The notes under the pieces are model-generated. The model had not been told where the DNA came from. It did not search any database and saw nothing but the letters and a program-made list of their open reading frames with translations. Positions 1-64,000 of a DNA stretch of 64,000 nt are shown piece after piece. Origin of the DNA: Candidatus Levyibacteriota bacterium (GTDB lineage: Bacteria > Patescibacteriota > Microgenomatia > Levybacterales > UBA12049); the NCBI GenBank assembly GCA_963790825.1, contig CAWBPM010000002.1:618815-682814 (forward strand). Reading direction: 5' to 3'. The position numbers were made by a program, and so were the translations under genes. Each line of letters begins with the position of its first letter. Positions within the stretch are counted from its first letter, which is position 1.

Positions 1-796
1 GTTTAATTTTCTGTTCAACTATATACTCATGGAATGATTTGAGAAACTCTGATCCATTATCTGTTTGGATTGTATGAATCGGTGTTGGATTATTGCACTG
101 GAACTGCTTAAAAACCTCTCTTGCTGTTACTGAGGAGAGATCCGGTACATATACAACTAAGGCAAATTTTGTGTAAATATCAATCACACACATAAACAAA
201 TGTTTCTCAAAATTGATATAGACAACTACTGAATCCATCTCAATAAATCCAGGAGAAACTACCTTAGGAGACTTTCTCACTCTTAGCTTTTTGAACTTGT
301 TTTTTTGTTTCTGTGGGTAGACTTTCTTCTCAAATGTTAAGTGACGTCTTTTAAGTACTTTCCCAATAGTACTTTCTGCCAAGGTCTTAATACCCAGCTC
401 TTTGGCATACGCATCAACAAAGGGCTTGAGCATACTTTTACCAATATTCCCATGCTCATGCCTCATCTCTCTAATGAACTCAATTATTCTCCAGTCTGTC
501 TCCATCTTTCGCACATGGAGAGGTCTAGTTCCGTGTGGCACTAAACTGATTGTCCTTTTTCCGTTGTGTTCATAAGCATTTCTCCAGTTGTATAAGCTGC
601 TCTTCTTTATTTTGAATGCAGCAAGGGTTGGACGCAGTCCATACTTGTAGTAGTGATTAATCACGTGAAGGCGAAAAGCAGCTACATCGGATACTTCAAC
701 TGCTAATGAATTCTGGAGCATTTTCATCAGTATATGATAGCTCTTTTGTGAGTATTTTGGTCGTAAATGTCTTACTCGTTTAAAATCACTTGGCAT
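1..796 (-). CDS. IS481-like DDE transposase (HTH + rve integrase core); 3' end runs off window start
   Basis: Minus-strand frame from ATG (complement of 794-796) reads MPSDFKRVRHL...VINHYYKYGLRPTLAAFKI...HTIQTDNGSEFLKSFHEYIVEQKIK without stops to position 1. DNGSEF is the integrase-core signature also present in the second transposase at 48442-49515. An in-frame TGA lies just upstream of the ATG. The ORF is absent from the track because it has no stop inside the window. Confidence 0.7.
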   Translation of the reverse strand, partial: MPSDFKRVRHLRPKYSQKSYHILMKMLQNSLAVEVSDVAAFRLHVINHYYKYGLRPTLAAFKIKKSSLYNWRNAYEHNGKRTISLVPHGTRPLHVRKMETDWRIIEFIREMRHEHGNIGKSMLKPFVDAYAKELGIKTLAESTIGKVLKRRHLTFEKKVYPQKQKNKFKKLRVRKSPKVVSPGFIEMDSVVVYINFEKHLFMCVIDIYTKFALVVYVPDLSSVTAREVFKQFQCNNPTPIHTIQTDNGSEFLKSFHEYIVEQKIK

Positions 797-880
797 AGAA
801 TCTTCTTCCTTAAGATTCCAATATGTATCGTGACTTATTCAATCTATTTTTCCCTTTTGTTGTATTTGGAAAATTAGAAA
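1..880 (-). mobile_element. Partial IS element (IS481-like), left part outside window
   Basis: Contains the truncated transposase ORF. The boundaries are not defined because no inverted repeat was identified. Confidence 0.45.
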
Positions 881-910
881 TCGGACGTTGTATTTTTTCC
901 ATACAGAAAT

Positions 911-1528
911 TTATTGATTTTCATGCTCCGACAGACGCATTATCTCCATATGTAAATCTCTAAATTTTTCTGCCAGTTCCAACTGGCTTTTTTTTACTGC
1001 TAACAAAAAATTCTTACCCCAAACACGAACGATCGTATCATCTATTATCGAATATGTTGTGCCATACGCGCCATAAACCCTATCTGGACTTGCCAGTGCC
1101 TCCTCATATACTCGGGCGGATTTTCCTTTCGGCGTTATTGTCGGTTTCAAATGTTCAATCGTGAGTCTTCCAATAGCTTTTCCCCGCAGACTTTCAAGAT
1201 ATCTGAAAAAATCCTGCCGTTTGGACTCATCTGCAATTAATTCAACCTCTCTAACTAATTTACTCTCAATGCTCGCCCCGATATATGCACGTGCTTTTGG
1301 TAATGTCCCGTCAGTTTCCCATACTTTAAGTCCAAAAACTCTTTCCGACAATGCTTTCTTCTCAGATGGAACAGAAAAAAGCTCAGACAAACGGATTTGG
1401 TCACCAGCTAGTTTCTGTGTCAACTCACTACCGAAACCAAACAAAGACATATCCGCAACCGTCAATACATCCCGTTTACGTCGTTCTTCCTCAGAAGAAG
1501 ACCGTGATTGCCCATCTTCTTTAATCAT
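911..1528 (-). CDS. hypothetical protein (205 aa), no recognisable motif
   Basis: ORF track only. Sits directly next to the IS element and is preceded by a 26-bp perfect palindrome. Confidence 0.5.
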   Translation of the reverse strand: MIKEDGQSRSSSEEERRKRDVLTVADMSLFGFGSELTQKLAGDQIRLSELFSVPSEKKALSERVFGLKVWETDGTLPKARAYIGASIESKLVREVELIADESKRQDFFRYLESLRGKAIGRLTIEHLKPTITPKGKSARVYEEALASPDRVYGAYGTTYSIIDDTIVRVWGKNFLLAVKKSQLELAEKFRDLHMEIMRLSEHENQ

Positions 1529-1644
1529 ATTCCTCCCAATAAAACAGTTAATTTACTAAATCCTTCTTTTATGGATTGTAATTTCTGACCGGTAAAAATT
1601 TTCATATCATTCATTTTACAAAGAGATTCCGGAATACGCAACTT

Positions 1645-1670
1645 AATGTTAATTAACGTTAATTAACATT
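1645..1670. promoter_or_regulatory. 26-bp perfect palindrome AATGTTAATTAACGTTAATTAACATT (candidate operator)
   Basis: The sequence is its own reverse complement. It lies in the 160-nt gap between the stop of the 1690-2214 ORF and the start of the 911-1528 ORF. Confidence 0.5.
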
Positions 1671-1689
1671 AGGTTTTCTTAAAGTTTTC

Positions 1690-2214
1690 TTACTTATCCG
1701 GTTCGGGGAAATTTGTCTCTAAATAAGCAAATACCTTTGCGGATCGTTTACGAATTATATTAATAGCCGGCTCAACCATAGCTAAGTTTGGAAAAGATTT
1801 TGGGTTATGTGCTAAAAGATTCTCACGAATAGTTATATCATCTGCCCGCATAATTTCCGGTACAGAATGTTCTCCATATCTATACTTCATATCCCGAGGG
1901 AGAATATAAACATACAACAGATCGGGATTGACTCGTCCACGCAGTGTATGAAGCCTTCTTCCGACATAATTTCCCACCTGTCGCCTTATTTGATTTCTTT
2001 GCTCAACATCTAACGACTGTAATGCTTCTAATTCCCAATCATTATATCCTATGAATTCTGTCAACGTAATGCTTTTATTTGCATAAATAGCAGCAATTTC
2101 GTCTGAGACACCCACCTTTATGTATTGGTCTCGAGTCCGTTCAAAAGACGATTCTTTTGCTACAAAACGAGGAAATTGTTCAGAAAATAATCCCATATCG
2201 TTATTATAGGACAA
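1690..2214 (-). CDS. hypothetical protein (174 aa)
   Basis: ORF track; no family recognised. Confidence 0.5.
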   Translation of the reverse strand: MSYNNDMGLFSEQFPRFVAKESSFERTRDQYIKVGVSDEIAAIYANKSITLTEFIGYNDWELEALQSLDVEQRNQIRRQVGNYVGRRLHTLRGRVNPDLLYVYILPRDMKYRYGEHSVPEIMRADDITIRENLLAHNPKSFPNLAMVEPAINIIRKRSAKVFAYLETNFPEPDK

Positions 2215-2242
2215 TTAGTTGACAATTACAAGTTATGCATGC

Positions 2243-2536
2243 TTATTTTCCTCCTCCGAGCAGTCCGCCTAATCCTCCGAGACCTCCGGTCATTGACTGG
2301 AGTTTCTTGGCTGCTACTTCCTGGGACTTTTTAATCGCTTCATTGACTGCATCTTTAATATTGTCATCAGACTTTCCGTTAGTTTTTATATTTTTTATTT
2401 TCTGATCCCCAGATATTTCAATGTGAACACCTGATTTTTCGACAATAATCGTCTCTGCCTGCAGTTGGCGCTGGATTTGCATTGCCTGATCCCGCATTTT
2501 TCTTAATTCTCCGATTTGTCCAAAAGGATTCATCAT
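2243..2536 (-). CDS. ybaB: YbaB/EbfC family nucleoid-associated protein
   Basis: 97 aa. N-terminal MMNPFGQ...MQ, a central KIK helix region and a Gly-rich GGLGGLGGLLGGG tail are typical of YbaB. It is immediately downstream of dnaX, which is the conserved dnaX-ybaB(-recR) order. Confidence 0.85.
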   Translation of the reverse strand: MMNPFGQIGELRKMRDQAMQIQRQLQAETIIVEKSGVHIEISGDQKIKNIKTNGKSDDNIKDAVNEAIKKSQEVAAKKLQSMTGGLGGLGGLLGGGK

Positions 2537-2616
2537 AATCTATTCACCGCCTTTCTAAAAAGTATTATATATACAGACAAAATAAAAAATTTTTATACTT
2601 AATACATAATACAATA

Positions 2617-4305
2617 CTATTTTTGTTTTAATACAATTGACACTCCGATCGGTGTTCCTGTCAGTTCTTTACATATTTTTTGTAATACTTCCATAGTTTG
2701 CGTGTGACTGAGACGTTCTTTATGAAACTGATATGAGGTTTCAATAATAAGATCTTTTCTATCAAAGCTTTTTATGCTGCAGCCTCTCAGCACTCCGGCG
2801 GTAGTATGATTATGACCCTTCATCGAGTTAATAATGCATTTCCAAAATAGAGTAAGCCATTCCGGTGTAATTTCCCCTTCAGCAGAGTAGTTAAGTAGAT
2901 TGACTGACGCGATATCTACGATGCCGTCTCCATCCGTTTTTTGCTCGATTTCTCCGTAAAGGGCTTTGATTTTGGCAATATTGTTTACCTTTTTACGAAG
3001 TATCGCAACTGATACGTCATTTTCTCCGGAAGTTTTAGTAGCAGTTTTTTCATCTTTTTCCGAAGCAATCACGCTAATCTTTTTTTCATCTTTTTTTTCG
3101 CCTTCTATTTTTTCAAAAGCTTTACACCAGTCAATCAGCGCAATCTCAAGTGGCAATTGCAAAATCGGGGAATTTTTCATATCATTAGAAGCGAAACTGA
3201 AAAGACGAATGAGCTGTTTTATTTCCTCAATACCAAGCTTTATTTCATCTTTTTCAGTTTTTTCATCGGTTGTCACACCAACTTTTTGCAAGATTAGTAG
3301 ATGAAGTTCCTCCACCAATTCACCGGTAAAATATTTCATATCCATACCCTGGCTCACAAGTGTCTCAATCAGCTTTAGTCCTTCTGTTAACTTCCGCTTT
3401 TCAAGTATCCGAAGCATTGCGCTTAAATGAGATGCTATACCTATGATTTGATAGGTTTTATCTATAAATTCTTTTGTAATTTTCTTTCCGTTAGAAAGCG
3501 CCGTAACCTCTTCAAGGAGCTTTGTCGCATCACGAAATCCACCATCTCCCAGGTGAGCAATTTCCAATAATGCTTCTTCATCGATCTCGATTTTTTCCCC
3601 TTTTATAATCCGTTTCAAGGAACGGACGAGTTCCTGATCCGTCGCTTTCGTGAAAACAATCGTGAAACAACGGGAAAGAATCGTTGGAGGAACCTTATGC
3701 TGCTCTGTGGTGCAAAGAATAAACATTGCATGCTGGGGCGGCTCCTCAAGCGTTTTCAGAAGTGCGTTAAATGCTTCACTTGTTAACATGTGCACCTCGT
3801 CAATAATATATATCTTCTTTTTTGCCGAGATTGGAGATAAACGAATTTTATCTTTTAAGTCGCGTATTTCGTCAATTCCGCGGTTAGAAGCTGCGTCAAT
3901 TTCCAAAACGTCCAGGTTCGTGCCATTGGTGATCGAGACACATTGTATACACTTATTGCATGGTTCGATTTGATAAATTTCTTTATCTTCTAATTTTTGA
4001 TTTTTTATCTGTGTTTTTGACTTTTGATCCTTAACTTTTGACCTCCCTACACAATTAACAACCTTGGCAATGATTCGCGCTGAAGAAGTTTTCCCGAGTC
4101 CCTTGGGACCGGCAAAAAGAAACGCGTGGGGGACGGAATCCCACTCAGTGGGATGAGTCCGCCTGTCTTTCGACCCTGAGTTCAAGACCGAAGGGCCTGG
4201 CAGGGGTGGGGGATTTTTGGCTAGGACTGAAAAAAGCGTCTCCCGAACGTGCTTATTATCCAGTTCCTCAATTGTTTGGCCTCGATATTTTCTGTAGAAA
4301 ACCAT
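2617..4305 (-). CDS. dnaX: DNA polymerase III subunit tau/gamma
   Basis: P-loop GPKGLGKTS, Zn-module Cys cluster (CNKCIQC), DEVHML Walker B, LKTLEEPP, sensor SRC, and a C-terminal tau-specific region. Carries the conserved -1 frameshift heptamer (see separate feature). Confidence 0.9.
   Translation of the reverse strand: MVFYRKYRGQTIEELDNKHVRETLFSVLAKNPPPLPGPSVLNSGSKDRRTHPTEWDSVPHAFLFAGPKGLGKTSSARIIAKVVNCVGRSKVKDQKSKTQIKNQKLEDKEIYQIEPCNKCIQCVSITNGTNLDVLEIDAASNRGIDEIRDLKDKIRLSPISAKKKIYIIDEVHMLTSEAFNALLKTLEEPPQHAMFILCTTEQHKVPPTILSRCFTIVFTKATDQELVRSLKRIIKGEKIEIDEEALLEIAHLGDGGFRDATKLLEEVTALSNGKKITKEFIDKTYQIIGIASHLSAMLRILEKRKLTEGLKLIETLVSQGMDMKYFTGELVEELHLLILQKVGVTTDEKTEKDEIKLGIEEIKQLIRLFSFASNDMKNSPILQLPLEIALIDWCKAFEKIEGEKKDEKKISVIASEKDEKTATKTSGENDVSVAILRKKVNNIAKIKALYGEIEQKTDGDGIVDIASVNLLNYSAEGEITPEWLTLFWKCIINSMKGHNHTTAGVLRGCSIKSFDRKDLIIETSYQFHKERLSHTQTMEVLQKICKELTGTPIGVSIVLKQK
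3079..3099 (-). other. dnaX programmed -1 ribosomal frameshift signal: tandem slippery heptamers A_AAA_AAA and A_AAA_AAG
   Basis: The coding strand reads GGC GAA AAA AAA GAT GAA AAA AAG ATT AGC (codons 402-411). A -1 shift at the first site gives AGA TGA. A -1 shift at the second gives GAU UAG. Both terminate within 2 codons, which would produce a gamma-like product of about 405-410 aa, as in E. coli dnaX (A AAA AAG). Confidence 0.6.
4128..4215 (-). other. GC-rich, hairpin-forming in-frame insertion in the dnaX N-terminus (encodes PPPLPGPSVLNSGSKDRRTHPTEWDSVP)
   Basis: About 88 nt of markedly higher GC than the flanking sequence, inserted between the conserved LAKN and HAFLFAGPKGLGKTS segments. 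Contains a perfect ATCCCAC-TCA-GTGGGAT hairpin and G-runs. There is no counterpart in canonical DnaX. Confidence 0.5.
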
Positions 4306-4315
4306 AAAAAAAATT

Positions 4316-4376
4316 AGAATCTAGAATTATAAATTCTAAACTAATTATGAATTCTGAATTTTGAATTCTAGATTCT
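4316..4376. repeat. TRAATTY heptamer / inverted-repeat element (AGAATCTAGAATT ... AATTCTAGATTCT, 13-bp perfect IR with 35-nt spacer containing TGAATTC TGAATTT TGAATTC)
   Basis: Lies between the ybeY stop and the dnaX start. Related elements are at 5903-5999, 7556-7700, 30183-30300 and 50790-50850. Confidence 0.7.
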
Positions 4377-4761
4377 ACTCGTGGTGCATGCCCAGTAAAT
4401 GTAATAATCCATGTTTTACCAGCTCATCAATTTTATCGTCAACCAACACTTCTTCCGCCGCAGCCTCCCTGATTATTTGCGGATATGCCAAAACAATATC
4501 CCCTAACCTGGTAATACCCTCCGGAAGTATTGCTTCTCCGCCTTCGTTAATTGGAAATGATAAAACGTTTGTTGTTTTATCTTTATCTCGGTATTTTTTG
4601 TTCAAAGATCGCATTTTCCTATCTCCCACAATTGCCACGGATACTTCAGTGGGACTACTAATATTATTTTCTCCAATTATTTCCTGAACAGCTTGTTTTA
4701 TCCGTTTTCTATTTACGCTATACCGACTTTCAACAAAGATAAGAACACGAATACTGCTCAT
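4375..4761 (-). CDS. ybeY: rRNA maturation endoribonuclease YbeY
   Basis: 128 aa with a C-terminal HGLLHLLGMHHE metal-binding motif (H..H.....H) typical of YbeY/UPF0054. Confidence 0.85.
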   Translation of the reverse strand: MSSIRVLIFVESRYSVNRKRIKQAVQEIIGENNISSPTEVSVAIVGDRKMRSLNKKYRDKDKTTNVLSFPINEGGEAILPEGITRLGDIVLAYPQIIREAAAEEVLVDDKIDELVKHGLLHLLGMHHE

Positions 4762-4762
4762 A

Positions 4763-4957
4763 TTACATTGCTCTCCGTCTCATTTTGCGGGCTTCTTGCT
4801 CTTCAAGCTTTCTTCTCTCCTGTTTATTAAGGTGAAATTGCCGCCTTCTGATCTCAGGAATAATCCCCGCGTCAGTTACTTTGCGTGAGAAGAGTTTAAT
4901 CAGCTGATCTTCGCTTTGTCCCGGTTGTCGTTTTACTTTAACCATATACAAAAACAC
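4763..4957 (-). CDS. rpsU: 30S ribosomal protein S21
   Basis: 64 aa, very basic. VKVK...LIKLFSRKV..GIIPEIRRRQFHLNKQERRK matches the S21 pattern (VKV..E..LRRFKR..G...E.RRR.Y.KPS). A GGAAGGGGG Shine-Dalgarno lies upstream. Confidence 0.8.
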   Translation of the reverse strand: MFLYMVKVKRQPGQSEDQLIKLFSRKVTDAGIIPEIRRRQFHLNKQERRKLEEQEARKMRRRAM

Positions 4958-5083
4958 CCCCTTCCAAAAGGTACTCGCCTTCTATTTTACCTCAAATCGA
5001 CAGCGGTGTAAACAGGAGAGGCTGGAATTGGTTTTAGAAGTTTCACTGCAAATTCTGCTAGATCTTTTTTAGATCCTAACTAA

Positions 5084-5494
5084 TTATCTTTGTTGACTAA
5101 GAGATTTCTGTGGAGATTGTGTAAAGGCTCTTAGCCATTCCTCTTCACTAGTCTTTTCTATAAGAGCTTCTGTTGCCATTGAAATCCTGGAGACAGTTCC
5201 TGCTAGTTTCTCGAAATCATTGGTTTGTAATTGTTTCAGGTTTGGTTCTCCATGAAGAAGAGCCATAAAGCAGTTCATTGGGGTAGGTCGGGTTCCCCCT
5301 CTAGCATTGAATCTTTCTTCGTAAGAAGAGCCATAGAGACATGCTCCATATACCATAAAACTTATTGGTGTACGAACGCCTAACTCAGCCAACACGACGT
5401 TATCACTTGATAGTTGTGCATTGATTTCATTAGGAGACATAGCATTTACTCTTTCCTCAAAAGTAAGCACTCTGAATTGATCTCGCTCTGCCAT
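5084..5494 (-). CDS. hypothetical protein (136 aa)
   Basis: ORF track; no motif recognised. Confidence 0.45.
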   Translation of the reverse strand: MAERDQFRVLTFEERVNAMSPNEINAQLSSDNVVLAELGVRTPISFMVYGACLYGSSYEERFNARGGTRPTPMNCFMALLHGEPNLKQLQTNDFEKLAGTVSRISMATEALIEKTSEEEWLRAFTQSPQKSLSQQR

Positions 5495-5572
5495 ACTTCA
5501 AGAGTATATCAAAAACATAATTAGGTTGCAAACTCAGCGCAATTTATGATTACGATAATATATATAAAGGAT

Positions 5573-5902
5573 TTATACTCCACCAGCGACTCCGCGCATG
5601 GGGCCTAGAAGGTGAATGTGCAGATGGTCAACGTCTTGATGTCCTCCGCCATTAATCACTATTTTATATCCCTTATCCTTTAAGTCAGCCTTATCAACCA
5701 TTTTCTGGACGACATGAAGCAGCTTCTTCCAAAGTATCTGGTCTTCAAGAACTACAAACTCCGGAATATGTTTTTTCGGCATAATTAACCAGTGGATAGG
5801 CTTGACGGGATGGATATTGGGGAAAACCACAATATCTTCGTCCTCAAAGATGAATTTCGCAGGAATTTTCCCTTCTTTAATTTTGCAAAAAATACAATTC
5901 AT
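5573..5902 (-). CDS. HIT family (histidine triad) nucleotide hydrolase
   Basis: 109 aa with the HxHxHxx motif HLHIHLL near the C-terminus and an N-terminal CIFCKI typical of HINT proteins. Confidence 0.85.
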   Translation of the reverse strand: MNCIFCKIKEGKIPAKFIFEDEDIVVFPNIHPVKPIHWLIMPKKHIPEFVVLEDQILWKKLLHVVQKMVDKADLKDKGYKIVINGGGHQDVDHLHIHLLGPMRGVAGGV

Positions 5903-5999
5903 AAAAGAATTTAAAAATTATAATTCAAAATTCAGAATTAAGTATATAATTTTCAAATTCTAAATTCAATTCTGAAATATAAATTCTTAATTCTAAATT
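5903..5999. repeat. TRAATTY heptamer / inverted-repeat element (AAATTCAGAATT ... AATTCTGAAAT arms)
   Basis: An AT-rich intergenic sequence built of AATTCAA/AATTCAG/AATTCTA units with about 10-bp inverted arms and a 38-nt spacer. Confidence 0.6.
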
Positions 6000-6892
6000 T
6001 TTTCAAGCACTTTTATAAGTTCTTCCAGGCTTAGTTTCGTCGGCACCATTTTCGGGTTTTTTGGTGTTCCGTTTAACAGCATTTTTTTGCTGACATGCAG
6101 GTACCAGCTAGCATCCGGATCAATTTTTTTCAATTTTTCATAGGCTAATGTTAAATCCAGATTGTCTTTTTCAGGATTTTCTGCCGGACGAAGTTTAATC
6201 CGCACATAGCTTTTTCTCGGATCTTTCCTAATAACCAGATTATATCCCATTTTTTGTGAAAGCTTCAGAACCGAATCGTTAATCGTTTTAAAGCCGATTG
6301 CTTTCCCCCATCTGGTTTGAAAAAGAATACCGTTACCGTCTATTTCCCGTTCTGCCCAAATTCTATTTTCAAATTCATGAACTACACTGTCCAGACAAAC
6401 TTTGCCAAACTCCACATAATATTCATCTTCATCCGGCTTTGCCAGTTTCAACCCTTCCAAAACACCGATAAGTGAAAATTCCTGGTAATCGGCAGTCGGG
6501 TTGTTCCAAAATATTTCGCGAAAATGATCAATCTCCACGACTATCTTGATTACTCTATCTATCGCTTTCATATGTTCAGCTCTTAGTACGTCGCCACTTT
6601 TCGTGATTTCTTCTCTTATATAGTCCCAGGTCCTGCTCGCCCCACAAATCGTCAGGTCCGATGTTTCGTGGTGATCGAGTGGTCCCATTCCCGTATCAAC
6701 ATGCACAATCTCGTCTTTGCCGACTTTTTGCATAATATCGCCCATGTCAAGCCCTTTTACCCGCTCAGATCTAAGTCCTGCTGCAACAAATTCCACCGCA
6801 GCGTTCTCCCATCCGCTAAGATATTTTTTAATGAGCCACACAGATGTTATCGCGTCCCAATCAGGCGACGTGTGAGTAACAATAATTTTCAT
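5993..6892 (-). CDS. DHH family phosphoesterase (NrnA-like nanoRNase / pAp phosphatase)
   Basis: N-terminal IVTHTSPDWDAITS (motif I DxD), HVDTG, and GPLDHHE (DHH motif), followed by a DHHA1-like C-terminal half. Confidence 0.75.
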   Translation of the reverse strand: MKIIVTHTSPDWDAITSVWLIKKYLSGWENAAVEFVAAGLRSERVKGLDMGDIMQKVGKDEIVHVDTGMGPLDHHETSDLTICGASRTWDYIREEITKSGDVLRAEHMKAIDRVIKIVVEIDHFREIFWNNPTADYQEFSLIGVLEGLKLAKPDEDEYYVEFGKVCLDSVVHEFENRIWAEREIDGNGILFQTRWGKAIGFKTINDSVLKLSQKMGYNLVIRKDPRKSYVRIKLRPAENPEKDNLDLTLAYEKLKKIDPDASWYLHVSKKMLLNGTPKNPKMVPTKLSLEELIKVLEKI

Positions 6893-6993
6893 ACTAAAAA
6901 TAGAGTATAGAGTGTTTTTCCTCTGAATTCAATGAGCGAGAGATAATACTTGACAAATTATCAAGAATTACCGATCATAGATAATGAGAGCTT

Positions 6994-7494
6994 ATGGATC
7001 CGAAAGCATTTTCTCATCTTGATCCGAAATTAAAAGCAGCTTATGACCGCGTGATGAATACGGCAACCAAGCCAGCCTCGCCGAGCTTAGACGGACCTGC
7101 TTTGGCTCAACCTTCCACCTTTACATCACAGCCTCCTGTCAATCAGTCGCCACTCGTACCTGGAAACCAAACCCCACCTCCGGCTTTCACTCCTCCTCAA
7201 AATTCTGCTTTTTCTGCTTCTTCTCCTTTTCCTCAGGCAACACAGCCGTCTGTATCTCCTCTAACCTACCAGGTTAACGAAATACCGCAAGCCGAAAAAA
7301 CACTAAGTGCGTTGGCCCAAAGAATGTCTCAGGGCGGTCAAGTTCCCAGCAACAGTCACACTATATCTACTGCAGCAAGACATCAACAAGCTTCAAAAAC
7401 TTTACCGTTTCTGCTTATAGGTGCAGGAGCAGTTTTTCTTATCGCTTATGTCATTTTCTGGATGAAATTTTTCAATCTCCCCCTGCCATTTTAG
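6994..7494 (+). CDS. hypothetical Pro/Ser/Thr/Gln-rich protein with C-terminal transmembrane anchor
   Basis: Low-complexity PxxP-rich central region with a single C-terminal hydrophobic helix (LPFLLIGAGAVFLIAYVIFWM). Possible TTGACA -35 at 6950-6955. Confidence 0.5.
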   Translation: MDPKAFSHLDPKLKAAYDRVMNTATKPASPSLDGPALAQPSTFTSQPPVNQSPLVPGNQTPPPAFTPPQNSAFSASSPFPQATQPSVSPLTYQVNEIPQAEKTLSALAQRMSQGGQVPSNSHTISTAARHQQASKTLPFLLIGAGAVFLIAYVIFWMKFFNLPLPF

Positions 7495-7555
7495 CCAGCA
7501 AATTACCCTTATTATAGTTCATTAGTCGAGTAGGATCAAATGATTTCAAAATCCA

Positions 7556-7700
7556 GACAGATAAATCCTAAATACTAAGTTCTAAATCCTAAATAAATCC
7601 AAATGTTCAAAATCTTAATTTTAAAACAGTTTTGTATTTTTTTATTTGAATTTTAAAATTATTTAGAATTTAGTGCTTAAGGTTTAGAATTTTTCAGACA
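7556..7700. repeat. AT-rich intergenic repeat cluster (AAATCCTAAATA x2, TTTAGAATTT x3) between convergent genes
   Basis: Direct inspection of the 250-nt gap between 7494 and 7745. Confidence 0.5.
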
Positions 7701-7744
7701 GACGTTGAAATGCTTTTCTGCGCGGGCATGACAGAATGGAACTA

Positions 7745-7972
7745 TTAAACTTCTCCAACGTAGTCAAACCGGGGAACTTGCTTTCCATTCAAAATAACTT
7801 TTTCAGTGAACATTTTAAGAGGTCTTACCCATAATTTACTTAAAGGATTATCATAAAGTGCTTCATATACCACCAAATCTTCCAGGGTTTCGCTATGCTT
7901 TGCTATACCAATCACTCGATATAACTTACCTGTTTTTGTATGTTTGTACATTCCTAGTTTCAGTTTACTCAT
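7745..7972 (-). CDS. DUF1653 domain protein
   Basis: 75 aa. YKHTKTGKLYRVIGIAKHSETLEDLVVYEALYDNPLSKLWVRPLKMF matches the DUF1653 pattern (YRHYKG..Y.V....HTE..E..VVY.....LWVRP..MF). Confidence 0.7.
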   Translation of the reverse strand: MSKLKLGMYKHTKTGKLYRVIGIAKHSETLEDLVVYEALYDNPLSKLWVRPLKMFTEKVILNGKQVPRFDYVGEV

Positions 7973-7996
7973 AAAGCAGGATATTTATTTTATATT

Positions 7997-9244
7997 TTAA
8001 GAAGATTTTGCGGCTTGTAATCTCTTTACAACTTCGTCTAAGCTAAGAAGTTCTGCGCCAGCCGCGTTTGATTCGGTTCGCTTTTTCCATTCAATTTTTT
8101 CTTGGGTCTTTAAGCTAATAACCAAACGAACCGGAATTCCGATCAAATCCGCATCGGCAAATTTCTCTCCCGGACCGACTGTTTCCCGATCATCATACAA
8201 AACAGAAATGCCGGCTTTTTGTAGCTCATGATAAACGTTCTCTGCTCTATGTTTCACTATTTCATCATCCAAATTTAAACCAACCAGATGTACTACATAC
8301 GGTGCGACTGCTTCAGGCCAGATAATTCCCTTATCGTCATGAAATACCTCAACTATTGCCCCCAGGAGTCTGGTGAGTCCGATGCCATATGCGCCAAACC
8401 AGGCAAACTGCTCTTTGCCTAAATTATTAGTAAAAGAGACACCCATTTTTTTACTATACTCAATGCCATATTTAAAAATATTTCCTACTTCAATCGCTTT
8501 TTTTGTTTCAATTTCCGGATCTTTTAGTTCTTCCTCGGTCATAATTTCTTTATTTTTCCAAAACTTCCAGCCTTTTTTAAAATAAATTGTGTCTTCTCCG
8601 CTTTCAGATATTACTTGAAATTCATGTGTATGCGAGTTGGTGAAAACTCCGCCCGCAGCTTCGACTACAATTGCCTCCAAATTCATCCTTTTGAATATTT
8701 TCAGATACGCGTCTTTAACTTTCCAGTAGTAATCGTTCATTTCTTCTTCCGTCGCGTGCAGACTATAAAGGTCTTTCATTAAGAATTCCCGCTCCCGTAA
8801 AATGCCGGATTTTGCGCGCAGTTCATTTCTGAATTTAGTTGACATATGGTATAAAAGCAGCGGAAGATCACGATACGTTCTCATATGTTTTCTTGCCACA
8901 TCAAGAAAAATTTCCTCGTGGGTAAATGAAAGTGTAAATTCTTTATCGTTTTTTTTAAGCTTGTACATCACTTCGTCTGCCCGGTCCCACCTTCCCGTTT
9001 CATTCCAAATGTCTTTCGGATGCAGAAGCGGCATAAGCATTTCAGAAGCACCTGTTCTGTTTATTTCTTCGCGAATAATATCCTCGATTTTCCGTTCAAC
9101 AATCCGGCCAAGCGGCAGTAATGTATACGAGCCCGCCATCAATTTATCAATAAATCCACCGCGAAGCAGATACCGCGCATTGATCGCTACTTCGTCTTTT
9201 GGCGCTTCTTTTATGGTTTTCGGGAAGTGATGGGAATACCGCAT
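7997..9244 (-). CDS. proS: proline--tRNA ligase (compact form without the editing-domain insertion)
   Basis: MRYSHHFPKT.KE.P.DE.INARYLLRGGFI...GSYTLLPLG..V..KIEDIIREE, class II motifs, and a C-terminal anticodon-binding domain, 415 aa. Confidence 0.85.
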   Translation of the reverse strand: MRYSHHFPKTIKEAPKDEVAINARYLLRGGFIDKLMAGSYTLLPLGRIVERKIEDIIREEINRTGASEMLMPLLHPKDIWNETGRWDRADEVMYKLKKNDKEFTLSFTHEEIFLDVARKHMRTYRDLPLLLYHMSTKFRNELRAKSGILREREFLMKDLYSLHATEEEMNDYYWKVKDAYLKIFKRMNLEAIVVEAAGGVFTNSHTHEFQVISESGEDTIYFKKGWKFWKNKEIMTEEELKDPEIETKKAIEVGNIFKYGIEYSKKMGVSFTNNLGKEQFAWFGAYGIGLTRLLGAIVEVFHDDKGIIWPEAVAPYVVHLVGLNLDDEIVKHRAENVYHELQKAGISVLYDDRETVGPGEKFADADLIGIPVRLVISLKTQEKIEWKKRTESNAAGAELLSLDEVVKRLQAAKSS

Positions 9245-9314
9245 ACAGAAAGTATAGCATGAAGAAGGAAAATTTTATATAATAATACGCGCATATTTAT
9301 TAATATTTATTAAT

Positions 9315-9794
9315 ATGAACACTAAGGAAAACCCAATGAGGAATAACTTTCAAATTAATACTCGCGGTAATATTTCTTCAATTGAATGGAGATTACCAAG
9401 TTTATTAAATTATACCTCATTCAAAACAATTCTTGCAACAATTATCGAGCAAAATTCTTTAAGTCTCATCGGAATGAGAGTGCATAAAGATATCTATAAT
9501 AACTATGATGAAGCCGGAAAACCTAAAATAAAAAGTCTATACTTGGATTTCGACACCGAAGACATCAGAAAAACACTCGCGGAAAAAGATACTACTGATC
9601 AAGCAATTTACTTACAAATTCACGCTTGGAATATCGTCGGTGCAGAAAAAATAGTTTTCTATAAAACAATTGGCGACAATATCCAAGCTATTCCTCAAGA
9701 AGAACCGAAAATTCACTTAACAGAAACTTCACCCGATGCTTTTAAGCAATATATTACTGCTTCCGAGGAGCTAAAAGGATTGGATATGCTTTAA
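9315..9794 (+). CDS. hypothetical protein (159 aa)
   Basis: ORF track. The start is preceded by the tandem 10-mer ATTTATTAAT x2. Confidence 0.45.
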   Translation: MNTKENPMRNNFQINTRGNISSIEWRLPSLLNYTSFKTILATIIEQNSLSLIGMRVHKDIYNNYDEAGKPKIKSLYLDFDTEDIRKTLAEKDTTDQAIYLQIHAWNIVGAEKIVFYKTIGDNIQAIPQEEPKIHLTETSPDAFKQYITASEELKGLDML

Positions 9795-10732
9795 CGCTTT
9801 GTAACTTTGTGTCCACCAAATTCGCGGCGCAAAGCTGCCACCATCTTCGCGGCAAAGGAATTTTGAATGTTTTCGTCTGTTTGTGATTTTCTTCGAAATG
9901 AAAGTGATTCCTCGATAACCGGTACCGGTACTTTTTCTTTTTTTGCAGCTGTTATTGTCCACTCTGCTTCCCCTGTCGCATCTACAATGCCGACAATATC
10001 CGATAACTCCCGATCTTTTTCTAAAGCGTCTTTTGCCCGGTCGATCAGAAAACTTGAGATAATGGTTCCCTTTTGCCAAACTTTAGTAACTTGCAAAAGA
10101 TTGAAATTATACTTCGATTTTTCTAAAACTCCGAAACCCTCGCCGATTGATTGCATCATGCCGTACTCTATTCCGTTATGCACCATTTTTACGAAATGTC
10201 CTGCTCCGCCTGTCCCAAAATACTGATGTCTCCCATTTGGTTTGGCCAAACTATCTAGAATAGGTTTGATATACTTATATGCACTCCTCGTTCCGCCGAC
10301 CATCATCGGGTACCCGTTCTTTTCGGCCATGATTCCCCCCGAAACACCGATTCCTAAATAGGATATATTTTGTGATCTAAAATCAACAAATCGCCTTTCT
10401 GTATCTAGATAATTTGAATTACCTCCATCAATCACAATATCGTCTTTTTTCGCGTATTTTTTAATTTCCTGAAGAGCTGTCTCTGTCGGCTGTCCGGATG
10501 GAAGCATCAACCAAACAATACGAGGTTTTCCTAGATTTTGCATGAGTTCTTCAATCGTTTGGGTAGTTATCAAATTTTTTAATGCTTTTGGTTGCATTTT
10601 TTTTATCTCCCTTGCAAATTCTTCAGTAACAGTATATGTCCTATTCCAGACAACGACAGAAAAGCCCTTTCTAAGAAGTTTCTCCGCTATTCTCGCTCCC
10701 ATTTTCCCAAGTCCTAAAATTGCAATTTGCAT
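9791..10732 (-). CDS. gnd: 6-phosphogluconate dehydrogenase, decarboxylating (short YqeC/Gnd-like form)
   Basis: N-terminal Rossmann fold IAILGLGKMGARIAEKL, GIGVSGG, and the 6PGDH C-terminal domain. Immediately downstream of zwf with a 4-nt gap. Confidence 0.75.
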   Translation of the reverse strand: MQIAILGLGKMGARIAEKLLRKGFSVVVWNRTYTVTEEFAREIKKMQPKALKNLITTQTIEELMQNLGKPRIVWLMLPSGQPTETALQEIKKYAKKDDIVIDGGNSNYLDTERRFVDFRSQNISYLGIGVSGGIMAEKNGYPMMVGGTRSAYKYIKPILDSLAKPNGRHQYFGTGGAGHFVKMVHNGIEYGMMQSIGEGFGVLEKSKYNFNLLQVTKVWQKGTIISSFLIDRAKDALEKDRELSDIVGIVDATGEAEWTITAAKKEKVPVPVIEESLSFRRKSQTDENIQNSFAAKMVAALRREFGGHKVTKR

Positions 10733-10736
10733 AAAT

Positions 10737-12212
10737 TTACAGCCACTTTCTCCCGTCTTTTTCGATTAAATCGTTTGCCTGCTTAGGACCAGTCGAATTA
10801 TCTTTATACGAATACAGCGGAACTTTTGACCTTTCCCACCCCTTAAGAATTCCTGTAATAAATGTCCAGGAACTGACGAGCTCATCCGACCGATTAAACA
10901 GCATTTGATCCCCTGAGAAAATATCGAGGAGAACTTTCTCATACGCATCCAACAAATGATGTTCCTCATGTTCTTTATAGGCAAATTTCATATCAATAGT
11001 TTCCAGAGAAAGACGGGAACCAGGCGTTTTCGCAATGATGCGAATTTGAATTCCTTCATCCGGTTGGATGCGAAAGGTAATCACGTTCCCGACTTCCGGA
11101 CAACCGTATTCTTTAAATAAAATGTGACAGGTCTGTCTGAAAACGACTGAAATCTCCATCATTTCTTTTGGCATTTTTTTGCCAGCCCTCAAATAAAACG
11201 GAATGTATGCAAAGCGCGGATTATCTAAAAATAACTTCATTGCTACGTACGTCTCTGTTTTTGAACCAGGGAGTACATCCTTCTCATTTCTATAGCTCTC
11301 GTATTGAGCCCGTACAACTGTATTCTCTACCTCCTGTGGGTTAACGCAAACTAATGATTTGATCGCATCCGACCTGACATCTCTGATTGCTTCTTTCTCA
11401 AAACTCTTCGGCTGCTCCATCGCAATAGCCGACAGTAACTGCATCAAATGATTTTGCCCTACATCCCGAAGGATTCCAACCCCGTCAAAAAATTTACCCC
11501 TTTTGCCGACTCCTTCTCTTTCCATCCAGGTAATTTGTATGTGATCAATATGTTCTTTGTTCCACATGGGCTCGAAAATTCCATTTGCGAAACGAAACGC
11601 CAAGAGATTCTGCACTGTTTCTTTGCCTAGATAGTGGTCAACCCGGAAAATTTGTTTTTCACTAAAAATCTCCGCTAATTTTCCATCCAGCATCTGTGCT
11701 GTTTCTACGTCTTTTCCAAACGGTTTCTCAATAACAATCTTGATCCCCTGCCCGCTAGTGCCAGCCAGGGGTTGTGGCAGGCGGGATTTATTAGATCCCA
11801 ATTTCGTACTATTTAAATACCGCAGGATATCCGAATAGTGATCCGGCGGCGTCGCGAGATAAAAAATCCGCGCAATATATGCGCCAATTTCTTTATCAAA
11901 CCCATTTAATTTCCGAGCGAGCTCATTATAACCTGCGACCTCGTTAAATACTCCTTGTTGATAATAAATATTTTTACTAAATTTTGCCCAAGCCGCTTTA
12001 TCCTCCGGTTTCATTTCCTCAGCCAAAAGTTCCCGAAATGCAACGTCTTTAAACGAACGCCTGGCAAATCCGACAATATAAAACTTTTCCCCCAATTGCT
12101 TTTTTTTATAGAGAGAGAAAAATGCAGGGAACAATTTATGAAGGGATAAGTCCCCAGTCGCGCCGAAAATTATCATAACAAAGGGGTTCTGCGGAAGCGG
12201 AGAATTTTCCAT
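10737..12212 (-). CDS. zwf: glucose-6-phosphate 1-dehydrogenase
   Basis: IIFGATGDLSLHKLFPAFF NADP-binding motif, the RVDHYLGKE active-site motif, and a 491-aa length. Confidence 0.9.
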   Translation of the reverse strand: MENSPLPQNPFVMIIFGATGDLSLHKLFPAFFSLYKKKQLGEKFYIVGFARRSFKDVAFRELLAEEMKPEDKAAWAKFSKNIYYQQGVFNEVAGYNELARKLNGFDKEIGAYIARIFYLATPPDHYSDILRYLNSTKLGSNKSRLPQPLAGTSGQGIKIVIEKPFGKDVETAQMLDGKLAEIFSEKQIFRVDHYLGKETVQNLLAFRFANGIFEPMWNKEHIDHIQITWMEREGVGKRGKFFDGVGILRDVGQNHLMQLLSAIAMEQPKSFEKEAIRDVRSDAIKSLVCVNPQEVENTVVRAQYESYRNEKDVLPGSKTETYVAMKLFLDNPRFAYIPFYLRAGKKMPKEMMEISVVFRQTCHILFKEYGCPEVGNVITFRIQPDEGIQIRIIAKTPGSRLSLETIDMKFAYKEHEEHHLLDAYEKVLLDIFSGDQMLFNRSDELVSSWTFITGILKGWERSKVPLYSYKDNSTGPKQANDLIEKDGRKWL

Positions 12213-12261
12213 TGCTAAATTATAAACTGTTACTAGGAAAAGATAAAGTCCTTATTTTGTT

Positions 12262-12906
12262 TTATTTTCTTTTCGTCTGTTCTTTCCATCTATACCATAA
12301 ATATTCACGAGAATCAAAAATCTCGAGTCCTCTAAATGGATTTCGGAAGGGTGATATATCAGGAACCGAGCAATAAACTTTTTCAGCTATATTTTTTAAA
12401 CTATATGGCGCCACACCAAGTGTCTCAATGTTTTCAAGTAGTTGTTTTTCCTCCTGGCTATATTCTTCTACTATATGTCCTTCTTTATACACGAGAACCG
12501 ATATTTCCGGATAGTGCATGTGCAAACTGTGTCTGGCTTCAATTGAAGTAGCAAATGCGCGTAGGCTATCAGCTTTTTTATCTTTAGTTCGAATTCCTTT
12601 CCCTTCTTCAACATACGTAGCCCACTGGCCTGCAGGCGCATGATACGTATTATATATTGTATATACACTTGGAGACCAAGAAATACTACCTACGAAATTC
12701 CCAGAAGTTCCTGTTCCGCCTTCCCTAACTACCGTATCTATAGATACACCAAGGGCTTTCCTTTCTTGAGCCAAATAAATAAGATACTCCAGTGAATCGG
12801 TAAATGTAGGAAGCAACGCATCTTTATCTTCCCTAAACTTTATTATTTGTTCATGAATAAAACCTTTTAATAGTTCCATAACACGCTCCCAGCTGTAAAA
12901 ATACAA
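12262..12906 (-). CDS. hypothetical protein (214 aa) upstream of zwf
   Basis: ORF track; no motif recognised. Confidence 0.45.
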   Translation of the reverse strand: MYFYSWERVMELLKGFIHEQIIKFREDKDALLPTFTDSLEYLIYLAQERKALGVSIDTVVREGGTGTSGNFVGSISWSPSVYTIYNTYHAPAGQWATYVEEGKGIRTKDKKADSLRAFATSIEARHSLHMHYPEISVLVYKEGHIVEEYSQEEKQLLENIETLGVAPYSLKNIAEKVYCSVPDISPFRNPFRGLEIFDSREYLWYRWKEQTKRK

Positions 12907-13065
12907 AAACCTCCCATACAGGAGGCTATAATTCTACGGACTTACAACCTCCCTAAGGAAGAATGTAAAGTTGAATCAAATGCGCGGATTTCATGAGTAT
13001 GAGTATAGCAAGTAGAATTGTATTAGGCAAGTTATATAGAGGAGTATAATGATGAGTATACTATA

Positions 13066-14166
13066 GTGGAACAAAATACTATTCGGAAAACAGCACAAAT
13101 TGAGGAAAAAAATTATCGCTTTTCGGCAGATGTGATTCGGGTCCTGGCAATTTCCGGGGTAGTACTGATTCATACTGCAAATGCGGTATATGCAAGACCT
13201 GATTTTTTCGCAGGAGTTTCCTGGTGGATTACTATTGTTTTAAACTCAATATCCCGCAGCGCAATCCCACTTTTTATTATGCTCAGCGGATACTTCTTGC
13301 TCAATAAACATGAATCGTTTATAAAGTCTTTGAAGCGTCTGACCAATCGTATTCTTATACCACTTTTCTTTTGGTTTATCGTTAATATTCTCTGGAATGG
13401 AGGAAGCCCTACACTAGCTACTATAAATTTATCTATAATTTCCAGATTGTTTACGGTAAATGTATTTGACCTCTATTTTCTTATAATTCTTGCGGGACTT
13501 TATCTCGTTTCCCCGATGCTTAGAATATATTTACAAAAAGAAAATTACGCTGTGTAAAAGAAGTTTACCTTATTTGCTTTATTAGCCGGTGTACTCATCT
13601 ACATAGGTCAATATCTCTTTTATCAATGCTCAGCTCTCAATTTTTTTATCTATTGGCTGCCTTATACCGGATTATTTGTAGCCGGATATTTTTTTGGAAA
13701 CGTAAAAAATCTGAAAAGAACAAAAATTTTGCTAAGCGTGTACTCTGTTGCATTATTAGCAACAATTTTTTTGAGCTTTGTATATTACCTCTTACATAAC
13801 AGTGGGAATCATTCACTCGACTCACGTGGTTGTCTCAGCTATTATTCTGATTCTTATCTAAGTGTCAATGTGGTTCTTATGAGTGTTTGCGCATTCATCC
13901 TATTGATTCGACTTCAATTTCAATCAGCCCGTCCGTTGATTCGTAATCTTATTTTTTCTATTGCGAGAACTTCACTGGGAATATATGTACTTCACACATT
14001 TTTTCTGGATATCTTTGACGGGAGACTGCATGCATTTGATCATATAGCTCCGGCCTGGATATATATTTTCCTAAAATGGTTTGTAATCTTTACGCTGTCT
14101 TATCTTAGCACTCTGATTCTTATAAAAATTCCAATGTTCAAAAGAGTCTTCGGAGTTGCTAAATGA
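13066..14166 (+). pseudogene. acyltransferase family 3 (OafA-like) membrane protein interrupted by one in-frame TAA (13555-13557)
   Basis: ORFs 13066-13557 and 13729-14166 are in the same frame, and the 171 nt between them translate without further stops. The combined product of about 366 aa is a multi-TM acyltransferase-3-like protein (LAISGVVLIHT..., about 10 TM helices). The downstream ORF's listed start is a TTG. Confidence 0.6.
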
Positions 14167-14204
14167 AGCTCCTGGGCCTTACGATCGGCCTTTCCATTCA
14201 TACT

Positions 14205-14243
14205 TCAGGGGAGAAAAATTCCTCTGAGGTCCCGCTGAGCGGG
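14205..14243. terminator. Two adjacent hairpins between convergent genes (weak terminator candidate)
   Basis: UCAGGGGAG-AAAAAUU-CUCCUCUGA (9-bp stem with one G.U) followed by CCCGC-UGA-GCGGG. There is no U-run on either strand, so intrinsic termination is uncertain. Confidence 0.25.
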
Positions 14244-14268
14244 AATAAGAGACATAAAGTAGTCCAAA

Positions 14269-15117
14269 CTATTGGGCTTTAAACTGGGTTATTGCCCGAT
14301 GCTGATTAAACGGAGCCGGACTTATTTGTCTAACCGCCAAACCACTGTCGTCATTGATGTCTTGTAACAGACCGCCATTATCGGCAACTGTCTGTAAATC
14401 TGAAACTAAAATTACCGCTGTTTTTCTAAGTGTAGGAGGAATTTCCCGATTTAAACCTTTAACTGTCTCATTAAAATCAGACGTCCAATACCTTTCCGGT
14501 TTGGGCTGGTCGCTCATTGGTTGCGTTGCCCGAAAAAACAACACTCTTGCCGGATCAATACCAATTGTTTTAAGATAATCTACATTAATTTTATAGCCGG
14601 TTTCTTCTTCCCTCAGTCTTCCGTTGCTTGTTTTGGTTTTCGCTACGGTAACTTCCTCGCCAAATAAACCGGACGTGTCTCCTTGAAATCTTTTGCTTCG
14701 CTCGGACGATATCAGATTGTTAAAATTTCCCGTATGTTCAATATATTCACTAAGCAGCGCATCATGATTCCGGATTTCAGAAGGTAACGCATGAAATAAA
14801 TCAGGATCATGAAAATATTCGGTGGTAAAAGGGTTTACCCTAGCTCCCTTCGCCTCCAAATCAGCTTCAAGCGAGTCAATATGTGCATCTACAGCAGGAT
14901 CATGTCGTACTTTGTTAACAAACTCAATACCTTTGAAAAATGGATTCTCTCCCGATCCTTCCTCTGGCATATCATTAGTATAGCAGAATTTATTAATTGT
15001 CCTATTGGTTGTATTTGTGCTAAGTTGTAAAGAAAAATAAGTTCTGGAAAAACGGTACTGTTGCCGATTTATTCGCTGGTCAGTAGCGTATTTCCAAAAA
15101 GAAGTATATCTCCCCAT
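14269..15117 (-). CDS. hypothetical protein (282 aa; possibly starts at internal MPEEGSG)
   Basis: ORF track; no motif recognised. Part of a block whose GC appears higher than the surrounding sequence. Confidence 0.45.
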   Translation of the reverse strand: MGRYTSFWKYATDQRINRQQYRFSRTYFSLQLSTNTTNRTINKFCYTNDMPEEGSGENPFFKGIEFVNKVRHDPAVDAHIDSLEADLEAKGARVNPFTTEYFHDPDLFHALPSEIRNHDALLSEYIEHTGNFNNLISSERSKRFQGDTSGLFGEEVTVAKTKTSNGRLREEETGYKINVDYLKTIGIDPARVLFFRATQPMSDQPKPERYWTSDFNETVKGLNREIPPTLRKTAVILVSDLQTVADNGGLLQDINDDSGLAVRQISPAPFNQHRAITQFKAQ

Positions 15118-15203
15118 TCTGAAAAATCGCTGAAGAGGTTACAGCAAAAATATTTTCGAGAGAAATATTTTAATCTTATTCTCCTCAGTGCTATACTAAT
15201 TAC

Positions 15204-15626
15204 ATGTCGTGGTTAATTTATGCCCTGCTTTCAGCTCTGTTTGCCGCACTCACCGCTATCTTGGCAAAAATTGGCATACAAAATGTAGATTCAAATCTCG
15301 CAACAGCCATACGAACAGTTGTCATTTTGTTTTTCGCCTGGGGAATTGTTTTCTGGCAAGGAACAGCAAGTAAAATATCATCAATATCCCGCTTCTCTCT
15401 CATCTTCCTTATACTTTCAGGCATAGCAACCGGCATATCATGGCTATTTTATTTTCGGGCATTGCAAATAGGAAAAGCTTCACAAGTCGCTCCGATCGAT
15501 AAATTAAGCCTCATTATTACGATTATTCTCGCCGTAGTCATTTTAAAAGAAAAAGTCACTCTTACTATAGTAATAGGCGGAATACTTATGGGAATAGGAG
15601 CTGTACTCGTGGGTCTGGGAAACTAA
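15204..15626 (+). CDS. EamA-like (DMT superfamily) small 4-TM transporter
   Basis: 140 aa with four hydrophobic helices. The N-terminal YALLSALFAALTAILAKIG motif is typical of EamA domains. Confidence 0.65.
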   Translation: MSWLIYALLSALFAALTAILAKIGIQNVDSNLATAIRTVVILFFAWGIVFWQGTASKISSISRFSLIFLILSGIATGISWLFYFRALQIGKASQVAPIDKLSLIITIILAVVILKEKVTLTIVIGGILMGIGAVLVGLGN

Positions 15627-15632
15627 TTATGC

Positions 15633-16394
15633 TTAGCCCCGCCTGGTAATCCTGGTTATATTTAATCTTTCTTCTTCTATAAATCGTTGCATCCATTCTA
15701 TGCTACCTTTAAGATTTCCCCGTAGACCTTCCTCTCCTTCTCTAGTCATGAACTGTGGTCTAATGAGATGGCTTAAATCCTTTAAATCGTCTCCCGCAAA
15801 ATCCTCCAGTCCATAATGTCTCCTATCTCTCGGCCTCCAATAGGTCCCTAGTTTTTTCTTTGCTTCTTCGTAATCGAGATGAATTTGTGCCAGGCGTTGA
15901 TTGGGATAAACCACTACGTGAGTGTGTCTCCAGTATGGAACTTCTTCAGCTATTTTCTGGGATATACCTGACTTAATACCTGATCTGACAAATGCATCAT
16001 GGTCTGCTTCAACCACTCTCATCATTGTTCCGTCTTGTTTAAGTCCTACTACTTCACGAAATTCCCAGTTCCCGAGATTTATTCCGAGGTTTCCATAATC
16101 ACTAGCACGATTTTTAAGCCCGAGAAATAGAGGTTGTGGATGTAAATCATCAAGTTTCCCATTTGCGTATTGATTTATTTCTTCCGCAGTGTGTAAATCA
16201 TGTGCCGGACCGATAGCTACACTGGCAATCTCCAGTAAATCTGTTCGACCCGTTGCCGGCGGACGTATATTGACTCCAACGATTGCCTTATCTACTTTGA
16301 AGCGCTGAATAATCTCATTAAGAACAAGCGGGTGTGCATTTAGCTGTTCCCCAGATACGTCCGGCAGTGAGAAAAGGGGTTGTGTTTCAAGCAT
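15633..16394 (-). CDS. hypothetical protein (253 aa)
   Basis: ORF track; no motif recognised. Confidence 0.45.
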   Translation of the reverse strand: MLETQPLFSLPDVSGEQLNAHPLVLNEIIQRFKVDKAIVGVNIRPPATGRTDLLEIASVAIGPAHDLHTAEEINQYANGKLDDLHPQPLFLGLKNRASDYGNLGINLGNWEFREVVGLKQDGTMMRVVEADHDAFVRSGIKSGISQKIAEEVPYWRHTHVVVYPNQRLAQIHLDYEEAKKKLGTYWRPRDRRHYGLEDFAGDDLKDLSHLIRPQFMTREGEEGLRGNLKGSIEWMQRFIEEERLNITRITRRG

Positions 16395-16636
16395 ATAGGC
16401 TTAATTTCTTACGATTATAACACTAAATTAGCAGATTGCAATAGCGTAATTCTATCTAATATTTGGCTACTTTAGGAGCGATCCGGGAGAAACTCAGGGA
16501 TTTATTACGAGTAAATTTTTAAACAGGTTTTGCACGGTGAATATCTCCTGATTTCTTTAAAAGGACGAGGCAACAGCATACAGCTTGTGAATGTCAATAA
16601 ATAATTTGCCGGATATTGAGGATAAAAACGGCCACT

Positions 16637-16984
16637 TTATTTATTAATGAACTTGTGGATTTTCTTTTTATCAGTATTTTTAAATAAGCAAACCCTGGCT
16701 GTTTCGTCAGTATCCATTATCCCGCCATCTTTCCCTCCCCTATATACTCTAAATCTTATTTCCCCTTCTTCCGCTTTGTTATGTTCCTTACGAAAAAGAG
16801 TAAAAGGGTACATAGCTAAACCAATACCTATTCCCGCTACTAGGCATACTCCGACTACAGATTCGGGTATGTTCACTGCCAGATGTAATAACGCATGCGC
16901 GTAAGAGCCGATTGAGGACTGGAGTTCTGACCACGCCGTTTCAGATTGTTGTAAAGGAGGTATTGACTCCGAATTCATTTGCAA
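16637..16984 (-). CDS. hypothetical small membrane protein (115 aa)
   Basis: One or two hydrophobic helices (VVGVCLVAGIGIGLAMYPFTLF). Confidence 0.4.
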   Translation of the reverse strand: MQMNSESIPPLQQSETAWSELQSSIGSYAHALLHLAVNIPESVVGVCLVAGIGIGLAMYPFTLFRKEHNKAEEGEIRFRVYRGGKDGGIMDTDETARVCLFKNTDKKKIHKFINK

Positions 16985-16998
16985 ATTATAGCATTAAC

Positions 16999-17208
16999 TC
17001 ATTTGCTTTTCATATTGTTTTCGAGGCGAAAAATTAGCCGGTCTGAGTTTGCTGCAGCTAATCTATACCCCCAATCAGGATCTTCTCCTATGGGATTACA
17101 AGGAGCCGGACAAAAAACTCCTTTTAATTGACTTAGGTTGGGTATGGGAACTTTTACAATATGCCCATCTCCCCAATCAATATATTTCACTCGTTTTTCT
17201 TGATTCAC
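16999..17208 (-). CDS. hypothetical protein (69 aa)
   Basis: ORF track only. Confidence 0.3.
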   Translation of the reverse strand: MNQEKRVKYIDWGDGHIVKVPIPNLSQLKGVFCPAPCNPIGEDPDWGYRLAAANSDRLIFRLENNMKSK

Positions 17209-17265
17209 AAACGTGAATTATAGTATAAGAGCAAAATTTTGGGACGAAAAATGAGTTTTTTATTT

Positions 17266-18030
17266 TTATGACTGTATACTACTTTCTGTTTGTTTCTCTG
17301 CGTCTTGACCAGAATTTCCATGACGAGCATAGGATATTGAAGCTGCATAGAAAAAAGCAGACGGGATAGCTTGAACTACTCCCATAAGTGGTTTGTCAGC
17401 AATAAACCATAATAATGAGACGCCTAGAAATATTGTCCCTGAAGCTGCATGTAGCTTTGACTCAACAGGTAAATTACGAACCGACTGGAAAAGAGTTACT
17501 CCTGTCTTCTTCAACTCCTCCGCTGGTAAGGCTAAACTTTGATCTGGAAGCGTAGTCACCAGATCTTTCTCACTATGCTCTGGCTCTGTATTTTTTGAAA
17601 CATAATAATAGGTAAACGACGGATCTATGGGGTCCGGTTCCCGAGTAATTTCTATCCCAGCTCTGTGTAGCTCTCTCGCCAGTTGCGGATCACCGGATCC
17701 ATCAACATTAAGCAGTTTCGGATACCTATCGTGAAAAAAACGTACTTCGCCAGTCTCGTCCGGTTCAAATGTTTCTTCCGTATATGTGGTGATGCAACGA
17801 AAACTTGTACCGTTCGGTCGTATTTGCTCTACCCTTCCTAGCGAAACAGTCAAATCAGCTCCAAGTGTATCAAGCGGAATACCAGATACTTCCCCCCTGC
17901 TGCCATCGGCATGGATAGAAGTTTTCTTCGCATAGCCCCAAATCGCTACATCTCCTACTTGTAATCCCAGCTGTTCTCTCGTCGCCATGGAGAGGATTAT
18001 AACCCTGCCAACCTCTTCGGTCAACAACAA
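17266..18030 (-). CDS. hypothetical protein with C-terminal TM helix (254 aa)
   Basis: ORF track; C-terminal hydrophobic segment IFLGVSLLWFIA. Confidence 0.45.
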   Translation of the reverse strand: MLLTEEVGRVIILSMATREQLGLQVGDVAIWGYAKKTSIHADGSRGEVSGIPLDTLGADLTVSLGRVEQIRPNGTSFRCITTYTEETFEPDETGEVRFFHDRYPKLLNVDGSGDPQLARELHRAGIEITREPDPIDPSFTYYYVSKNTEPEHSEKDLVTTLPDQSLALPAEELKKTGVTLFQSVRNLPVESKLHAASGTIFLGVSLLWFIADKPLMGVVQAIPSAFFYAASISYARHGNSGQDAEKQTESSIQS

Positions 18031-18230
18031 ACTCTATTTAGCAAAGACTACTTTCGGAGAAAAGCCGCAAATCTATTTCATAAGGACGGTGACAGACAGT
18101 TCCGAAAATCAAATTCCGCAGCGCTTGGCACTCCTAAGAACATTTTTTGCAGAACGAGAAGATGCTCGATAATATTTACATCTCATGCATTGACACGCTC
18201 AGTCTCGTATGTCAGTATTAGTAGCATATA

Positions 18231-18662
18231 ATGGATAACCCAACTCAAGATGATATTCCCATGGCGCCTCAAAATACCTCTCTGATTCAAAATATTTTAG
18301 TAATTGGCTTTTTCATTTTAGGCATATGGACTACCTATCTCGGCTTGACATTTACCTTTACATCAATACAGACAATATTAGCTGCAGTACTTTATTTAAT
18401 TAGTATTAATTTATTATTTATTTTATTTTTTAAAAATATTTCTTCCCAAGTAAAAATAAGGACAGGATCGCTAATGAGTTATCTCAGTAAGACAAAGTAT
18501 CTACGCCTCCTTTCTATCTTTCTTCTTAATATTTTTGCTACAGTAAATTTTACTTATAATTGGTTCCATTATGCTGGAGCAATGGTATATATTAGCCTCC
18601 AATTTGCATTCGCGATAATCCTATCCTTCTTGGCATATCTTCTGTATAAAAGAATAGATTAA
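18231..18662 (+). CDS. hypothetical integral membrane protein (143 aa, 4 TM)
   Basis: ORF track; four hydrophobic helices. Confidence 0.45.
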   Translation: MDNPTQDDIPMAPQNTSLIQNILVIGFFILGIWTTYLGLTFTFTSIQTILAAVLYLISINLLFILFFKNISSQVKIRTGSLMSYLSKTKYLRLLSIFLLNIFATVNFTYNWFHYAGAMVYISLQFAFAIILSFLAYLLYKRID

Positions 18663-18845
18663 TGAGGACGAGAAGCGAGCTGATTTAAGTTTTAAAATTT
18701 ATCCTTGCGTAATACTAACTGCCACCCTCCAGGTAGTCCAGCTTGACACCTATTCTTCCGTAGGTCAAACGGAAAACATCCCCAATATCTTCCCTTTTCA
18801 TTCCTGCCTATTTCTCCAAAAGAGTTCTTTGTTAAGCAAAGTTTT

Positions 18846-19592
18846 TTGTTGACTGGTCGCTTTGGTTGGGTTTATAATCCCTCCATGCCGGATGCAAGAG
18901 AACAATTAATACTGCCTCGCCTAGATCAAGTGCCATGTGTCCCGCCTAGTCCTGATGCGATTCCTCCTCGCGAATATCGGACGAGCCCGGAATATGAACA
19001 CTTACTTACTTCTACCTGGACTGTACTCGAAGATGCACAAAGAAATGCAAAAATTGATGGGTTTATTTGCGTATCGGAAACACAGGCAGGAAAAATAATT
19101 GCCTATTGGCAAGAAAGGCTTGACAGGTTTCGAGACAGATCAAGTACGCCGGAAAGTATCGGACCTCATTGGGCTCATTCTTTCAGAGAAAAACGAGAAA
19201 GAGCCACCTGGGCTGCTGCGTATGGTGATGAAGCGTTGAGGTTCCAAGCAGATTACTTAGGACAAAATTTTTACCACGCAACTTTAGAAAGAGGACTTGA
19301 TGAAACTGAACGAACTGAAGAGATAGACGGTGAGTCAAAAGATATAGGAAAAGATTATGACAGTATCGCTTTCACAAGTAGAAAAAACTATACTCTTCCG
19401 CCCGACCTTTATTTAACCTCCTTGGTTGGTGGTAAAGGAAAGTATCTATTTGATACAAAAAGTCATATACAAATTAGGGATGGAAGAATAGTCAGCTTTC
19501 AAAGAACTGAAAGGAGTAGAGAAAAAGCAGATGAGAAGTCAGAGTACTTTAAAAACTTTGAGGGCAATATTTCCCTTAGTGTCGATGTGTAA
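18846..19592 (+). CDS. hypothetical protein (248 aa)
   Basis: ORF track; no motif recognised. Confidence 0.45.
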   Translation: MLTGRFGWVYNPSMPDAREQLILPRLDQVPCVPPSPDAIPPREYRTSPEYEHLLTSTWTVLEDAQRNAKIDGFICVSETQAGKIIAYWQERLDRFRDRSSTPESIGPHWAHSFREKRERATWAAAYGDEALRFQADYLGQNFYHATLERGLDETERTEEIDGESKDIGKDYDSIAFTSRKNYTLPPDLYLTSLVGGKGKYLFDTKSHIQIRDGRIVSFQRTERSREKADEKSEYFKNFEGNISLSVDV

Positions 19593-19771
19593 CCCGAATA
19601 CCAAGAACCTAGATTCTATGATGATTCTTATGATGATTCTCTGGATGAAAGTTTAGATTAAATTTTAAAGAGAGCTAAATAAACTTATACGACCGCGGAT
19701 TTTTGGGCTTGTACTTCCACATAGATATAATCGCTCTACAAGTAATTTAAAACCAAAATTTTATTGACTTC

Positions 19772-20368
19772 CTACACTTGGCAATAGTCGCTGATTTGCT
19801 GGTAGAAAACGAATAGATACCAGATACTAAGTAGAAGAATGAGGAAAAGCAAAAAAAGCCGGCGCTTTTTTTGCTGGCGATCTAGAATATGGTACCAGCC
19901 GAAAAGTGAAAAAGCTTGGTACGAAATCCCCAACATAATACTTCGCAAGATAAACGGCAGATGCGGAGAAAAAAATATTTCAACCAGTGGAAGAAGCAAC
20001 AAAACTGTTAAAAGCGTAAGTGAATATTTCGTTTTTTTATTTCTGACAACATACCAGAATCCAAAAAGAAGCCCTGCTACGCCGGTCAGAGAAATAAATT
20101 GTATCAAGAACCGGACGTCAAAAAATTGCAGATAATCCTGCAGAAATTGGGCGGTAAAGAAAATCGGTTTGTTGTGGAAAATATGCGTGAGGAGAATTCC
20201 TGCTCCTTGATCATTATTCACTTCACCTACAAGTTGTATTAGTCCTTGATGATAATTCAAATGAAAAAGCTCACTGAAATTTCGGCACTTCCCCCACTGC
20301 GTCAGTGCCAAGACTTCATTAAGCCAGATAAGAAACAAATAAAAAATCATACTTATTGTAATTCCCAA
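19772..20368 (-). CDS. hypothetical polytopic membrane protein (198 aa)
   Basis: Overlaps the stop of the upstream glycosyltransferase by 16 nt, so it is probably co-transcribed. Confidence 0.45.
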   Translation of the reverse strand: MGITISMIFYLFLIWLNEVLALTQWGKCRNFSELFHLNYHQGLIQLVGEVNNDQGAGILLTHIFHNKPIFFTAQFLQDYLQFFDVRFLIQFISLTGVAGLLFGFWYVVRNKKTKYSLTLLTVLLLLPLVEIFFSPHLPFILRSIMLGISYQAFSLFGWYHILDRQQKKRRLFLLFLILLLSIWYLFVFYQQISDYCQV

Positions 20369-21888
20369 AACTGGGCGAAAATATCTTTATTCAAATTCGG
20401 CAAATACACGGTAGCAACCTTTTTACGTGAGGTATTTGATCCATAAAACGGACGGATGAACAGAACTTTCTGACCTTGCCAAGACGCCGGAGTCTGCCAG
20501 GAAGCAGCAGCAGCAATCGGTTTCAGATTACTGTCATAAAACTGAAAATAATACACTGCATCTGACAGTTGACTGTCGATAACAATGTGCGGGTATTGTT
20601 TTGCAAGTTTTGCAGTCTTAAAAACTACATCCCTGTATCCCCCGCCCCAATCCAACACATTAATTCTCGGATATTGGACGTAATAAAATTCCAAGTAACT
20701 GAGGAATTGGAAGGTGGCGATAATTATGGTGAGCAGCAAAAGATATATACGATATTTTCCTGCTTTTTGTAATGTATAAAAAATGCCAAGCGTAATAATA
20801 ATCACCATCGGAATAACCATGATAAGTACGCGTAACGTCTGCGGACTGGGCCTGGCAATTGCTGCCGGAAACGGCGACATTAAAAGTAAAAAAAGAAGAA
20901 TATACTTTACGACTCCCCTTTTCATTTGAAGCAGAAGATAAAGCCCAACGAGAAGAAATGGGAATTGCCAATACGGTAAAAGTCCAAAGCCGGAAATTTG
21001 GTGTCTGCCGATTCCGTCTCCTGCGTTAAACAAAAACGACAAAGAGAAAAATGACAGGTAATCTTTTAGGTAAACCATCGGATAGACAGTAGCTTGACCA
21101 AGTAAACTATTTTGCTGGAACTCTGAAAATGCCGATGTCGCTCCGAAGCGGCTCGAACCCTGCGGAGAAAGAGTAAAGAGAATATTCGGCATTACAAAAA
21201 TGAAGAAGAGTATCCCGCAGGTAATTATCGTTCTGTGAAGATTAGGAAGTAATTTATAAAATACGCCAATTATTATCAGAACAGTGACCGGCGTGCTAAT
21301 CCGATAGGTATGATAAGTGTATACGGTGAGAGCAAAAAGAAGAAAACTGCCGAGCAAGAATAAAAATCGTTTCTTCCTGCAAAAAAGTAACAAAAGATAC
21401 GAAGCGGTGAGATAGAGAAACGCGCCGAGTGTTACTTCAAATCCCGCCCGGGAAAATTGCAAATGCCAGGGAGAAATTGCAAGTAAAAACGCGGCGAGCA
21501 AACCTGCAGCACGAGGCGAAATCTGCATCTGTTTTTCATTTTTCAAAAGTAAGGCAAGTTCATAGACAAATAAATATAATACCAGGATTGTCAGTGTGCC
21601 CGAAAGTGCTGAGGTAAAGCGAACGGCGAATTCCGTTTTTCCAAAAACGCTCATTGCTGCTGCGGTCGAGTAAATGTACAGGGGCATTTTATAGTCGCCG
21701 AATGATTTAAATGCCAGAGGATAGCGCACGCCGAACTCATCTGCTCCGGTTTTAAGAATATCATAGGCATTGTTTCCGATTGACACCTCGTCGATATACA
21801 GCCCGGGCGGAACACTGGAAATTTTATAAAATCGCAGAAAGCCTCCGAGGAGAATGATGAGAAAAAGTAAAATAATCGTTTTTTTCAT
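20353..21888 (-). CDS. GT39/GT83-like (PMT/ArnT family) polytopic glycosyltransferase
   Basis: N-terminal TM helix followed by YIDEVSIGNNAYDIL.TGADEFG..YPLAFKSFGDYKMPLY (the DE-containing first periplasmic loop of PMT/ArnT enzymes). More than 10 TM helices, 511 aa. Confidence 0.6.
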   Translation of the reverse strand: MKKTIILLFLIILLGGFLRFYKISSVPPGLYIDEVSIGNNAYDILKTGADEFGVRYPLAFKSFGDYKMPLYIYSTAAAMSVFGKTEFAVRFTSALSGTLTILVLYLFVYELALLLKNEKQMQISPRAAGLLAAFLLAISPWHLQFSRAGFEVTLGAFLYLTASYLLLLFCRKKRFLFLLGSFLLFALTVYTYHTYRISTPVTVLIIIGVFYKLLPNLHRTIITCGILFFIFVMPNILFTLSPQGSSRFGATSAFSEFQQNSLLGQATVYPMVYLKDYLSFFSLSFLFNAGDGIGRHQISGFGLLPYWQFPFLLVGLYLLLQMKRGVVKYILLFLLLMSPFPAAIARPSPQTLRVLIMVIPMVIIITLGIFYTLQKAGKYRIYLLLLTIIIATFQFLSYLEFYYVQYPRINVLDWGGGYRDVVFKTAKLAKQYPHIVIDSQLSDAVYYFQFYDSNLKPIAAAASWQTPASWQGQKVLFIRPFYGSNTSRKKVATVYLPNLNKDIFAQFWELQ

Positions 21889-21933
21889 GCAAACACGACT
21901 ATTATATCAGGAGTGAAAGGAAAATGAGCGTAG

Positions 21934-22698
21934 TTATAACTCAATCCCTTGGTCGGTAATGAGGATTGTTTTACAGGCAATATCCGGCCTGGTAAAAAAA
22001 CGAGCCGGAATGTCTTCTTCTTTACCGGAATTAAAGGTTAATTTTAATGCTTGTTTTTTATCATCTCCGAATACTAAAATAAGGAGTACATCAATCATCG
22101 ACAGTCCCAAAAAAGTCATGCTGATCCGCTCTTGATACGTTGCATCAGGATACAGGTACGCACTCACCTGGTCTTGCTCCGACAATTCTGAATTCTGAAT
22201 TCTAAACTCTGAATTTCTGGCCAAAAGGCCTGCCGTATGTCCGTCTTTTCCGATTCCTAAAATAGCCAGACTATTTTGAAATGTTGCATGCATTCCTCGT
22301 ACGACCTGATCATAGTCTTCTGCCGTTTTTTTAAGGTCGGTTTCGGCAGTTATAATCGGAGAGAAACGAATATCCCGCATGTGGAAATAATTAAGCAGCC
22401 CCGAGTCTCTGATCATCGTTTCATTACTGTTCTCGTGAAATTTAGGGCTGAACCGTTCGTCAACTAATCCGACTGCTCCGGGTATCAATTTTTCCTCTTT
22501 GGCCAAGGTTTTGTAAAGCTCTTTTGGAGTATTTCCGCCGGAGAGAAACAAGGTTGTTTTTCTATCAACCAAAAGATAGAGGATTTCTTTACCCAGATCT
22601 AAGCCTTCTTCGCTACCATAAACCGGACAAACTAAAATTCCTGTATTTATAAACGACAAGATATTTTTCGTTTTCAGAAGTTGTATAACTTCTTTCAT
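21934..22698 (-). CDS. pgl: 6-phosphogluconolactonase
   Basis: LSGGNTPKELY and the LGIGKDGHTAGL signature of the 6PGL/NagB family. Carries an unusual in-frame insert NSEFRIQNSELS encoded by TRAATTY heptamer repeats. Confidence 0.75.
   Translation of the reverse strand: MKEVIQLLKTKNILSFINTGILVCPVYGSEEGLDLGKEILYLLVDRKTTLFLSGGNTPKELYKTLAKEEKLIPGAVGLVDERFSPKFHENSNETMIRDSGLLNYFHMRDIRFSPIITAETDLKKTAEDYDQVVRGMHATFQNSLAILGIGKDGHTAGLLARNSEFRIQNSELSEQDQVSAYLYPDATYQERISMTFLGLSMIDVLLILVFGDDKKQALKLTFNSGKEEDIPARFFTRPDIACKTILITDQGIEL
22184..22218. repeat. Five tandem imperfect heptamers (AATTCTG AATTCTG AATTCTA AACTCTG AATTTCT) embedded in-frame in pgl
   Basis: Same TRAATTY motif as the intergenic heptamer elements. 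Translated on the minus strand as part of pgl. Confidence 0.6.
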
Positions 22699-23882
22699 GG
22701 CTTTGCAAATTGTTGCGCGATATCTTTATAGGTGATCAGAATAATAAGCAGCAGAAGAATCGCCATACCGACCTGGTGAATGTAGCCTTCTATTTTCGGA
22801 TTAACTTTCCGACCGGTCACTCCTTCCAGAAGAATAAAAAACAGTCTTCCCCCGTCAAGTGCGGGAATCGGCAGTATGTTGAAAAATGCCAAAGAGATTG
22901 ACAAAATACCTGACAGATTGAGAATCTGAAGAATCCGCTCTTTCATGTTGGGAATTTGCACTATCGTACCGACCAGCGAATAGATGCCGACCGGTCCTGA
23001 AACACCCTGGCTGATTGGCGCTGCGTTTCTTTCTTTGATAGAGACACTGAGGAGCTGTCCCAAAACGTCGAAATTATAGAGCATAAGATTTATCGGATGG
23101 ACAATTCCGGACAATGCTTTTTCTACCGGTGTTTTATAGCTTAATTCGATGCTTTCTGCCGGGAAAAATGCCACGCCTAATGCCCCCTGGTTCTTGGGAG
23201 GATTTACCCTGGGCGTTACACTGCCCGAGTAGGTTTGATTAGTCTCCAGATTTTGCCAGGCAATAGTTATTTTTTTTCCCTTATCTGCCTGTACAATTTT
23301 TACAAATTCGTCAGGACTGGTAACATTTATGCTATTTAGCGAAGTAATTCTTGAATTGACTTGGATACCCGCCATCTCTGCCGGTGAATTTTTCTCTACC
23401 TCACTTACTATAATATCCGATCTTTTCTGCTGCTCAACCAGGAAGAACTTGTGATCGCCGAGAAGCGGCAGCTCCGTATGAAAACTAGAGATAAACATAA
23501 ACGCATAGTAAATCAGAATTGCCAGAATCGCGTTCATAATAACGCCGGCTATGACGACTGCCGCACGTTGACCAACCGACCGAGTGTAAAAAGCCCGCTT
23601 TTCGTCTTCCTTGTTTTTTGTTTCTGTTTTCTCTTCCGCAGGTCCGATTCTTCCTGCCCCTGCTTCATCTTCGCCGTAAAGTTTTACGAATCCGCCAATC
23701 GGCAACCAGTTAATCGAATATTCCGTCTCTCCCCTTTTAATGCTGAATGCTTTGGGTGGAAAGCCGAATCCGAATTCCTCAACTTTTATTCCCAATTTTT
23801 TCGCAACAAAAAAATGTCCCGCTTCGTGGATGAGAACGAGAACCGATAGAATGATGAGAAACGTAATTGCGGTAAGTAGCAT
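22695..23882 (-). CDS. rseP: RIP metalloprotease RseP (site-2 protease)
   Basis: HEAGHF zinc motif in the first TM helix, a central PDZ domain, and a C-terminal LDGG motif (ALDGGRLFF). Confidence 0.85.
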   Translation of the reverse strand: MLLTAITFLIILSVLVLIHEAGHFFVAKKLGIKVEEFGFGFPPKAFSIKRGETEYSINWLPIGGFVKLYGEDEAGAGRIGPAEEKTETKNKEDEKRAFYTRSVGQRAAVVIAGVIMNAILAILIYYAFMFISSFHTELPLLGDHKFFLVEQQKRSDIIVSEVEKNSPAEMAGIQVNSRITSLNSINVTSPDEFVKIVQADKGKKITIAWQNLETNQTYSGSVTPRVNPPKNQGALGVAFFPAESIELSYKTPVEKALSGIVHPINLMLYNFDVLGQLLSVSIKERNAAPISQGVSGPVGIYSLVGTIVQIPNMKERILQILNLSGILSISLAFFNILPIPALDGGRLFFILLEGVTGRKVNPKIEGYIHQVGMAILLLLIILITYKDIAQQFAKP

Positions 23883-23940
23883 TGAGTATTAATTATAGCA
23901 TGTTTAGCATATGAGAGACAGGGAAAGTGTATTAAGTATT

Positions 23941-24112
23941 ATGTAGTAAAAATTCTTCTCTGTTGAGTTTCCGTTGTATTTTTTCGCAGAGACGAATGCT
24001 ACTTAAAAAGTAGGTAAGCTAAAAGACGGTGCGAGTGAATAAGCACCAGTATGAATAGTTTGTTCTAGGTAGGTCTCAAGAAAAAATGCAGAGGAAACGA
24101 AAATAGTTAGGT
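23941..24112. repeat. Mosaic intergenic repeat, copy A
   Basis: Contains module 1 (AATTCTTCTCTGTTGAGTTTCCGTTGTATTTTTTCGCAG, 23951-23989) and module 2 (TAGGTCTCAAGAAAAAATGCAGAGGAAACGAAAATA, 24070-24105). Both recur at 30029-30274, and the TTTTTTCGCA..GACGAATG..TAC core recurs at 44973-44998 and 45892-45918. Confidence 0.7.
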
Positions 24113-24134
24113 CGATTAGAAATTAGCAATTCTC

Positions 24135-24716
24135 CTACATGGCCATCAGTTCCGATTCTTTCTGTTTTCCCAAATTTTCAATCGTTTGACTCGTTTCATC
24201 GATAAACCGCTGCAGATCTTTTTCAAGTCGCATTTTATCATCATCCGAAATCGTTTTTTCATCATGCTGCTTTTTAATTTGCTCCATAATTTCATGCCTG
24301 ACTTGACGGGCCATAATCCGTCCGTTTTCGAGTTTGTGTTTCATGAGTTTTGCCAGTTCTTCCCGCCTTTCCTGCGAAAGCGGCGGCAGACTAATCCGGA
24401 TCAGCGTACTATCCACCACAGGATTCATGCCGACATTGGCATCCTGTATACCTTTTGCAATTTCATGAATAATCGATTGGTCATACGGAGTAATGACGAT
24501 TGTCTGCGGATCAGTGGTGCCGACTGTCGCCAGTTCAACTATTTTCATCACCGTAGTTCCACCATAAACTTTAACTACAACATTTTCAACCAAAGACGGC
24601 GCTGCTCTGCCTGTGCGGATCGTTCCAAGATCGGTTTTCAATACATCTAAAACTTTCTGAAGCCTCTGTTTTGCCTCGTCAAGAATATCTCTATCCATAG
24701 CCCCAGTATACACCAT
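24135..24716 (-). CDS. frr: ribosome recycling factor
   Basis: 193 aa with the characteristic central and C-terminal RRF helices (…IRISLPPLSQERREEL…KDLQRFIDE…). Confidence 0.9.
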   Translation of the reverse strand: MVYTGAMDRDILDEAKQRLQKVLDVLKTDLGTIRTGRAAPSLVENVVVKVYGGTTVMKIVELATVGTTDPQTIVITPYDQSIIHEIAKGIQDANVGMNPVVDSTLIRISLPPLSQERREELAKLMKHKLENGRIMARQVRHEIMEQIKKQHDEKTISDDDKMRLEKDLQRFIDETSQTIENLGKQKESELMAM

Positions 24717-24768
24717 TTGAAAAAATTAAAGAAGAGAGTTTTTGGGAAGTATCTGCCCGATTTACTGG

Positions 24769-24796
24769 TTGACAGGAGAAAAATTTGTGCTATTAA
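24769..24796 (+). promoter_or_regulatory. sigma70-like promoter candidate (TTGACA-16 nt-TATTAA)
   Basis: TTGACA at 24769-24774 and TATTAA at 24791-24796, 22 nt upstream of the ATG at 24818. Confidence 0.4.
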
Positions 24797-24817
24797 GAGA
24801 TGATCAATTACTGATAG

Positions 24818-25411
24818 ATGGAAAAAGGTCGCTTTACGCCAGAACAATCCGCTCCTATTCCACATACTCTGCGAATGGGTGAGGTTTGGACGCCATTTCG
24901 GGAAGGACAATTCCCCGTTGATCAGCTTGCATTCAGAATACAACTTCCGATTATGTATGAAGGTTATCCGGGCAATGTTGTTCTTGAAAGGACAACCAGA
25001 GATACAGGAACTAAAGCAAAAAAAACCACCACTATCCAAGCAGCATTCCCTGACATTGGCAGAAGGGATCCTTTTAGAAAAGAACTCGATAATACTGTTT
25101 TAAGTGTCGTAAATCCCCAAGAAGATACAGTACTGACTTTTCAGGAGGCGACTGAAGAGCATACCAGCGGTGTAATATCCCCTTCGGAAGTTTTATATTC
25201 ATACCGGGACGCAGCGATGAAGCATACCGAAATTGAAGTGATGAGTGCCTCGGATTACGTTCGTTCACAGCAGGAAAAAAAACGACGTCGTTTACAAATC
25301 CAGAAACAGTTAGGAGAAGCATATGACCATCTTGATTGGGATTCACCAATAATTAATACCTTATATGAGAATGCAAAGGTACAGGTATTACGTCGCATAT
25401 TTTGCGTTTAG
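24818..25411 (+). CDS. hypothetical protein (197 aa)
   Basis: ORF track. Plus-strand promoter candidate upstream. Overlapping minus-strand ORFs are judged spurious. Confidence 0.4.
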   Translation: MEKGRFTPEQSAPIPHTLRMGEVWTPFREGQFPVDQLAFRIQLPIMYEGYPGNVVLERTTRDTGTKAKKTTTIQAAFPDIGRRDPFRKELDNTVLSVVNPQEDTVLTFQEATEEHTSGVISPSEVLYSYRDAAMKHTEIEVMSASDYVRSQQEKKRRRLQIQKQLGEAYDHLDWDSPIINTLYENAKVQVLRRIFCV

Positions 25412-25652
25412 TCGGATTAAGACCAATGTATTCGGGAAAACTATTCCGGGAGCTGGGAGAAGATGTACCGGATGTAGTGCAGGAGATGGTTATGAATAAT
25501 GAGATTGCATATTCCGAAGCTAGGTTTTTAGTGCCAAATAATAAACCTGTGCTATCGAAGTAATATAATTTCTCTACTAAAAGTATCTTTGTAATCATTT
25601 GACAATAGAACAATTCAACAATCTAACAATTTAATAATCTCCGTCCTCTCCC

Positions 25653-25717
25653 GTCATTCCCGAACCAATCGGATTTGAACTTTGAAATTATTTAGGAGTT
25701 AGTTCGTCAGCTGACGG
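25653..25717. repeat. Intergenic repeat module D (GTCATTCCCGAACCAATC) plus 12-bp palindrome CGTCAGCTGACG
   Basis: 16/18 identical to 30082-30099; palindrome at 25706-25717. Confidence 0.45.
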
Positions 25718-25799
25718 ATTAGAATTTAGAATTTGCCTAAACTTATAGGTCTTTTTAATCTCTTGTGTATCGCTGCTGAATTTACTACAATACAAGAGT

Positions 25800-26789
25800 A
25801 TGGTTTCCTGTGAAAGTCGGGTAGAAAAAGTAAAAGATCCTTACAAAATGAAGTCTCAAGAATTACAGGCTTTGGCTATGGATGAATCCGGAAAGTCAGA
25901 TGACAACCAGAAAAAATCCAGACTTCTTCGCGTTTCTAGCTCATGGCATAGAATTACCCAGACGCTAACCGAGTCCCGTACCAAACGGCGGATTGGCGGC
26001 GGTGTTGTTTTAGCATTAAATGTTTTAGCTTTTAAACAGCCGGAATTAGCCAGCGCTATAGGTATATTTTTAGGAGGTGCTGCCGGCGCAACAATAGCCG
26101 CTGATACGGATTTTACTGAGAAAATCAACGAGCGGCAGGTCGAGAAACAGGCAGAAAAACAAATTACAGCAGTTGAACCAGATAGACCGGTTCCCCACTC
26201 CATGCTGGTGGAAATATTTGCCTTGCATCCGGATGTTATTCCAGCTTCGGAAATTAGAGACTGGAGTATTAATTCGCGTCGTGCTGAGCGTAAATATCGT
26301 AAAGACATAAGACTTACCGCTTCGGAATCAGTCTTTGATCATGCCGCACATATGACTGGAAAATTAAGGGCAAATATTGGTCAAGCGAAACAAACAGTTT
26401 TAGTTGCTCAAGTGGAGGCACAAAAACACAGATCCGATCCTGAGTTTATGAAAGCAATAGCCTTTCGTAAAATTGGCGGCGTATCGGCAGGTGTAGTTCT
26501 GGGTGGATTGGGTGGGTTCGTTTCGGTAGGAATGTTAGGACCGATTGGCGGAGCTATTGCCGGCACTGCCGATGATGCCTATTTGGTAGCAAGACTTTGC
26601 GGCGAAGATATCCGGCATTTAGTACATAAATTTATTAAGTCCGGATCGGATGATCTCCCTTCCTCTCCTATCTACATTTCACCAATTAGTCAGGAAGTAG
26701 CAATAAATTCTGTTTTTAGTGCTGCCCGCGACATTGTGATTCCAATTCGTTCTGAAACATGTCCGAGACAAACAGTTAGAAGATTATAA
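25800..26789 (+). CDS. hypothetical protein with two glycine-zipper-like segments
   Basis: GGGVVLALNVL...IGIFLGGAAGATIAA and GGVSAGVVLGGLGGFVSVGMLGPIGGAIAGTA resemble glycine-zipper (GxxxG repeat) membrane segments. Confidence 0.45.
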   Translation: MVSCESRVEKVKDPYKMKSQELQALAMDESGKSDDNQKKSRLLRVSSSWHRITQTLTESRTKRRIGGGVVLALNVLAFKQPELASAIGIFLGGAAGATIAADTDFTEKINERQVEKQAEKQITAVEPDRPVPHSMLVEIFALHPDVIPASEIRDWSINSRRAERKYRKDIRLTASESVFDHAAHMTGKLRANIGQAKQTVLVAQVEAQKHRSDPEFMKAIAFRKIGGVSAGVVLGGLGGFVSVGMLGPIGGAIAGTADDAYLVARLCGEDIRHLVHKFIKSGSDDLPSSPIYISPISQEVAINSVFSAARDIVIPIRSETCPRQTVRRL

Positions 26790-26800
26790 AAAGAAGTGTG

Positions 26801-27259
26801 CTATTCGCCAATGGCGAACCTCGTGAAGCGTTTAATCGTAATATTTTCACCCAGTTTCCCGATCGTGCTTTTTATTAGTTGTTCAACCGTCACTGAGCTG
26901 TCCCGGATATATTCCTGCTTAAGTAATGCTTTTACCGATTCCGGTTTCATTGCGGCAATCTGCATTCCCAGTTCCCGCGCCAGTCTTTTGAAATCATCAG
27001 TTTTCGCGACAAAATCAGTTTCGCACAAGAGTTCAACCAAAACGCCAACCCTGCCGTTATGAATATACGAATCAATGATTCCTTGCGAAGTTTCCCGATT
27101 GGCTTTTTTCTCTGCTTTTTCGACCGATCGCTTTTTCAACCAAGCTAAAGCTTTTTCGAAGTTGCCGTTTGATTCCTCCAGGGATAAACGACAATCGGCA
27201 ATTGAAGCTGATGTCTCGTCGCGAAGTTTTTTCAGAATTTTTAAATCAACTTGTAGCAT
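26801..27259 (-). CDS. tsf: elongation factor Ts (short form)
   Basis: N-terminal UBA-like LRDETSASIADCRLSLEESNGNFEKALAWLKK, then GVLVELLCETDFVAKTDDF. Directly downstream of rpsB. Confidence 0.8.
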   Translation of the reverse strand: MLQVDLKILKKLRDETSASIADCRLSLEESNGNFEKALAWLKKRSVEKAEKKANRETSQGIIDSYIHNGRVGVLVELLCETDFVAKTDDFKRLARELGMQIAAMKPESVKALLKQEYIRDSSVTVEQLIKSTIGKLGENITIKRFTRFAIGE

Positions 27260-27326
27260 AGTTTCAAAGCGTATAGCTGCTAGCGGTTAACGTTTAGTAT
27301 TTTTTCTAAACGCTAGTCCCTAAACC

Positions 27327-28406
27327 CTAGACGCTACTTTTTGTTGCTGCTTTCTTTGCTTTTTCTGTTTTGACTTTCACTGGTTTTGCAACTTTTTTTT
27401 CTTCTGCTTGCCCTGAGCGAGGTCGAAGGGTTTTCGCCTCTGGTTTTTTTACTGCCTCTTCGGCTTTTTTGGCTTCTTTGGTCTGCCCCACCTGCCCCGC
27501 GCTTTGCCCTTCCGACTTGTCCGGCGAAGCCTTGGCGGAGTTGGAAGCTTTCAGCGAAGGAGAAGAGTCTTGCTTGCCGGTCGAAGCCTTGCTTGCCGGT
27601 CGAAGCCTTGGCGGAGTCTGAGCGGAGTCTGGAGGAAGTGGGGAGCTTTGTTGAAGGGCTTTCTTCTCTGCTTCTAGGGCTGCTTTCGTTGCTTCCTCTT
27701 GTGCACTCTTTTTTCCTTCAATCCACGAATCTACGATATAACTCGTGATTAATTTGATTGAGCCAACTGCATCATCATTAGCGGGAATCGGATAATCAAT
27801 AATCGTCGGATCAGAGTTAGTATCGGTAATTCCGACTGTTGGTACATGCATTTTCCTGGCTTCCCGTACAGCCAAATCCTCAAGGTGCGTATCAATAATA
27901 AAAACCGCGTCAGGTGTATGAATCATTTCCGAAATTCCTCCATAGAAACTCAGTAATTTGGTTCTCTCTTTTTCCCACAGCGATACTTCTTTTTTGGTAT
28001 ATTTTGCTTTTTCCTCAGGGCTTTGCAGATTTTCTTCAAGTGTTTTCAACTTTTTAAAGTTTTTTAATACTTCAGAAAAATTGGTGAGGATACCGCCAAT
28101 CCAACGATTGGTAACGAAATATAAACCTGTTGCCCCTGCTTCATGTGCTCGTTTCGCTTCTTCCAAGACGATGCCTGCAGCCTGTCTCTTCGCGCCGAGC
28201 ATGATCATCGTGCCATCCTTTTTAGCGATACTTCTTACGAAGTTACCCGCCTCTTCGAGTCCTTCTTTAGTTTTGGCTAAATCGATAATGTGGATATTGT
28301 CGCGAGCTTCGAAAACAAAATCGCGGGACTTAGGATTTTGGCGAGTTACTTGGTGGCCAAAATGGCACCCAGCTTCAAGAAGTTCTTCAAGTGTAATTGT
28401 ACGCAT
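27327..28406 (-). CDS. rpsB: 30S ribosomal protein S2 with about 110-aa low-complexity Lys/Ala/Pro-rich C-terminal extension
   Basis: LLEAGCHFGHQ...VTNRWIGGILTNF, then a tail of KASTGKQDSSPSLKASNSAKASPDKSEGQ...KKAATKSSV containing tandem DNA duplications. Confidence 0.9.
   Translation of the reverse strand: MRTITLEELLEAGCHFGHQVTRQNPKSRDFVFEARDNIHIIDLAKTKEGLEEAGNFVRSIAKKDGTMIMLGAKRQAAGIVLEEAKRAHEAGATGLYFVTNRWIGGILTNFSEVLKNFKKLKTLEENLQSPEEKAKYTKKEVSLWEKERTKLLSFYGGISEMIHTPDAVFIIDTHLEDLAVREARKMHVPTVGITDTNSDPTIIDYPIPANDDAVGSIKLITSYIVDSWIEGKKSAQEEATKAALEAEKKALQQSSPLPPDSAQTPPRLRPASKASTGKQDSSPSLKASNSAKASPDKSEGQSAGQVGQTKEAKKAEEAVKKPEAKTLRPRSGQAEEKKVAKPVKVKTEKAKKAATKSSV
27573..27632. repeat. Tandem duplications inside rpsB tail: 19-bp unit CTTGCCGGTCGAAGCCTTG x2, followed by an approx. 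11-bp GCGGAGTCTG(A) x2
   Basis: Direct inspection. The 19 + 11 = 30 nt of duplicated sequence keeps the frame. Confidence 0.7.
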
Positions 28407-28561
28407 AATTTTGTGTCCCTTTTCCCTTCCGTAGCTTTAGCGTAGGAGGGTTTCCGCCATCTATCTATTTATTATTCAAGGACATCTGATAGATGTGAGA
28501 ATTTCTACTCAGTATTATAGTACAGGGCAAGTGGTATTGCAAGGGTAATAGTAATCGTTCC

Positions 28562-30034
28562 TTGTTGACATCTAAAGAAAGAAATATTTACAATAAAGAT
28601 AAGTGTACAATTTTTATTGTACAAATCCTAATGAAAATAAGAATAGAGAAAAAAGCTGTAGGAAGAAAGAGAAAGATAAATAGAAAAGATTCCCGGGGTG
28701 GCATAGGCATCGGCTATCCGCTTTTAATCCTTATCGGAATAACGATTCTTGCTTTTTTCTTAAGCGGTCTAAATTATAAGCCGCCTGTCTTAAATTCGCC
28801 GAGTAACGCCGCTCCTGACAGTTATACTTGCTGCGACACCGGGGACGGAGCAAATTGCCAGCCAATAACTACCAATACTATTTCATTTCACTCGCCATCT
28901 TATCAAGAAGGAACACCTCAATTCGGAACCACTTATGAATACCAGCTACTGAAAAGTAATGTCGCAATTCTTGAGCCAAGCCATTTACAGGATTCGGGAC
29001 AGATCGCCCCAGACGGTAATCATATTTTTTACAGCGATTCACAACTTACAGGTTATAACGGGAAACAATTCGGGACACCATCTGATCCTTCAAGCTGTAA
29101 TACTAAGACTCACACCCAAGATGTTGTAGGCGTCTGGGATCGAGTAAATAATGGATTGAGTTGGTGTGTAGGTTTTCCTGATGATGAAATTGTCTATGTC
29201 TGCCGTACTACCCCATTAAGTGATTGTTTAAAACCCGAAGGCACCGGCGTTTTTGACGCCTACTTCCGCGTAGCAGACGGTGCCGTTCCTACTGTTATTA
29301 GTAGTTGCGTGAAACCTACCGGTACATATAATTTAACAGCCAGTCCGCAAACAATTAGCTATCAAAATTACCCGAGCCCGGGAAAAAAGAATCTGCAGCT
29401 TGAGACCTTTACCGCATCGTTATCAGCTCCACAACAGCCGTGGATGTCTCCTTTCTGTAAACCGGCGGTTTATTTGTATCCTCCGGAAAAAACAGCCGTG
29501 AATGTGCAAATCGCACCACTTGGAAAACTTATACTCACCATTCCTACCTATCCTGATTCCGGTTGGAATGTTACTGCCTATCCTGACGGAAAAATCGTCG
29601 AGGGAAATTCTACTTATGACTATCTTTTTTACGAGGCTTCCATGCCCGATAGTCTCCTGAGTAATCCTATCAATGGTTACTCTGTCGCCTATGATAAATT
29701 GTCTGACTTTTTCCAAAATACCTTACCACAGTTAGGTCTCAATCAAAAAGAACAAGTACAATTTAGTGAGTATTGGCTGAAAGCCCTGCCCTACTCTCCC
29801 TATTATTTTGTCGGTGTAGAGCCGGAATCGCTCCTCAATGCCATTTCACCGTTAACGATAACGCCTAAGCCTGATACCACTATCCGTGTTGACCTATACT
29901 TCGAACCCTTTGATCATCCGGTTAGTTCGAACCCGCCGGCAAATTTACAAATCAAAAGATCCGGTTTCACCGTCGTTGAATGGGGAGGTTTATTTAAGAA
30001 AGATGTTCAGCATCCCTTCACCTGCTTAATGTAG
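28562..30034 (+). CDS. hypothetical secreted/membrane-anchored Cys-containing protein (likely start MKIRIEKK near 28634)
   Basis: N-terminal hydrophobic anchor GIGIGYPLLILIGITILAFFLSGL, then a 420-aa extracytoplasmic region with YTCCDTGDGANCQP and several Cys. No family recognised. Confidence 0.5.
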   Translation: MLTSKERNIYNKDKCTIFIVQILMKIRIEKKAVGRKRKINRKDSRGGIGIGYPLLILIGITILAFFLSGLNYKPPVLNSPSNAAPDSYTCCDTGDGANCQPITTNTISFHSPSYQEGTPQFGTTYEYQLLKSNVAILEPSHLQDSGQIAPDGNHIFYSDSQLTGYNGKQFGTPSDPSSCNTKTHTQDVVGVWDRVNNGLSWCVGFPDDEIVYVCRTTPLSDCLKPEGTGVFDAYFRVADGAVPTVISSCVKPTGTYNLTASPQTISYQNYPSPGKKNLQLETFTASLSAPQQPWMSPFCKPAVYLYPPEKTAVNVQIAPLGKLILTIPTYPDSGWNVTAYPDGKIVEGNSTYDYLFYEASMPDSLLSNPINGYSVAYDKLSDFFQNTLPQLGLNQKEQVQFSEYWLKALPYSPYYFVGVEPESLLNAISPLTITPKPDTTIRVDLYFEPFDHPVSSNPPANLQIKRSGFTVVEWGGLFKKDVQHPFTCLM

Positions 30035-30300
30035 TAATATAAATAAATTCTTCTATTGAGTTTCCTTTGTATTTTTTCGCAGTCATTCCCGCTCCAATCA
30101 AACATTCTTCCAGGCTTAATTCGCATTCCAAACGACGATTATTTTATAACATCAACGAAATTTAACGTCTTTCATAATAACTTTCAGATCTTTACTTGTG
30201 ATTTTGAATTTTAAATTTTAAATTTATTCGATAGGTCTCAAGAAAAAATGCAGAGGAAACGAAAATAATTAGGTTAATTTTTAATTTTGAATTTTAAATT
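30029..30300. repeat. Mosaic intergenic repeat, copy B (module 1 at 30046-30082, D-like module at 30082-30099, module 2 at 30232-30274, TRAATTY heptamers at 30197-30225 and 30276-30300)
   Basis: Module 2 is 36/36 identical to 24070-24105. Module 1 is about 90% identical to 23951-23989. Confidence 0.7.
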
Positions 30301-30303
30301 CTC

Positions 30304-31632
30304 TTACGGTAGCGGAAATCCTGCAGTAAATGCCTTCACTTCTTTCGCAATTTTTGTTAAATTTTTATTATTGGCGATTTTTTTCCGATATTCCTTCATA
30401 AGTAGACTTCTTTTCTGTTTATCGTCTTTTGGCAGTATCATTCCTTCTACCTCCGCAATTACCAGGTCGTACCATTTGGCGATTTTTTTCATGTCTTTTT
30501 CTTTCATTCCCCTAGTCGTAATTGCCGGAGTCCCGAGTCTGATTCCCGAAGCAAAAAGCGGCGGCATATTGTCTCCCGGTACCCCGTTATAATTAAGGAC
30601 AATCCCCGCTTTTTCGAGTGCTATTGCCCCGACTCTGCCGTTTACTTTTTTATTTCGAAGATCAATGAGAATAAGATGATTATCTGTTCCGCTGCTAACC
30701 AAATCAAATTTTAGCGCTGTTAATTCTAAAGCGAGTGCTTTCGCGTTTTTCACAATCTGCTTATTATATTTTCTAAAACTCGCTGAGTCCGCTTCTTTCA
30801 AAGCAACTGCGATTGCTGCTGTTTGATTATCATGTGGTCCACCCTGAAGTCCGGGAATAATCGCTGTTTCCAATTTAGCCGGTAAATCGGGCATCTTCCG
30901 AAGTCCTTTTTCAGTCACCATAATTATTGCACCCCTCGGCCCCCGAAGCGTTTTATGTGTCGTCGTCGTAATGATGTCGACAAATGGCACAGGACTGGGA
31001 TGCACGCCTGCCAGAATCAAACCGGTGATATGTGAAATATCTGCCATCAGAAAACAGCCGGCTTTCTCGGCTATTTTTCCAAATTTCTCAAAATCAATAA
31101 CTCTCGGATACGCGGTAAATCCGCAGATGAGAAGTTTTGGTTTTTCTGCCAGAACCTGTTTTTCAATAAGATCATAATCTAATAGATTATCTTTTCCAAG
31201 CTTATAATGTACTGCTGTAAAAAACCTGCCGGACAAACCTAACTTATGTCCATGTGTTATATGTCCCCCGCTGGCTAAATCCAATCCCATCAACTTCTCT
31301 CCATTTTGCAAGAGTGCAAAATAGACTGCAGAATTTGCCGGTGATCCGGAAAGCGGCTGGACATTGACATACGGTACGCCAAATAGTTTCTTTGCCCGTT
31401 CTTGCGTTAGAAGTTCGACGCTGTCAATAACTGCATTTCCCTGGTAGTAACGTTTATTGGGAAAACCTTCAGAATATTTATTAGTCAAAACCGAACCGAG
31501 TGCTTCCATGACAGCTTGTGAAGTGTAATTTTCCGAGGGAATCATTTCTAAGACTTCTTTTTGCCGTTTTTCTTCTTGCCGGATAAGGATGTAAATCGCG
31601 GGATCAGTCTTCTTTAAACGCTTCATTATCAC
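30304..31632 (-). CDS. glyA: serine hydroxymethyltransferase
   Basis: PLP-lysine motif TTTTHKTLRGPRGA, GGHITHG, 442 aa. Confidence 0.9.
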   Translation of the reverse strand: MIMKRLKKTDPAIYILIRQEEKRQKEVLEMIPSENYTSQAVMEALGSVLTNKYSEGFPNKRYYQGNAVIDSVELLTQERAKKLFGVPYVNVQPLSGSPANSAVYFALLQNGEKLMGLDLASGGHITHGHKLGLSGRFFTAVHYKLGKDNLLDYDLIEKQVLAEKPKLLICGFTAYPRVIDFEKFGKIAEKAGCFLMADISHITGLILAGVHPSPVPFVDIITTTTHKTLRGPRGAIIMVTEKGLRKMPDLPAKLETAIIPGLQGGPHDNQTAAIAVALKEADSASFRKYNKQIVKNAKALALELTALKFDLVSSGTDNHLILIDLRNKKVNGRVGAIALEKAGIVLNYNGVPGDNMPPLFASGIRLGTPAITTRGMKEKDMKKIAKWYDLVIAEVEGMILPKDDKQKRSLLMKEYRKKIANNKNLTKIAKEVKAFTAGFPLP

Positions 31633-31676
31633 ATGAGCAGTATATAAATTATCATCTAAACTCGCAAGTGGGAAAT

Positions 31677-32015
31677 TTAATCATCTATCAGTTCGATTCG
31701 CGGTCCACACTCAGATTCAAAATAAGAATCCCCATCATCGTATGAAAGCATAACAGTGTAGATATCTCTGCTTCTTTGAACTAATTTTTGACGTATTTCG
31801 GGATCTTCAACTGGTTTGTATCCGCCGGTCAAAATTAAAAACAGTTCGCTGCGTTCATATTCGCCAGGATTAAGACGCATTTTATTCCGTTCTGGAATCT
31901 GGAAACATTGATAATCCGGCTGCCACCATCTGCGAAGTGTTCGCAAAATTCTTCTCGCTTCCGGATCTTGTGTTTTGGGTATTTGCCCATGTGTTACTTC
32001 TCGTTCGTGAGGCAT
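31677..32015 (-). CDS. hypothetical protein (112 aa)
   Basis: ORF track; first of three co-oriented unknown genes. Confidence 0.4.
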   Translation of the reverse strand: MPHEREVTHGQIPKTQDPEARRILRTLRRWWQPDYQCFQIPERNKMRLNPGEYERSELFLILTGGYKPVEDPEIRQKLVQRSRDIYTVMLSYDDGDSYFESECGPRIELIDD

Positions 32016-32022
32016 GGTAGAA

Positions 32023-32415
32023 TTATTTTCCTACAGGCGCGGGGAATATTGCTACGACTGGAAGATGAAGCAACTCCGGATCTCTTTCTGCTACAATTCC
32101 TGCTACTTGCCTTGCACGTTCCAATGTCCCCCGTCTGGTTGATTCAACTTCTAAAGGTTTAATAGTACCCAAATTTTTACTGAAAGGAGAACGTGATACT
32201 GGGTCTCCGATGTACCGCGTTACAGAATATTCACGTTCTCCGTCATATGTTGCATCAACTTCGAAATGGCTTGAGTTTCTGAGTCTTTCAGCTTCTTCCG
32301 CAGATAATTGTCTCTCAACTTCGCCGGTTTTTAAACTAACTTTCTCCACAGAGCCGACATCTCTCCCCATTTTGTTATAATGACTGATGTAATATTCTGT
32401 ATCTTTACGTACCAT
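32023..32415 (-). CDS. hypothetical protein (130 aa)
   Basis: ORF track. Confidence 0.4.
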   Translation of the reverse strand: MVRKDTEYYISHYNKMGRDVGSVEKVSLKTGEVERQLSAEEAERLRNSSHFEVDATYDGEREYSVTRYIGDPVSRSPFSKNLGTIKPLEVESTRRGTLERARQVAGIVAERDPELLHLPVVAIFPAPVGK

Positions 32416-32448
32416 ATATTTTTTCTCGAATTGTCTTATTGTCTTTGC

Positions 32449-33105
32449 TTAGAGTTTGCTGAATTTGACGCTGAGTTCTGCTGCCAAGCCTTTAGGTTCT
32501 TCATAAAAACTGCCAAGTTCCTTTACTACAGGAGGTGTATCTACCAAGGAGATTCCTGTTATATGGTTATTTTCAAAAGTCACGGCCGTACTTTCTACTA
32601 CTACATGTCTACCGGAAAAATTTTTAATGCGAACATAATTAGCTGAAAAAACTTCTGTCAGGTCAGGATTAACATTTACCTGCAGAGAAGAATCTTCACG
32701 TACGTTACCCACTTCGTGATATCCTTCATGAAATCTTGTTAACATATAATCACCGATTTCAACTCCATCATTATCCGACCAATAACTACCATCCTGATCT
32801 CCACCCGACCCGAACACAACTTTCCCTTCCCATTTTCCTCCTCTTTGTTCCTGCATTCTTTTCATTTCAGCGACTTCTTCTCGGCAGATTTCTAAAAGCA
32901 TAGCGCTCGCTTTACTGCTTCCTGAATCAACCTCCTGCTCACTGACACCTCGTTTTGCCAAATCTTTTACTCTACGCAGTACGCCCAATGTAGTATCTGG
33001 ATAATATTCTTTCTCAACTTTTTGAGGAGTTTCGCTGGGCTGTGGCTGAGGGGTCGGTAAAACTTCTTGTTGCTTTGGTTTTCTAAGTCTTTCTAATATT
33101 GACAT
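32449..33105 (-). CDS. hypothetical protein (218 aa)
   Basis: ORF track. Confidence 0.4.
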   Translation of the reverse strand: MSILERLRKPKQQEVLPTPQPQPSETPQKVEKEYYPDTTLGVLRRVKDLAKRGVSEQEVDSGSSKASAMLLEICREEVAEMKRMQEQRGGKWEGKVVFGSGGDQDGSYWSDNDGVEIGDYMLTRFHEGYHEVGNVREDSSLQVNVNPDLTEVFSANYVRIKNFSGRHVVVESTAVTFENNHITGISLVDTPPVVKELGSFYEEPKGLAAELSVKFSKL

Positions 33106-33350
33106 ATAAATCCAATAATAGTCGCGATTTTATTCGTAAGCTATTGTTTTGTCAAGCGGTAAAAAATCCTCATTCGCTTTTTTCTCTTCCAGTTGGAGTA
33201 TTCTCATTTGCGGCTGTTGTTTCATGAGCGTTTCAAGTGTAGTCATTTATGAGATCAACACAAGATCGAGTCGAGGACTGGATTTTACCAAGCTTGCCAA
33301 AATTTGGATTTTTAAGTAAATAAGCGTTTACGACTGATATAATAAGTACT

Positions 33351-34304
33351 ATGCGAGGTAATCTGAAAGCATTCGAAATAAAGGTAAATGGAAAGATCTT
33401 GGATTATCGTCTGGGAGAAAATTTAGATTTGGAAGCAGTTAAAGCATTCTTCGCAAAAAAATACACAGTAAAAAAATTGTGGTATGGAGGAAGACACGTC
33501 CTGGGTATTCTTGTTAAAGACGATAAAGAATTATTTTTAAAACTTGCTACCAGCGAAGGAATTGGTGAAATAACCAAGGTTGAATATAAATGGAACGAAG
33601 AGTTTAATAACCTTCTTCCGCGCCGGACGACAGATTTTTATGTTCCGCAAAATCAGGACAGCGGTATGTACAATGATAATTTATTTTTCCTAATCACCGA
33701 TATTTTGCAGGGAGAAATGCTTGCCAATAGACCTGAAAAAACAACTGCGTCCCGAGTGCTTCAAAAATATCTGCCCCGGGTAATTGATTTCTCAGAGGCA
33801 ATTCAAAATTTGAAGATAAATAAATTGTCCGGAAGAGAGGATTCTCCTTTTCATGACTTGTTCCTTACGAAAACTAAGTCTTGGTTTGAGTCTATCCCAC
33901 AAGAAATTACCGCCAGACATAATCTCGATAAATTGCTGGAGATTATAGAAGGCGGGACTCTGCTGCTTGAAAAACGACCCCGACACGGAGATTTTACCCC
34001 CTGGCATCTGATAAAACTCGACTCAGGAAAACTTGGTCTCATAGATGGAGAGCACGCACTTGCAAATGGCGTTGAATATTATGACATCGGTTATTTCAGC
34101 CAAAGAGTATTTTGCGTACTGGAAAATCCCGGTCTTGCACAAAGCATCCTGAACCTCTTACTACAAAGAAAATACGATATGGATAAAATAAGAATTATCC
34201 TCCTAGCCCGGGTAATTGGCGGATTCCTCGACGAATCCCTAAAAGACCGGCCAAACTATCTGCTGCATGATAGTTTTAAAAATTGGACAATCAATCTAAG
34301 ATAA
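33351..34304 (+). CDS. phosphotransferase-family kinase (APH/choline-kinase-like fold)
   Basis: HGDFTPWHL catalytic-loop-like motif and a downstream IDGEHA (D.E) motif, 317 aa. Confidence 0.45.
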   Translation: MRGNLKAFEIKVNGKILDYRLGENLDLEAVKAFFAKKYTVKKLWYGGRHVLGILVKDDKELFLKLATSEGIGEITKVEYKWNEEFNNLLPRRTTDFYVPQNQDSGMYNDNLFFLITDILQGEMLANRPEKTTASRVLQKYLPRVIDFSEAIQNLKINKLSGREDSPFHDLFLTKTKSWFESIPQEITARHNLDKLLEIIEGGTLLLEKRPRHGDFTPWHLIKLDSGKLGLIDGEHALANGVEYYDIGYFSQRVFCVLENPGLAQSILNLLLQRKYDMDKIRIILLARVIGGFLDESLKDRPNYLLHDSFKNWTINLR

Positions 34305-34346
34305 TCATTGATTTTACGCTCATTCTACCTATAATAGAATATACCT

Positions 34347-36104
34347 ATGGAACAGAAAATTCCCAAAAATCCAATTTCCTTTGGACTATTTATCACGAAG
34401 ACCTATAAAAAATGGGCAGTCTATTCGTTCTTTTTCGTCTTTCTGGCAACGACTCTTGGGCAGCTGAATGTCGTTGTACTGCAAAAACTGACCAATGCGC
34501 TTATCGCTCGCCCGCTTAATATAGATACTGTCTGGTTATGGGTACTTATTCTCCCGGTGAATTTTTTTATTGCTGAAAATCTTTGGCGGGCAAGCGGATT
34601 TAGTGGTCTGAGATGGATCATGAATACCCGTTCTGCTATCTACCAAACACTCTATGAATATGTAAGTTTGCATAGTAAGGATTACTTTAGTGACCGGTTT
34701 GCCGGTTCCCTCACTAATAAAATCTCCAATGCTGTCGATGGCATTGATTCGCTTTTCTCGCAATTTTTGTGGGAATTTTTTCCACTCATCCTGGGACTTA
34801 TCCTCTACATAATTATTGCTTGGATCAGCAGTAGTTTGCTTGGACTCATCCTACTCCTCTGGTCCATACTTTTTATTTTGGTCAACATGTGGTTTGCCGG
34901 AAAATTACAGCCTCGCTCGATACGAGCTGCAGATGCCTTGTCTACTTTAAAAGGCAGAGTTGTCGATTCCTTAAACAATATCTCACTTGTCCATGAGTAT
35001 GCCAACGTCTCAGGTGAGAGAGAGTACATCAGAAAATATGTTACTCACTCCCAGGATACCGGCAGTGCTGCCTGGCGAATGAGCGAATGGCTTCTTTTTA
35101 CCAACGGCATTCTGCTTTTTATTTTTATGTTTTTGATGCTTGATACATCAATGTACCTTTTTGAAAATAAATTGCTCACGGTTGGCGTCATTGTCATGAT
35201 AATTACCATGGTCGGAAATCTTGCGAATCAATTGCTTTTTCTCGGCCAGGGCATGCGAAATGCAGTAAAATATTACGGCCAAGTGGCAGAAGGTCTAGAG
35301 GAGATACTGAAGAAACATCTGATCGTCGACTCTCCCGATGCCTTAGATATCACATTGACCCGGGGCAATATCATTTTTACCTCAGTAGATTTTGAGTATG
35401 AAAGCTCCGGCGTCTTTAAAAACTTTTCACTCTCAATTCCTGCCGGGCAAAAAATCGGCTTAGTCGGTAAAAGCGGAGCCGGGAAAACCACATTCGTTTC
35501 CCTTCTTCTCAGACATTTCGATGTCAGGTCTGGTGAAATTACAATTGATGGACACAACATTCAGGCAATTACGCTTGAAAGTCTGCGCCGTGGGGTTGCC
35601 TTCGTCCCCCAGGACACCAGCCTTTTCCATAGAAGTATCCGCGAGAATATTAGCTACGGCAGTCCTGATGCGACCCCTGAACAAATAAAAAAAGCGGCAA
35701 TCCAAGCCCAGGCAGATGGATTTATTGAAAATCTTCCCGACAAATATGAATCCCTTGTCGGCGAACGCGGAGTAAAACTCTCAGGCGGTCAGCGTCAGCG
35801 TATCGCAATTGCCCGGGCATTTCTGAAAAATGCGCCGATTTTGGTTCTTGACGAAGCAACCAGCAGTCTCGATACTGAAAGCGAACAAGCCATCCAGGAA
35901 TCGCTCGAGACACTTATGCAGGGACGTACTGTCATTGCCATTGCCCATCGTCTCTCAACCCTTAAAAAAATGAACCGGATTGTTGTCATTGAATTAGGCA
36001 GAATTGTAGAAGACGGCGATCCGCAAAATTTGTTGCAAAAGCCGGATAGTGTCTTTAAGAAAATGTGGAACAACCAAGTCCGCGGCTTCCTCGTAGACGA
36101 GTAA
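34347..36104 (+). CDS. ABC transporter, fused permease/ATPase exporter (MsbA-like)
   Basis: Six N-terminal TM helices, Walker A GKSGAGKTT, ABC signature LSGGQRQRIAIARA, Walker B ILVLDEATS, H-loop AIAHRL. Confidence 0.9.
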   Translation: MEQKIPKNPISFGLFITKTYKKWAVYSFFFVFLATTLGQLNVVVLQKLTNALIARPLNIDTVWLWVLILPVNFFIAENLWRASGFSGLRWIMNTRSAIYQTLYEYVSLHSKDYFSDRFAGSLTNKISNAVDGIDSLFSQFLWEFFPLILGLILYIIIAWISSSLLGLILLLWSILFILVNMWFAGKLQPRSIRAADALSTLKGRVVDSLNNISLVHEYANVSGEREYIRKYVTHSQDTGSAAWRMSEWLLFTNGILLFIFMFLMLDTSMYLFENKLLTVGVIVMIITMVGNLANQLLFLGQGMRNAVKYYGQVAEGLEEILKKHLIVDSPDALDITLTRGNIIFTSVDFEYESSGVFKNFSLSIPAGQKIGLVGKSGAGKTTFVSLLLRHFDVRSGEITIDGHNIQAITLESLRRGVAFVPQDTSLFHRSIRENISYGSPDATPEQIKKAAIQAQADGFIENLPDKYESLVGERGVKLSGGQRQRIAIARAFLKNAPILVLDEATSSLDTESEQAIQESLETLMQGRTVIAIAHRLSTLKKMNRIVVIELGRIVEDGDPQNLLQKPDSVFKKMWNNQVRGFLVDE

Positions 36105-36124
36105 TCTTTATTATAAAATCTAAC

Positions 36125-37219
36125 CTACTTAGATAAAATCTGCTCGGAGAGTTTTAATATTTTAATTAACCTCTTAACATCCGAGATCTGGTGTGCCGGA
36201 AAATTGGCGATCCGGATATGCTCATCTTTATACTTTCCGTATCCTGAGCCGACAATCATTCCATGCTTTGCCAATAATTTCAGCACTTCTTTACTCTTCC
36301 CTTTCACATCAATAACAATCGTCGTTTTCGATCTGAACCTTTTATCTTTCACCAGAGGCGTAAATTCTTTCTGCCGGTCAAAAAAATCATAAATTAATGC
36401 CGCTTTTTCTTCTGTTTCTTGACGAATTTTATCAATTCCGTATGCTTGCATATCCGCTATTACTTTTCCCAAAAGATAAATAGCAAAAACATTGGGAGTC
36501 TCGGGTGTTTGGAATAGATTTTCTTCTTGCAAAAGATTTAAGAAACTATGATAGCTGCCGATACTTTTCCCCTTACTTACAATATTTTTTGCTTTCTCAA
36601 TTGCCCGGTCATTAACTACCAGAACCGCCAGTCCTGCCGGCAAACCAAATCCTTTCTGGACTGAGAAAAATCCGACGTCAATTTGGGAAAAATCCATTTC
36701 CTGCGCCGGAACTGACGAAACCATATCCACCGCAATGAGTCCGTCCGGATGCCGTTCGCGCAAGCAATAAATTTCGTTATTGGAAATTGCCACGCCGCTT
36801 GAGGTTTCATTATGAGTAACCGCAATCAGTTCCGAAGTTTTAGGAATTTTTAATTCTGCAATTTCACAACCGTATCCATGAACAGCTTCTACTTTTACCG
36901 CATTTTTTTTATAGTCCACTGCTGTTTGATAAAACTTGCTGCCGAAAATTCCGTGCACAATATGGAAACTGGTTTTATCAACACAATTTTGAATTACCCG
37001 CTCCATATTTTCCTGAGAAGAACCGGTAAAGAAAATATGATAAGTCTTAGGAATATCCAGAAGTTTCCTTAGATTTTCAGCTGTGGTACGGTAAATGTCG
37101 CGAAACTTTTCGCTCCGGTGAGAAAGCGACGGAATATCTTCTTTTAACCCTTCCAGAATATGTTTCTCAACTGTCGGATAAAGTTGAGACGGCCCAACGG
37201 TGAAATAAATATTTTTCAT
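36125..37219 (-). CDS. serC: phosphoserine aminotransferase
   Basis: FTVGPSQLYPTV, THNETSSGV, SVQKGFGLPAGLAVLVV (PLP-Lys region), TPETPNVFAIYLLG. 364 aa. Confidence 0.8.
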   Translation of the reverse strand: MKNIYFTVGPSQLYPTVEKHILEGLKEDIPSLSHRSEKFRDIYRTTAENLRKLLDIPKTYHIFFTGSSQENMERVIQNCVDKTSFHIVHGIFGSKFYQTAVDYKKNAVKVEAVHGYGCEIAELKIPKTSELIAVTHNETSSGVAISNNEIYCLRERHPDGLIAVDMVSSVPAQEMDFSQIDVGFFSVQKGFGLPAGLAVLVVNDRAIEKAKNIVSKGKSIGSYHSFLNLLQEENLFQTPETPNVFAIYLLGKVIADMQAYGIDKIRQETEEKAALIYDFFDRQKEFTPLVKDKRFRSKTTIVIDVKGKSKEVLKLLAKHGMIVGSGYGKYKDEHIRIANFPAHQISDVKRLIKILKLSEQILSK

Positions 37220-37405
37220 AAATATGTTGGTCCTGCTATTATATTAAATTTTTGCCCAACGGTAAATCACGTTGTAGTTACATCAGCACATGATTTTCCT
37301 TTACGTTTTAACAATTTAAGAATTCAACTATCCGCATAATACTTAATACCAATTTCAATTCGCAATTTGATAACTAGCAATTTTCAATTTACTAGTCCCT
37401 ATACC

Positions 37406-39310
37406 CTAGTACAGTACTCTCAATCTAATCGTTCCCGAAACTCTGTGCAAATTTTCCATCACTTGTTTATCATATACTCTATCCACATCGGTTATGGCGT
37501 AACCGACTGTTTCATTGGTTTTCAAGTGCTGGCTCAAAATATTAATTTTCTGCTCTGCAAATACCGTATTTATCTTCGCCAAAACACCAGGAACATTACG
37601 ATGGATATGAAGTAAACGATGCGCATGGCGTAGAGGTGAAACATGGATTTGCGGCATAGTAACCGACAATGTCGTATCACCGGCGTTAATGTATTCCAGC
37701 AGTCGATGTGAAACAAAAGTTCCAATATTTTCCTGTGCTTCCTTAGTACTGCCACCAACGTGAGGAGTCAGGATGACATTCGGAAGTCCTTGCAAAGGAG
37801 AAACAAAAGGTTCCGATTTCCCTTTCGGCTCCAGAGGAAATACATCAATTGCCGCTCCCCCGACTTTTCCTGACCTCAGAGCAGCAACCAGCGCATTAAT
37901 TTCCACCACAAATCCCCGGCTGAGATTTAAAAATAACACGCCGCCTTGCATTTGTTTAAACTCTTTTTCACCAATCAGGTTTCTGTTTTTCGGGTCGCCG
38001 TCAACATGAATCGTCACAATATCCGAATGTTTCAAAACTTCTGCCATTGACGAACAGGCTATAGCATTCCCCAAAGCCAGCTTTTCCGACGTGTTATAAA
38101 ACAATACTTTCATACCTAACGATTCGGCGAGAACTGATAGTTGCGAGCCGATATTTCCATAGCCGATAATCCCCAAGGTCTTGCCTCTGACTTCCATACT
38201 CCCCAGTTCTGATTTATCCCAGATACCCAGGTGTAAATTCGCACTTTTTGGGAACGTTCCCCGAGCGAGCGCAATAATCTCACCTATTGTCAACTCAACA
38301 ACACTTCTGGTATTACTAAACGGCGCATTAAAAACTGCAATTCCTCTCTCCGCTGTAGAGGATAAATCAATCTGATCGGTGCCGATACAAAATGCGCCAA
38401 TTGCCATGAGATGTTTCGCCTTTTCAAGCAGGTTCTTTGTAATTTTGCTTCGTGAGCGGATCCCGAGAATTGACACATCTGAAATTTTCTCTGCTAATTC
38501 TGTCTCGGTTAAACTTCGTTCAAAGAATTCCACAGCAAAACCTTCTCTTTCAAAAGCAGTGATTGCTTTTTGGTTCACTTTTTCTAGTAACAATACCAGC
38601 ATCCGGTTTTTCGGATATGATAATGCTTGAGGCAGATGATAAATATATAAAAATTCGTCAAAATTCGGAATCGCATAATCTGCTTTGATAGTCACTGCTT
38701 CGCGAAAAACGTTTTCAGTAAAAGCGATAAATTTCGCTTGAGGCAACTTTTTTTTTATTTCATAATCTGTATACCCATCACCGATAATAAATATATCTCC
38801 CTTTAACCCTAACGACTTGACCGCTTTCACTTTCCCGCCTTTTTGGCTGAGTGGATTTTTCTTATCTATTCCCAGTGCGTTCCCTTTTTTGTCAAACAAA
38901 AATTGGTTCGCAAGGACGTGTTCTTTGGGTATCCCGAATTCCGAAACAATCGGTAAAATAAACTCCCTAAATCCCCCGGAGATCAGGTAAATCTGTTTTT
39001 TATACGCTTTGAAAAACTGCTTATTCCGCGCAATCGATGGCGTTACTTTTTTCTTAAGTCGCTTGGCAACAATTGCCAAATCTGCTTGTGTAATTGGTAA
39101 TAGTTTCAGGCGTTTTTTCAAACTTTCCGCAAAAGATATTTTTCCTTCCATCCCTAAATCGGTAATCTCTTTAATTTTTTCAAGAATTTTTTCCCGATTG
39201 GGGTTCTTTTGCAAAACCACAGCAGCCAATTCTTCGAGACCCTCACATTGAATAAATGTGCTGTCAAAATCGATAATAAAGTAACTGTTCTGTTGTGTTT
39301 CTGCCTGCAT
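37406..39310 (-). CDS. fused phosphoserine phosphatase (HAD, N-terminal) / D-3-phosphoglycerate dehydrogenase (C-terminal, with ACT domain)
   Basis: N-terminal IIDFDSTFI (HAD motif I DxD) and IGDGYTDYE. From about residue 240, a 2-hydroxyacid dehydrogenase region with GKTLGIIGYGNIGSQL NAD-binding and catalytic HVGGST, followed by a C-terminal ACT-like domain. Confidence 0.75.
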   Translation of the reverse strand: MQAETQQNSYFIIDFDSTFIQCEGLEELAAVVLQKNPNREKILEKIKEITDLGMEGKISFAESLKKRLKLLPITQADLAIVAKRLKKKVTPSIARNKQFFKAYKKQIYLISGGFREFILPIVSEFGIPKEHVLANQFLFDKKGNALGIDKKNPLSQKGGKVKAVKSLGLKGDIFIIGDGYTDYEIKKKLPQAKFIAFTENVFREAVTIKADYAIPNFDEFLYIYHLPQALSYPKNRMLVLLLEKVNQKAITAFEREGFAVEFFERSLTETELAEKISDVSILGIRSRSKITKNLLEKAKHLMAIGAFCIGTDQIDLSSTAERGIAVFNAPFSNTRSVVELTIGEIIALARGTFPKSANLHLGIWDKSELGSMEVRGKTLGIIGYGNIGSQLSVLAESLGMKVLFYNTSEKLALGNAIACSSMAEVLKHSDIVTIHVDGDPKNRNLIGEKEFKQMQGGVLFLNLSRGFVVEINALVAALRSGKVGGAAIDVFPLEPKGKSEPFVSPLQGLPNVILTPHVGGSTKEAQENIGTFVSHRLLEYINAGDTTLSVTMPQIHVSPLRHAHRLLHIHRNVPGVLAKINTVFAEQKINILSQHLKTNETVGYAITDVDRVYDKQVMENLHRVSGTIRLRVLY

Positions 39311-39458
39311 GTTTCAGAGCATTATAGCAGGAGAAAGAAAAAGTAAAAAGCAATACTTTAAAGACAATCATTCATTATTGTAACGTATAAAACTGTCTGT
39401 CATTCTGGAGTGGATGCAATCCATAATAGAATCCCTTACAAATAATATGTCATCGCGA

Positions 39459-39557
39459 GCCACGTTCAGTTTACATGAACGTGGCGTGGCGATCTTCTGC
39501 CTAGATTGCTTCTTCTTCGGTAAGTTATAACACTGAGCGAAGCCGAGGTGCTCAGTG
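39459..39557. other. Two perfect stem-loops in a GC-richer 270-nt intergenic region
   Basis: GCCACGTTCA-GTTTACA-TGAACGTGGC (10-bp stem, 39459-39485) and CACTGAGC-11 nt-GCTCAGTG (8-bp stem, 39531-39557). The motif TGTCAT occurs three times in the region. Confidence 0.4.
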
Positions 39558-39604
39558 TCATGACCTGCCGAATCACGACGTGGGACTTTTTACGATAACA
39601 ACAT

Positions 39605-41311
39605 TTACTGTAAGATTCCGTTGTTTGTCATTACTTGGTATATTTGCTTGGTCGAATCTGCCGGAAAAATTTGGAACGAACGTTGAATGTCTAAAAGCGC
39701 GCTGTTTTTATCGCCTAACTCGTACCGGGCAATTCCTCGCTCTATTAAAATTTTTGGGTCATCAGGGTTTTCTTTCAAAGTGCTATTCGTAAAACTCAGC
39801 GCTTTTTTATAATCATGCGCTAATAAATATACTCTCCCCAAATTTTCCGAAGCATCGATAAGATTCCCTTTATTTACAACGTAGAGATAATATTTTTCTG
39901 CTTGTGTATAATCTTTTTTCTTTTCGTAATATATGCCGATATTATCCCAAGCCGTCCACCAATTCGGATTAAATTGTATTGCTTTTTTAAAATGCGCCAG
40001 CGCTTGGTCACTATTTCTTGCAAATAATTCACTCCCCAGATTATTTTCGAGTATAAAATTTCCCCCGGTAAATTGTATATCATGCGAGTATAAAGTAAAA
40101 GCATCCGCATAATCTGCATTTCTTATCATAGTCTGAATACCAAGAGTCAAAAACACGACAGTAAAGAGAGCCAGTAAGACCGCTTCATGCCGTTTAATGA
40201 ATGTTTTGTACTTTTCCCCGACTACGCCAATCATTCCCAGCATGCCGATAAAGGAAAAGCTAAACCATCGTTCTGCAACAGTTTGATCGAGAGGAAAAAT
40301 TTGTATATGAAATAAGATTCCCATAAAGTACCAGACCGCAAAAAAGAGAAACAGATTTTTGAAATGATTCTTGGCTTTTACTAAAACAATGTAGATAAAT
40401 ACTACGATACAAACAAAAACAATATCCAGAATAAGCGGCAGATAAAAATCCTGTATATTTGGAGATTTAATAATCCACTCAGGAGCAAGATACGTAGCAT
40501 GGGGTAAAAAAAATGAAGAAATGTAATACCAGCCTATTTTAGGCATGGAGATTACACGTATACTAAGCGGTATACTTTGCATAAGAGATTGGGCTATATA
40601 GGTTGCGTGTTGTGTACTTGCGGATATCCGCATAAAAACATAAACAATTACTGCTCCTGAAACAAATGCAAGATTTATCAGTCTTTCTTTTATTCGTTTA
40701 CTGATAAAAAGATACGAATAAAATAATGTCACGAAGATGAAAAGCGCGCCTGTTTCTTTTGACATAAGAGAAAGGGTAAACAGTAAAGCGGCCAGTAGTT
40801 TTTTTCTATAACCTGCCGGCTTTTGTGTAAATAAAAGAAGTCCGCTGATACCAAAGAAAAAATATAAAACATCTTGTGCCACTGCAATATACACGGTTGC
40901 CTCTTGATTCATTAGATGTACAAGAAATATAAGCGAGGACAATAACGATATTTTTTTAGCAAAAAATCTCGATAATAAGAGAAATATTAAATAGCCGTTA
41001 CAAACCTGAAGAGTGATCATGGGAAATCTGAAGAATAATGGCGTGATGCCAAAAATAGATTTAATAATTGAAAAATAAAAAAAAGGGAAGGGTCTGTAAT
41101 ATTGACCTAAAAAAGTATGGCTATGGGTGAGATCTACCTGTGACTGAAAAAATGTAATAAAAGAATGCGGGAATAAGGGAATTATTTGCAGGTTGTAAAT
41201 TTCCGAATCGTCTCCGACAAGTCCGTTAAAAAAAGCGTTCGCGTAAACGATGATCCCAACTATAAAAAGAATGAGAAAAGCCGTACGGTTTGTAATCTTT
41301 AACCATTTCAT
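39605..41311 (-). CDS. polytopic membrane protein with C-terminal TPR repeats (PMT_2/TMTC-like putative glycosyltransferase)
   Basis: About 11 N-terminal TM helices beginning AFLILFIVGIIVYANAFFNGLVGDD. The C-terminal 170 aa carry TPR-like repeats (ALAHFKKAIQFNPNWWTAWDNIGIYYEKKKDYTQAEKYY...). Confidence 0.6.
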   Translation of the reverse strand: MKWLKITNRTAFLILFIVGIIVYANAFFNGLVGDDSEIYNLQIIPLFPHSFITFFQSQVDLTHSHTFLGQYYRPFPFFYFSIIKSIFGITPLFFRFPMITLQVCNGYLIFLLLSRFFAKKISLLSSLIFLVHLMNQEATVYIAVAQDVLYFFFGISGLLLFTQKPAGYRKKLLAALLFTLSLMSKETGALFIFVTLFYSYLFISKRIKERLINLAFVSGAVIVYVFMRISASTQHATYIAQSLMQSIPLSIRVISMPKIGWYYISSFFLPHATYLAPEWIIKSPNIQDFYLPLILDIVFVCIVVFIYIVLVKAKNHFKNLFLFFAVWYFMGILFHIQIFPLDQTVAERWFSFSFIGMLGMIGVVGEKYKTFIKRHEAVLLALFTVVFLTLGIQTMIRNADYADAFTLYSHDIQFTGGNFILENNLGSELFARNSDQALAHFKKAIQFNPNWWTAWDNIGIYYEKKKDYTQAEKYYLYVVNKGNLIDASENLGRVYLLAHDYKKALSFTNSTLKENPDDPKILIERGIARYELGDKNSALLDIQRSFQIFPADSTKQIYQVMTNNGILQ

Positions 41312-41412
41312 TTAGTCTACTATAGCAAAAAATATAGAGAAGGATACAATTAACAAGCTGAAAATACTAGGTTGTAAGCTACTCTTTGGATTTTATAAGG
41401 AAACTTTTATGG

Positions 41413-41440
41413 CTTGACACTGCGTCTCTTTTAGTTATAT
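41413..41440 (+). promoter_or_regulatory. sigma70-like promoter candidate (TTGACA-16 nt-TATATT), near-leaderless
   Basis: TTGACA at 41413-41418 and TATATT at 41435-41440; ATG at 41453. Confidence 0.4.
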
Positions 41441-41452
41441 TATCATGTTCAT

Positions 41453-41659
41453 ATGACCACCACTGATGTAACACAAATCTCAGAGTTACTTGACCAAAAA
41501 CTTGAACCTATACATCAAGAATTAAAACAACATAGAAAAATGCTTAAATCGCTTAAGAAAGACCAGGATACAATGTTAGATATGCTTGATAAAGAACAAA
41601 TGGATCAAAGAAGAAGATTGAAACGAGTTGAAGAACATCTCGCTATTACTCCATCTTAA
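41453..41659 (+). CDS. hypothetical small coiled-coil protein (68 aa)
   Basis: ORF with promoter candidate; a charged, heptad-like sequence. Confidence 0.4.
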   Translation: MTTTDVTQISELLDQKLEPIHQELKQHRKMLKSLKKDQDTMLDMLDKEQMDQRRRLKRVEEHLAITPS

Positions 41660-41726
41660 CTCTCCTCTCCGATAAGTTAAAATTGGCTCTTGTGACTATG
41701 TCGGAACTTTTTATAGTCACAGATTG

Positions 41727-42251
41727 TTATTCGTTTAAATGAAATGTTTTAATTATTTTAGCTGGGGTCAGGCCGTCCCCTTTGATAAGAGAAATATTGT
41801 CGAAATTAGAGGTTATATGGATATTCATTCTTTCTGCTTCTCCGTAACCTTTTTCAAATAATTCTTTGTTAAAAACATTATTCTCTTTTCCAAAATAGCC
41901 AAGCGTTATATGAGGGCTAAATGGAATATCAGTTTGGAGATACGGAGCTAATATTCCAGAATACAATTTCTCATGCAGATTAACTATTTCTTCATCCCCT
42001 TCTTTAACTTGAAGAAAAAGATAGTCGTCAAAAGATTTTATTAAACCGCTTAAAACAATTGGGAAAGGTTTTACTTCTTTGCTAATCCTTTCAACATGCT
42101 CAGCAAGTTGGTTTTCAGAGATATCTGATACAGGAAAAACTATTGTTATATGCGGAGGAATTATCTTCCAACCAGGATCATATTTTCTCCTAAACTTATC
42201 AATCGCATTTGAATTTATTTTTGGAAAATATACTACAGCGAGTTGTTGCAC
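41727..42251 (-). CDS. 2H phosphoesterase superfamily protein (LigT / 2'-5' RNA ligase-like)
   Basis: Two H-x-T-x motifs in the two halves (HITIVF and HITLGYF), 174 aa. Confidence 0.7.
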   Translation of the reverse strand: MQQLAVVYFPKINSNAIDKFRRKYDPGWKIIPPHITIVFPVSDISENQLAEHVERISKEVKPFPIVLSGLIKSFDDYLFLQVKEGDEEIVNLHEKLYSGILAPYLQTDIPFSPHITLGYFGKENNVFNKELFEKGYGEAERMNIHITSNFDNISLIKGDGLTPAKIIKTFHLNE

Positions 42252-42329
42252 TCATACAGTATAGCAAAAGTTCAAATCTGAGTTGGAGCTTTTACTGGCA
42301 AGCCTGGGTTCGAACAAAGCAGGAGGCCA

Positions 42330-42385
42330 CTATCTTTCCGAATCCAAAAACGTACACTTGTACCCATTTGATTCGCCCTTTTCTT
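42330..42385. repeat. Partial duplicate of the folA 3' coding end (direct repeat of 44456-44500)
   Basis: AAAAACGTACACTTGTACCCATTTGATTCGCCCTTTTCTTCA versus AAAAACGTATACTTGTACCCGTTTGATTCGCCCTTTTCTTCA, 40/42 identical and in the same orientation. Confidence 0.75.
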
Positions 42386-42430
42386 CAGCTACTACTTTTT
42401 AAAATATGTTATGCTATAGAGAGTTACCCT

Positions 42431-43834
42431 ATGAAATATATTGTCTTTACTTTTGACGGATCAGGCACTCCTGTTGCTCAGCATCTGCAGATGGAAGGCC
42501 AGGATGTAGTACTGGCTCTAGTCCAGAGTATGAGTAGCCTAGCCGCTCCGGGTGATGATATCTATATGGAGGGACGAAAAGATAAGGAGGGTCGTCTTTC
42601 TGTGTTTGACGGTATTGTGAAGAAAAAATCAGCAGAAGAACTTCTGAAAGAAATGAAAACATATAAGAATCCTCAGGATTATTTCGTATTTTTTGACACG
42701 AATGGATTATATGCACTTGCGGAACAAATCAAAGACTTAGGTTTCCATGGTAATTTCCCAACTCACGAGGACTATTTATATGAAATGGATCGAGATAAAG
42801 CCAAAGAATTTGTCAAAAAATACTACTCCAAATTACATATTGCCCGGAAGAAAGAATTCGCCAAAGTCGCTGACGCGAAAAAATTCTTAGCGAATACCGA
42901 TGAGGTCTGGGTGTTAAAAGCGAACAGTGAGTCGTTAACTGCTTTTGTGCCCAGTGTTGATGATCCGATTCTAGCCTCCCATGCGGTAATTGAAGTTTTA
43001 GATAAAGACGCAGCTTCTTATGAGTCTGAAGGATTCATCCTGGAAGTACTTATCCCCTCTGTTATGGAAGTTACTCCCGAAAAAATATATTATGACGGTG
43101 AACCGGTCGCTACATGTATAGATATTGAGAACAAACCAATTGGCAGTGGAAATATTTCTGTTCAAACCGGCTGTGCTGCGGATCTTGTTTTCCCTATTGC
43201 TATGGAAGAGAGGATTAATCAGATTGCCTTTCCGCCGATTGTTGATGAACTGGCTAAAAAGCATAAAGGGTTATTTTACTGGGATGCGTCAATTTTAATT
43301 AATAAAAGAGACGGAAAAATGTATTTTGGCGAATTCTGCCCTAACAGACCGGGGTACAATGCTATCTTTACTGAATTTGCCCAGTGCGGTAGTGTGCATG
43401 AATATTTCGAAAATATAGTCCAGAAAAAAAATCCATTTACTTTAGGGACTGTCGCGTCCTCTATTAAAATATTTAATTTACACAGGGATAATGATACCCA
43501 ACAAATACTCGGCGGACTAACAGTCGATTTCGCGCCGGAGGTTGAAAAGGATATTTGGTTATGGGATGCAAAGAAAAAAGGAAAAAAACTTGTCAATACC
43601 GGTTATGGCGATATTATCGCTGTTATTACCGGATCTGGAACATCTGTTGAAGAAGCAGTCAATAGAATGTATCGAAATTTAGAAAAATTTTCTTTCCTCG
43701 ACGCGTATTATCGTCCGAAAGCGGATTTTCTGTCGCTTGGATATTCGACTTCTATTCTCAATCGCCTCAATTACGGTATGGATCGGGGATTATATCAAAT
43801 ACCATTTAATGTAAAAGTTGGAGATATCCTGTAA
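42431..43834 (+). CDS. ATP-grasp superfamily enzyme (PurD-like); start taken at internal MKYIVFTFDGSG
   Basis: N-terminal pre-ATP-grasp Rossmann-like segment MKYIVFTFDGSGTPVAQHLQMEGQDVVLA resembles the PurD N-domain. The central region is consistent with ATP-grasp. The family assignment is tentative. Confidence 0.45.
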   Translation: MKYIVFTFDGSGTPVAQHLQMEGQDVVLALVQSMSSLAAPGDDIYMEGRKDKEGRLSVFDGIVKKKSAEELLKEMKTYKNPQDYFVFFDTNGLYALAEQIKDLGFHGNFPTHEDYLYEMDRDKAKEFVKKYYSKLHIARKKEFAKVADAKKFLANTDEVWVLKANSESLTAFVPSVDDPILASHAVIEVLDKDAASYESEGFILEVLIPSVMEVTPEKIYYDGEPVATCIDIENKPIGSGNISVQTGCAADLVFPIAMEERINQIAFPPIVDELAKKHKGLFYWDASILINKRDGKMYFGEFCPNRPGYNAIFTEFAQCGSVHEYFENIVQKKNPFTLGTVASSIKIFNLHRDNDTQQILGGLTVDFAPEVEKDIWLWDAKKKGKKLVNTGYGDIIAVITGSGTSVEEAVNRMYRNLEKFSFLDAYYRPKADFLSLGYSTSILNRLNYGMDRGLYQIPFNVKVGDIL

Positions 43835-43847
43835 AATTCTTAACCGT

Positions 43848-44285
43848 TTATCTTACTTTCCAACGTTTTGTTTGTTTTTTAACTTCTTTATTTTTTTTAG
43901 AATTTACTTTTACTTTTGCACTATAGATAGCTTTTTGACACTCTTTCCAATCCATTCCCATATTCTCAATAAAGTGTTTCTCTATTGTATTGGCCATGCG
44001 ATGATATTTACGATACAGCTTATATTCCTTCTTGTGTTTTTCTGAAGCTTCATAATCAGTATCAAACGCGTCAATCATCTCTACCGGAATCCCGGCCGAT
44101 CTGATTAAGCTGTACTCAATAAATTCATGCAGCATAATACCATTGTTGATAATGGGATTTTCCATATCGTAAGAGATAATTGTTGTGTCAAAGTAGTCTC
44201 CCACGTCATCATAACGCATCGACTTAAATATTTTAAACTTAAGCTTAGAGTAATCTATCAGTTTGTCCAGAATTTTCTGTTTCAT
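43848..44285 (-). CDS. hypothetical protein (145 aa)
   Basis: ORF track. Confidence 0.4.
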   Translation of the reverse strand: MKQKILDKLIDYSKLKFKIFKSMRYDDVGDYFDTTIISYDMENPIINNGIMLHEFIEYSLIRSAGIPVEMIDAFDTDYEASEKHKKEYKLYRKYHRMANTIEKHFIENMGMDWKECQKAIYSAKVKVNSKKNKEVKKQTKRWKVR

Positions 44286-44444
44286 AGACAGTAATTATAG
44301 CGCAATAACAGCCTTTAGTAAAGTACGGAAACCTGAGGCTAAAAAGGAGAACAAGGTATTAATTTGAACATAAACTATACTCACATCTCGACGACACCTA
44401 TCATTCTGTAAGCTTATAGTTTAGGAAATTTTTATAAGAATATT

Positions 44445-44939
44445 TTATTTTCTCAGGTCTAAAAACGTATACTTGTACCCGTTTGATTCGCCCTTTTCTT
44501 CATACGCGATTTTTGTAAATATCTTTTTATATTCCGGGAAAAAGGCGTCGCCATTGATCGTCGTATGGACAATCGTTAAATAGAGTTTATCGGCAAACGT
44601 AATTGCCTGCTTAAAAATCTGTCCGCCGCCGATGATGAAAATCTCCTGTTTTTCATAATGCCAGGCGATTTCAATTGCCTGTTCTAAAGAATTTGCCGTT
44701 GTCGTATCCGCGTTTCCGACAAATAACCCAGATGTGTGCGTAATAATAATATTTGTTCGCCTTGGGAGAGCTTTTCCGATCGATTCATACGTTTTCCGTC
44801 CCATGATAACGACATGGCCGGAAGTAAGTTTTTTAAAACGTTTCAAATCCTCAGGAATATGCCAGGGAAGTTTATTCTCTTTCCCTATCACCCGGTTTTC
44901 AGAAAGTGCTGCAATAAGACTAATTTTCGGCGTATTCAT
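44445..44939 (-). CDS. folA: dihydrofolate reductase
   Basis: ISLIAALSENRVIGKENKLPWHIPEDLKRFKKLTSGHVVIMGRKTYESIG, GGGQIF, 164 aa. Confidence 0.9.
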   Translation of the reverse strand: MNTPKISLIAALSENRVIGKENKLPWHIPEDLKRFKKLTSGHVVIMGRKTYESIGKALPRRTNIIITHTSGLFVGNADTTTANSLEQAIEIAWHYEKQEIFIIGGGQIFKQAITFADKLYLTIVHTTINGDAFFPEYKKIFTKIAYEEKGESNGYKYTFLDLRK

Positions 44940-44972
44940 TTTTATATATTGCTTAATTTTGCGTTTGCTTAG

Positions 44973-44998
44973 TGTTTTTTCGCAATGACGAATGTTAC
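44973..44998. repeat. Intergenic repeat core GTGTTTTTTCGCAATGACGAATGTTAC (family of 23976-24002)
   Basis: 23/27 identical to copy A. Confidence 0.5.
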
Positions 44999-45140
44999 AC
45001 CCTGCCTGCTAGATAACAAATAAAGGTACGAGTTATATAGGCACCCAGTTTTTTATTTGTTCTCAAGAACCGGTCATAAGAAAAAATACTGAGCAAACGT
45101 ATCTAGTTTTGTTCTTACCCTTGTATTTTAACACAGAATA

Positions 45141-45839
45141 TTGTACTATTCTTCCGAGGTATTTACTACATTTAATATAGAATCGTTTAATTCTTCATCT
45201 CAATTTTCTAACCCCGATTTAATCGGGACTCATTCTAAACAAAACGCACCACCGCCATTGCGCGTTTTGATCGTGGATAACTATTCAGAACAGCTTGATC
45301 ACCTGCATCAATTATTAGCAGGACACAGCCTGGAAGTGGTCACGGCAGCCCACGTCTCTTCCGAGAAAGCTTCAGAAAAAGATCTTATCATACTTTCAGG
45401 CGGAGGAAAATATTCCGTTGCGAAATATGCTAATACAGTTTACCGAAAAGAAATCGATTTAGTCAAAAACGAAACAGTCGATGTCCCGATTCTAGGAATT
45501 TGCCTGGGTCTGCAAATAATTGCCTATGCATATGGATCATTACTCATACCGCTTCCTAAGAAACGAAAAGAGACTATTACTATAACTATGGAACAAAATG
45601 AACCGATTAGCGGTAATCGAACAGAAGCTAAAGTTTATGAATGTCATCGCTGGGCCGTAGGTCTAACTGGAAATGAATTAGAGATACTTGCCACTTCCGA
45701 AGACGGAGTGGAAATTGTCAGACATAGCCAAAGATTGACGTATGGTGTACAATTCCATCCAGAAACCACTGCGAAGAGTGCAGATGGCAAAATAATTTTT
45801 GACAACTTTTTACAGATGATTCCGAGAAGAGCTATATAA
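45141..45839 (+). CDS. class I glutamine amidotransferase-like protein
   Basis: GICLGLQ nucleophile-elbow Cys, HRWAV, and VQFHPE His/Glu region (TrpG/PabA/GuaA-type triad). Confidence 0.65.
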   Translation: MYYSSEVFTTFNIESFNSSSQFSNPDLIGTHSKQNAPPPLRVLIVDNYSEQLDHLHQLLAGHSLEVVTAAHVSSEKASEKDLIILSGGGKYSVAKYANTVYRKEIDLVKNETVDVPILGICLGLQIIAYAYGSLLIPLPKKRKETITITMEQNEPISGNRTEAKVYECHRWAVGLTGNELEILATSEDGVEIVRHSQRLTYGVQFHPETTAKSADGKIIFDNFLQMIPRRAI

Positions 45840-45891
45840 TAATTAAAAGAGGGTAAGCGAGGAATGAATTTACTTAATAAAAGAGCGCGAA

Positions 45892-45918
45892 GTGTTTCAT
45901 TTTCGCAGAATGTAAGCG
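45892..45918. repeat. Intergenic repeat core GTGTTTCATTTTCGCAGAATGTAAGCG (family of 23976-24002)
   Basis: Shares TTTTCGCAGA..GAATG and a GGTAAGCGAGGAATGAAT segment with copy A. Confidence 0.4.
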
Positions 45919-45964
45919 AACTGCGTATTCAAGAAAATGGAATACTTCGTGATATTTTAATTTA

Positions 45965-46750
45965 TTGTTCCAAGCGAATTTTCAAACTCTAAATTATATG
46001 CAAGTTACACCGTATAAAACGAAAAAAGTTCGGGTCGGAGACGATTTATACCAGATTCTGGATCGTTATTTGCCAGATCTTCACGAAAAAGACGTCGTCG
46101 TCATTACTTCCAAAATCGTGGCTATTTGCCAAGGACGAGTGGTGAAAAATGATGGTAGTATCAATAAGCTTGACCTCATGAGAAAAGAAGCTCAATTGTA
46201 TTTACCTGAACGACATATTCGTCATGGTATCCATCTGACTATTACTCACGATTTATTTATCGCCAGCGCCGGCATTGACGAATCCAACGGCAACGGCTAC
46301 TTTATTCTCTGGCCGAAAGATATTGAAAAAACAGTGAACGAGATTTGGCGTTATCTACGCCGTAAACATGAGTTAAGACACTTAGGTGTAATCATCACCG
46401 ACAGTCATTTATCACCACTTCGAAGAGGAATTACCGGACTCGGAATTGGCTGGTGTGGATTTCAAGCATTGACCGACTATATCGGTAAACCCGATATTTT
46501 CGGCAGACTGTTAAAATTTACCATGACCAACCTACTCGATGGATTGGCTGCTTCAGCAGTTTTGCTGATGGGAGAAGGATTTGAGCAAACACCTTTATCG
46601 GTTATTTCAGGTACGCCGTTTCTTCAGTTTCAAAATCGCGTCCCGACGAAGAAAGAATTGGCTTTTATGAAAATAGCAATAGCAGATGATGTTTTCGGCG
46701 GATTAATCGACAGTGTTCGGTGGTCCAAAGGCGGTCAGTACGAAAAATAA
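45965..46750 (+). CDS. CofE-like gamma-glutamyl ligase family protein (F420-0:gamma-glutamyl ligase fold)
   Basis: VIITDSHLSPLRRGITGLGIGWCGF matches the CofE core IITDT.GR..R.G..G.AIG..G. DESNGNGY resembles the CofE metal/nucleotide loop. Confidence 0.5.
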   Translation: MFQANFQTLNYMQVTPYKTKKVRVGDDLYQILDRYLPDLHEKDVVVITSKIVAICQGRVVKNDGSINKLDLMRKEAQLYLPERHIRHGIHLTITHDLFIASAGIDESNGNGYFILWPKDIEKTVNEIWRYLRRKHELRHLGVIITDSHLSPLRRGITGLGIGWCGFQALTDYIGKPDIFGRLLKFTMTNLLDGLAASAVLLMGEGFEQTPLSVISGTPFLQFQNRVPTKKELAFMKIAIADDVFGGLIDSVRWSKGGQYEK

Positions 46751-46753
46751 CAC

Positions 46754-47125
46754 CTATAAATCCCCTAAAAGTTTTGTAATATCTTCAATCATATTATTCG
46801 TATCCGTATACATCAAAAACTTTTTGCTGATAATGCTTAATGATCCTGATATTTCTACACCTTTTTTATAGATACAAACGATTGGAATCTGTAACAAATC
46901 CGCCCAGCCGAGCTCTATTCCCTGTCCGGTCGCAGGATATGACACTTCTGCAATTACCAAATCACAGGTTTTAGATTCAAAAAGTTCTTTTGTATCAAAC
47001 GGCGTATCGTTCTCGTCATAAGGAAAAATAAATTCATGTTGCTTAGCAAGTTCTGAATTCTTCAGCGGTTCATAGAGTTCTTTTTTATAATCAAAATTTC
47101 TCGAATGGCTAATGTAGATTTTCAT
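46754..47125 (-). CDS. nucleoside 2-deoxyribosyltransferase-like protein
   Basis: MKIYISHS...DLVIAEVSYPATGQGIELGWA resembles the Nuc_deoxyrib_tr fold (KIYLAGP...AE....S.G...ELG.A). The assignment is tentative. Confidence 0.4.
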   Translation of the reverse strand: MKIYISHSRNFDYKKELYEPLKNSELAKQHEFIFPYDENDTPFDTKELFESKTCDLVIAEVSYPATGQGIELGWADLLQIPIVCIYKKGVEISGSLSIISKKFLMYTDTNNMIEDITKLLGDL

Positions 47126-47706
47126 ATAGATAAATACTCCTTCATCTTTTTTTCAAATTCCGAAATGTTCGTAAATAACTCTGCGTGTAAACCTGCTTTT
47201 TTTGCACCCGTTATATTCTCCTCATCGTCATCCCAAAAGAGAACTTGGTTGGGCTGTAACTTTTGCTCTTTCAAAATATGCTGAAAAAACTCCACGTCCG
47301 GTTTCATTTGACCGATATGAGCCGATGCATACACTTTATCGAACAGATCGTTAAGCTTTAACTCTTTTATTAAATATTCCACGCGGTATTTCTCATTATT
47401 TGTTGCCAAAAAAACTTTTATACCTTTCTTTCTAAGCTGCCTTGCATACTGGAACATTTTTTCATCCATCTGTTTTTCTCCCTCAAACCAAAAGTCCAAC
47501 AATTCATCCACAGTTCCTTTCCATTCCCACTCTTTCACTACTTTTTTAAGCTCTTCTTTCAGGTCAGCACGTCCTATGAGACATTCCTGAAAAATTCCCT
47601 TCATAAAAGCAGTTACTGTTTTAAGAGGAAGTCCCGATCGTTCGCTGAAATATTTTTCTCTGTGGATTAAAACCCCATCTGCATCGAAAATAATTGCGGT
47701 AATCAT
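47122..47706 (-). CDS. HAD-superfamily hydrolase (subfamily IA)
   Basis: AIIFDADGVLI (motif I DxDG), a conserved Lys region, and a C-terminal WDDDEENI (motif IV). Confidence 0.7.
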   Translation of the reverse strand: MITAIIFDADGVLIHREKYFSERSGLPLKTVTAFMKGIFQECLIGRADLKEELKKVVKEWEWKGTVDELLDFWFEGEKQMDEKMFQYARQLRKKGIKVFLATNNEKYRVEYLIKELKLNDLFDKVYASAHIGQMKPDVEFFQHILKEQKLQPNQVLFWDDDEENITGAKKAGLHAELFTNISEFEKKMKEYLSI

Positions 47707-47737
47707 TTACTATGTATTATAGTATATTGCGAGTAGC

Positions 47738-48397
47738 TTAAGATTGTTGGTCATGTCTCTTTTCCCAACTGGCTTTTCCTACCTCTTTTTTATGGGAATG
47801 GAAATATGCGTTATAATCTTCCGACCCTGCAATAGCACCTGCTAATTCACCTGCTTGGTCCACAGCAGAAAGAAATAGTTCGATTTCTCCTTCTGTCTCA
47901 AAGTATTGCCTGTTCTGTCTTACAAAAGTAACATTATCCCACGTTCTTTCAGGCCTTTCTCCGGACTCCAAACAGACACGTCTGATTGTCCGGGGTTCAT
48001 CGTCTTCATTTTGTAAAGTTATTTGAACAGCACTATAAAATCCATCCGGATTTCGCCAGTAACCCACAGTTTCCACTCTCGTATCATCGTCAATTCTGTC
48101 CCGTCTTACTTCTACATCTCCGCTTGGAGTCTCAAGTACTTGTACTAAACTTGGAAATTTTTCTCTCAATTCTCCAAGCCGTATCGGAACTGCCGGCTCT
48201 ACTCCACCTGTTGACCATTCATCCCAATTAAGCCCTGCGTGCGGAGTGCCATTTGCTCTTTTTGCGTGATCTACAATTTTTTCTGCGACACCAATTACTT
48301 TTCTTTCTGTAACGAATGCACATCTGCGGCCTTTCTCAGCATCGGCACTTAGTTTTGCTAAAAATTCGGATTGTGCTTCTGATGGTTGTTCTATCAT
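47738..48397 (-). CDS. hypothetical protein (219 aa), GC-richer than surroundings
   Basis: ORF track. Abuts the IS481-like element. Confidence 0.45.
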   Translation of the reverse strand: MIEQPSEAQSEFLAKLSADAEKGRRCAFVTERKVIGVAEKIVDHAKRANGTPHAGLNWDEWSTGGVEPAVPIRLGELREKFPSLVQVLETPSGDVEVRRDRIDDDTRVETVGYWRNPDGFYSAVQITLQNEDDEPRTIRRVCLESGERPERTWDNVTFVRQNRQYFETEGEIELFLSAVDQAGELAGAIAGSEDYNAYFHSHKKEVGKASWEKRHDQQS

Positions 48398-48441
48398 ATT
48401 TTTTTTGCTTCAACAAGCACCATATATTATAGCAGGCCTTG

Positions 48442-49515
48442 TCAAGACCTTGATTGGGCTGGGGTGATAAGTACCAGTTGAGGAGTTAATGTAGAAGCAT
48501 ACTCCAATGGTGTTTTGTAGTCAAGGGCTTGATGAGGGCGAATGCTGTTGTATTTGACTAACCATTCTGTTAAATCAACATTCGCTTCCGCTATGTCATC
48601 AAGCCCTACCTCTGAAAAATCGAGCCATTCTCTCTGCACTGTATGATTAAATTTTTCAAGACACGGGTTGTCTTTTGGGGTATGTGGACGAGAAAATATT
48701 TGTTGTATTGATAATTGTTCACAGGTATCTGAAAAGTGTTTCGCAAATTCTGATCCATTGTCTGAGTGTATGACTGACAATTTGTTCTCACTGAGGTATC
48801 GTAACCTCCTGAGAAAATCTGCGCCATTTTGTGATGAAGCTGTTGGATACACTCTTGCAAACCCAAGTTTTGTTTTATCATCCAAAGCGGTAAATATTAC
48901 TCTCCTTTGTCCATACCACCAGATAAGGATACTGTCGGTATGCCACAGTCTTCCCGGTTCCTTCATTGTGTGGATACGAATCCGTGGCTGTTTTGTCTTT
49001 CCTACCGTGTAGACTCGCTTCTTTTTCTTCTCTTGAAATAACTTGTGCTTTCGTATGACTCGTTCTATCTTCCAGGTTGTTATCTTCTGGTTATACCTGT
49101 TCTGATAAAGTACTTTCAGTTTTTGTTTACCTAGTTCCATGTTTTCTTTTCGAAGGATAATAATTTGTTTTTCTTCTTTTGCCGTTACCATCCATTCCCG
49201 TACCCTCTTGGGTCGCTTTGATTTCTCCTCTAAACAATATGCATTACTCCTGTCAAACCGTTGTACCCACCGCCTGAGACATTTGCGTGAAATCCCAAAA
49301 TGGAAAGCTGTTGTTGTTATATTCTCTTTCCCAACAGTATAATAGAATGCAATCCACTCCAATCGTAATCTCCCGTCGGAGGATATTCCTTCTTGTTTTG
49401 CCTGATAGCGATAGTAATCCCAGAAGTTCTCTTTTCCTTTTTGTATATCCCTCCATGTTTGGTACGTCCACGGATGGGCTGATACTGGCTTATGTGCTTT
49501 CGTTTTCATAGTCAC
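48442..49515 (-). CDS. IS481-like DDE transposase (HTH + rve integrase core)
   Basis: 357 aa. N-terminal HTH (FGISRKCLRRWVQRF) and DDE core with WHTDS...HSDNGSEF...RPHTPKDNPCLEKFNHTV. Confidence 0.85.
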   Translation of the reverse strand: MTMKTKAHKPVSAHPWTYQTWRDIQKGKENFWDYYRYQAKQEGISSDGRLRLEWIAFYYTVGKENITTTAFHFGISRKCLRRWVQRFDRSNAYCLEEKSKRPKRVREWMVTAKEEKQIIILRKENMELGKQKLKVLYQNRYNQKITTWKIERVIRKHKLFQEKKKKRVYTVGKTKQPRIRIHTMKEPGRLWHTDSILIWWYGQRRVIFTALDDKTKLGFARVYPTASSQNGADFLRRLRYLSENKLSVIHSDNGSEFAKHFSDTCEQLSIQQIFSRPHTPKDNPCLEKFNHTVQREWLDFSEVGLDDIAEANVDLTEWLVKYNSIRPHQALDYKTPLEYASTLTPQLVLITPAQSRS

Positions 49516-49540
49516 CTCCTCAGACGTTATTCTACGCCTA
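48442..49540 (-). mobile_element. IS481-like insertion sequence between a hypothetical gene and thyA
   Basis: Single transposase ORF. Possible imperfect terminal inverted repeats TGAGGAGTTAATGTAG (near 48474) and CATAGTCACCTCCTCA (49516-49531). Confidence 0.5.
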
Positions 49541-49620
49541 AAGTGGTACCTATGTATCTCAGCCTACTCAGACAATCTAAATTAATTAATTTTCTATCAG
49601 TGAAATTATAGGAGAAAGTG

Positions 49621-50616
49621 TTATACTGCTGCTACGTTTTTTCCTTCGTAGAATCCGCCGGCAACAGTCAGTTCCGCTTTAATCAGAGGATGTGGGTCAT
49701 AATTTTCCAGCAGTACATGTTCGGGTTTAATATCAGCCAAAGTTTTAACACTCGGATCGATAGTAATTGTCGGGAAAGGTTTCGGTTCACGTTTCAATTG
49801 TTCTTTTACTTGCTCAATATGATTCTCATAAATATGCACATCACCATACGAATGAATAAACTCGCCCGGTTCAAGATTTAATATTTTGGCCAGAATTACT
49901 GTCAAAAGTGCATAAGAAGCAATATTAAACGGAACACCTAAAAACAAATCGCAGCTTCTTTGATACAAAATCAGAGACAATTTTCCGTCCCGATTACTTA
50001 CCTGATACATATTGTGGCAAATCGGAAAACGGGATGCATTTTCAGAATCAGCCATCGTATAGAGATATTCCGGATTCCATGAATTGACAATAGCGTTATG
50101 AGCATTCGGATCCGCTTTCAACTCGTCTATTACCCATTGCAGCTGGTCGATGGTCCGGCCGGTCTTAGTCGGCCAGCGCCGCCACATTTCGCCGTAGATA
50201 CGCGGTAATTCTCCCCATTTGTTGGCAAATTTATCATCGGTTGCGATTTTTTCGATGAATTCTTCTTTCGTCATCACCGGTAAAACTAAATCCTCGACCA
50301 CTTTTTTATATGTTTTGTACGGATAGTCATCCCAAATATGTACATTGTTATCAACTAAATATTTTATGTTTGACCGTCCTGACATGAACCAAAATAGTTC
50401 GTACAAAACACCTTTCCAATAAACTTTTTTCGTAGTTAACAGAGGAAATCCTTGGGACAGATCGTATCTGGCTTGCTTACCGAATAAGCTGTATGTTACG
50501 ACACCTGTTCCGCGGTCGACTTGTTTTATGCCGGTATCTAAAATTTCCTGGAGTAAATTGAGGTATTGATATTCTAGATGATTTCTTTTAACTATTTTTA
50601 CCCCATTAGATTTCAT
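49621..50616 (-). CDS. thyA: thymidylate synthase (ThyA, long form with insertions)
   Basis: FPLLTTKK, LPICHNMYQ...LILYQRSCDLFLGVPFNIASYALL (catalytic Cys and dUMP-binding region), 331 aa. Confidence 0.9.
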   Translation of the reverse strand: MKSNGVKIVKRNHLEYQYLNLLQEILDTGIKQVDRGTGVVTYSLFGKQARYDLSQGFPLLTTKKVYWKGVLYELFWFMSGRSNIKYLVDNNVHIWDDYPYKTYKKVVEDLVLPVMTKEEFIEKIATDDKFANKWGELPRIYGEMWRRWPTKTGRTIDQLQWVIDELKADPNAHNAIVNSWNPEYLYTMADSENASRFPICHNMYQVSNRDGKLSLILYQRSCDLFLGVPFNIASYALLTVILAKILNLEPGEFIHSYGDVHIYENHIEQVKEQLKREPKPFPTITIDPSVKTLADIKPEHVLLENYDPHPLIKAELTVAGGFYEGKNVAAV

Positions 50617-50789
50617 CCCATCATTTTTACCGCATTGGCAATCTTTTTACAAGATATACAACTCTATCAAACCATTTACTTTCTATTTCAGTTGGCGTGT
50701 CACTAAATAATATAAGTCATATTGATGGATTAATATTATTTCGAGGAGTTTGAGAAAAGTATTTTATTATTGGTATTTATTTATTTACT

Positions 50790-50850
50790 TACGCATGCTT
50801 TCTAATTTAATTTTGAATTATGAATTTTAAATTTTGAATTTTTTATACTT
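50790..50850. repeat. TRAATTY heptamer tandem element (TAATTT TGAATTA TGAATTT TAAATTT TGAATTT)
   Basis: Lies between the thyA start and the stop of the dcd-like gene. Confidence 0.6.
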
Positions 50851-51382
50851 GCTTTTCTTTTTTCCTCGCCGTTACCCGTCCGCCTTGCCATTGCCCGCGG
50901 TACTGACTGCCTACGCCTTTTATCTCATGGAATATAACATGGACAAAGCGTGCTCCCATTTCGATCTCAACCGTAATCGGTCCTTCATTTTTTAAACCAA
51001 ACGTTAATTCTCCCTGATATCCCGGTTGAATCGGACCTGTCCTGATAAAAATCCCCGACCGGAACGTCGTCGTTCTAGGTAAAATAACTGCTGACAAATT
51101 AAGCGGCAAATTTATTTTCTCAATTGTTTTAACTAAGAAAAAATCACCCGGTTTTATTTTAATACTCTGTTTTTTCTTCGGGTCATATGTTTTAACTGTT
51201 TTTATATCTGCCGTCTGGCGATGCGTTTCACCTAAAAATGCTTTGCCAGAAATTTCATAGACTTCCCCCAAGCGTAAATCAAATCCCGCTCCTTCGGGAT
51301 TGGTAAGCTCCCGTTCCGAAAGATTTTCAACCAGTTTTTGTTTCTTAACCAATGTTAATAATTTCTTAGGTGAAAGTATCAT
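50843..51382 (-). CDS. dCTP deaminase/dUTPase-family protein (short paralog)
   Basis: GFDLRLGEVY...PIQPGYQGELTFGLKNEG (dUTPase-fold motif 3-like). Confidence 0.6.
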   Translation of the reverse strand: MILSPKKLLTLVKKQKLVENLSERELTNPEGAGFDLRLGEVYEISGKAFLGETHRQTADIKTVKTYDPKKKQSIKIKPGDFFLVKTIEKINLPLNLSAVILPRTTTFRSGIFIRTGPIQPGYQGELTFGLKNEGPITVEIEMGARFVHVIFHEIKGVGSQYRGQWQGGRVTARKKEKQV

Positions 51383-51509
51383 AAATTTATATATGCCTTA
51401 ATTTACTTATACCTTTTTACTAAATTCACTATCCTTCCGTCAAGTGGCTTTTTCCAATTTGTCATCCTGAGTTTATCTTATCCTTCCGAAATTTTAATGA
51501 AGGGGGATT

Positions 51510-52517
51510 TCAGGATCTCTTTTCGCTTTCATCTGCTAATTTTACCAATTCATTATATTGCTCACCTATTTGAGTAATCGCAAAAGGACTATCTTTTCTG
51601 CTTTTCAATTGATAAATAGTGACAGGTAACGTCGTAATGAGTTCTGCAAGTTTTACTTGAGATGTTAACGTATCTTTTTTATTATCAGTATTAACTTCTG
51701 TAACGATCGGTATCCCCCCGACTTCGTCTACCTGTGAAACCCCGGCTTGCAAATCAGCCCTGTTATACGCATGGACTGCCATATCGACATTTTGTATCTG
51801 AATGCTCTGGTTAAGAAGCGCTGTTATATACTGCCCAAATTGCTGGTAATGAATTGACGGTCCTGAAATGGCAGCCAGAATTGGCGTAACCGGACGGCTG
51901 AGATGAAGAGATTTTAAAACAGCCAGAGTCTCTTTCGTAAAATAAGCAAACGTATCATAATTTTGATCCCACCAAAAGTTCGACTCATTCGGTTCATTCC
52001 CTATTTCAAGCCATTCCACGCTTTTATGCTCAGTAATCGCCAGGAGATCCAATTTTATGAATTCTTTAATTTGGGTTTCATTTTGCTTAAGTTCCGAAAC
52101 TGTCTTGGGCATTGAGTGAATAAAACGAAGGACCGCACCGTTATCGACAAATGTGTAAAAAGGAAGCTCTCCGGGATCATAACAGAAAATTACTTTTTTA
52201 TTTTCTTTATCTGCCTCGGTCAGTTCTTCTTCAACCTGAGGATTATTTTCAAAAGTACCATCTACACTGACCAGAGAAGTAGGACTGCCGATTCGCAAGG
52301 TATTAATATGCAGTTTATCTGTCCCTTCTATCATTGACTGTTCAGAAACACTAACACCTATTCGTGAGTCATAGCTTGTTGTAGTTGTTTGAGAAGCAGA
52401 AACAGTTTCGGACGGATGAGGAAAACCTGTAGAATAGAAGGTAGAAGACAAAAGAGCAACAGATCCTAATATTTTTCTTATTTGGTTCCTAGGCTTTAGT
52501 TTTTCAACCTGCGCCAT
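51510..52517 (-). CDS. secreted glycoside-hydrolase-like protein (clan GH-A-like, NEP motif)
   Basis: N-terminal signal-like segment ILGSVALLSSTFYSTG. WLEIGNEPN is a typical catalytic acid/base motif of GH5/GH-A TIM-barrel enzymes. Confidence 0.45.
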   Translation of the reverse strand: MAQVEKLKPRNQIRKILGSVALLSSTFYSTGFPHPSETVSASQTTTTSYDSRIGVSVSEQSMIEGTDKLHINTLRIGSPTSLVSVDGTFENNPQVEEELTEADKENKKVIFCYDPGELPFYTFVDNGAVLRFIHSMPKTVSELKQNETQIKEFIKLDLLAITEHKSVEWLEIGNEPNESNFWWDQNYDTFAYFTKETLAVLKSLHLSRPVTPILAAISGPSIHYQQFGQYITALLNQSIQIQNVDMAVHAYNRADLQAGVSQVDEVGGIPIVTEVNTDNKKDTLTSQVKLAELITTLPVTIYQLKSRKDSPFAITQIGEQYNELVKLADESEKRS

Positions 52518-52550
52518 AGATATTTACAATTATACACCTCAGCTGTACAC

Positions 52551-52636
52551 ATAACCAATAACCAATAACCAATAACCAATAACCAATAACCAATAACCAA
52601 TAACCAATAACCAATAACCAATAACCAATAACCAAT
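52551..52636. repeat. Heptanucleotide microsatellite (ATAACCA)x12 in divergent promoter region
   Basis: Twelve perfect tandem copies at 52551-52634 plus a partial AT, lying between the start of the minus-strand GH-like gene (52517) and the start of the plus-strand Cys-rich protein gene (52679). A TTGACA lies immediately downstream at 52643-52648. Confidence 0.95.
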
Positions 52637-52678
52637 TATATTATTGACAAGTATATGAAACTCAAGTAGTCTAGACGT

Positions 52679-53440
52679 ATGAGGCTCTTCGCTAAATTGG
52701 TAATCTCGTTTTTTGTTTTTACGTTATTTATTTTTAATCCTCCTAAGATGTTCGCAGTTACTGCTCCCCCTATTTGTAGCGCAGTGACCGCGTTTAATCT
52801 TACCTGTTCTCTTTCGGGTACAGCTACGTTTACAGCTTCTTGGGATTTATCTGCATATGGAGTACCAGCAGCTAGTAATATTTGCAATATTTATGTTTAT
52901 GCTGGCAGCAATGCCCATACTATTAGTCATACGTGTGCTGGCAGCAATGTTAGCATTACGGTTCCTGCTGATAATTCTCCGACTGTTTCAATCTACGTAA
53001 GCAATGGAATTATTGGTGATGTATGTTATAATGCTCCTCAAGGCACCATAAATAATGCTTGTGCTCCTCCCACTGCTACACCAATCCCTGCTCCTACTAC
53101 TCCCCCTGTTAACATTTATGCAGGCTGCGAAGGCAGCGCGGCAGACAACGCGGCTGACGTCTGGAAGCTAGATTGTATTCCTGTTGTCGCAGGACAACTG
53201 GTTAATTATGCTCTCATTTTCCTAGGAATCGTCGCGGTTATATTTATTATCTATGCGGGCTACAAGTTTATTACTTCCCGCGGTGATCCGAAGCAGGTTG
53301 AAGGAGCCAGAAAAATTATTACTTACGTTCTTATCGGCATCACGATTATTTTACTTTCATTCTCTATTATAGCCTTCATTGCATATATTACGGGCGTAAC
53401 ATGTATCGATGGCTTTAGTCTACATGCATGTAACACGTAA
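52679..53440 (+). CDS. secreted Cys-rich protein with TrbC/VirB2-pilin-like C-terminal hydrophobic hairpin
   Basis: Signal peptide, then a 150-aa Cys/Thr/Ala-rich region (10 Cys) with a PTATPIPAPTTPP linker. C-terminal LVNYALIFLGIVAVIFIIYAGYKFITSRG...IITYVLIGITIILL has two TM segments with a short basic loop, as in TrbC/VirB2 pilins. Confidence 0.45.
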   Translation: MRLFAKLVISFFVFTLFIFNPPKMFAVTAPPICSAVTAFNLTCSLSGTATFTASWDLSAYGVPAASNICNIYVYAGSNAHTISHTCAGSNVSITVPADNSPTVSIYVSNGIIGDVCYNAPQGTINNACAPPTATPIPAPTTPPVNIYAGCEGSAADNAADVWKLDCIPVVAGQLVNYALIFLGIVAVIFIIYAGYKFITSRGDPKQVEGARKIITYVLIGITIILLSFSIIAFIAYITGVTCIDGFSLHACNT

Positions 53441-53469
53441 ATTATCCTCATGGAGATAAAAAATATCTA

Positions 53470-54102
53470 TTATTTCCCGTCTTTATAAATCCGTGATTCG
53501 TCGGGACCTTTTTGTCCGATATATTTTGCATTTTTCTTCTTCATGTAAGGAACATCCGCAGGGGTTGACAACTGGTCGAAAGTAAATGAACAAATCCGCA
53601 TTCCGGGGGTGAGCGCCACTGCCATTCTTCCCAAGTTACCAAGTTCCAATACCGGATGCCCATCCCACCCGGGATCGAAAATTGATGCAGTCGAATGCAC
53701 AACAATCCCGAGTCTTCCGAGTGACGATCTGCCTTCAAGTCTGCCGATCAAATCAGAACTGATTATTAACTTTTCAAGCGTTACAGCCAGGACGAAATCC
53801 CCTGGTTGCATTATAAATTGCTCCCCGTCTTTCACTACAATTTCCCGCGTAATCTCATTACTGTGTTCTTTTTTTGTCGGATCAATAAAAGGCATTTTAC
53901 TGTATTCAAATACTCTGAAATGATTACCAAGCCTTAGGTCAATTGAGCAACTCCCGAGCTGCAGCGATAAATCCGGTTTCGGCGTAATAATAATCCTCTT
54001 ACTCTTCAGCGCTTTTTTAATATCTCGGTCCGATAGAATCATGGGTAAAGTGTAACATGTACGTGGTATTTTGGGAAGGGGTAAGCTTGCCCGCATTGAC
54101 AA
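53470..54102 (-). CDS. dcd: dCTP deaminase (likely true start MILSDRDIKK at 54042)
   Basis: MILSDRDIKK...IDLRLGNHFRVF...FIMQPGDFVLA...GRSSLGRLGI..H..AS..DPGW.G, the canonical Dcd pattern. Confidence 0.8.
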   Translation of the reverse strand: MSMRASLPLPKIPRTCYTLPMILSDRDIKKALKSKRIIITPKPDLSLQLGSCSIDLRLGNHFRVFEYSKMPFIDPTKKEHSNEITREIVVKDGEQFIMQPGDFVLAVTLEKLIISSDLIGRLEGRSSLGRLGIVVHSTASIFDPGWDGHPVLELGNLGRMAVALTPGMRICSFTFDQLSTPADVPYMKKKNAKYIGQKGPDESRIYKDGK

Positions 54103-54132
54103 TACTTCGAGGGTTTACTACGCTGTTATTAC

Positions 54133-57100
54133 ATGCAATTTTCCTTGATAAAATTTTATCCAAAAAGCTTGCACGTTTTCCGTATTTTCTCTACTCGATT
54201 TCTCGGAGTTTTTATTGCTTTGCTATTATTTCAAGCTACTAGTCCGGTTCAAAAAGCTTATGCGCAATATGCTGGCAATTTATTACAAAATCCATCGTTT
54301 GATACTACTTCACCTAATTGGCCTTCTCCTTGGTATATGTCTGTTTATCCTGATGCTGCTGCTACGGTAACTCAGGATATGTCAACGTATGTTGATGGAA
54401 ATTCCTCCGCACGAGTCGATATCAATACAGCCAGTCCGACCTTTTGGCATATCCAGCTACTGCAAACCGATGTTCCAATATCTCAAGGCGTTTCTTATAC
54501 AATCACCTTTTGGGCTAAGGCAACAACAGCTCGTACTATCAACGTTGTTGATCAAATGGGACTCTATCCCTATAACTCTTATTTCAGTCAGGATATCGAT
54601 ATCACTACCTCATGGCAACAATATACAATTACATTTACTGCTCCCGTAAATGACTCGCGTTCTCTTTTTACTTTTAACATAGGACTGCAAACCGGTAGTG
54701 TTTGGTTCGATGCTACGTCATTCCACTTTACTCTGCCTGATGATTATTGTTATGGACAAGGTGTCTATTTATATACCAACATAAATTGGACTGGTGCGTG
54801 TGCTAGATTTACTGCTGATACTCCTGATTTAACCAGTAGCATAGGCAACGGCACTGCTCAATCCGTTAGACTTGTAGGTGACTACGCTGCGACATTGTAT
54901 TCGGGTACAAACTATACTGGATCATCAAGCGCAGTTACTTCCGATGTCGCTGATCTTAGTACCACTGATGTTGGTCAAAAAGCTGTTTCTTCATTACAAA
55001 TTGCCGTACCTACTCCGACTCCTACTATACTTCTTGCACCTACAGCTACTCCGAGCGGCACAACTTACTCGATTACCGGAAATGTTTATAATGATCTTAA
55101 TAAAAATGGCGCGAAAGATTTAAGTCCGACATGGCAACAACTTACCAGCACCGTTACTGTAGATTATAACGACAGAACCAGTCTGGGAATTTCTGTTATC
55201 ATGGAAGGCGCATCCGGTACAGATTCGTTTCAAGTAGATGATATTTCTTTACAATTGGACAGCGGCCCAAATCTAATCACCAACCCCGGGTGTGAGGCAG
55301 ATACAAGCGACTGGGCTGGAACGCAAGCAACTCTTTCACAAGATACGACAGATTTTCATTCGGGTAGCGCGTCTTGTAATGTTCAGCAAACTACCGGAGA
55401 TCAATTTTCAATAAGCGACCAACCGGCTACTGTAAGTAATCCTCCGATGGGACAACAATATACAGCTACTGTTTGGGTCCGTACCGATTCATTAAATAAA
55501 CCGGTTTGGCTGTCTATAACAATGTCCGGTGGAGCCAATCCTGACGTAACTACGTATAGCCCAGCATTTGCTATGAACTCTAGTGAACCGAACTACAGCG
55601 GAGGAGCTGTTATTCAGTTATCAGACGGAGAGCAAACGGTTACCGATGCGAATGGAAATTATGCTTTTAATAACGAGCCATCCGGAACATATACGGTATC
55701 GCTTGCCTCGACAAGTATTTATACCCCGACTACATCCTCTTCTCAAACAATTGATCTGACAAGTGGCGACCAAACTGTTAACTTCGGATTGTATTACACC
55801 AGCTATACTTTGGCGGGGAATGTATTCGTCGATACCAATGACGATGGAGTTCAAGACGGAAGCGAAACCGGTTTTCCCGCAGGAACTGTTACCATTGCAG
55901 GTCCTGTATCCAAACAAGTAACTACAGATTCAGCTGGAAATTATTCGATACCTAATCTTCCTACCGGTATTTATATTGTCCAATATGCATTACCGTTTGG
56001 TTATACAACATCCACGACCAATCCGGTTACGATAAGTCTGGTTGCCAATACCATAGTTAATTTCGGACTTTCTCCATATACTCCTGCAGTCCTTACCAAC
56101 TCATGTGGTGCTGCTGCTCCCGAAGCAGATATCATGCTTGTTCTTGATTCTTCCGGTTCAATGGGTGAAGGAAGCAAAATACATGATGCCATAGCAGCTG
56201 CACAAAGTTTCGTTGATACGGTTGCAAGTCAACACCCTGCAAGCCAGGTGGGATTAGTAACATATAGTACCACCGTCCATATTGTAGATCCATTAATGCA
56301 AGACCATGGTGCTAACCAAACAAAATTAGATCATGATTTGGGAACTGCTGTAGCAGACGGTACTACATGCGGTTTATGTGCTATGCAAGAAGCAGTTAAT
56401 CAGCTCGAAAGTGGACACCATGGTAACGATACGAGAGTAATTGTTTTTCTTACTGACGGAATCGAAAACTATTTGCCGGGAGGACATGATCAAGTCCCTC
56501 CGCAAACAGCTCAGGATCCGATTTTGGCTCTGGCAGATCAAGAACATAATGATCACGGAACGAGCTTCTTCACGATAGGACTGGGAACTGATGTTGACGC
56601 AAATTTCCTGCAAAAACTAGCTGACGATACCGAAGCGAAATATTACTTCACTCCTACTTCCGATCAACTAAATTCGATTTATGCCAGTATTTATTATGAA
56701 ATTACTCAGGGTGTCGGCCAAGTCAAGGGAACTGTGTATAAAGATGTTAATTTTAACCGCCGCTTAGATGCAGCTGATCTAGGACTGCCCAGTTGGATTG
56801 CCACCTTAAGCAATGGAACAACCACTTATACGCAAGTGACAGATGTATCCGGAAATTATACTTTCACCGGTATTTGTACCGGCGCATATACCTTGCAGGA
56901 GCAAGCACAACCCGGCTGGTTTCAGGACAGTCCGAGACACCCAAGCAACTATGCCATTAATGTCCTTAACAGTTCAGCCATAACCAAGAAAAACTTTGGT
57001 AATACCCAAGGATATACTGTAGCTGGTTTTGTTTTTGACGATAGAAATAAAAATCAAACTTTCGATTCCGACGAAACAGCATTTACGAGCGGACTTGATA

Positions 57101-58233
57101 TTACATTTACACCTACCAACGGCACTACTTCGACTGCCGGATCAGTGGTATATGATACCACATCCGGACAATACACTGTTCAGGGTTTATTGCCCGGATC
57201 ATACATAATTTCTTACTTAGGGCCTTTACCTGTCCACTATTTCCCTGTCTATCCGGTCGGTGCCCCTTTCCCGTCGTATGTTGTCACTGTCGGTCCCGGC
57301 TGCAGCGTTGACGGCACAACAGGAGGTAGTTGTGATCCTGCAGGTAGTATTTCAGATTTGGATTTCGCAATCAGCGATTCAACTCCCTGGATACAAATAC
57401 GAGGTTTAGACGGCAGATTCGATAATGGTTACGAAGATAAAATTCCTCCCGGTATTACGGCAGCTTGCGGACCATATGAAGCAGTTCCCCAATCTTCAAT
57501 TCCTCCGGCTACTCCCGGAATTATTTTCTCAGGTGACCAGACAAGTTTGTTTGACTCGGGATCATCATCTACTACCGGTTGGGTTGTCGGTGGGCCGACA
57601 TATCCGGAAGTATTTACCCCTAAAACTGCCGGCGTAATGAAAACTTCTTATAATTATCTTCTGAGTCTTGCTCAACAATCGAACGTACCAATTACCGATC
57701 TCTCAACCATTTGCAATCTGAGCAATTGTACTTTGCCTAACGGTCTTTCACACGGAGTTTACCAATCTAACGGTGATCTTACGTTAAATAGCTTTATATT
57801 CCAAGGAAATAGTAATTATGTCATATTGGTAGCTGGAAACTTACATGTTATGGGAAATATCCAAGTAACTTCCGGTAGTACTGCCATTTTTTCTGTTGGT
57901 AAAGATATTATTTTCGATAAAACTATCGGAGATCTTAATCCTATTTGTCCACCGACGTCTTCTCATATCGAAGGCTTATACAGTAGTGATCAGAACATCA
58001 TAATCGACGGTAATGACAATTGCGTGGTTGGTCCGGATAATATGCTAAACGTTCAAGGCGCATTGGTCGCCAATGCCGGTTCCACAGGCGGTTCGTTGCT
58101 TTTGCATAGAGATCTCTGCGGAAATAATTTTATTGGCCCGGCTTTAACTGTTACCCAGCGGCCTGATTTTATTCTAAATGCTCCTGATTTTATTAAGCAG
58201 CAAAACTATTTTTTCCAGGAAGTCGCCCCATAA
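54133..58233 (+). CDS. giant secreted surface protein: CBM4/9-like carbohydrate-binding modules + Cna-B/SdrD-type repeats + von Willebrand factor A domain + C-terminal beta-helix-like region
   Basis: Signal peptide FLGVFIALLLFQATSPVQKAYA. NLLQNPSFDTTSPNWPSPW...ITFWAKATTARTINVV is CBM4/9-like, and a second such module follows (GPNLITNPGCEADTSDWAG...VWVRTD). Repeated GNVYNDLNKNGAKD, GNVFVDTNDDGVQDGSETG and GTVYKDVNFNRRLD segments are SdrD-B/Cna-B-like. The vWA MIDAS motif is IMLVLDSSGSMGE...T...VIVFLTDG. Confidence 0.7.
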   Translation: MQFSLIKFYPKSLHVFRIFSTRFLGVFIALLLFQATSPVQKAYAQYAGNLLQNPSFDTTSPNWPSPWYMSVYPDAAATVTQDMSTYVDGNSSARVDINTASPTFWHIQLLQTDVPISQGVSYTITFWAKATTARTINVVDQMGLYPYNSYFSQDIDITTSWQQYTITFTAPVNDSRSLFTFNIGLQTGSVWFDATSFHFTLPDDYCYGQGVYLYTNINWTGACARFTADTPDLTSSIGNGTAQSVRLVGDYAATLYSGTNYTGSSSAVTSDVADLSTTDVGQKAVSSLQIAVPTPTPTILLAPTATPSGTTYSITGNVYNDLNKNGAKDLSPTWQQLTSTVTVDYNDRTSLGISVIMEGASGTDSFQVDDISLQLDSGPNLITNPGCEADTSDWAGTQATLSQDTTDFHSGSASCNVQQTTGDQFSISDQPATVSNPPMGQQYTATVWVRTDSLNKPVWLSITMSGGANPDVTTYSPAFAMNSSEPNYSGGAVIQLSDGEQTVTDANGNYAFNNEPSGTYTVSLASTSIYTPTTSSSQTIDLTSGDQTVNFGLYYTSYTLAGNVFVDTNDDGVQDGSETGFPAGTVTIAGPVSKQVTTDSAGNYSIPNLPTGIYIVQYALPFGYTTSTTNPVTISLVANTIVNFGLSPYTPAVLTNSCGAAAPEADIMLVLDSSGSMGEGSKIHDAIAAAQSFVDTVASQHPASQVGLVTYSTTVHIVDPLMQDHGANQTKLDHDLGTAVADGTTCGLCAMQEAVNQLESGHHGNDTRVIVFLTDGIENYLPGGHDQVPPQTAQDPILALADQEHNDHGTSFFTIGLGTDVDANFLQKLADDTEAKYYFTPTSDQLNSIYASIYYEITQGVGQVKGTVYKDVNFNRRLDAADLGLPSWIATLSNGTTTYTQVTDVSGNYTFTGICTGAYTLQEQAQPGWFQDSPRHPSNYAINVLNSSAITKKNFGNTQGYTVAGFVFDDRNKNQTFDSDETAFTSGLDITFTPTNGTTSTAGSVVYDTTSGQYTVQGLLPGSYIISYLGPLPVHYFPVYPVGAPFPSYVVTVGPGCSVDGTTGGSCDPAGSISDLDFAISDSTPWIQIRGLDGRFDNGYEDKIPPGITAACGPYEAVPQSSIPPATPGIIFSGDQTSLFDSGSSSTTGWVVGGPTYPEVFTPKTAGVMKTSYNYLLSLAQQSNVPITDLSTICNLSNCTLPNGLSHGVYQSNGDLTLNSFIFQGNSNYVILVAGNLHVMGNIQVTSGSTAIFSVGKDIIFDKTIGDLNPICPPTSSHIEGLYSSDQNIIIDGNDNCVVGPDNMLNVQGALVANAGSTGGSLLLHRDLCGNNFIGPALTVTQRPDFILNAPDFIKQQNYFFQEVAP

Positions 58234-58292
58234 AAAAAGCTTGCCTCTTCCTTATTGACAAGTTTGCCATAGTTTATTACGCTAATGTATAG

Positions 58293-61244
58293 ATGGAAAA
58301 TTCTACCGATCCTGTCGCGCGTATACCACGAAGTAAGGCAAGAATAGTAAGTATACTCTTCTTACTTCTCTTGGTTATTGCTATTCCGTTAACGGTTATT
58401 ACCTTGCAGCACCGTCAGGAAACCAGACAAAGGGCAAGTACTACGTCTATTCCCGCCTTCGTTCAAGAAAATGAAAATAAAATAACTTCCGGAACAACGG
58501 TCAGTACGACCTTTGCCAAACCAAACACTGCAGGTAATCTGATCGCTGTCTATGTGCTTTGGAACAACGCTGGGACAGCTTCGATAAAAGACAGTTTGGG
58601 AAATACCTACACCAGCGCAACTGGCCCTTTGAGTTGGAACAATAACACCTGGAGAGGACAGGTCTTTTACGCCAAAAATATCTTAGGTGGCTCCAACACG
58701 ATTACAGTCACCTTCTCGCAAGGTGTCACTTCTTTTGGCATTATGTATACACATGAGTATTCCGGCCTTGATCCTGCCAATCCTATTGATGTTACCCAGG
58801 GAGCAATTGGTACGTCTTCAGCTATGAGTAGCGGATTGGTAACGACAACCAATGCGAATGATCTTATCTTTGGAGCCGGAGCTTCAAGTGCAGGTATAAC
58901 CGCTGGAGAAAGTGGCTTTACTGTCAGAACAACTGGATATGGCAATATGACAGAAGACGAAGATGTGACTAATACCGGCTCGTATGCCGCAACAGCAACT
59001 CAGAATAGTGTTGCATGGATTATGCAAATGGTTGCTTTTAAAGCAGCTAGCACCACGCTTTCCCCAAGTCCAACTCTCGCCACAGGAACAGCTGGTGTTT
59101 GCAGTACAAATGCACCGGTTGACGTAGTTTTGCTTGTTGATACCTCTGGAAGTATGTCTGAGCCGGCACAATCTGGATCAACAGCAACAAAGATTACACA
59201 ACTAAAACAAGCAGCCACAAGCTTTGTTAACGGTGCTCTTGGACTAGCAAATAATAATTATGAAATAAGTCTTGTATCCTTCACAGATAAAGCAACCATA
59301 CTTTCAGATTTCACCAATAACGTCTCGACCTTAACATCCGACATAAACTCATTACAAGCAACGAACACCACCTGCACAGAATGCGGGGTAGACGCTGCTA
59401 ACCAAGAAATAACCAATCATGGCAGGAGCAATGTAAAAAAGGCTGTCATACTTCTAACCGATGGATTTGCAAACGTAATCGAAAAAACAGCCGGAAATTA
59501 CACAAGTTCAGTTGACCCTGCAAGCTGTACTGCAACTCAAAATAATGATAAAGCTTGTACGCTTGCTGAAACACCAACACTTTCATTAGTAACCACAGGA
59601 CACACTGCAAGCAATACAACATATTTTACAATTGGACTTGGCACAGCCGGAACTACAGTAAATCAAAACTTCCTCCAGCAAATTGCCGACAGCACGACAG
59701 GACAATACTATAACGATCCAACAGGAAACGATTTAACTAGTATCTATACCAATCTCCAAGAGGTCATAGGTCAAGGCGGCATAAGTGGTTTTGTCTTCAA
59801 TGATACCAATGCAAATGGCCAATACGATTCTACCGAAACGAAAGTGACGGGTAGAACTGTTACGCTCTCCTCAAGCGCGAGCGGAACCTCCACACAATCA
59901 ACCGTAACAGATGCGACAGGTGACTATTCGTTCGTTGGGCTATGTAACGGCAATTATACGATAACGGATAGCATTCCCTCAGGCAGCATTATTACCGACC
60001 CCAAGACAAATAACGGCGTATACATTGACACAATTACAAATGATCAAACAATCCCGAATCAAAACTTCGGAGAAGCAATAATTCCGACATCTACACCAAT
60101 ACCCACTCCCCCATCTGCTCCGGTAGTTACAATTAATGGTTGTATCACAGGACCTGTGAGTGGAACGAACAATTTAACCCTTTCCTGGAATGATAGTAAT
60201 GTCTCTTCAGTCAATATAGGGACAGACCCATCATATTCTACCTATTACGCTAAGAATGCTCCAGGAGTATTAAGCACAACAGCTCCCATAGGTTTTTTTG
60301 GGGGTAGCAGTAACGTCTCAGGATTACAACTCGTGCTTAGTCCTAATACCACTTACTATGCTACAGTTTGGGATGGAGTCACCAGTCAGCTAAGTAGTCA
60401 AGCTCCTTTCTCACTTTCTCTTTGCGCCACTCCAACTCCGACGGTAACATTAACACCGACACCAAAGCCGACGAATACACCCACTCCCACTGCGACTCCT
60501 GTACCGACGTCTACCCTAACACCCACACCCCGCCCGACGAATACACCTACTCCAACCCCAACTTTTACTCCTACACCTACTCCAAGACCAACCAGCACTC
60601 CGACACCTATTCCTACCGATACGCCCTTCCCAACCAGTACGCCGGTACCCCTAGCTACTACCCTTAATTTTACAGTGTTCCTCCACGGTATCGGAAACAG
60701 TGGAGATAATGCCAACCCGAATACTTTTTCTTTAAGTAATCACAGCCCGCTTCACCCGGAACGCCCAGCTACTATCGAAGTGTATGATAGTAATAATCAA
60801 CTCGTTAAAAGCACTACGGGTACACTCACGTACAGCAGTAATGCAGGAAATTTCACCGCCAATACTATTAGCCTAGGGACAGCATTTACTACCGGAGATT
60901 ACAATATTAAAATAAAAACAGATCGCTATCTGAAAAAATTAGTGCCGGGAATAGTACACATTACTGCCGGACAAAGTAATCTTGTACCAACGGTAACACT
61001 GGTTGCCGGAGATATTAACGGGGATAATAATTTAAATATCCTTGATTACAATACCTTGCTTGATTGCGGCTATGGAGCGTTTACTCCGCTTCCCATGACT
61101 GATCCGAACTCTCTTTATAACAGTGCTTCCTGTCAATCTCACCAGCCGTATGTGGCCAATGCTGATCTTAACGACGACGGAACTGTGGACTATACTGACT
61201 TCAATTTATTTGTCCGCGAGTTATCTGTACAAAATGGAGATTAA
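58293..61244 (+). CDS. membrane-anchored surface protein: lectin-like beta-sandwich + vWA + SdrD-B repeat + Pro/Thr linker + conserved beta module + C-terminal dockerin-type double EF-hand
   Basis: N-terminal TM helix [21 protein letters not shown]. vWA MIDAS motif [13 protein letters not shown]...[37 protein letters not shown] is SdrD-B-like. The (PT)n linker spans 60420-60660. The C-terminus [20 protein letters not shown]...[22 protein letters not shown] matches the dockerin calcium-binding loop pattern D.N.DG....D..L twice. Confidence 0.7.
60420..60660. repeat. Pro/Thr-linker coding repeats ([10 protein letters not shown]...)
   Basis: Degenerate tandem ACNCCNAC-type codon repeats. They generate spurious antisense ORFs at 60398-60715 and 60422-60667. 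Confidence 0.8.
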
Positions 61245-62559
61245 TAAAAAAAAAATTATTCACAAAGATGTATTCATAGGTTTGATTTTGGGACTTCTGG
61301 TTATTAGTATTCCCTTAACTGTTTTTATTTTGCAAAAATCACAGGAGAGCCGGTCTCGTGCTACTGCTGCTACGACCCTTTCTTTTATGCCCGCTTCTAC
61401 CCAGACCAGTCCGCTTCAGTTTACCGTGAATGATAGTTTTATACTTAATCCGACAATTAATCCCGGCACCAATTTAGTCACTTTGGTAAAATTGGAAATT
61501 ACCTATGATCCGTCTAAACTTGCACCGAACGGCGCGAATTCATTCGCGCCGAATACTGCAGCATTTCCGGTTATTACGCAACAGCCCATTTATTCCCCTG
61601 GGGTTATTCAAGTAATTATGGAAATCGGTAGCAACCCCACTAATGCAATTCAGACAACAACCAGCCTGGGTACGATTAGTTTTAATGCGCTTTCTCCAAC
61701 AACTTCGGGAACTCCGACACAGGTAGTTTATACAACTACTTCTGAAGTGCTTTCACTTGGCAGTAATGACCAAGCTGCAGAAAATGTGCTTTCTTCAACA
61801 ACTCCTGCTTTTATCGAAATCAATTCACCAATTCCGACTCCCACTAATACCCCTGTTCCTACATTAACTCCGACACCAACATTACTTCCGACGAATACTC
61901 CCACCCCAACACCTACCAGTACGCCGATTCCGACGGATACGCCTTTCCCGACCAGTACTCCGGTACCGTTGTCCACAGTCCTTAACTTCACTGTCTTTCT
62001 CCACGGCATCGGCAACAGCGGAGACAACGCTAACCCGAATACTTTTTCTTTAAGTAATCACAATCCGCTACATCCGGAGCGTAATCTCTCAGTTGAGATT
62101 TATGATAAGACAAATCAGTTTGTTTCTTCGTCTTCAGGAACTCTCGTGTTTGACGCGAATGCAGGAAACTTTAGCGCAAGTATTGATATGGGGACTGCTT
62201 TTTTGACAGGTGATTATAATATTTACATCAAATCAGATAAATATCTCAAGAAACTTATTCCCGGAATTCAAAAAATAACAGCCGGACAAACAAATACTGC
62301 AGTAGTAACAACGCTTATTGCCGGAGATATCAATGACGATAATACGCTTGATATTCTTGATTATAATGCCCTTTTAGATTGCGGCTATGGAGAAATAACC
62401 TCGCTTCCCATGACAGATCCGAATTCCGTATTTAATAGCGCGATGTGCCAAGCACACCAACCGTATACTATTAATACAGATTTGAATGATGACGGGATTA
62501 TTGATGCAACCGACTTTAATCTTTTTATTCGTGAACTATCTGTACAAAATGGAGATTAA
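61234..62559 (+). CDS. membrane-anchored cohesin-like + Pro/Thr linker + conserved beta module + dockerin protein (paralog 2)
   Basis: Start taken at [12 protein letters not shown] (ATG 61234-61236, overlapping the stop of the upstream gene). TM helix [21 protein letters not shown]. The N-terminal domain [39 protein letters not shown]...[10 protein letters not shown] resembles cohesin strands, including the YDP..L motif. The C-terminal 190 aa are about 85% DNA-identical to 60640-61244, including the dockerin repeats [20 protein letters not shown] and [22 protein letters not shown]. Confidence 0.65.
61835..61975. repeat. Pro/Thr-linker coding repeats in paralog 2
   Basis: [45 protein letters not shown]; spurious antisense ORF at 61728-62027. 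Confidence 0.8.
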
Positions 62560-62575
62560 TAAAAAACACTAAACT

Positions 62576-64000
62576 ATGAGAGGCTTTTTAAGTTCTAAAA
62601 GAAATGCATCTTTGGCCTTACTGACGCTTCTACTTCTTATCAGTTTGCCGGTAACCCTAATCGTCTTGCAAAAACCTCAGGAAGATAGAAGTCATGCGCA
62701 GGCTTCAACCTTGCTTTCGTTTAGTCCCGCTTCAACACAGACTTCTCCTACGCAAGTAAGTCTTAATGATTCGGTCAGTTTACAGCCGATGCTAGACCCG
62801 GGAAATAATTTAGTCTCGATAGTAAAATTAGAAATTGATTATGATCCTACTAAGCTTGCGCCTGATGGTACAAATGCTTTTACCCCAAACACGACATCTT
62901 TCCCCACTGTTCTCGAAGGGCCGATATATGACTCAGGTAAAATGCAGGTCCTCATATCTGTTGGTTCAGACCCGACCAAAGCCATAAGTACGCCAACTTC
63001 TCTCGGAACAATAAAACTAAAAGCAATTTCTCCAACAAATAATGCTACAACAGAAGTAACATATAATACAAATGTCGTCCAAATACTTTCTGTCGCCTCG
63101 TCCGACCAGGCAGCTGAGAATGTTTTTTCCTCAGCCACTCCTGCTTATATTTCAATAAACTCTTCTTCAACGCCAACGATAACAACAATGCCAACCTCAA
63201 CCAATGTAAAAATAATTTCTCCGGCGCTGAATGATACTATATGCATGGGTAAGCCCTATACTATTACCTGGCAAGGAACGACAGACATACAAGGCATCAT
63301 GTTTCAAATAGTCTCCCCGCAACCAAACAGTTTTGCTGTACCCATATCATCGGTTTTAGCCATAAATGGTCAGCCTGTTTCCGGAAAAAGCGGGTATATC
63401 CAAGACTCATACATCTGGACCGTCGGCCAGTTGCTCAGTAATCAGTTTGGTGCACTCGCCCCAGGTTTCGGCTATAAGCTTGAGGCGTTGGCATATGTCG
63501 GTAACTCTGATACAGTTTTTGATAGCGATTTATTTAGTATCTCTAATAATAGCAATTGCAGCAACACACCAACTCTTGTTCCAACAAGTACCCCTATACC
63601 TAGTACTACTTTAAGCCTAGCTATATTTCTACACGGCGTTGGCTTAAGTGGAGATAATGTAAACGAAAACAATTCAGATCTTAGCAATAAAATGCCCCTG
63701 CACCCTGAACGTAACCTAATAGTAGAGTTCACAAATGACCAAAACAAGCTCTTGGCGACAGCTAATACGACAATTACCTATAATAGTGATCTTGGCGATT
63801 TTATCGGTACTGTTCCAGTACCCAACGTTGTTGGGAACGGATCATACAACATAACGGTAAAAACCGACAAGTATCTCAGAAAACTTGTTTCGGGTATTCA
63901 AAATCTAAGGTTATATCAAATGAATACTTTACCCAAAATTACACTCACTGCCGGAGATGTTAATGGCGATAATAAGCTAGATCTGCTTGACTATAATATA
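62576..64000 (+). CDS. membrane-anchored cohesin-like + beta module + dockerin protein (paralog 3), 3' end beyond window
   Basis: Not in the ORF track because there is no stop in the window. I translated it without stops from ATG 62576 to 63999: MRGFLSSKRNASLALLTLLLLISLPVTLIVLQKPQ...[52 protein letters not shown]... It is collinear with paralog 2. Later segments are LAIFLHGVGLSGDNVNENNSDLSNKMPLHPERN, ...ITVKTDKYLRKLVSGIQ, and ...TAGDVNGDNKLDLLDYNI, the first dockerin loop. Confidence 0.65.
   Translation, partial: MRGFLSSKRNASLALLTLLLLISLPVTLIVLQKPQEDRSHAQASTLLSFSPASTQTSPTQVSLNDSVSLQPMLDPGNNLVSIVKLEIDYDPTKLAPDGTNAFTPNTTSFPTVLEGPIYDSGKMQVLISVGSDPTKAISTPTSLGTIKLKAISPTNNATTEVTYNTNVVQILSVASSDQAAENVFSSATPAYISINSSSTPTITTMPTSTNVKIISPALNDTICMGKPYTITWQGTTDIQGIMFQIVSPQPNSFAVPISSVLAINGQPVSGKSGYIQDSYIWTVGQLLSNQFGALAPGFGYKLEALAYVGNSDTVFDSDLFSISNNSNCSNTPTLVPTSTPIPSTTLSLAIFLHGVGLSGDNVNENNSDLSNKMPLHPERNLIVEFTNDQNKLLATANTTITYNSDLGDFIGTVPVPNVVGNGSYNITVKTDKYLRKLVSGIQNLRLYQMNTLPKITLTAGDVNGDNKLDLLDYNI

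Follow-up and report, generated by a model that had tools for sequence, protein, structure and literature searches.

A previously undescribed family of dispersed intergenic elements, most likely structured RNA repeats, in Levybacteria-like CPR genomes

The stretch of DNA analysed here, 64,000 nucleotides in length and hereafter called the window, contains four copies of an intergenic element, all on the + strand. The first, c1, is full-length (23955-24112, with similarity to the second copy beginning at 23941) and is located between rseP (22695-23882, - strand) and frr (24135-24716, - strand), being antisense to both. The second, c2 (30040-30275), occupies the spacer between two convergent genes, a 490-aa ORF (+) and glyA (-). 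The third, c3 (44958-45104), is a full-length divergent paralogue with about 65% identity to c1 and compensatory changes, found between the divergently transcribed folA (-) and a GATase gene (+). The fourth, c4 (45883-45955), is a 67-nt mini variant flanked by the GATase gene (+) and a CofE-like gene (+). The gene contexts of the copies agree with those given in the earlier note on this DNA.

That note drew attention to a perfectly conserved core, and the repeat is real: the 36-mer TAGGTCTCAAGAAAAAATGCAGAGGAAACGAAAATA has two exact occurrences, at 24070-24105 and 30232-30267, both on the + strand, with no match in 100 dinucleotide shuffles even when up to three mismatches were allowed (0 expected by chance). 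The right block shared by c1 and c2 exceeds the length originally given, comprising 43 nt with 97.7% identity (24070-24112 versus 30232-30274; blastn), and a left block comprises 40 nt with 90% identity (23950-23989 versus 30045-30082; blastn). Upstream of the left block, the sequence ATGTAGTAA is common to both copies. The module TTTTTTCGCA..GACGAATG.TAC is matched exactly in c1 (23979-24002) and c3 (44975-44998). Three further sites had been listed as related cores, of which those at 44973-44998 and 45892-45918 are indeed copies (c3 and c4, respectively), while for the third, GTCATTCCCGAACCAATC at 25653-25670 (+), a short match to the c2 interior, membership in the family is not established. 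Within the window and 76 loci, the pattern GTCATTCCCGnnCCAATC, which was chosen post hoc, has just two copies, at 25653 and 30082.

The two ends of the element pair together on one strand into a long closing helix, and its polarity is fixed. The length is 129-137 nt in 14 full-length copies, with variants from about 67 to 236 nt. From the base inwards, the structure consists of helix P0 with tandem G.A, helix P1 of 15-22 bp including an invariant U6:A6 run, an asymmetric conserved internal loop (5'-GCAA/AA-3'), and helix P2 of 4-5 bp. Beyond P2, two conserved junction strands, GAAUG and GGUGG, border an interior domain that is exchangeable. The consensus of the 5' half is (GA)GCGA(A)GGAAC AAAUUUUUUC GCAA GGAC GAAUG, followed by about 75 nt of interior, and that of the 3' half is GGUGG GUCC AA GAAAAAAUUU n GUUCC GAGC(GA). 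The tandem G.A motifs at the helix base have the form GAGCGAGG...CCGAGCGA, and an inverted pair of A/T tracts, AAATTTTTTC and GAAAAAATTT, is invariant. Within the long helix, the left and right modules pair with each other. The pattern UUUUUUCGCAnnGACGAAUG is present in every full-length copy, having itself served to recruit those copies. Helix P2 covaries among copies (GGAC/GUCC, GAGAC/GUCUC, and UGAC/GUCA). The interior is conserved between copies at the level of just 55-65% or so; a GGUR...YACC hairpin recurs in it with a different sequence each time, and RNAalifold revealed no consensus fold of the interior, the recurrent hairpins being non-alignable.

In c1, the 5' arm of P1, GUUUCCGUUGUAUUUUUUC (23967-23985, +), pairs with the 3' arm GAAAAAAUGCAGAGGAAAC (24080-24098, +), forming 18 pairs, 2-3 of them U.G, plus one G.A mismatch. 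The core (23986-23998, +) comprises the loop nucleotides GCA, the 5' strand of P2 (GAGAC, 23989-23993) and GAAUG (23994-23998). It is followed by the variable interior (23999-24072, +), with a hairpin GGUGC-GAGUGAAUAA-GCACC at 24028-24047, and by the 3' half (24073-24106, +), which accounts for most of the 36-mer and consists of GUCUC (P2), AA, the P1 arm, the tandem GA and P0. The equivalent helices of c3 are P1 at 44961-44981/45080-45100, with 22 pairs, and P2 at 44986-44989/45073-45076.

The arms of c2 (left, 30060-30082; right, 30232-30274) are c1-like, whereas its interior (30083-30231) is unrelated to that of c1, having been replaced from just past CGCAG to just ahead of UAGGUCUC. The 5' strand of P2 has been lost through this replacement, while P1 pairing persists (-25.9 kcal/mol). 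As a whole, c2 was missed by the covariance models. Parts of its interior (30191-30225) and flank (30277-30300) belong to an AT-rich heptamer repeat family.

The mini variant c4 (45885-45952) retains only TTTTCGCA-GAATG...ATTCAAGAAAA: P1 (45886-45904/45933-45951) is followed by GCA, GAAUG, a 14-nt hairpin, AUUC and AA. This P1-GCA-GAAUG...AUUC-AA core of about 67 nt is kept in two genomes, since the short architecture of c4 is matched by an independent copy, L008 9084-9164 (36 bits). Coding potential is not a shared property of the family. The tiny ORF MQRKRK, pointed out in the earlier note, occurs in c1 and c2 only, its ATG and frame being absent from the other copies, and a micro-ORF in the interior (M-I-I-T-N-K-W...) was rejected as only a few copies contain it and its stop codon varies in position.

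Copies outside the window were searched for in metagenomes and genomes with the pattern TTTTTTCGCANNGACGAATG. It yielded 47 metagenome loci, 13 of which (11 distinct copies) have the full architecture, the remainder being chance matches, and 16 genome loci, of which three are true, located on two contigs of one MAG and on a Candidatus Levybacteria chromosome. An earlier genome scan with a stricter pattern (..NTAC) had found none; the looser one succeeded. A covariance model, R1, trained on eight consensus-type copies, all from outside the window, recognized c1 with 45.9 bits (E 9e-8), c3 with 40.1 bits (E 1e-6) and c4 with 16.1 bits (E about 0.15-0.4). Within the fetched loci, covariance models added four copies: L037 7831-7976, L006 7321-7429, the short-architecture copy in L008 mentioned above, and a weak one, L041 7306-7383. 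A second model comprising all 19 copies found no additional ones in the window.

Overall, 15 further copies are present outside the window, on metagenome and genome contigs of Levybacteria-like Patescibacteria, where the earlier note had named a lack of further copies as the outcome that would speak against a family. The total is 19 copies in at least seven genomes or metagenome populations, at a density of up to 2 copies per 11-13 kb. As for the hosts, the named homologues of the window SHMT at 77-80% identity are from Levybacteria and Saccharimonadales, and those of AtpD from contig L006 are from Patescibacteria and Levybacteria. No true copy was found in viral contigs, phage records or plasmid records. 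A search of the whole window against Rfam 15 at gathering thresholds gave no match, and at E<=10 the only hit overlapping an element, in the window or in the consensus-type copies, was a 12-bit chance match to U6. Literature searches with the core sequence and for CPR repeats and RNA motifs returned nothing relevant. The element represents a previously undescribed multi-copy family of Levybacteria-like CPR genomes.

Many compensatory changes, among copies of one genome as well as between genomes, preserve the pairing of the arms. Relative to c1, P1 of c3 contains C-G to G-C and U-A to A-U replacements, as in the change from GUUUCC/GGAAAC to GUUUGC/GCAAAC, and G.U pairs as well. All 19 copies were aligned by fitting them to the structure of the model; 95.3% of the cells of the alignment are paired, and double-sided changes are seen in 17 of the 21 pairs. 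The covariation score of this alignment is 0.478, versus 0.151 +/- 0.017 for shuffles (reached by none of 500), and drops to 0.095 or less once the 3' partners are slid by 1-3 columns. Invariance of the core partly reflects the recruitment of copies by the core pattern. The arms of 16 distinct copies were also folded as duplexes, independently of the alignment; the outer-arm sequences are wholly different and nevertheless all pair, with 120 U-A, 56 A-U, 42 G-C, 40 C-G and 19 G.U/U.G pairs. No A.C was found among the 1x1 mismatches of the P1 arms of these 16 copies. In a DNA palindrome decaying neutrally, G.U-type and A.C-type mismatches are equally frequent; the presence of G.U and absence of A.C thus indicate that one strand is selected for pairing.

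Folding energies have the same polarity. The + strand of c1 folds with -50.2 kcal/mol (z -4.4) and the - strand with -30.7; for the + strand of c3 the value is -44.8 kcal/mol (z -3.5), and for c4 it is -29.7 in the sense and -15.0 in the antisense direction. Of the 19 copies, 14 have the more stable fold in the sense direction, and the difference is greatest in those of the window, amounting to 19, 15 and 6 kcal/mol in c1, c4 and c3, respectively. The structure is therefore conserved, covarying and strand-specific, which lends support to the non-coding RNA-like reading proposed in the earlier note. Hairpins of single-stranded DNA would, however, give the same G.U asymmetry and covariation as RNA.

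Inheritance of the element was assessed at orthologous sites. Loci L009 and L048 are orthologous (a divergent gene and nth bordering the spacer), have about 80% DNA identity, and both contain the element. Its base is about 90-97% identical between them and its interior about 55%; the 5' flank and spacer are not alignable. The closest relative available (80% SHMT identity) has a syntenic glyA-rpsB-tsf-frr-rseP block without the element, and the places of c1 and c2 are taken there by other genes. Three other Levybacteria-like genomes (L065, L068 and L069), this relative among them, lack the element in about 64 kb surrounding glyA, and no copy was found in the atp operons of three relatives (L073-L075), including the chromosome that bears the L051 copy; the glyA and atpD loci of more distant Levybacteria searched amounted to about 110 kb in all. 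In L006, copies are located both between atpH and atpA and between atpG and atpD. Orthologous sites are thus polymorphic for the presence of the element, and its retention in L009 and L048 together with its absence in distant relatives indicates that it is inherited and constrained over short evolutionary distances and gained or lost over long ones. Within the window, the arms of c1 and c2 are near-identical and the interior is swapped exactly at the P1/P2 junction, a sequence pattern that points to recent copying or conversion accompanied by interior exchange.

Of the 19 downstream genes, 17 have the orientation of the element (binomial p about 4e-4), the exceptions being those of c1 and c2; treating the orthologous pair as a single case gives 16 of 18. 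Downstream genes include atpD, atpA, pheS, gdh, nth and genes for an AddA-like helicase-nuclease, a PurP-like ATP-grasp protein, a CAP-domain protein and a GATase. The upstream gene is co-oriented in 11 cases, with the element beginning 6-57 nt after its stop codon in ten of them and 249 nt after it in the other. A pure 3'-UTR role fails, since the upstream gene is divergent in 6 of 17 cases.

Many genes of the window carry nCTATAAT 6-12 nt ahead of the ATG, and the element-bearing genomes look largely leaderless. In at least eight loci, a strong TATAAT box is present between the element and the downstream ATG, at a distance of 11-90 nt from the element. The intervening -10 box places the element outside the proximal mRNA of the co-oriented gene, and the variable distance means that it is no fixed part of the promoter; for the same reason, a promoter carried by the element was rejected as a general role.

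The element strand is the C-rich strand in all ten loci considered. In seven loci with genes on both strands, the sign of the skew is equal in both gene sets, which suggests an effect of the replication type rather than one of coding. The rpsB, tsf and frr genes of the window are on the G-rich strand, which is presumably the leading one. A negative GC3 skew characterizes atp genes even in element-free genomes. With a sample of ten loci, the bias of the element towards the C-rich strand is tentative.

Several familiar identities were rejected. An intrinsic terminator is not indicated, as there is no U-tract and no terminator-like site at c1, the sequence 3' of the element is A-rich and its loop measures about 90 nt. 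A riboswitch or cis-regulatory leader disagrees with the functionally unrelated downstream genes and with the TATAAT before the ATG in at least eight loci, and a P1 of 15-22 bp is too stable for switching. The GA motifs do not form a K-turn, the bulge being on the wrong side, and resemblances to CsrA-like (CAAGGACG) and sigma-54-like (TGGCAC) sites have the wrong spacing or context.

A MITE-like element built of swappable modules, another possibility raised in the earlier note, is borne out as far as the conserved base and interchangeable interior are concerned. Inspection of the flanks of 19 copies revealed no copy-specific direct repeats that could be target-site duplications, for which the note had suggested a check. 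The GAGCGA at the ends is identical in all copies and is hence part of the element, not a duplication. Every copy has terminal inverted arms of 15-22 nt, which covary rather than being constant. The only transposase of the window, of the rve family (48442-49515), has unrelated ends and was rejected as the parent IS. By the criteria applied here, to these flanks and to the transposase of the window, a classical MITE is not indicated.

The element is most likely a dispersed structured RNA repeat, and not a protein-binding site or a tiny gene. We infer its RNA nature from the G.U asymmetry and covariation. That it acts as RNA in transcripts crossing the spacers, serving as a processing or stability module, is our leading reading, put forward tentatively. 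Transcription of the element, for which its co-orientation with 17 of 19 downstream genes speaks, would start at the upstream gene and run on into the spacer, or at a weak promoter immediately 5' of the element, and the long helix and conserved loop could constitute a module acting in cis. The helix may be a double-stranded target of RNase III or a barrier to the exonucleases PNPase and RNase J, and a protein probably recognizes the GCAA/AA loop and G.A motifs. The rnc, rnj and pnp genes are retained by CPR genomes (PMC12641178). The family may be spreading, or have spread in the past, as a non-autonomous repeat, and exchange or loss of the interior among copies could produce the mosaic pattern of c1, c2 and c4.

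Precedents for this RNA-processing reading come from bcr1 and ERIC (PMC3184786) and from Correia (PMC2649163), repeats that are transcribed and have compensatory changes or an influence on the stability of mRNA. The bcr1 repeat of the Bacillus cereus group, of about 155 bp, has an RNA structure kept by compensatory changes and a distribution that is not conserved between relatives (PMC3184786), and is like the element in being dispersed, with a compensated secondary structure and shifting genomic distribution. It differs in being flanked by 5-bp direct repeats, in its demonstrated transcription, as against the presumed one of the element, and in its fold, a cruciform of two hairpins, the element having one long closing helix capped by a variable domain. 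ERIC (IRU, about 127 bp) is also an imperfect palindrome of similar size with many intergenic copies and internal indel variants, thought to affect mRNA stability when co-transcribed (PMC3184786). It has, however, no sequence similarity to the element and belongs to a different phylum from the CPR host; terminal inverted repeats and a flanking TA are described for ERIC-type repeats, the latter being absent from the element, which has in turn invariant loop and junction nucleotides, tandem G.A and a marked polarity.

The Correia or NEMIS elements of Neisseria, intergenic inverted-repeat elements of 100-160 bp, resemble the element too, and the long hairpins of their transcripts can be bound and cleaved by RNase III, altering the expression of neighbouring genes (PMC2649163). 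Correia elements have near-identical terminal inverted repeats, TA duplications, IHF sites and promoter-generating ends, whereas the arms of the element covary and neither a target-site duplication nor a consistent promoter geometry was found. Orphan 'motif' families of Rfam share with the element a covarying structure, conserved loop nucleotides and a narrow phylogenetic range; compared to them, the element is unusually repetitive, has an exchangeable interior and matches no Rfam 15 model.

Several observations do not fit the RNA-processing reading well, including the -10 boxes downstream of the element and the divergent upstream genes described above. In addition, copy c1 is antisense to both of its neighbours, and the C-rich-strand bias, which this reading does not predict, hints at a replication-linked constraint at the DNA level. 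The position of c1 and the strand bias are better accommodated if the element is a mobile element of REPIN or PATE type, in which a strand-specific enzyme whose gene is elsewhere in the genome (e.g., a Y1/HUH transposase or other recombinase) acts on a hairpin of single-stranded DNA and the RNA structure is a by-product. REP/REPIN-RAYT systems and IS200/IS605-derived PATEs are, like the element, hairpin-forming, strand-specific, non-autonomous and present in many copies; they evolve with their genome, and their orientation can relate to replication. Such an origin would agree with the dispersed, multi-copy and patchy occurrence, including empty syntenic frr-rseP and atp sites in relatives, with the near-identical c1 and c2 arms around an interior swapped at the P1/P2 junction, with an orientation that follows the C-rich strand in all ten loci regardless of that of most genes, and with the indifference of c1 to the direction of transcription of its neighbours. 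Strand-specific hairpins tolerating G.T are also expected of single-stranded DNA substrates.

On the other hand, no target-site duplications were found, the GAGCGA ends being element sequence, and no partner gene was seen. A conserved GTAG end marks REPs, which also have a cognate RAYT gene; neither a GTAG-type end nor a RAYT gene was seen for the element, and a scan of about 59 proteins gave no Y1_Tnp domain. REP palindromes are G+C-rich and about 20-40 nt long, while the element is an AT-rich multi-helix structure of about 130 nt whose folding strand is C-rich, and it was rejected as a REP/REPIN-RAYT member on the grounds of length, AT-richness and ends. This C-rich folding strand is taken as the leading-strand template, the opposite of the behaviour of IS200/IS605. 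Conservation of unpaired junction nucleotides and of the 129-137 nt length in different genomes suggests more than an end-recognition hairpin, and the co-orientation of 17 of 19 downstream genes is left unexplained. We consider a DNA-level mobile element rather unlikely, though it is the strongest competitor of the RNA-processing reading.

The copies could instead be independently transcribed genes for trans-acting sRNAs with promoters of their own, the RNA serving, for example, for scaffolding or sequestering of proteins. Most copies have a TAnnnT hexamer 5-15 nt upstream of the 5' end: TATTAT in c1, with GAGACA as -35, TAATAT in c2, TATATT in c3, TATAAA in L041 and TAAATT in L039. The six copies in divergent spacers and the antisense c1 would receive no read-through from an upstream gene, and the conserved loops and constant length are also in favour of such genes. 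Yet -10-like hexamers are expected by chance in AT-rich spacers, and these are weaker than the very regular nCTATAAT promoters of the genome. No terminator follows the element, its 3' flanks being A-rich; ten copies begin within 6-57 nt of an upstream stop codon, which leaves scant room for a promoter; and the high copy number and the replaced or deleted interiors of c2 and c4 are unusual for trans-acting sRNAs. Such genes are accordingly improbable. A similarly low probability is assigned to a new CPR-specific class of functional RNA, self-processing or guided by protein, whose placement is constrained by both transcription and replication. If so, the element would be sense-oriented upstream of genes and always on the C-rich (taken as lagging) strand, and its role could be tied to head-on genes or to the interplay of replication and transcription in minimal, largely leaderless genomes.

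A new self-cleaving ribozyme or other catalytic RNA that processes intergenic transcripts is quite improbable. The multi-copy, patchy, intergenic and gene-co-oriented occurrence, the clustering of invariant nucleotides in internal loop and junction strands between covarying helices, the minimal variant of about 67 nt that keeps the core in two genomes and the lack of a match to any Rfam ribozyme would all be compatible with it. In c2, however, the interior is wholly replaced and P2 lost while the arms are still near-identical, the conserved core is small, and a closing helix of 15-22 bp is atypical of the known small ribozymes.

Still less probable is a regulatory module in double-stranded DNA, such as a site for a transcription factor or nucleoid protein, a promoter or an UP element, located upstream of genes. 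It would account for the position of the element, which precedes the next gene in the same orientation at 11-90 nt from the -10 box of that gene, and for the invariant inverted A/T tracts. The binding module for a transcription factor proposed in the earlier note runs counter to the arms, which covary and still pair, tolerating G.U and not A.C, as recognition of double-stranded DNA does not predict. Outer arms differ wholly between copies and are nevertheless complementary, and the asymmetry of G.U and A.C is meaningless for duplex DNA; moreover, the distance to the promoter is variable, the half-sites are about 95 bp apart, and the family includes one copy flanked by convergent genes (c2) and one that is antisense to the genes on either side (c1). 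A one-off local duplication or chance similarity, to which the spacing of c1 and c2 by just 6.1 kb and their longest identical stretch could be ascribed, is refuted by the absence of shuffle matches and by 19 covarying copies in at least seven genomes or metagenome populations.

CPR genomes are about 1 Mb in size and extremely compact. To our knowledge, the non-coding RNAs and repeat families described in CPR/Patescibacteria are very few, and we know of no interspersed structured intergenic repeats documented in this phylum. That an element with a structure under selection and invariant loop nucleotides is kept at a density of up to one copy per 5-15 kb suggests a cost worth paying. The element may provide a handle on how CPR transcripts are processed and stabilized or, alternatively, represent a mobile element of novel mechanism. 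It is a compact and tractable RNA, with mini (about 67 nt) and full (about 130 nt) forms, and could serve as a lineage marker. The element also breaks short-read assemblies: a public short-read contig, L001, runs exactly from c1 to c2, ending at these two copies.

The folding strand of the element is the C-rich strand in 10 of 10 loci, comprising the window and L006, L008, L018, L037, L039, L041, L043, L048, and L051. This bias does not depend on which way most genes point. The C-rich strand is taken to be the lagging strand, and none of the explanations considered accounts for the bias.

The repeat also breaks up assemblies of this genome: L001, a public short-read contig of run ERR11594402, corresponds in its entirety to about 24076–30261 of the window, and both its ends fall inside the 36-mer shared by the copy upstream of rseP (c1) and the copy between the convergent 490-aa ORF and glyA (c2). 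At locus L009 (reverse strand), comparison with its orthologue L048 revealed a 21-nt insertion directly 3' of the element. The insertion is flanked by a direct repeat of CCGAGC, the terminal sequence of the element, suggesting that slippage or recombination took place at this end of the element. Two element-carrying contigs (L049 and L052) belong to the MAG “Candidatus Acidiferrales bacterium SMAG_U13943”; both have a G+C content of 43% and match Patescibacteria-like metagenome contigs exactly, and the Acidobacteriota label of this MAG may be the result of mis-binning.

The nucleotide/folate cluster dcd-tmk-thyA-folA-glyA is contiguous in three Levybacteria-like relatives (L065, L068, and L069); in the window its genes are dispersed across 24 kb, the pieces being located at 30304–31632, 44445–46750, 49621–50616, and 53470–54102. 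Adjoining the separated pieces are c2, the copies on either side of the GATase gene (c3 and c4), and an IS-type DDE transposase encoded on the minus strand (48442–49515), with rve, rve_3, and HTH_28/32 domains. An unknown gene and thyA flank the transposase gene, at which no clear terminal inverted repeats were found and whose ends show no relation to the element family. A stretch of approximately 47 nt in a divergent spacer (42343–42390) matches the 3'-terminal coding part of folA (44458–44504), 2.1 kb distant, with about 44 of 47 positions identical, and looks like the remnant of a second DHFR gene.

Many intergenic spacers contain a second repeat family, unrelated to the element, in which 7-nt units (AATTCTG, AATTTTG, or AATTCTA) are repeated in AT-rich runs that form palindromic hairpins. 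Such runs occupy window positions 4315–4377, 5902–6001, 7581–7681, 22184–22217, 25673–25730, 30191–30225, 30269–30302, and 50806–50849; one is located within c2 and another lies directly 3' of it. Similar AT-rich hairpin repeats fill the atp-operon spacers of another Levybacteria genome (L073, 9890–10005 and 11370–11520).

Many genes of the window carry a very regular nCTATAAT box 6–12 nt 5' of the ATG, for example, at 23883–23900 (rseP), 21889–21910, 33330–33350, 34325–34346, 39311–39330, and 47707–47725, and the same arrangement occurs in several related loci. A Shine-Dalgarno sequence is absent from this arrangement, and this absence, together with the close spacing, suggests that, in this organism, the majority of mRNAs are leaderless or almost leaderless.

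A perfect tandem array, (ATAACCA)x12.3, is present at 52551–52636, a short distance 5' of a gene encoding a T4SS-pilin-like domain (52679–53440), and possibly acts as a slipped-strand switch. Very large genes for surface proteins, two or three in number, occupy the region 54133–62559 and have VWA, SdrD_B, and CarboxypepD_reg domains and Thr/Pro-rich repeat blocks. One segment of 300 nt is present there twice, 1315 nt apart (60542–61175 versus 61860–62490).

Follow-up and report, generated by a model that had tools for sequence, protein, structure and literature searches.

The final 19 codons of folA, the gene for dihydrofolate reductase, are present twice in a Candidatus Levyibacteriota genome, once on either side of a two-gene module, and this arrangement raises the question of how the module came to lie between them. 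We addressed it in a stretch of DNA of 64,000 nucleotides (the window, to which all coordinates refer) by examining the repeats, the genes that they enclose, the occurrence of those genes in other genomes and the remains of older events in the flanks.

The folA gene itself (44445..44939, reverse strand) encodes a protein of 164 aa that matches Pfam DHFR_1 with E = 1.6e-56 over profile positions 1-158 of 159, and this full-length match shows that it stays intact despite the adjacent module. Its functional tail, the right copy of the repeat (44445..44502, reverse strand), was delimited by a repeat search and an in-register alignment and reads EEKGESNGYKYTFLDLRK before the stop codon. The left copy (42330..42387, reverse strand), which reads EEKGESNGYKCTFLDSER and then a stop, is identical to it at 48 of 58 positions in exact register and direct orientation, with an offset of 2115. 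This left copy is a displaced or duplicated folA tail persisting as a non-coding remnant: it is without a start codon, and a stop lies four codons upstream, at 42399-42401. In tblastn searches with 50 folA-family proteins it aligned to their extreme C-termini, and both tails close with the family-typical ..TFLD-x-E/R-K/R-stop. Two of the ten differences are non-conservative in the remnant: where the family is invariably aromatic it has Tyr changed to Cys, and where the family is invariably aliphatic, Leu changed to Ser.

The initial annotation had noticed a duplication of about 42 nt of the folA 3' end, with 40 of 42 positions identical; it is real and larger than described, since the extension of the alignment that was proposed there carries the in-register homology to 58 nt (42330-42387 against 44445-44502). 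Its core, at 42343-42387, is identical at 42 of 45 positions and contains a perfectly identical block of 21 nt. The repeat search had returned 42343-42417 against 44458-44532 (spacing 2115, 80% over 75 nt), and the folA tails are the only repeat pair of such kind across the window. However, we reject the homology upstream of the core in this 75-nt match (translated as 'KVVA/NIF'), because 42402-42418 is a conserved promoter motif of the module and the mismatches there are mostly transversions. All ten mismatches between the tails proper are transitions, and all ten fall in the 37 nt nearest the stop codon (27%), and the inner 21 nt are free of them; such one-sided placement has P = 0.007 under uniform drift. 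The folA-type stop codon is the exact outer start of both copies, and the homology ends there.

Chance had been thought unlikely as the source of this similarity, and a local alignment of flank against flank bears that out, with a score of 38 against 10.6 +/- 1.0 for shuffles (z = 27). An assembly artefact is also unlikely, given that the copies are diverged and short and that the Logan assembly, which is of the same organism and hence not independent, is concordant. As the Logan contigs in question (L001 and L126) match the window at 100% identity, the arrangement is known from one organism only.

The enclosed DNA holds two genes, at the coordinates already assigned to them correctly by the initial annotation. 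The first (42431..43834, forward strand) encodes a protein of 467 aa, whose AF2 model (pLDDT 86.8) retrieved GAR synthetases as the top Foldseek matches in the PDB, with E = 1e-21 to 1e-19 at 13-17% identity. The TIGR00877 purD profile aligns to it with E = 4e-6 and 25.9 bits, below the equivalog cutoff of 288. Judging from the predicted structure, the product appears to be an ATP-grasp ligase with the fold of PurD (GAR synthetase) that does not reach the equivalog threshold of TIGR00877. It has 525 homologues, which are 78-91% identical in Patescibacteria and about 55% identical in Aquicella and other Gammaproteobacteria. The second gene (43848..44285, reverse strand) encodes its conserved partner, a predicted all-helical protein of 145 aa. 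Alignment of this family brings out the invariant motifs LHEFIEY and YHRMAN; searches of Pfam, PHROG, PADLOC and NCBIfam gave no match, and a single-sequence AF2 model was of low confidence (pLDDT 67) and matched no known fold. PADLOC likewise detected no defence or toxin-antitoxin cargo in the module.

Each gene is preceded by its own predicted promoter. The left non-coding region (42388..42430, forward strand) contains the promoter-like motif AAATATGyTATGCTATA (42402-42418), which is conserved in eight other module loci. The right one (44286..44380, reverse strand) contains the predicted promoter of the 145-aa gene, namely TTTACT, 17 nt and TATAAT (44322 to 44294), which at 10/12 is the best promoter-like site of the region; this non-coding region is conserved at other module loci as far as about 44380. 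Beyond it, a spacer of 64 nt (44381..44444) that is found only in this genome, with no counterpart at other module loci, leads to the folA stop codon. At the opposite edge, alignments of the region upstream of the 467-aa gene with loci L088, L089 and L091 all start at 42379, and the folA homology stops at 42387. The nine nucleotides TTTTCTTCA in common (42379..42387) are thus at once the inner end of the folA homology, where they encode Glu-Glu-Lys, and the beginning of the box that the module itself has upstream; in L088 and L091 TTTTCTTCA is native to the module, at an equal distance from the ATG. We take 42379-42387 to be the probable microhomology junction. On these conserved boundaries, the repeats appear to bracket exactly one self-contained unit.

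The module recurs as a unit at more than 10 other loci of Patescibacteria in varied contexts, the two genes being found with these promoters in different neighbourhoods (L002, L003/4, L005/6, L007, L088-L091 and others). The 145-aa and 467-aa genes are adjacent in more than 25 loci, convergent where the relative is close and co-directional where it is distant. The initial annotation had proposed a search for att-like sequences elsewhere: no folA-like fragment accompanies the module at about 40 other loci, sequence resembling the folA tail upstream of the module elsewhere is not significant (shuffle fractions 0.09-0.94), and among the eight other module loci with both flanks six have no significant flank repeat. 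At none of these other loci does folA lie beside the module, only RibD_C-type DHFR-like genes taking that place, as in L089; more generally, DHFR-family genes (folA or RibD_C) recur near the module (L089, L003/4, L005/6 and L007). Phage and plasmid collections contain no copy of the module, and we accordingly reject a phage or plasmid origin. Its third-codon-position identity to the sampled relatives is 43-60% at an amino-acid identity of 78-91%, and the GC content of the inserted genes, another check put forward earlier, is not deviant. These two observations lead us to reject recent horizontal transfer for the sampled lineages; on the third-position divergence, the module is anciently separated from all sampled relatives.

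The left chromosomal flank adds a second displaced fragment to the locus. A gene for a LigT-like 2H phosphoesterase (41727..42251, reverse strand; Pfam 2_5_RNA_ligase2, E = 1.5e-20) has upstream of it, only 14 nt from the folA remnant, an orphan 3' fragment of tRNA-Gln(UUG) (42295..42315, reverse strand), GTTCGAACCCAGGCTTGCCAG, which comprises the T-loop, the 3' strand of the T-stem and the 3' acceptor strand. The T-loop-like motif GGGTTCGAAC pointed out earlier is real and belongs to this 21-nt fragment, and the earlier remark that no cloverleaf could be built is right: ARAGORN reports no tRNA gene in the window and Rfam has no match, only the 3' 21 nt of tRNA-Gln being present. The fragment agrees at 19 of 21 positions with the 3' end of the tRNA-Gln beside the module in L088, and is the only window match at up to three mismatches, with none in 100 shuffles. 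In the relatives L128/L129 the 2H-phosphoesterase gene has, about 1 kb upstream and on its own strand, a tRNA-Gln gene, and three repeats of the 3' end of that tRNA surround small inserts. The module itself is 64 nt from a tRNA-Gln 3' end in L088 and one gene away in L089. From these comparisons, the DNA upstream of the 2H-phosphoesterase gene appears to be a hot spot for insertion, of which the tRNA-Gln fragment is the mark. A search for empty sites, through folA relatives in genome contigs and the contexts of folA and 2H-phosphoesterase homologues, found none: the best homologues, at 66% for folA and 71% for the 2H phosphoesterase, are too distant, and the contexts of the closest ones (L127-L130) are not syntenic with the window.

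No enzyme that would account for the insertion stands out at the locus. The initial annotation had recorded that the insert holds no integrase, and indeed it comprises only the PurD-like and 145-aa genes, neither of which has an integrase domain, and no transposase; nor is there a tyrosine or serine recombinase among the approximately 48 ORFs of the window that were scanned. The sole recombination enzyme detected by Pfam and NCBIfam is a DDE transposase of the IS481 family (48442-49515), and tblastn with this protein located a second, distant rve fragment at the start of the window (26-694). We reject the IS481 transposase as the agent, for it lies 4 kb away, the duplication is of the wrong type, and the module ends are free of the inverted repeats that would characterise a transposon or insertion sequence. 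The ends also have no attC-like imperfect palindrome, and with two genes under their own promoters the module does not have the makeup of an integron cassette.

We tentatively favour, with rather less than even confidence, the view that ordinary recombination, and not an integrase encoded by the element, placed the module of about 2.0 kb at folA's 3' end. What came in would have carried a diverged folA tail adjoining the module, either as a small circle excised from a genome with the module beside folA or as linear DNA that the cell took up. One junction would be the product of a single crossover in the last 20-45 nt or so of folA-tail homology. The other would have arisen at the 9-nt microhomology TTTTCTTCA, which the Glu-Glu-Lys codons of folA share with the upstream box native to the module, and the pathway would be of Campbell type or one of homology-facilitated illegitimate recombination. 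Such an event would leave folA full-length, with its last 12-37 nt or so from the incoming copy, and would move the resident tail 2115 bp off, where it would decay, no longer coding, immediately upstream of the module promoter. A tRNA-Gln gene upstream of the 2H-phosphoesterase gene would anchor a variable region, and the event would have happened at the distal edge of that region.

As neither an empty site nor the donor arrangement was found, we infer the direction of the insertion and its pathway, and with them which tail is the resident one. Recombination driven by homology and microhomology is favoured over a dedicated recombinase because of the 9-nt overlap and the one-sided mismatches. 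A junction inside the shared TTTTCTTCA is the outcome expected of microhomology-mediated joining; the stepwise pattern of mismatches is that expected of a crossover between two diverged alleles; and homology that ends at the stop codons is expected for orthologous coding tails followed by unrelated downstream DNA. Of what a Campbell-type event would entail, extended homology (58 nt, with its identical 21-nt block) and the 9-nt microhomology are present, and a donor with the module beside a folA tail is not. Against the proposal stands the length of the homology, since 58 nt, of which at most 21-45 nt are near-identical, is short for RecA-dependent recombination. Further, no donor with folA beside the module is among the observed loci, and the arrangement comes from one organism. 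The changes of Tyr to Cys and Leu to Ser in the remnant imply that part of the divergence is decay after the event, which weakens the argument from a crossover step, and the inner 21-nt identity could alternatively have been kept by promoter function or gene conversion.

Three other accounts must be weighed against this one. If the module were a decayed element, or a cassette with no integrase of its own, that a tyrosine or serine recombinase encoded elsewhere had mobilised in trans, the 58-nt repeats would be attL and attR and a folA tail carried at attP would have restored the gene. This is the site-specific integration that the initial annotation had in mind, and its attL/attR-like geometry does hold, exactly as in gene-restoring integrative elements (PMC7192596), as does the bracketing of a conserved unit that occurs elsewhere in other contexts; the perfectly identical 21-nt block within the repeat is consistent with it, as are the tRNA-Gln 3' fragment 14 nt away and the serial fragments in L128, which are typical of integrase-driven tandem arrays, and the position of the module 64 nt from a tRNA-Gln 3' end in L088. 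The remainder of that claim fares less well: direct repeats derived from the target and an intact target are present as in a gene-restoring element, but neither the insert nor the window ORFs that were scanned encode an integrase, and there is no folA-like fragment or shared att at other module loci, no flank repeat at six of the eight informative ones, no phage or plasmid copy and no departure in GC. Moreover, the inner edge of the repeat is microhomology native to the module, about 13 nt from the promoter, which leaves no room for an attP arm. We therefore regard integration of this kind as unlikely.

The left fragment could instead be the leftover of an older folA beside the 2H-phosphoesterase gene, whose body was replaced through an illegitimate left junction when the module arrived with a different folA allele, in which case the present folA was not the target of insertion. 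The region around folA does seem to have been rebuilt, given that its nearest homologue among 5.8 billion proteins is 66% identical and that thyA, its usual partner, is parted from it by the IS481 transposase and five genes. Homology that stops exactly at both stop codons is what two alleles would give, and the DHFR-family genes near the module in L089, L003/4, L005/6 and L007 make a donor with module and folA adjacent plausible. This replacement is nevertheless improbable in our estimation: the incoming left end would have to match the module's conserved boundary by chance, the near-identical block (21 nt, within 42 of 45), synonymous sites included, is unexpected for alleles 27% different over the adjacent 37 nt, and no further folA fragment was found in the window, thyA neighbourhood included, at E < 0.05. 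Alternatively, the module may already have lain beside folA when a 58-nt copy of the tail was made upstream of it, and this copy would later have gained transitions. It could have come from a patch templated during template switching or microhomology-mediated repair at TTTTCTTCA, from a long duplication of the target, or from a tandem duplication part of which was deleted afterwards. The 9-nt microhomology at the inner junction and the degenerative changes of the remnant at conserved residues agree with such a history, and differences that are transitions throughout suggest recent common ancestry over long-diverged alleles. Yet uniform drift fits the one-sided mismatches poorly (P = 0.007), a random templated patch does not predict an outer edge exactly at the stop codon, and the tandem route requires two extra deletions. 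As for a long target duplication, 58 nt is far beyond the length of those that transposases or casposases are known to make. Hence, duplication in place also seems doubtful to us.

Returning to insertion by ordinary recombination, we would read the duplicated folA tail, provisionally and with some reserve, as the scar of a gene-preserving event and as largely ordinary genome plasticity. It offers a base-resolved example of how a streamlined genome of Patescibacteria has its gene content reshuffled with no mobile-element machinery in evidence: an essential folate gene was kept intact while a two-gene module was placed in its tail, beside a decayed tRNA-Gln attachment site. The PurD-fold ligase and its small partner are uncharacterised and very strongly conserved (78-91% across anciently diverged genomes), occur also in intracellular Gammaproteobacteria and lie repeatedly beside DHFR-family genes. 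The finding does not overturn current understanding; it is of use for annotating the folA pseudo-fragment and the tRNA-Gln fragment and as a pointer towards new enzymes. A much bolder and highly speculative idea, to which we give little credence, is that the pair is an integrase-less mobile cassette of Patescibacteria that targets genes at their 3' ends, namely tRNA-Gln in L088, RibD_C in L089 and folA here, and carries a copy of the tail that keeps the target intact, moving through host recombination or through a recombinase that would act in trans and be linked to the tRNA-Gln hot spot; the parallel reading would have the pair work with DHFR-family reductases in a folate- or pterin-type pathway. 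If true, such a 3'-end cassette would represent a system of cassettes separate from both integrons and classical islands.

Among known systems, PurD is the natural counterpart of the 467-aa protein, which shares with it the predicted ATP-grasp fold over the whole length and has GAR synthetases as its best structural matches; it differs in its identity of 13-17%, in scoring 25.9 bits against the cutoff of 288, in its constant pairing with the 145-aa protein and in its frequent proximity to DHFR-family genes. The module as a whole resembles an integron gene cassette in being a small integrase-less unit found in many contexts, but it consists of two convergent genes with their own promoters, has no attC-like palindrome, IntI or attI, and is flanked by a repeat of target-gene sequence. 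Phage 21 and e14, both in the 3' end of E. coli icd, are gene-restoring integrative elements. In integrative elements generally a gene fragment stored at attP restores the target, and displaced fragments have been described (PMC7192596). The folA locus is like these in that one end has the intact target and the other a 3' fragment of it, displaced, diverged and in direct orientation, with homology over a coding tail and preserved function; it is unlike them in having no integrase in or near a segment of only 2.1 kb with two metabolic-looking genes, in the occurrence of the same cargo elsewhere without an att fragment, and in an inner junction within microhomology to cargo-native sequence. Islands and tandem arrays at tRNA genes are recognised by an intact tRNA and displaced 3' fragments, following the logic of Islander and TIGER (PMC7192596). 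The orphan tRNA-Gln 3' fragment by the remnant, the serial fragments in L128 and the module 64 nt from tRNA-Gln in L088 recall them, whereas the 64-kb window contains no intact tRNA-Gln or integrase and the bracketing repeat is the tail of a protein gene. Tycheposon-like cargo arrays are a further example of such tRNA-gene arrays. Finally, homology-facilitated illegitimate recombination was reportedly described by de Vries and Wackernagel in 2002 in naturally transformable bacteria. Compared with this and with Campbell-type insertion, the anchor at folA is unusually short, at 58 nt with at most 45 near-identical, but the locus has the same design of one homologous anchor, the folA tail, and one microhomology junction of 9 nt, with no enzyme of the element required.

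The 3' tail of folA is present twice in direct orientation, bracketing a unit composed of a gene for a 467-aa PurD-fold ATP-grasp protein and a partner gene for a 145-aa protein. The gene itself (44445-44939, minus strand) codes for a complete DHFR, covering positions 1-158 of the 159 in the Pfam DHFR_1 profile (E = 1.6e-56); its tail constitutes the right repeat (44445-44502, minus strand), and the left repeat (42330-42387) reads EEKGESNGYKCTFLDSER followed by a stop codon. A repeat search of the window recovered the pair as 42343-42417 and 44458-44532, spaced by 2115 nt. In strict register at that offset, 42330-42387 and 44445-44502 are identical at 48 of 58 positions, with a core of 42/45, confirming the duplication reported at 40/42 in the initial annotation and extending it. 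The similarity is not due to chance: the flank-versus-flank local alignment scores 38 against 10.6 +/- 1.0 for shuffles, and no second pair of comparable kind is found elsewhere in the 64-kb window. Both copies start precisely at the stop codon, with tails similar to a family ending in TFLDLE[KR] and stop, and their in-register comparison reveals no similarity past the stop codons or past 42387/44502. All ten mismatches are transitions lying within the 37 nt adjoining the stop codons. Over its inner 21 nt (42367-42387) the left repeat matches the right copy perfectly, and this step-like distribution has P = 0.007 under uniform drift. Given that the left copy lacks a start codon and has a stop codon four codons upstream, it is a non-coding remnant. 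Because the window is matched at 100% identity by Logan contigs L001 and L126, the arrangement is documented for a single organism only.

The boundaries of the unit were mapped by aligning the non-coding flanks of eight other module loci to the window. On the left are a conserved promoter-like motif, AAATATGyTATGCTATA (42402-42418), and a pyrimidine box, TTTTCTTCA, 39-43 nt 5' of the ATG of the 467-aa gene; local alignments with the comparison contigs L088, L089 and L091 share a start at window position 42379. On the right, conservation includes the 145-aa gene promoter, TTTACT-17-TATAAT (44322 to 44294), and extends to ~44380. Hence, the conserved unit is 42379-44380. It overlaps the left folA repeat by 9 nt (42379-42387), and its right end is 64 nt from the folA stop codon; thus, the repeats bracket exactly the unit present elsewhere in other neighborhoods. 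The repeat search detected no inverted repeats at the module ends.

The 467-aa ATP-grasp protein (42431-43834, plus strand) shows only a faint GARS_C match in Pfam, and its match to NCBIfam purD (E = 4e-6) falls well short of the family cutoff. The best PDB matches of its AlphaFold model (30 homologues, pLDDT 86.8) are all GAR synthetases (E = 1e-21 to 1e-19, 13-17% identity), and as modeled it is a divergent PurD-fold ligase. Its 525 homologues include proteins of 78-91% identity in many Patescibacteria and of ~55% in Aquicella and other Gammaproteobacteria. Three tandem paralogues in contig L092 (1323-7404) and two in L108 (2-2828), 46-72% identical to the window protein, indicate family expansion in some genomes. 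The 145-aa helical protein (43848-44285, minus strand) has no family match in domain and family profiles, phage and defense collections or a fold search, and homologue alignment revealed the invariant motifs LHEFIEY and YHRMAN. In more than 25 fetched loci its gene comes after the 467-aa gene, convergently in close and co-directionally in distant relatives, and the protein is an obligate small partner of the PurD-fold ligase. Third codon positions of the module genes are just 43-60% identical to those of relatives; therefore, these genes are old and strongly constrained, and their recent transfer from the sampled lineages is ruled out. The GC content of the two inserted genes, proposed earlier as a check, is unremarkable, and phage, plasmid and viral-contig collections contain no module copies.

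In other genomes the module adjoins an acetyltransferase gene (L002), RibD_C and purine-synthesis genes (L003/L004), an adh_short gene (L005/L006) or a Fic-domain gene (L007), lies 64 nt from a tRNA-Gln 3' end (L088), or comes after a tRNA-Gln and a RibD_C gene (L089). No folA-like fragment occurs at any of ~40 other module loci. Of eight loci compared, six have no significant flank repeats; the other two are L002, with a 25-nt pair (7911-7935/10348-10373; z = 5.4 versus shuffles) enclosing the module and a 99-aa ORF, and L003, with a 26-nt pair (6330-6355/10104-10129) enclosing the module, a 3-dmu-methyltransferase-like gene and RibD_C; these repeats around larger segments could be att-like or regulatory sites. 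RibD_C-type (DHFR-like) genes are found at or near the module in L089 (7940-8536), where the gene takes the place held by folA in the window, L003 (7270-7866), L005 (4200-4772) and L007 (14953-15558), all on the minus strand. The recurrence of the cargo beside DHFR-family genes (folA in the window; RibD_C in L089, L003/L004, L005/L006 and L007) provides a lead on function separate from the repeat finding: the PurD-like/145-aa pair may be functionally linked to DHFR-family reductases.

A tRNA-Gln 3' fragment, GTTCGAACCCAGGCTTGCCAG, at 42295-42315 (minus strand) matches the tRNA-Gln(UUG) 3' end (T-loop to acceptor) beside the module in L088 at 19/21 positions, the sole such match in the window and one obtained in none of 100 shuffles. 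The T-loop-like motif spotted earlier is therefore real, and the failure to build a cloverleaf agrees with there being no intact tRNA in the 64-kb window. Thus, 14 nt separate the folA remnant from a decayed attachment-type fragment of tRNA-Gln, which places the remnant at the border of a variable region. In L128 and L129, which carry relatives of the left-flanking 2H-phosphoesterase gene, a tRNA-Gln lies ~1 kb upstream of that gene on the same strand. The tRNA-Gln(CTG) 3' end, AGTCCGGCAGC, occurs three times in L128 4650-5925 (at 4977, 5204 and 5912; L129 is alike), surrounding small inserts on the upstream side of the 2H-phosphoesterase gene; a GIY-YIG ORF there is preceded by a tRNA 5'-like stretch (4656-4670). 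This region looks like an insertion site used repeatedly, with the same pattern as the serial tRNA-site insertions known for integrative elements (PMC7192596).

With the module set between an intact folA and a displaced tail, the window locus has the geometry of a gene-preserving insertion. To that extent the initial annotation, which suspected site-specific integration, is supported; its enzymatic side is not, as Pfam and NCBIfam scans of ~48 window ORFs yielded no tyrosine or serine recombinase, whether inside the insert, as had been remarked, or among the other ORFs scanned, and the att-like sequence sought at other module copies is likewise lacking. We tentatively favor a single crossover with incoming DNA, by Campbell-type or homology-facilitated illegitimate recombination. 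Such DNA would have comprised the module plus a folA tail, with the crossover falling between two diverged folA tails. Recombination at the folA tail is preferred over a dedicated integrase because there is neither a recombinase among the scanned ORFs nor an att site shared with other module copies, because the inner junction falls within 9 nt common to folA (codons EEK) and the native upstream box of the module, and because the step-like mismatches fit a diverged-tail crossover. On these grounds an integrase acting in trans, with which the gene-preserving geometry would also agree, appears unlikely. We consider it just as improbable that the left fragment is a relic of a resident folA allele since replaced, and marginally more so that it arose by in-situ templated duplication followed by drift. 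The mismatch distribution speaks against uniform drift; nevertheless, at two residues that are invariant in the family the remnant is altered (Tyr to Cys, Leu to Ser), which shows that part of its decay postdates the event, and this keeps drift models alive. A search of 5.8 billion proteins gave 66% identity for the closest folA; the closest 2H-phosphoesterase homologue shares 71%. The contexts of these nearest homologues display no synteny with the window, and no module-free version of the site was found among them.

In most of 80 fetched folA loci thyA is adjacent to folA; in the window thyA (49621-50616) is separated from the folate genes by the gene of an IS481-family DDE transposase (48442-49515, minus strand; NF033577, E = 1.4e-53). 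A tblastn search with this protein detected another, distant rve-type transposase fragment (26-694, minus strand; 24% identity), which is cut off by the start of the window. Divergent from folA are genes for a glutamine amidotransferase and then a CofE-like protein (45141-46750, plus strand), the latter a match (E = 1e-89) to TIGR04132, 'putative folate metabolism gamma-glutamate ligase'; with thyA and the NDT-like, HAD and two dCTP-deaminase-like genes, they form a nucleotide/folate neighborhood. A non-coding repeat of two blocks (31 nt, 94% identity; ~44 nt, ~98%), without an Rfam match, occurs just 3' of frr and glyA (23959-24131 and 30052-30293), with a weak third copy of its first block (44955-44985) directly upstream of the folA start. 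A perfect intergenic 7-nt microsatellite, ATAACCA x 12.3 (52551-52636), between an ORF without assigned function (51510-52517, minus strand) and a T4SS-pilin-like gene (52679-53440, plus strand), could be a phase-variable promoter tract. Three large surface-type proteins (54133-62559, plus strand), with VWA, SdrD_B, CBM_4_9 and cohesin/dockerin-like domains, have Thr/Pro-rich internal repeats in common, as well as 220-300-nt repeats of 69-75% identity among themselves.

The insert is not a transposon, and not an integron cassette either. The locus resembles gene-restoring integrations of prophages and islands, such as those of e14 or phage 21 at icd and those of tRNA islands, and differs from such integrative elements in having no integrase and no shared att site. 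In class, it is a further example of a scar type already known.

Follow-up and report, generated by a model that had tools for sequence, protein, structure and literature searches.

Within the 64-kb window, by which we mean the whole stretch of 64,000 nucleotides analysed here, a 161-bp intergenic region between two divergent ORFs holds an array of the heptanucleotide ATAACCA (Table 1). TRF reports a period of 7, 12.3 copies, 100% matches, 0 indels and a score of 172, which on direct reading corresponds to 12 full units followed by AT. This bears out the sequence-only reading of the locus, which had described a perfect twelve-copy heptamer repeat between divergent genes for surface proteins. 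The array is non-coding and 71% A+T; it runs uninterrupted over 86 bp and has sharp edges that lack degenerate units. Among the perfect tandem repeats of the window it ranks first in length and is the sole long one, the runner-up measuring 24 nt. In having no second long simple-sequence repeat (SSR) in 64 kb, the window differs from the genomes of classical contingency organisms, which are rich in SSRs. The 14-mer ATAACCAATAACCA, allowed up to two mismatches, has 11 matches in the window, all 11 of them within the array, against 0.9 expected from shuffles. The unit forms this single array in the window, where it is absent elsewhere on either strand, and the array has neither an inverted partner nor a complementary arm there.

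Table 1. Genes, repeat and predicted promoter elements at the locus (positions in the window)
Feature	Positions	Strand	Basis or remark
ATAACCA array, (ATAACCA)x12 + AT	52551..52636	.	TRF and direct reading of the sequence
orf335, secreted or membrane-anchored, putatively clan GH-A-like (TIM-barrel glycoside-hydrolase-like)	51510..52517	-	profile and motifs
Pilin-like gene, 253 aa, 10 Cys	52679..53440	+	PF18895 match, T4SS_pilin (VirB2-like)
TTGACA, predicted -35 of the pilin-like gene	52644..52649	+	follows the array at a distance of 7 nt
TAGTCT, predicted weak -10 of the pilin-like gene	52667..52672	+	spacer 17 nt, ends 6 nt before the ATG
TATAAT, predicted -10 of orf335	52529..52534	-	ends 11 nt before the ATG
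TTGGTTA (first array unit), predicted weak -35-like element of orf335	52552..52558	-	from sequence arithmetic
TTTTCA-18-TACAAT, alternative promoter-like match left of the array	52501..52530	+	9/12 match, weak

The array is a genuine heptanucleotide microsatellite. The sequence-only reading had allowed for an assembly artefact; as far as the presence of the repeat is concerned, the reads dispose of this worry, since both junctions, each comprising unique flank and 30 nt of repeat, recur exactly when run ERR11594402 is assembled independently (Logan, k=31). The copy number of 12 is that of the source assembly alone. An artefact in which the array or its copy number is not as written would be in keeping with the error-prone assembly of tandem repeats, with the break, within the array, of the two Logan contigs that carry the flanking genes, and with the position at contig ends of 56 of the 135 similar arrays listed elsewhere, where assemblies are thus often broken. 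Given the two reproduced junctions, however, and a source that is one single contig of 751,017 bp, we regard it as extremely improbable. The array was probably born by slippage and, by analogy with the general behaviour of SSRs, is probably hypermutable; its sharp edges and its outlying perfect copy number point to recent or ongoing slippage.

Other identities of the array were considered and rejected. As coding sequence it would be interrupted on the plus strand, in all three frames, by a TAA at intervals of 21 nt. The minus strand is open and reads as WLLVIGY repeats, but an in-frame TAA 9 nt upstream of the orf335 ATG separates it from orf335, so that the array is not part of that ORF, and this open reading is also cut off from the ORF at 52636-52887 by the stop codon of the latter. 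No rotation of the unit fits TAnnnT on either strand; the array therefore has no -10 of its own and was discarded as a promoter in its own right. A replication origin was likewise discarded, as there is no GC-skew turn at 52.5 kb, and no known RNA families or tRNAs were found in the 64-kb window.

The flanking genes and their locus

The product of orf335, the left-hand gene, has a signal-peptide-like N-terminus, and the gene is followed on the same strand by dcd1 and then thyA. The protein has no Pfam match. An exhaustive HMMER scan collected ten proteins at E<=1e-3, the query included, the nine others being distant relatives, and in their alignment E171-x-G-N-E175, H249-x-Y251 and E274 (NEP, HxY and TE motifs) are invariant. 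The corresponding profile matches the structures of the GH39 beta-xylosidase 1px8 (E=6e-5) and of the GH5 CelA 4xzb (E=7e-4). Assignment to clan GH-A, which has this 10-sequence profile as its basis, the AlphaFold single-sequence model having a pLDDT of 31, appears reasonable, and the earlier description of the gene as GH-like agrees with it. A word-indexed search of a 5.8-billion-protein index returned no match but itself for orf335 and equally for the pilin-like protein, and no relative of orf335 was found among the GTDB species representatives; as judged from these searches, both genes are near-orphans. The closest relative of orf335, P0003 (34% identity), was set aside for the comparison of loci, as it lies within an operon on a 3.4-kb contig without the upstream intergenic region and is thus uninformative.

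The protein encoded on the right combines a signal-peptide-like N-terminus, a Pro/Thr linker and a C-terminal T4SS_pilin domain. Its match to PF18895 (E=5.4e-7, 30 bits) lies above the Pfam cut-off of 26.6, which upholds the label pilin-like that had been given to it from the sequence. The public annotation gives it 230 aa, counted from the second ATG (52748). The 253-aa form, which starts at 52679, gains a typical signal peptide, and this gain, together with the fit of TTGACA-17-TAGTCT-6-ATG, suggests that the deposited version probably lacks the first 23 codons (52679-52747). As the dcd gene that comes next is convergent, the pilin-like gene is monocistronic. VirB2-like pilins are common, highly variable and often arrayed in Microgenomates and Saccharibacteria, and they are essential in one cultivated Saccharibacterium (bioRxiv 10.1101/2025.01.22.634366). 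Further to the right, a run of very large secreted proteins with CBM_4_9, SdrD_B, VWA and SpaA-like domains is encoded at 54133-62559, with a Pro/Thr-coding repeat (30-bp x2.5) at 60542-60617, and is followed by a gene for a cohesin/dockerin-like protein.

The neighbouring genes for dCTP-deaminase-like proteins and thymidylate synthase are 65-83% identical to those of Levyibacteriota and other Microgenomates-group/Patescibacteria MAGs. The organism is an ultra-small bacterium of the Microgenomates group, and MAGs of Levyibacteriota are the nearest to it. In the closest relatives (L003, L005 and L007, compared with positions 50843-54102 of the window), the order is dcd2-tmk-dcd1-thyA on one strand. 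In the window, the slot of tmk is taken by the pilin-like gene, on the opposite strand, the array and orf335, and tmk is absent elsewhere in the 64 kb. A gene for an rve-family integrase (48442-49515) lies just beyond thyA, about 3 kb from this segment. The replacement of tmk within a conserved operon and the nearby integrase gene point to an evolutionarily young segment of pilin-like gene, array and orf335. A mobile cassette was nonetheless rejected, as flanking direct or inverted repeats were not found around the segment. Exact-protein look-ups with orf335, the pilin-like protein, dcd1 and dcd2 returned ERR11594402 alone, so that, beyond the source genome, this one run is the only record of the strain and of the two flanking genes; the left junction of the array was not found in the JGI metagenomes. 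The Logan contig that carries orf335 and dcd1 (L002) stops within thyA, at about position 50127 of the window, where TRF reports no repeat; this stop may reflect strain-level polymorphism or a drop of coverage in the sample.

Predicted promoters on either side of the array

Upstream of the 56 ORFs of the window, Shine-Dalgarno-like tetramers seldom occur at the normal distance from the start codon, and 20 of these ORFs have a -10-like hexamer whose end lies 5-12 nt ahead of it, against 1.6 expected from the overall density of such hexamers. [quoted passage not shown] Examples of TATAAT- or TATACT-like boxes close to the start are found at 7997-9244 (minus strand), 15204 (plus), 33351 (plus) and 41727-42251 (minus).

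The TTGACA hexamer just downstream of the array, to which the sequence-only reading had drawn attention, is very probably the -35 of the pilin-like gene. A distance of 29-32 nt between TTGACA and ATG is common to this gene and to the two large surface genes at 54133 and 58293, as is the layout TTGACA-17-TAnnCT-6..9-ATG; the latter two, VWA/SdrD genes, possess their own, near-identical promoters of the form TTGACA-17-TACGCT-8/9-ATG. The prediction of TAGTCT as the -10 of the pilin-like gene draws on the sequence and on the positions of -10 boxes across the window. The earlier proposal of control over the first genes of the surface locus is not supported if these are taken as one block, since the pilin-like gene is monocistronic and the genes at 54133 and 58293 have TTGACA promoters of their own.

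On the other side, the predicted promoter of orf335 reads TTGGTT-18-TATAAT (52558-52529), followed by 11 nt and the ATG. Its -35-like element could be either TTGGTT, at a spacer of 18 nt, or TGGTTA, at 17 nt, and the unit that supplies it is present at any copy number. With regard to the predicted promoters, the array abuts or overlaps both, its first unit being the -35-like element of orf335 and its other end lying 7 nt before TTGACA. By consensus and by the window-wide pattern, both core promoters are accordingly predicted to lie outside the array, save for the edge unit that would act as the -35 of orf335. The sequence-only reading had also pointed to CCAAT within the repeat. This motif is present, at the junction of units, but as a promoter motif it is eukaryotic and is not known to play a role in bacteria. 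The promoter-like TTTTCA-18-TACAAT to the left of the array was the only match found, 2.2 matches being expected by chance, and its use would place the array in a 142-nt 5'UTR of the pilin-like gene.

Heptamer arrays in the lineage and beyond

The window contains 12 period-7 arrays, as compared with 1.9 expected from block-wise dinucleotide shuffles; besides ATAACCA, heptamer arrays are found at 3993, 4343, 5914, 5955, 7562, 22184, 30201, 30274 and 50809. Similar arrays recur in relatives (L005-L045): 565 kb from 43 related genomes hold 146 period-7 arrays against 19.8 in shuffles, an excess of about 7-fold, and 36 period-14 arrays against 3.6 expected. The 146 arrays have a median of 4.3 copies, typically 4-5, and nearly every one has its own unit. 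The maximum among them is 8.6 copies, in an imperfect array, and the longest perfect one reaches 5.4, as compared with the 12.3 perfect copies of the ATAACCA array. This lineage thus readily makes heptamer arrays, which sufficiently explains the origin of the array studied here. We found no description of such an excess in Microgenomates-group genomes in the searchable literature.

Heptamer arrays of various units (AAAGTCA, AAAGTTC, AGTGCAA and others) are also seen in frame within thyA of relatives (L009, L011, L013, L014, L016-L019, L021, L023, L027, L030, L033, L035, L037 and L043), always in the same segment of an 11-residue surface loop at about nt 285-300. The loop has the same length as in homologues without periodicity, and the periodicity therefore arises in place and not by insertion. 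Slippage by a single unit would cause a frameshift in these genes. The thyA of the window (49621-50616) has no heptamer array.

The ATAACCA unit itself is widespread. Arrays of at least 4 copies occur in 15 IMG/VR contigs and arrays of at least 5 copies in more than 120 metagenome contigs; among the matches listed, the GC content ranges from 26 to 68%, the arrays reach up to 38 copies, and they are mostly intergenic or at contig ends. That more than 135 unrelated contigs, of metagenomic and viral origin, carry arrays of the unit indicates that it arises easily without a specific function. Examples with 11 to 38 copies are those of L051 (4163-4239; IMG/VR, GC 26%), L165 (7973-8253), L071 and L073, and on a low-GC viral contig an 11-copy array lies between divergent ORFs.

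Possible roles of the array

The reading that we prefer, and to which we attach a probability of about 0.45, is that the array fills the space between two divergent, predicted leaderless promoters, and that any regulatory effect it has would be graded and rheostat-like. The array would have arisen by slippage in a lineage prone to heptamer arrays. On the right it would end 7 bp before the pilin promoter and form the A+T-rich -40 to -60 region of the latter, while on the left its first unit would supply the -35-like TTGGTT(A) of the orf335 promoter. Since the array is periodic, the 20-40 bp of DNA next to each promoter would remain unchanged upon gain or loss of a unit. With the predicted promoters outside the array, and the array itself periodic and untranslated, a change in unit number should alter neither the -35/-10 spacing nor a reading frame, contrary to the earlier suggestion that it would alter the spacing or phase of a promoter. 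What would vary is the separation between the two promoters, by 7 bp for each unit, which amounts to a helical rotation of about 240 degrees, and it is because this separation alone would vary that any regulatory effect is expected to be graded. At n=12 the predicted transcription start sites are about 157 bp apart. We infer that footprints of the polymerase (and its alpha-CTD), which extend to about -60, would start to collide below approximately 7 units. The genes affected would be the pilin-like gene and orf335 alone, with perhaps dcd1-thyA downstream of the latter.

Several traits of the rheostat class are present, namely 12.3 perfect units, a unit length of 7, which is not divisible by 3, and an intergenic position upstream of genes for surface or secreted proteins. 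SSRs in promoters are associated with graded expression and change at a rate of about 1e-3 per division (PMC11475388). By analogy, a rheostat of the HMW or nadA kind is plausible, if unproven, although the effect of a gain or loss of one unit may be nil, given the invariant core promoters and proximal upstream DNA. It is tempting to speculate further that this is a true contingency locus, in which array length varies in the population and heritably sets the balance between pilin-like and GH-like proteins in a CPR episymbiont, and in which the array is a runaway member of an undescribed, lineage-wide and STRR-like class of heptamer arrays in Microgenomates. We consider this reading rather doubtful.

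Nearly as likely as an adjustable spacer is a selectively neutral microsatellite, a by-product of this lineage's heptamer slippage in a recently rearranged intergenic region, which would leave expression unaffected even if its length varied. Neutrality would be consistent with the presence of heptamer arrays throughout the lineage, even within thyA, with the recurrence of the ATAACCA unit in more than 135 unrelated contigs whose GC content spans 26-68%, and with core promoters and proximal upstream DNA that do not depend on the copy number. It would also fit the youth of the segment, in which tmk has been replaced and from which the integrase gene is 3 kb away. On the other hand, the copy number of the array makes it an outlier by more than 2-fold, it is the sole long perfect array seen, and it lies exactly between the promoters of two genes for secreted or surface proteins, which is the classic location of a functional SSR. 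Moreover, 86 bp of neutral DNA would be unusual in a streamlined genome of 751 kb with short intergenic regions.

The remaining explanations assign the array a more direct role. A classical ON/OFF switch that acts through promoter spacing, of the hifA/hifB (TA)n type, could be suspected where an SSR separates two divergent genes, one for a pilin-like and the other for a secreted protein; it is nevertheless very improbable, as neither predicted promoter has the array between its -35 and its -10, as 86 bp far exceeds any promoter spacer and as no rotation of the unit yields a TAnnnT -10. Alternatively, the array could be transcribed, from a promoter beyond it, as part of a long 5'UTR, where its length would set the structure, processing or stability of the mRNA. 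Such promoters could be TTTTCA-18-TACAAT on the plus strand, left of the array, or, as read from the sequence, TTGAGT-16-TAATAT (8/12) on the minus strand, right of it, and the HMW precedent too has a 7-bp unit (PMC12721329). The former match, however, is within chance expectation, array-containing leaders fold no better than shuffles in either orientation (z +1.04 and +0.92), and there is no complementary arm. The genome, in addition, appears overwhelmingly leaderless, with a proximal promoter for each of the two genes, and we give this mechanism a slight chance. A small chance is also left for an array of binding sites, to which a regulator or nucleoid protein specific for TTGGTTA/TAACCAA would bind with an occupancy that scales with the copy number. 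The presence of twelve identical sites close to promoters makes this plausible in principle, but with up to one mismatch TAACCAATAA occurs 9 times outside the array against 9.25 expected, and hence there is no dispersed regulon motif; nor was a regulator gene found adjacent to the array. The unit of 7 bp is also shorter than a protein site or iteron (about 17-22 bp), and sites whose centres are 7 bp apart are too closely packed for dimeric regulators or iterons of the typical kind.

In comparison with known systems, the locus invites a parallel with hmw1A/hmw2A. The (ATCTTTC)n repeat of H. influenzae hmw is transcribed from an upstream promoter (P2) and pairs with a G-rich arm in a 5'UTR hairpin that is cleaved by RNase III (PMC12721329), and the heptamer overlaps the -35 of promoter P1 and the -10 of P2 (PMC8262952). 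Both repeats are heptanucleotide arrays of at least 10 perfect copies, intergenic and upstream of a surface adhesin-type gene, and in both, the -35 of the proximal promoter overlaps the terminal repeat, as predicted in our case. Graded rather than on/off regulation would be expected here as well (PMC8262952; PMC11475388). In contrast to hmw1A/hmw2A, the array studied here has no complementary arm and no stable fold, the genes look leaderless and the repeat is common to two divergent genes.

The effect of the nadA repeat of N. meningitidis depends on NadR and IHF. This (TAAA)n repeat lies upstream of the core promoter, where its copy number shifts the distance or phase of upstream elements so that expression levels vary (PMC11475388). 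The location of the SSR upstream of a core promoter whose -35/-10 spacing is unaffected would be the same in our locus. The unit of nadA, however, is a tetranucleotide and not a heptanucleotide, and as no counterpart of NadR or IHF was identified at our locus, the sole 'upstream element' here would be the other promoter. In the case of hifA/hifB of H. influenzae, (TA)n is the -35/-10 spacer of both overlapping divergent fimbrial promoters. Divergent genes, among them one for a pilus subunit, with an SSR in their common control region are thus shared with the present locus, where, unlike in hifA/hifB, the array is located outside both predicted promoter spacers.

CPR bacteria, which have very few regulators, are believed to live attached to host cells. 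Stochastic surface variation driven by repeats evolved in just such a setting among pathogens with small genomes. No paper linking SSRs or phase variation with CPR bacteria was found in the searchable literature. If it proved true, a repeat-length rheostat on the pilin-like gene would be the first example of contingency regulation in CPR and the first SSR-driven variation of phase or level described in the Candidate Phyla Radiation; if the array proved invariant, it would be an ordinary microsatellite.

The heptamer arrays of this lineage also recall the cyanobacterial STRRs (short tandemly repeated repetitive sequences), 7-bp units that form hairpins between hupS and hupL (PMC2670836). In both cases tandem 7-bp units are mostly intergenic and abundant across the lineage, and inverted pairs of heptamer arrays in relatives likewise form intergenic hairpins. 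STRR families, however, reuse few units at many loci, whereas here nearly every array has its own unit; the ATAACCA array has no inverted partner and is single in 64 kb, and the phylum differs. The STRR2 unit that Mazel et al. described in 1990 is said to be TTGGTCA, from which TTGGTTA differs by one base.

Many of the heptamer arrays of this lineage abut stop or start codons. Between tandem genes, one array comes right after the stop codon, and the next start codon is immediately preceded by a second array, approximately the reverse complement of the first. The hairpins into which such paired inverted arrays fold are long and imperfect (z -3 to -6), for instance in L042 (12665-12733), L015 (13335-13432), L031 (8577-8687), L019 (8631-8710), L014 (5087-5164) and L033 (9251-9317). 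The start-proximal arms of these hairpins often carry -10-like hexamers (TAGAAT, CATAAT), and it is possible that the pairs act as terminator, processing or coupling elements with periodic arms.

Follow-up and report, generated by a model that had tools for sequence, protein, structure and literature searches.

ORF1 occupies positions 54133..58233 (+) of the window, as we call the whole 64-kb stretch of DNA that was analysed. It is followed by three co-directional genes, ORF2 to ORF4, with spacings of 59, -11, and 16 nt, and the four genes are probably co-transcribed. The features of this region are the following:

52679..53440, + strand: Cys-rich protein ending in a T4SS_pilin (VirB2/TrbC-like) domain (PF18895, 30.0 bits; cutoff 26.6)
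53470..54102, - strand: dcd (dCTP deaminase)
54133..54264, + strand: ORF1, predicted Sec-type signal peptide (aa 1-44), cleavage between AYA and QY, read from the sequence
54274..54684, + strand: ORF1, CBM_4_9 module 1 (aa 48-184; PF02018, 59.3 bits, HMM 1-132 of 136)
54763..55002, + strand: ORF1, borderline beta/gamma-crystallin-like (Greek-key) module (aa ~211-290; PF00030, 27.8 bits as an isolated segment; cutoff 25)
55063..55116, + strand: ORF1, N-terminal part of SdrD_B repeat 1 (aa 311-328), closing with the calcium loop DLNKNGAKD
55117..55572, + strand: ORF1, CBM_4_9-like module in circularly permuted order, lying within SdrD_B repeat 1
55573..55797, + strand: ORF1, C-terminal remainder of SdrD_B repeat 1 (aa 481-555; segment scans)
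55807..56082, + strand: ORF1, SdrD_B repeat 2 (aa 559-650; PF17210, 48.7 bits)
56128..56682, + strand: ORF1, vWA domain (aa 666-850; PF00092, 71.8-76.7 bits; VWA_2, 58-62 bits)
56731..57252, + strand: ORF1, SdrD_B repeats 3 and 4 (aa 867-956 and 963-1040; PF17210, 36.4 and 26.1 bits)
57343..58230, + strand: ORF1, C-terminal domain (CTD; aa 1071-1366), modelled as a beta-solenoid of IBP-1/DUF3494 and ComZ fold
58293..61244, + strand: ORF2, 983 aa (VWA 60.5 bits, SdrD_B 54.4 bits, Dockerin_1 26.5 bits on the C-terminal block)
61234..62559, + strand: ORF3, 441 aa with the ATG at 61234 as start (Cohesin PF00963 24.4 bits, Dockerin_1 24.3 bits)
62576..64000, + strand: ORF4, at least 475 aa by six-frame translation, running past the window end; paralogous to ORF3

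The sequence-only reading had described ORF1 as a secreted protein of 1366 aa, a view that a frameshift would have contradicted. The reading frame is unbroken over all 1366 aa, and inspection of the N-terminus reveals an n-region with basic residues, FLGVFIALLLF as the hydrophobic core and a cleavage site at AYA/Q, as predicted for a signal peptide. An identical protein (P0171) is encoded in a second public assembly; the NCBI/ENA call uses an alternative TTG start and yields 1354 aa (P0001). The composition is strongly acidic, with 7.1% D and 3.1% K+R. Domain HMM scans supported all of the CBM4/9, SdrD_B, and vWA assignments made earlier. From the N- to the C-terminus, the protein consists of a signal peptide, a CBM_4_9 module, a crystallin-like module, SdrD_B repeat 1 with a nested permuted CBM_4_9, SdrD_B repeat 2, vWA/MIDAS, another two SdrD_B repeats (3 and 4), a linker with a disulphide loop, and the 300-aa beta-solenoid CTD.

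In the whole protein, CBM_4_9 was detected with 58.7 bits at aa 48-184, plus a weaker second stretch. Module 1 shares 32-39% identity with the CBMs of proteins P0002 and P0003. Both of the CBM4/9-like modules proposed earlier are real, but the second is not a plain module. Its C-terminal half (aa 329-376), which aligns to aa 118-165 of P0002 CBM1, comes first and is followed by the N-terminal half (aa 380-474), which is 46% identical to aa 21-116 of the same CBM (E 4e-21). In native order this module reaches 24.2 bits (cutoff 25.9) over HMM 2-91 only; un-permuted in silico, it scores 31.4 bits as a single stretch over HMM 2-131. Judged from these alignments, the second CBM is circularly permuted and lies within the calcium loop of SdrD_B repeat 1. 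The beta/gamma-crystallin-like assignment is borderline: the isolated segment also matched Inhibitor_I36 (23.7 bits; cutoff 21.1), and in whole-protein context the module scored only 18.8 bits, below the Pfam cutoff. This module was absent from the domain list of the sequence-only reading. An N-terminal lectin part of the ORF1 type was seen in no other protein compared, and it is related to the CBMs of P0002, a different member of the CTD family.

SdrD_B matched ORF1 as a whole with 94.4 bits in four stretches, which the segment scan placed at aa ~311-328 plus 481-555, 559-650, 867-956, and 963-1040. The pieces of repeat 1, when spliced (aa 311-328 plus 481-560), gave 36.9 bits over HMM 2-81; the C-terminal piece alone gave 27.3 bits over HMM 40-81. 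Two of the four repeats score individually under Pfam cutoffs, among them repeat 4 (26.1 bits; cutoff 29.7), and both repeats 3 and 4 are kept in P0038 and five other representatives. The vWA domain with intact MIDAS and the SdrD-type repeats are thus present as described from the sequence: Pfam matches were obtained and all MIDAS residues (D672-x-S674-x-S676, T744/745, and D775) were found. A CxxC pair (C746, C749) also occurs in this domain.

The beta-helix-like C-terminus noted earlier is indeed beta-helical; it is, however, not generic but belongs to a defined, large and unannotated family that comprises 2,700 or more protein clusters. No Pfam model matched aa 1071-1366. The structure model is confident (pLDDT 91.6) and shows a beta-solenoid of the ice-binding-protein/ComZ type. 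The CTD of ORF1 ends in the motif E-V-A-P and contains conserved Cys pairs; across the family, where mean column identity is 42-47%, it is almost always the last part of the protein and ends in E-x-x-P. N-terminal hydrophobic signal sequences were present in 111 of 133 members. Among 62 members, SdrD_B accompanied the CTD in 36 and vWA in 6-7, and the same census revealed CBM96, ricin lectin, LamG, F5/8-type C, and Big_3_5. Variable binding modules are therefore placed upstream of a constant CTD. The core SdrD_B-vWA-SdrD_B x2-CTD recurs in P0100, P0038, P0054, P0150, P0075, and P0159, which are representatives of 50%-identity clusters and share 32-38% identity with ORF1 over aa ~500-1366; by this comparison, the C-terminal two thirds of ORF1 are a conserved architecture. 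One close member of the CTD family is annotated as Candidatus Levybacteria; going by this single named homologue, the host probably belongs to the Candidate Phyla Radiation (Patescibacteria), within or close to the Microgenomates/Levybacteria.

ORF2 is composed of an N-terminal TM segment, a domain without assignment (aa 45-260), vWA (59121-59750), SdrD_B (59781-60029), a Pro/Thr linker, and a beta-sandwich plus dockerin-like block (60636-61241). The vWA positions given earlier, 56100-56700 and 59100-59650, agree with those in ORF1 and ORF2, and the first dockerin protein does carry vWA and SdrD-B. These cassettes are paralogous: aa 626-956 of ORF1 and aa 234-593 of ORF2 align as one contiguous vWA+SdrD_B block (31% identity, E 2e-36). 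ORF3 comprises a TM segment, a cohesin-like module (~61426-61773), a Pro/Thr linker, and the same kind of block (61954-62556), its last 202 aa being 73% identical to ORF2. ORF4 has a TM segment, a cohesin-like module (19.1 bits, below the Pfam cutoff), an additional region in the middle, and the first portion of the dockerin-like block of ORF2/ORF3; its identity with ORF3 is 58% in the cohesin-like domain and 48% in the C-terminal block. The internal domain shuffling suggested for this locus is seen in the cassette common to ORF1 and ORF2 and in the dockerin-like ends common to ORF2-4. The cohesin/dockerin paralogs placed downstream of ORF1 were recovered with scores (26.5, 24.3, and 24.4 bits) that clear the Pfam cutoffs narrowly (Dockerin_1 22.9, Cohesin 24.1). 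ORF3 is homologous to TM-cohesin proteins of other loci, and the dockerin and cohesin calls are strengthened by homologous neighbour proteins there that match Cohesin at 39.2 bits. CTD genes adjoin genes for TM-cohesin and dockerin proteins in 8 of 63 other loci, mostly convergently, a minority pattern and a raw count that takes no account of baseline gene density.

The Cys-rich neighbour upstream is pilin-like, as proposed, and belongs to the T4SS_pilin family (NCBIfam ICE_MMCAP2_0565 gave 29.7 bits, below the cutoff of 40). Since dcd lies between on the opposite strand, this gene is outside the ORF1 transcription unit. Instead of one locus of about 12.5 kb that starts at the pilin gene, the coherent unit is ORF1-4, from 54133 to beyond 64000.

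ORF1 resembles a class of Gram-positive surface proteins formed by the Sdr-type MSCRAMM adhesins (SdrC/SdrD) and the vWA + CnaB tip adhesins of sortase pili (RrgA, GBS104). Shared features are an N-terminal signal peptide, ligand-binding modules, a tandem calcium-binding SdrD_B stalk, and vWA/MIDAS set among prealbumin-like or CnaB-like domains. Unlike Sdr MSCRAMMs, ORF1 has no LPXTG sorting signal, SD-repeat region or DEv-IgG A-domain (NCBIfam MSCRAMM_SdrD: 49 bits against a cutoff of 2500); CBM4_9 and crystallin-like lectin modules replace the fibrinogen-binding-type A region, and the 300-aa beta-solenoid stands in place of the wall anchor. The motif search for a sortase or other anchoring signal that the sequence-only reading had called for found none in ORF1, which also has no C-terminal TM segment, cohesin or dockerin. 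Cell retention of ORF1 is thus not explained by these signals, and, in view of the missing cohesin and dockerin, its physical tie to ORF2-4 is putative.

Relatives of the CTD by fold include DUF3494 ice-binding proteins (IBPs) such as Shewanella frigidimarina ice-binding protein_1 (PDB 6bg8), the beta-solenoid of the Thermus thermophilus competence pilin ComZ (PDB 6qvi), and choice-of-anchor-A (CAA)/pAdhesive_15 (PF20597) domains. The description of the PDB 6bg8 chain names an Ig domain (group 2). Foldseek TM-scores to the IBPs are only 0.38 (query-normalised) and 0.47 (target-normalised). In contrast to them, the CTD is ~80 residues longer, shows no significant sequence similarity, is strictly C-terminal, and is marked by its conserved Cys pairs and the invariant E-x-x-P at its end; the modelled likeness is one of fold and would not imply ice binding. 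The ComZ solenoid interrupts a pilin domain; ORF1 lacks any pilin part. No Pfam match of the CTD to PF20597 was obtained. Bacterial CAA-domain proteins are surface proteins held by one of three conserved anchor types (bioRxiv 10.1101/2023.03.06.531300), whereas the CTD itself forms the C-terminus of ORF1. The IBP-type fold is used for adhesion and surface binding in Ig-stalk ice adhesins, pilus-tip ComZ, and choice-of-anchor-A proteins (PMC6561018; bioRxiv 10.1101/2023.03.06.531300; PMC11645318).

Comparison with non-cellulosomal cohesin/dockerin pairs concerns ORF2-4, not ORF1. The dockerin-like ends contain duplicated calcium-loop segments (two stretches of 12 residues), the cohesin-like modules have the LE(I/L)xYDP motif, and the N-terminal TM segment recalls anchoring scaffoldins. 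Unlike in known pairs, no enzymes are attached, ORF3 and ORF4 hold both modules in one polypeptide, and a ~35-residue Cys-containing insert separates the two dockerin segments. The assignments are barely over Pfam cutoffs, and an interaction is putative.

The domain content expected of an adhesin is borne out, and an adhesin function may be deduced from it. We consider it somewhat probable that ORF1, highly acidic and exported by the Sec route, serves a small-genome bacterium as a modular adhesin that depends on calcium; the CTD may lie at its base. A reversed orientation, with the CTD as a distal, flat-faced adhesive tip like IBP, CAA, and ComZ domains and with ORF1 either released or held to the cell by its N-terminal part or other proteins, is a possible but less likely alternative. 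These structural relatives are binding modules rather than anchors, and the modelled fold would be equally compatible with a flat-surface adhesive face. However, the N-terminus resembles a cleavable signal peptide, not an anchor; the variable lectin and vWA modules have the look of ligand-specific ends; CTD conservation is far above that expected for a diversifying host-facing tip; and the invariant free C-terminal E-x-x-P suggests a conserved partner.

Capture of polysaccharides for nutrition by a cellulosome-like complex, in which CBMs bind the substrate and cohesin-dockerin contacts assemble ORF1-4, would account for CBM_4_9 in ORF1 and for the modules of ORF2-4, but is unlikely: domain scans detected no glycoside hydrolase, lyase or esterase domain in ORF1-4, and vWA/MIDAS and SdrD_B are modules of adhesins. 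Modules of the cohesin and dockerin types also occur outside cellulosomes. It is quite improbable that ORF1 is a pilus tip adhesin comparable to ComZ or to PilY1, which combines vWA with a conserved domain for docking at its C-terminus, and that its CTD docks either to a type IV pilus or to the T4SS-pilin-like protein encoded nearby. The motif search found no prepilin motif in the whole window, no pilus-assembly genes occur among the scanned window ORFs, and opposite-strand dcd interrupts the path from the pilin-like gene to ORF1. Moreover, the small proteins upstream of the L021 CTD genes are bitopic membrane proteins without prepilin signals, CTD-family members bear Sec signal peptides rather than pilin N-termini, and the C-terminal domain of PilY1 is a beta-propeller, not a solenoid. 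Although every top structural match of the CTD was a DUF3494 ice-binding protein, a role of ORF1 as an ice-binding protein or ice adhesin is very hard to credit. The CTD has no sequence match to the DUF3494 Pfam family, its profile reached one DUF3494 protein among PDB sequences with an E of only 0.68, and the fold is common in organisms unrelated to ice (PMC11645318), ComZ being from a thermophile (PMC6561018).

ORF1 is assembled from ordinary adhesin modules, one of them unusually rearranged, and a tail from a large unnamed family. As an adhesin, it would bind glycans through its CBM and crystallin modules, as these families do elsewhere, and its MIDAS site may use the bound metal to bind an acidic side chain on a protein ligand, with the SdrD_B repeats as rigid, calcium-stabilised spacers. 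Because one invariant, always-terminal module underlies highly variable lectin and vWA "passengers", the CTD is most likely their common base. This anchor role, the weakest step, is a guess from position and conservation only. The CTD would occupy the place of the wall-spanning region and LPXTG in Gram-positive MSCRAMMs and may fasten the protein either to the envelope of the producing cell or to a conserved partner, and the putatively membrane-anchored ORF2-4 could assemble together on the same surface through their cohesin-like and dockerin-like modules.

The long reading frame of the sequence-only reading, which frameshifts could have broken, is open throughout 54133-58233. An identical protein (P0171) is present in a second public assembly, which makes a frameshift or a one-off assembly error unlikely. 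The same protein is recorded on a 751-kb NCBI/ENA contig as P0001, with a TTG start 12 codons downstream and a length of 1354 aa. Scanning the complete protein and nine of its segments with Pfam located the following features:

54133-58233, plus strand: ORF1, an uninterrupted reading frame of 1366 aa
ORF1 aa 48-184: first CBM_4_9 module (PF02018; 59.3 bits, cutoff 25.9, HMM positions 1-132 of 136)
ORF1 aa ~211-290: beta/gamma-crystallin-like module (27.8 bits as an isolated segment, borderline)
ORF1, four repeats: SdrD_B (PF17210; 94.4 bits over four stretches in the whole-protein scan)
ORF1 aa 666-850: vWA domain (PF00092; 71.8-76.7 bits)

By inspection, the N-terminus of ORF1 has a basic n-region, a hydrophobic core, and a cleavage site between AYA and Q. 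SdrD_B repeats 2 and 3 individually score above the cutoff of 29.7 bits (48.7 and 36.4 bits, respectively), while repeat 4 falls under it (26.1 bits); calcium-loop motifs of the D-x-N-x-D/N-G-x-x-D type are seen in the sequence. The vWA domain carries the complete set of MIDAS residues, a predicted metal site (D672, S674, S676, T744/745, and D775). The CBM4/9, SdrD-B, and vWA assignments, the latter with an intact MIDAS, are thus borne out by Pfam matches. ORF1 is strongly acidic and contains little Lys and Arg, a composition in keeping with an extracellular protein that binds calcium.

The likeness of ORF1 to MSCRAMM proteins is limited to its modules: the MSCRAMM models (SdrC/SdrD; NF000535 and NF012181) gave 49.2 bits with a cutoff of 2500 and 40.5 bits with a cutoff of 1700. 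These proteins are expected to have an A-domain, SD repeats, and an LPXTG wall-sorting signal; no LPXTG-like motif occurs along the whole of ORF1. The pattern LPx[TSA][GAS] had no match in ORF1 or ORF2, and the C-terminus of ORF1 (...FFQEVAP) has no TM segment. Six-frame translation of the window gave a single TLxTC motif, and this is part of a 119-aa frame overlapping another gene. The search for an anchoring signal proposed with the sequence-only reading therefore yielded neither an LPXTG nor a credible sortase motif in the window.

The second CBM4/9-like module (aa 329-480) proved to be related to CBM_4_9 as claimed, but it is not the plain module that had been supposed: it appears permuted and nested in SdrD_B repeat 1. 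The reference for this comparison was P0002, the closest CBM-bearing relative of ORF1. In BLAST alignments, ORF1 aa 380-474 correspond to the N-terminal two thirds of the first CBM of P0002 (aa 21-116; 46% identity, E 4e-21), and the stretch upstream of them, aa 329-376, corresponds to its C-terminal third (aa 118-165). The native stretch 329-480 scored 24.2 bits against the CBM_4_9 model, under the cutoff of 25.9, and covered HMM positions 2-91 only. When un-permuted in silico (378-480 followed by 329-377), it gave 31.4 bits in a single stretch covering positions 2-131 of 136. The swapped order of the two parts and the better score after re-joining identify the module, as judged from these alignments, as a circular permutant of the CBM_4_9 fold and not as a standard member.

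The residues flanking the second CBM (YSITGNVYNDLNKNGAKD before and SSEPNYSGGAVIQL... after) are two parts of one SdrD_B repeat. This first repeat exceeds the Pfam cutoff only with the insert removed (36.9 bits, HMM 2-81); its C-terminal fragment alone gives 27.3 bits (HMM 40-81). The insert interrupts the repeat within its calcium-binding loop. Misassembly is made less likely by the two CBM/SdrD_B junctions, which coincide exactly with complementary HMM boundaries. No DNA repeat marking a recent duplication was found.

The C-terminal domain (CTD; aa 1071-1366), which ends in E-x-x-P, matched no Pfam family, the sole trace being DUF7305 (E 0.14-0.16), and no paper describing it was found in literature searches. 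It is the most conserved part of ORF1, sharing 40% identity with P0002 and 29% with P0015, another CTD-bearing relative, at their C-termini. An exhaustive profile search of 1.84 billion cluster representatives returned 2,713 proteins at E<=1e-3 and 717 at E<=1e-30; the family thus comprises at least 2,700 clusters at 50% identity. Word-index protein searches gave 16 (full protein) and 20 (CTD profile) matches and missed the homologues of the full core found by the exhaustive search. A scan of genome contigs with the full ORF1 protein recovered only unrelated SdrD_B-repeat proteins from other phyla. Candidatus Levybacteria is the only taxon name recovered for a close member of the CTD family. 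With this name, the 751-kb length of the source contig, and the 0.72-0.86 Mb contigs that carry related loci, an origin from CPR bacteria (Patescibacteria) is likely.

The CTD ends no more than two residues from the protein C-terminus in 151 of 154 representatives. Glu occupies position -4 in 138 and Pro is the last residue in 135 of 144 representatives, and two Cys pairs are near-invariant across the family. AlphaFold2 modelling from a 13-sequence alignment was confident for the core only; with 48 sequences, the whole domain reached a pLDDT of 91.6 and a pTM of 0.87. The modelled structure falls into the IBP-1 fold class, which is defined by a right-handed triangular beta-solenoid with a flanking alpha-helix and includes DUF3494, the solenoid of ComZ, and CAA domains. 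The beta-helix-like C-terminus seen earlier was therefore correctly recognized and can be specified as a beta-solenoid of predicted IBP-1 fold. According to this model, the CTD is a new sequence family with that fold. The 317-aa protein P0023 was considered as a stand-alone CTD but probably represents the end of a longer gene that is frameshifted, since a 315-aa Big_3_5 reading frame in its locus, L020, overlaps its start. The CTD gene cluster of this locus (L020:5464-10954) is located between rplA and rplJ on a 1.14-Mb contig, and its upstream frames are Gly-rich.

Most members of the CTD family begin with a hydrophobic signal sequence. Among 62 sampled full-length members, SdrD_B was present in 36 and vWA in 6-7; the other modules were CBM96, ricin-type lectin, LamG, F5/8-type C, and Ig-like domains. 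A core of SdrD_B, vWA, two further SdrD_B repeats, and the CTD is common to ORF1 and six representatives (32-38% identity over ~860 residues). The N-terminal 500 residues of ORF1 were found in none of the best 150 family members. In one complete 1.6-Mb genome (GCA_965230895.1, OZ246394.1; L017:6994-13390), the parts of ORF1 are split over two adjacent genes. The first encodes a 981-aa SdrD_B/vWA protein whose end coincides exactly with the point at which the CTD starts in ORF1. The second encodes P0002, with a signal peptide, two CBMs, DUF2341, LamG, and the CTD. On sequence comparison, ORF1 has a mosaic appearance, combining a conserved CTD protein of the vWA type with lectin modules like those of P0002. 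The split suggests either that a cassette was inserted into an ancestral gene or that a fusion occurred in the lineage represented by the window.

ORF1 is followed by three co-directional genes, ORF2-4 (58293 to beyond 64000), with gaps of 59, -11, and 16 nt between successive genes. The neighbouring features are:

ORF2, plus strand: 983 aa; N-terminal TM segment, vWA and SdrD_B, Pro/Thr linker, beta-sandwich and dockerin-like end
ORF3 and ORF4 (the latter cut by the window end), plus strand: TM segment, cohesin-like module, and dockerin-like end as in ORF2
52679-53440, plus strand: Cys-rich T4SS_pilin protein (PF18895; 30.0 bits, cutoff 26.6, aa 167-231)

The vWA and SdrD_B cassettes of ORF1 and ORF2 are homologous as one block (31% identity, E 2e-36), and the suspected paralogy of the two vWA domains is confirmed in this way. 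In the dockerin-like end, ORF2 and ORF3 share 73% identity, and ORF3 and ORF4 share 48%. The matches of this end to Dockerin_1 (PF00404; cutoff 22.9) are marginal: 26.5 bits in two stretches for the C-terminal block of ORF2 and 24.3 bits for ORF3, both calcium-binding segments being present in each protein. The Cohesin model (PF00963; cutoff 24.1) gave 24.4 bits for ORF3 and 19.1 bits for ORF4. The dockerin paralogs reported downstream of ORF1 thus hold at scores just above the Pfam cutoff; the cohesin modules are putative, that of ORF3 scoring just above the cutoff and that of ORF4 below. The TM regions of ORF2 and ORF3 share 53% identity over 36 aa. A common motif, IPLTV.. LQ(H/K)xQExRxRA(S/T), directly follows the N-terminal TM segment of ORF2-4 (58293-58420, 61234-61370, and 62576-62700) and may act as a signal anchor or mark an unusual site of processing. 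The Cys-rich neighbour on the other side of ORF1 does belong to the T4SS_pilin family, but it is set off from ORF1 by a dCTP-deaminase gene on the opposite strand.

To test the adjacency of ORF1 and the dockerin genes, 63 metagenomic loci encoding CTD proteins were fetched. Within a few kb of the CTD gene, a TM protein of ~200 aa homologous to the cohesin-like module of ORF3/ORF4 was encoded in 8 of the 63 loci, a count with no baseline gene density for comparison. Where the contig continues, one or two proteins ending in the same dockerin-like block follow. The proximity of CTD genes to cohesin/dockerin genes is a recurrent but minority pattern, and the genes are mostly convergent. TM proteins of other loci align with the ORF3/ORF4 module and one scores 39.2 bits on Pfam Cohesin; this recurrence beside CTD genes strengthens the cohesin call. 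Literature searches revealed no paper on cohesin/dockerin systems in Patescibacteria.

The other recurrent neighbours over the 63 loci were housekeeping synteny blocks (SHMT, MurB, S41 peptidase, SSB, HtrA, and YchF); no sortase-like or secretion-system partner emerged among them. In eight Levybacteria-like loci (L024, L044, L045, L051, L052, L060, L069, and L074), the CTD gene is followed by convergent genes for MurB, S41, SSB, an HtrA-type protein, and a YchF-like protein; MurB, S41, and HtrA were confirmed by Pfam, and SSB and YchF were recognized by eye. The S41 protein is a C-terminal-processing peptidase with a PDZ domain and the HtrA-type protein is a PDZ protease. PDZ proteases recognise free C-termini, and in these loci they are encoded near proteins with the invariant free E-x-x-P end of the CTD family. 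The block itself is probably plain synteny.

The scanned remainder of the window consists of housekeeping genes and one rve-type integrase/transposase (48442-49515, minus strand; rve_3 61.6 bits, rve 46.2 bits, HTH domains). The latter adjoins a thymidylate synthase gene, ~4.6 kb upstream of the adhesin cluster. The thymidylate synthase gene and two dCTP-deaminase-like paralogues occupy 49621-50616, 50843-51382, and 53470-54102, all on the minus strand. The paralogues (DCD 93 and 145 bits) lie less than 3 kb apart, one of them between the pilin-like gene and ORF1. A perfect ATAACCA heptanucleotide tandem repeat of 12.3 copies (52551-52636), unique in the window, is located in the ~160-nt gap between the divergent genes 51510-52517 (minus strand) and 52679-53440 (plus strand); in this promoter region, it is a candidate tract for phase variation by slipped-strand pairing. 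The G+C content of 54001-62000 is 0.42-0.44, compared to 0.34-0.41 in most of the window, and AT skew there is positive. The raised G+C content of the adhesin cluster may reflect a Thr/Gly/Pro-rich protein composition or a different origin. Scans of the 64-kb window detected no tRNA, tmRNA, or Rfam family, and promoter and terminator scans were not above chance. The products of 28562-30034 (490 aa) and 51510-52517 (335 aa) had no Pfam match at all, and that of 42209-43834 (541 aa) had only a sub-threshold GARS_C match (16.8 bits, cutoff 34.8).

Judged by its domain logic, ORF1 is probably a fibrillar adhesin. Its observed domain identities would correspond to the order of such proteins: a signal peptide for export, lectin-type and MIDAS modules that may bind glycans and, in a metal-dependent manner, proteins, then a stalk of calcium-stabilised repeats and a module at the end. 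The analysis itself supports the domain identities, the conservation pattern, and the CTD fold. For the CTD, invariance beneath variable passengers, a strict terminal position, and a conserved free C-terminal motif suggest a common base, whose ligand would be conserved and could be the envelope of the producer itself or a partner protein. The orientation may also be the reverse, with the CTD as the adhesive face; this is supported by its structural relatives, all of which are binding modules. We consider it possible, if rather doubtful, that the CTD is an undescribed, metagenome-wide C-terminal surface-display or sorting module that takes the part of sortase and LPXTG in ultra-small bacteria by tethering variable lectin/vWA passengers to their envelope. 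Its distribution would then probably be centred on CPR bacteria, and a partner encoded nearby in some genomes, such as a PDZ-containing protease or a cohesin-type receptor, might recognise its conserved tail.

Other functions are unlikely. A cellulosome-like nutrient system formed by ORF1-4 would accord with the cohesin- and dockerin-like modules, but no enzyme domains were detected in these proteins. A pilus-tip adhesin of the PilY1 type would have a C-terminal beta-propeller, be encoded in a minor-pilin operon, and in some members carry an N-terminal vWA domain; ORF1 is predicted to end in a solenoid and has no pilin features, and no pilus genes appeared among the scanned genes of the window. 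Prepilin motifs were sought without success both in the window and among the small proteins encoded upstream of CTD genes in locus L021. Four small genes upstream of P0015 fit a PilY1-like arrangement downstream of minor pilins by size, but they have no prepilin signals. The fold of the CTD raises the question of ice binding, against which stands the lack of any sequence-level signal of an ice-binding family in ORF1. Namely, neither ORF1 nor any of 13 CTDs matched DUF3494 (Pfam Ice_binding) at E<=1, and the best DUF3494 chain among PDB sequences reached only E 0.68 with the CTD profile. Choice-of-anchor-A adhesive domains have the same fold and do not bind ice (bioRxiv 10.1101/2023.03.06.531300), and DUF3494 proteins are found in many bacteria of non-freezing habitats (PMC11645318).

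Every module of ORF1 is of a known class and its overall design is that of known fibrillar adhesins, so that current understanding is not overturned. What is new is a large C-terminal domain family with a predicted IBP fold and a conserved terminal motif, for which neither a Pfam model nor a published description was found. Also new is the recurring proximity of CTD proteins to TM-anchored cohesin/dockerin proteins in small-genome bacteria. The naturally permuted CBM nested in a stalk repeat is a further novelty; this apparently clean natural case, in which an inserted domain is also circularly permuted, is relevant to work on the evolution and engineering of proteins. CPR bacteria (Patescibacteria) are thought to live attached to host cells and, to our knowledge, very few of their attachment proteins have been recognized. 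ORF1 is an intact candidate for such a protein, with two lectin-type CBMs, a crystallin-like module, and a predicted MIDAS site. Should the CTD turn out to be the general module for surface anchoring or adhesion in CPR organisms, searches for their surface proteomes would gain a useful marker.
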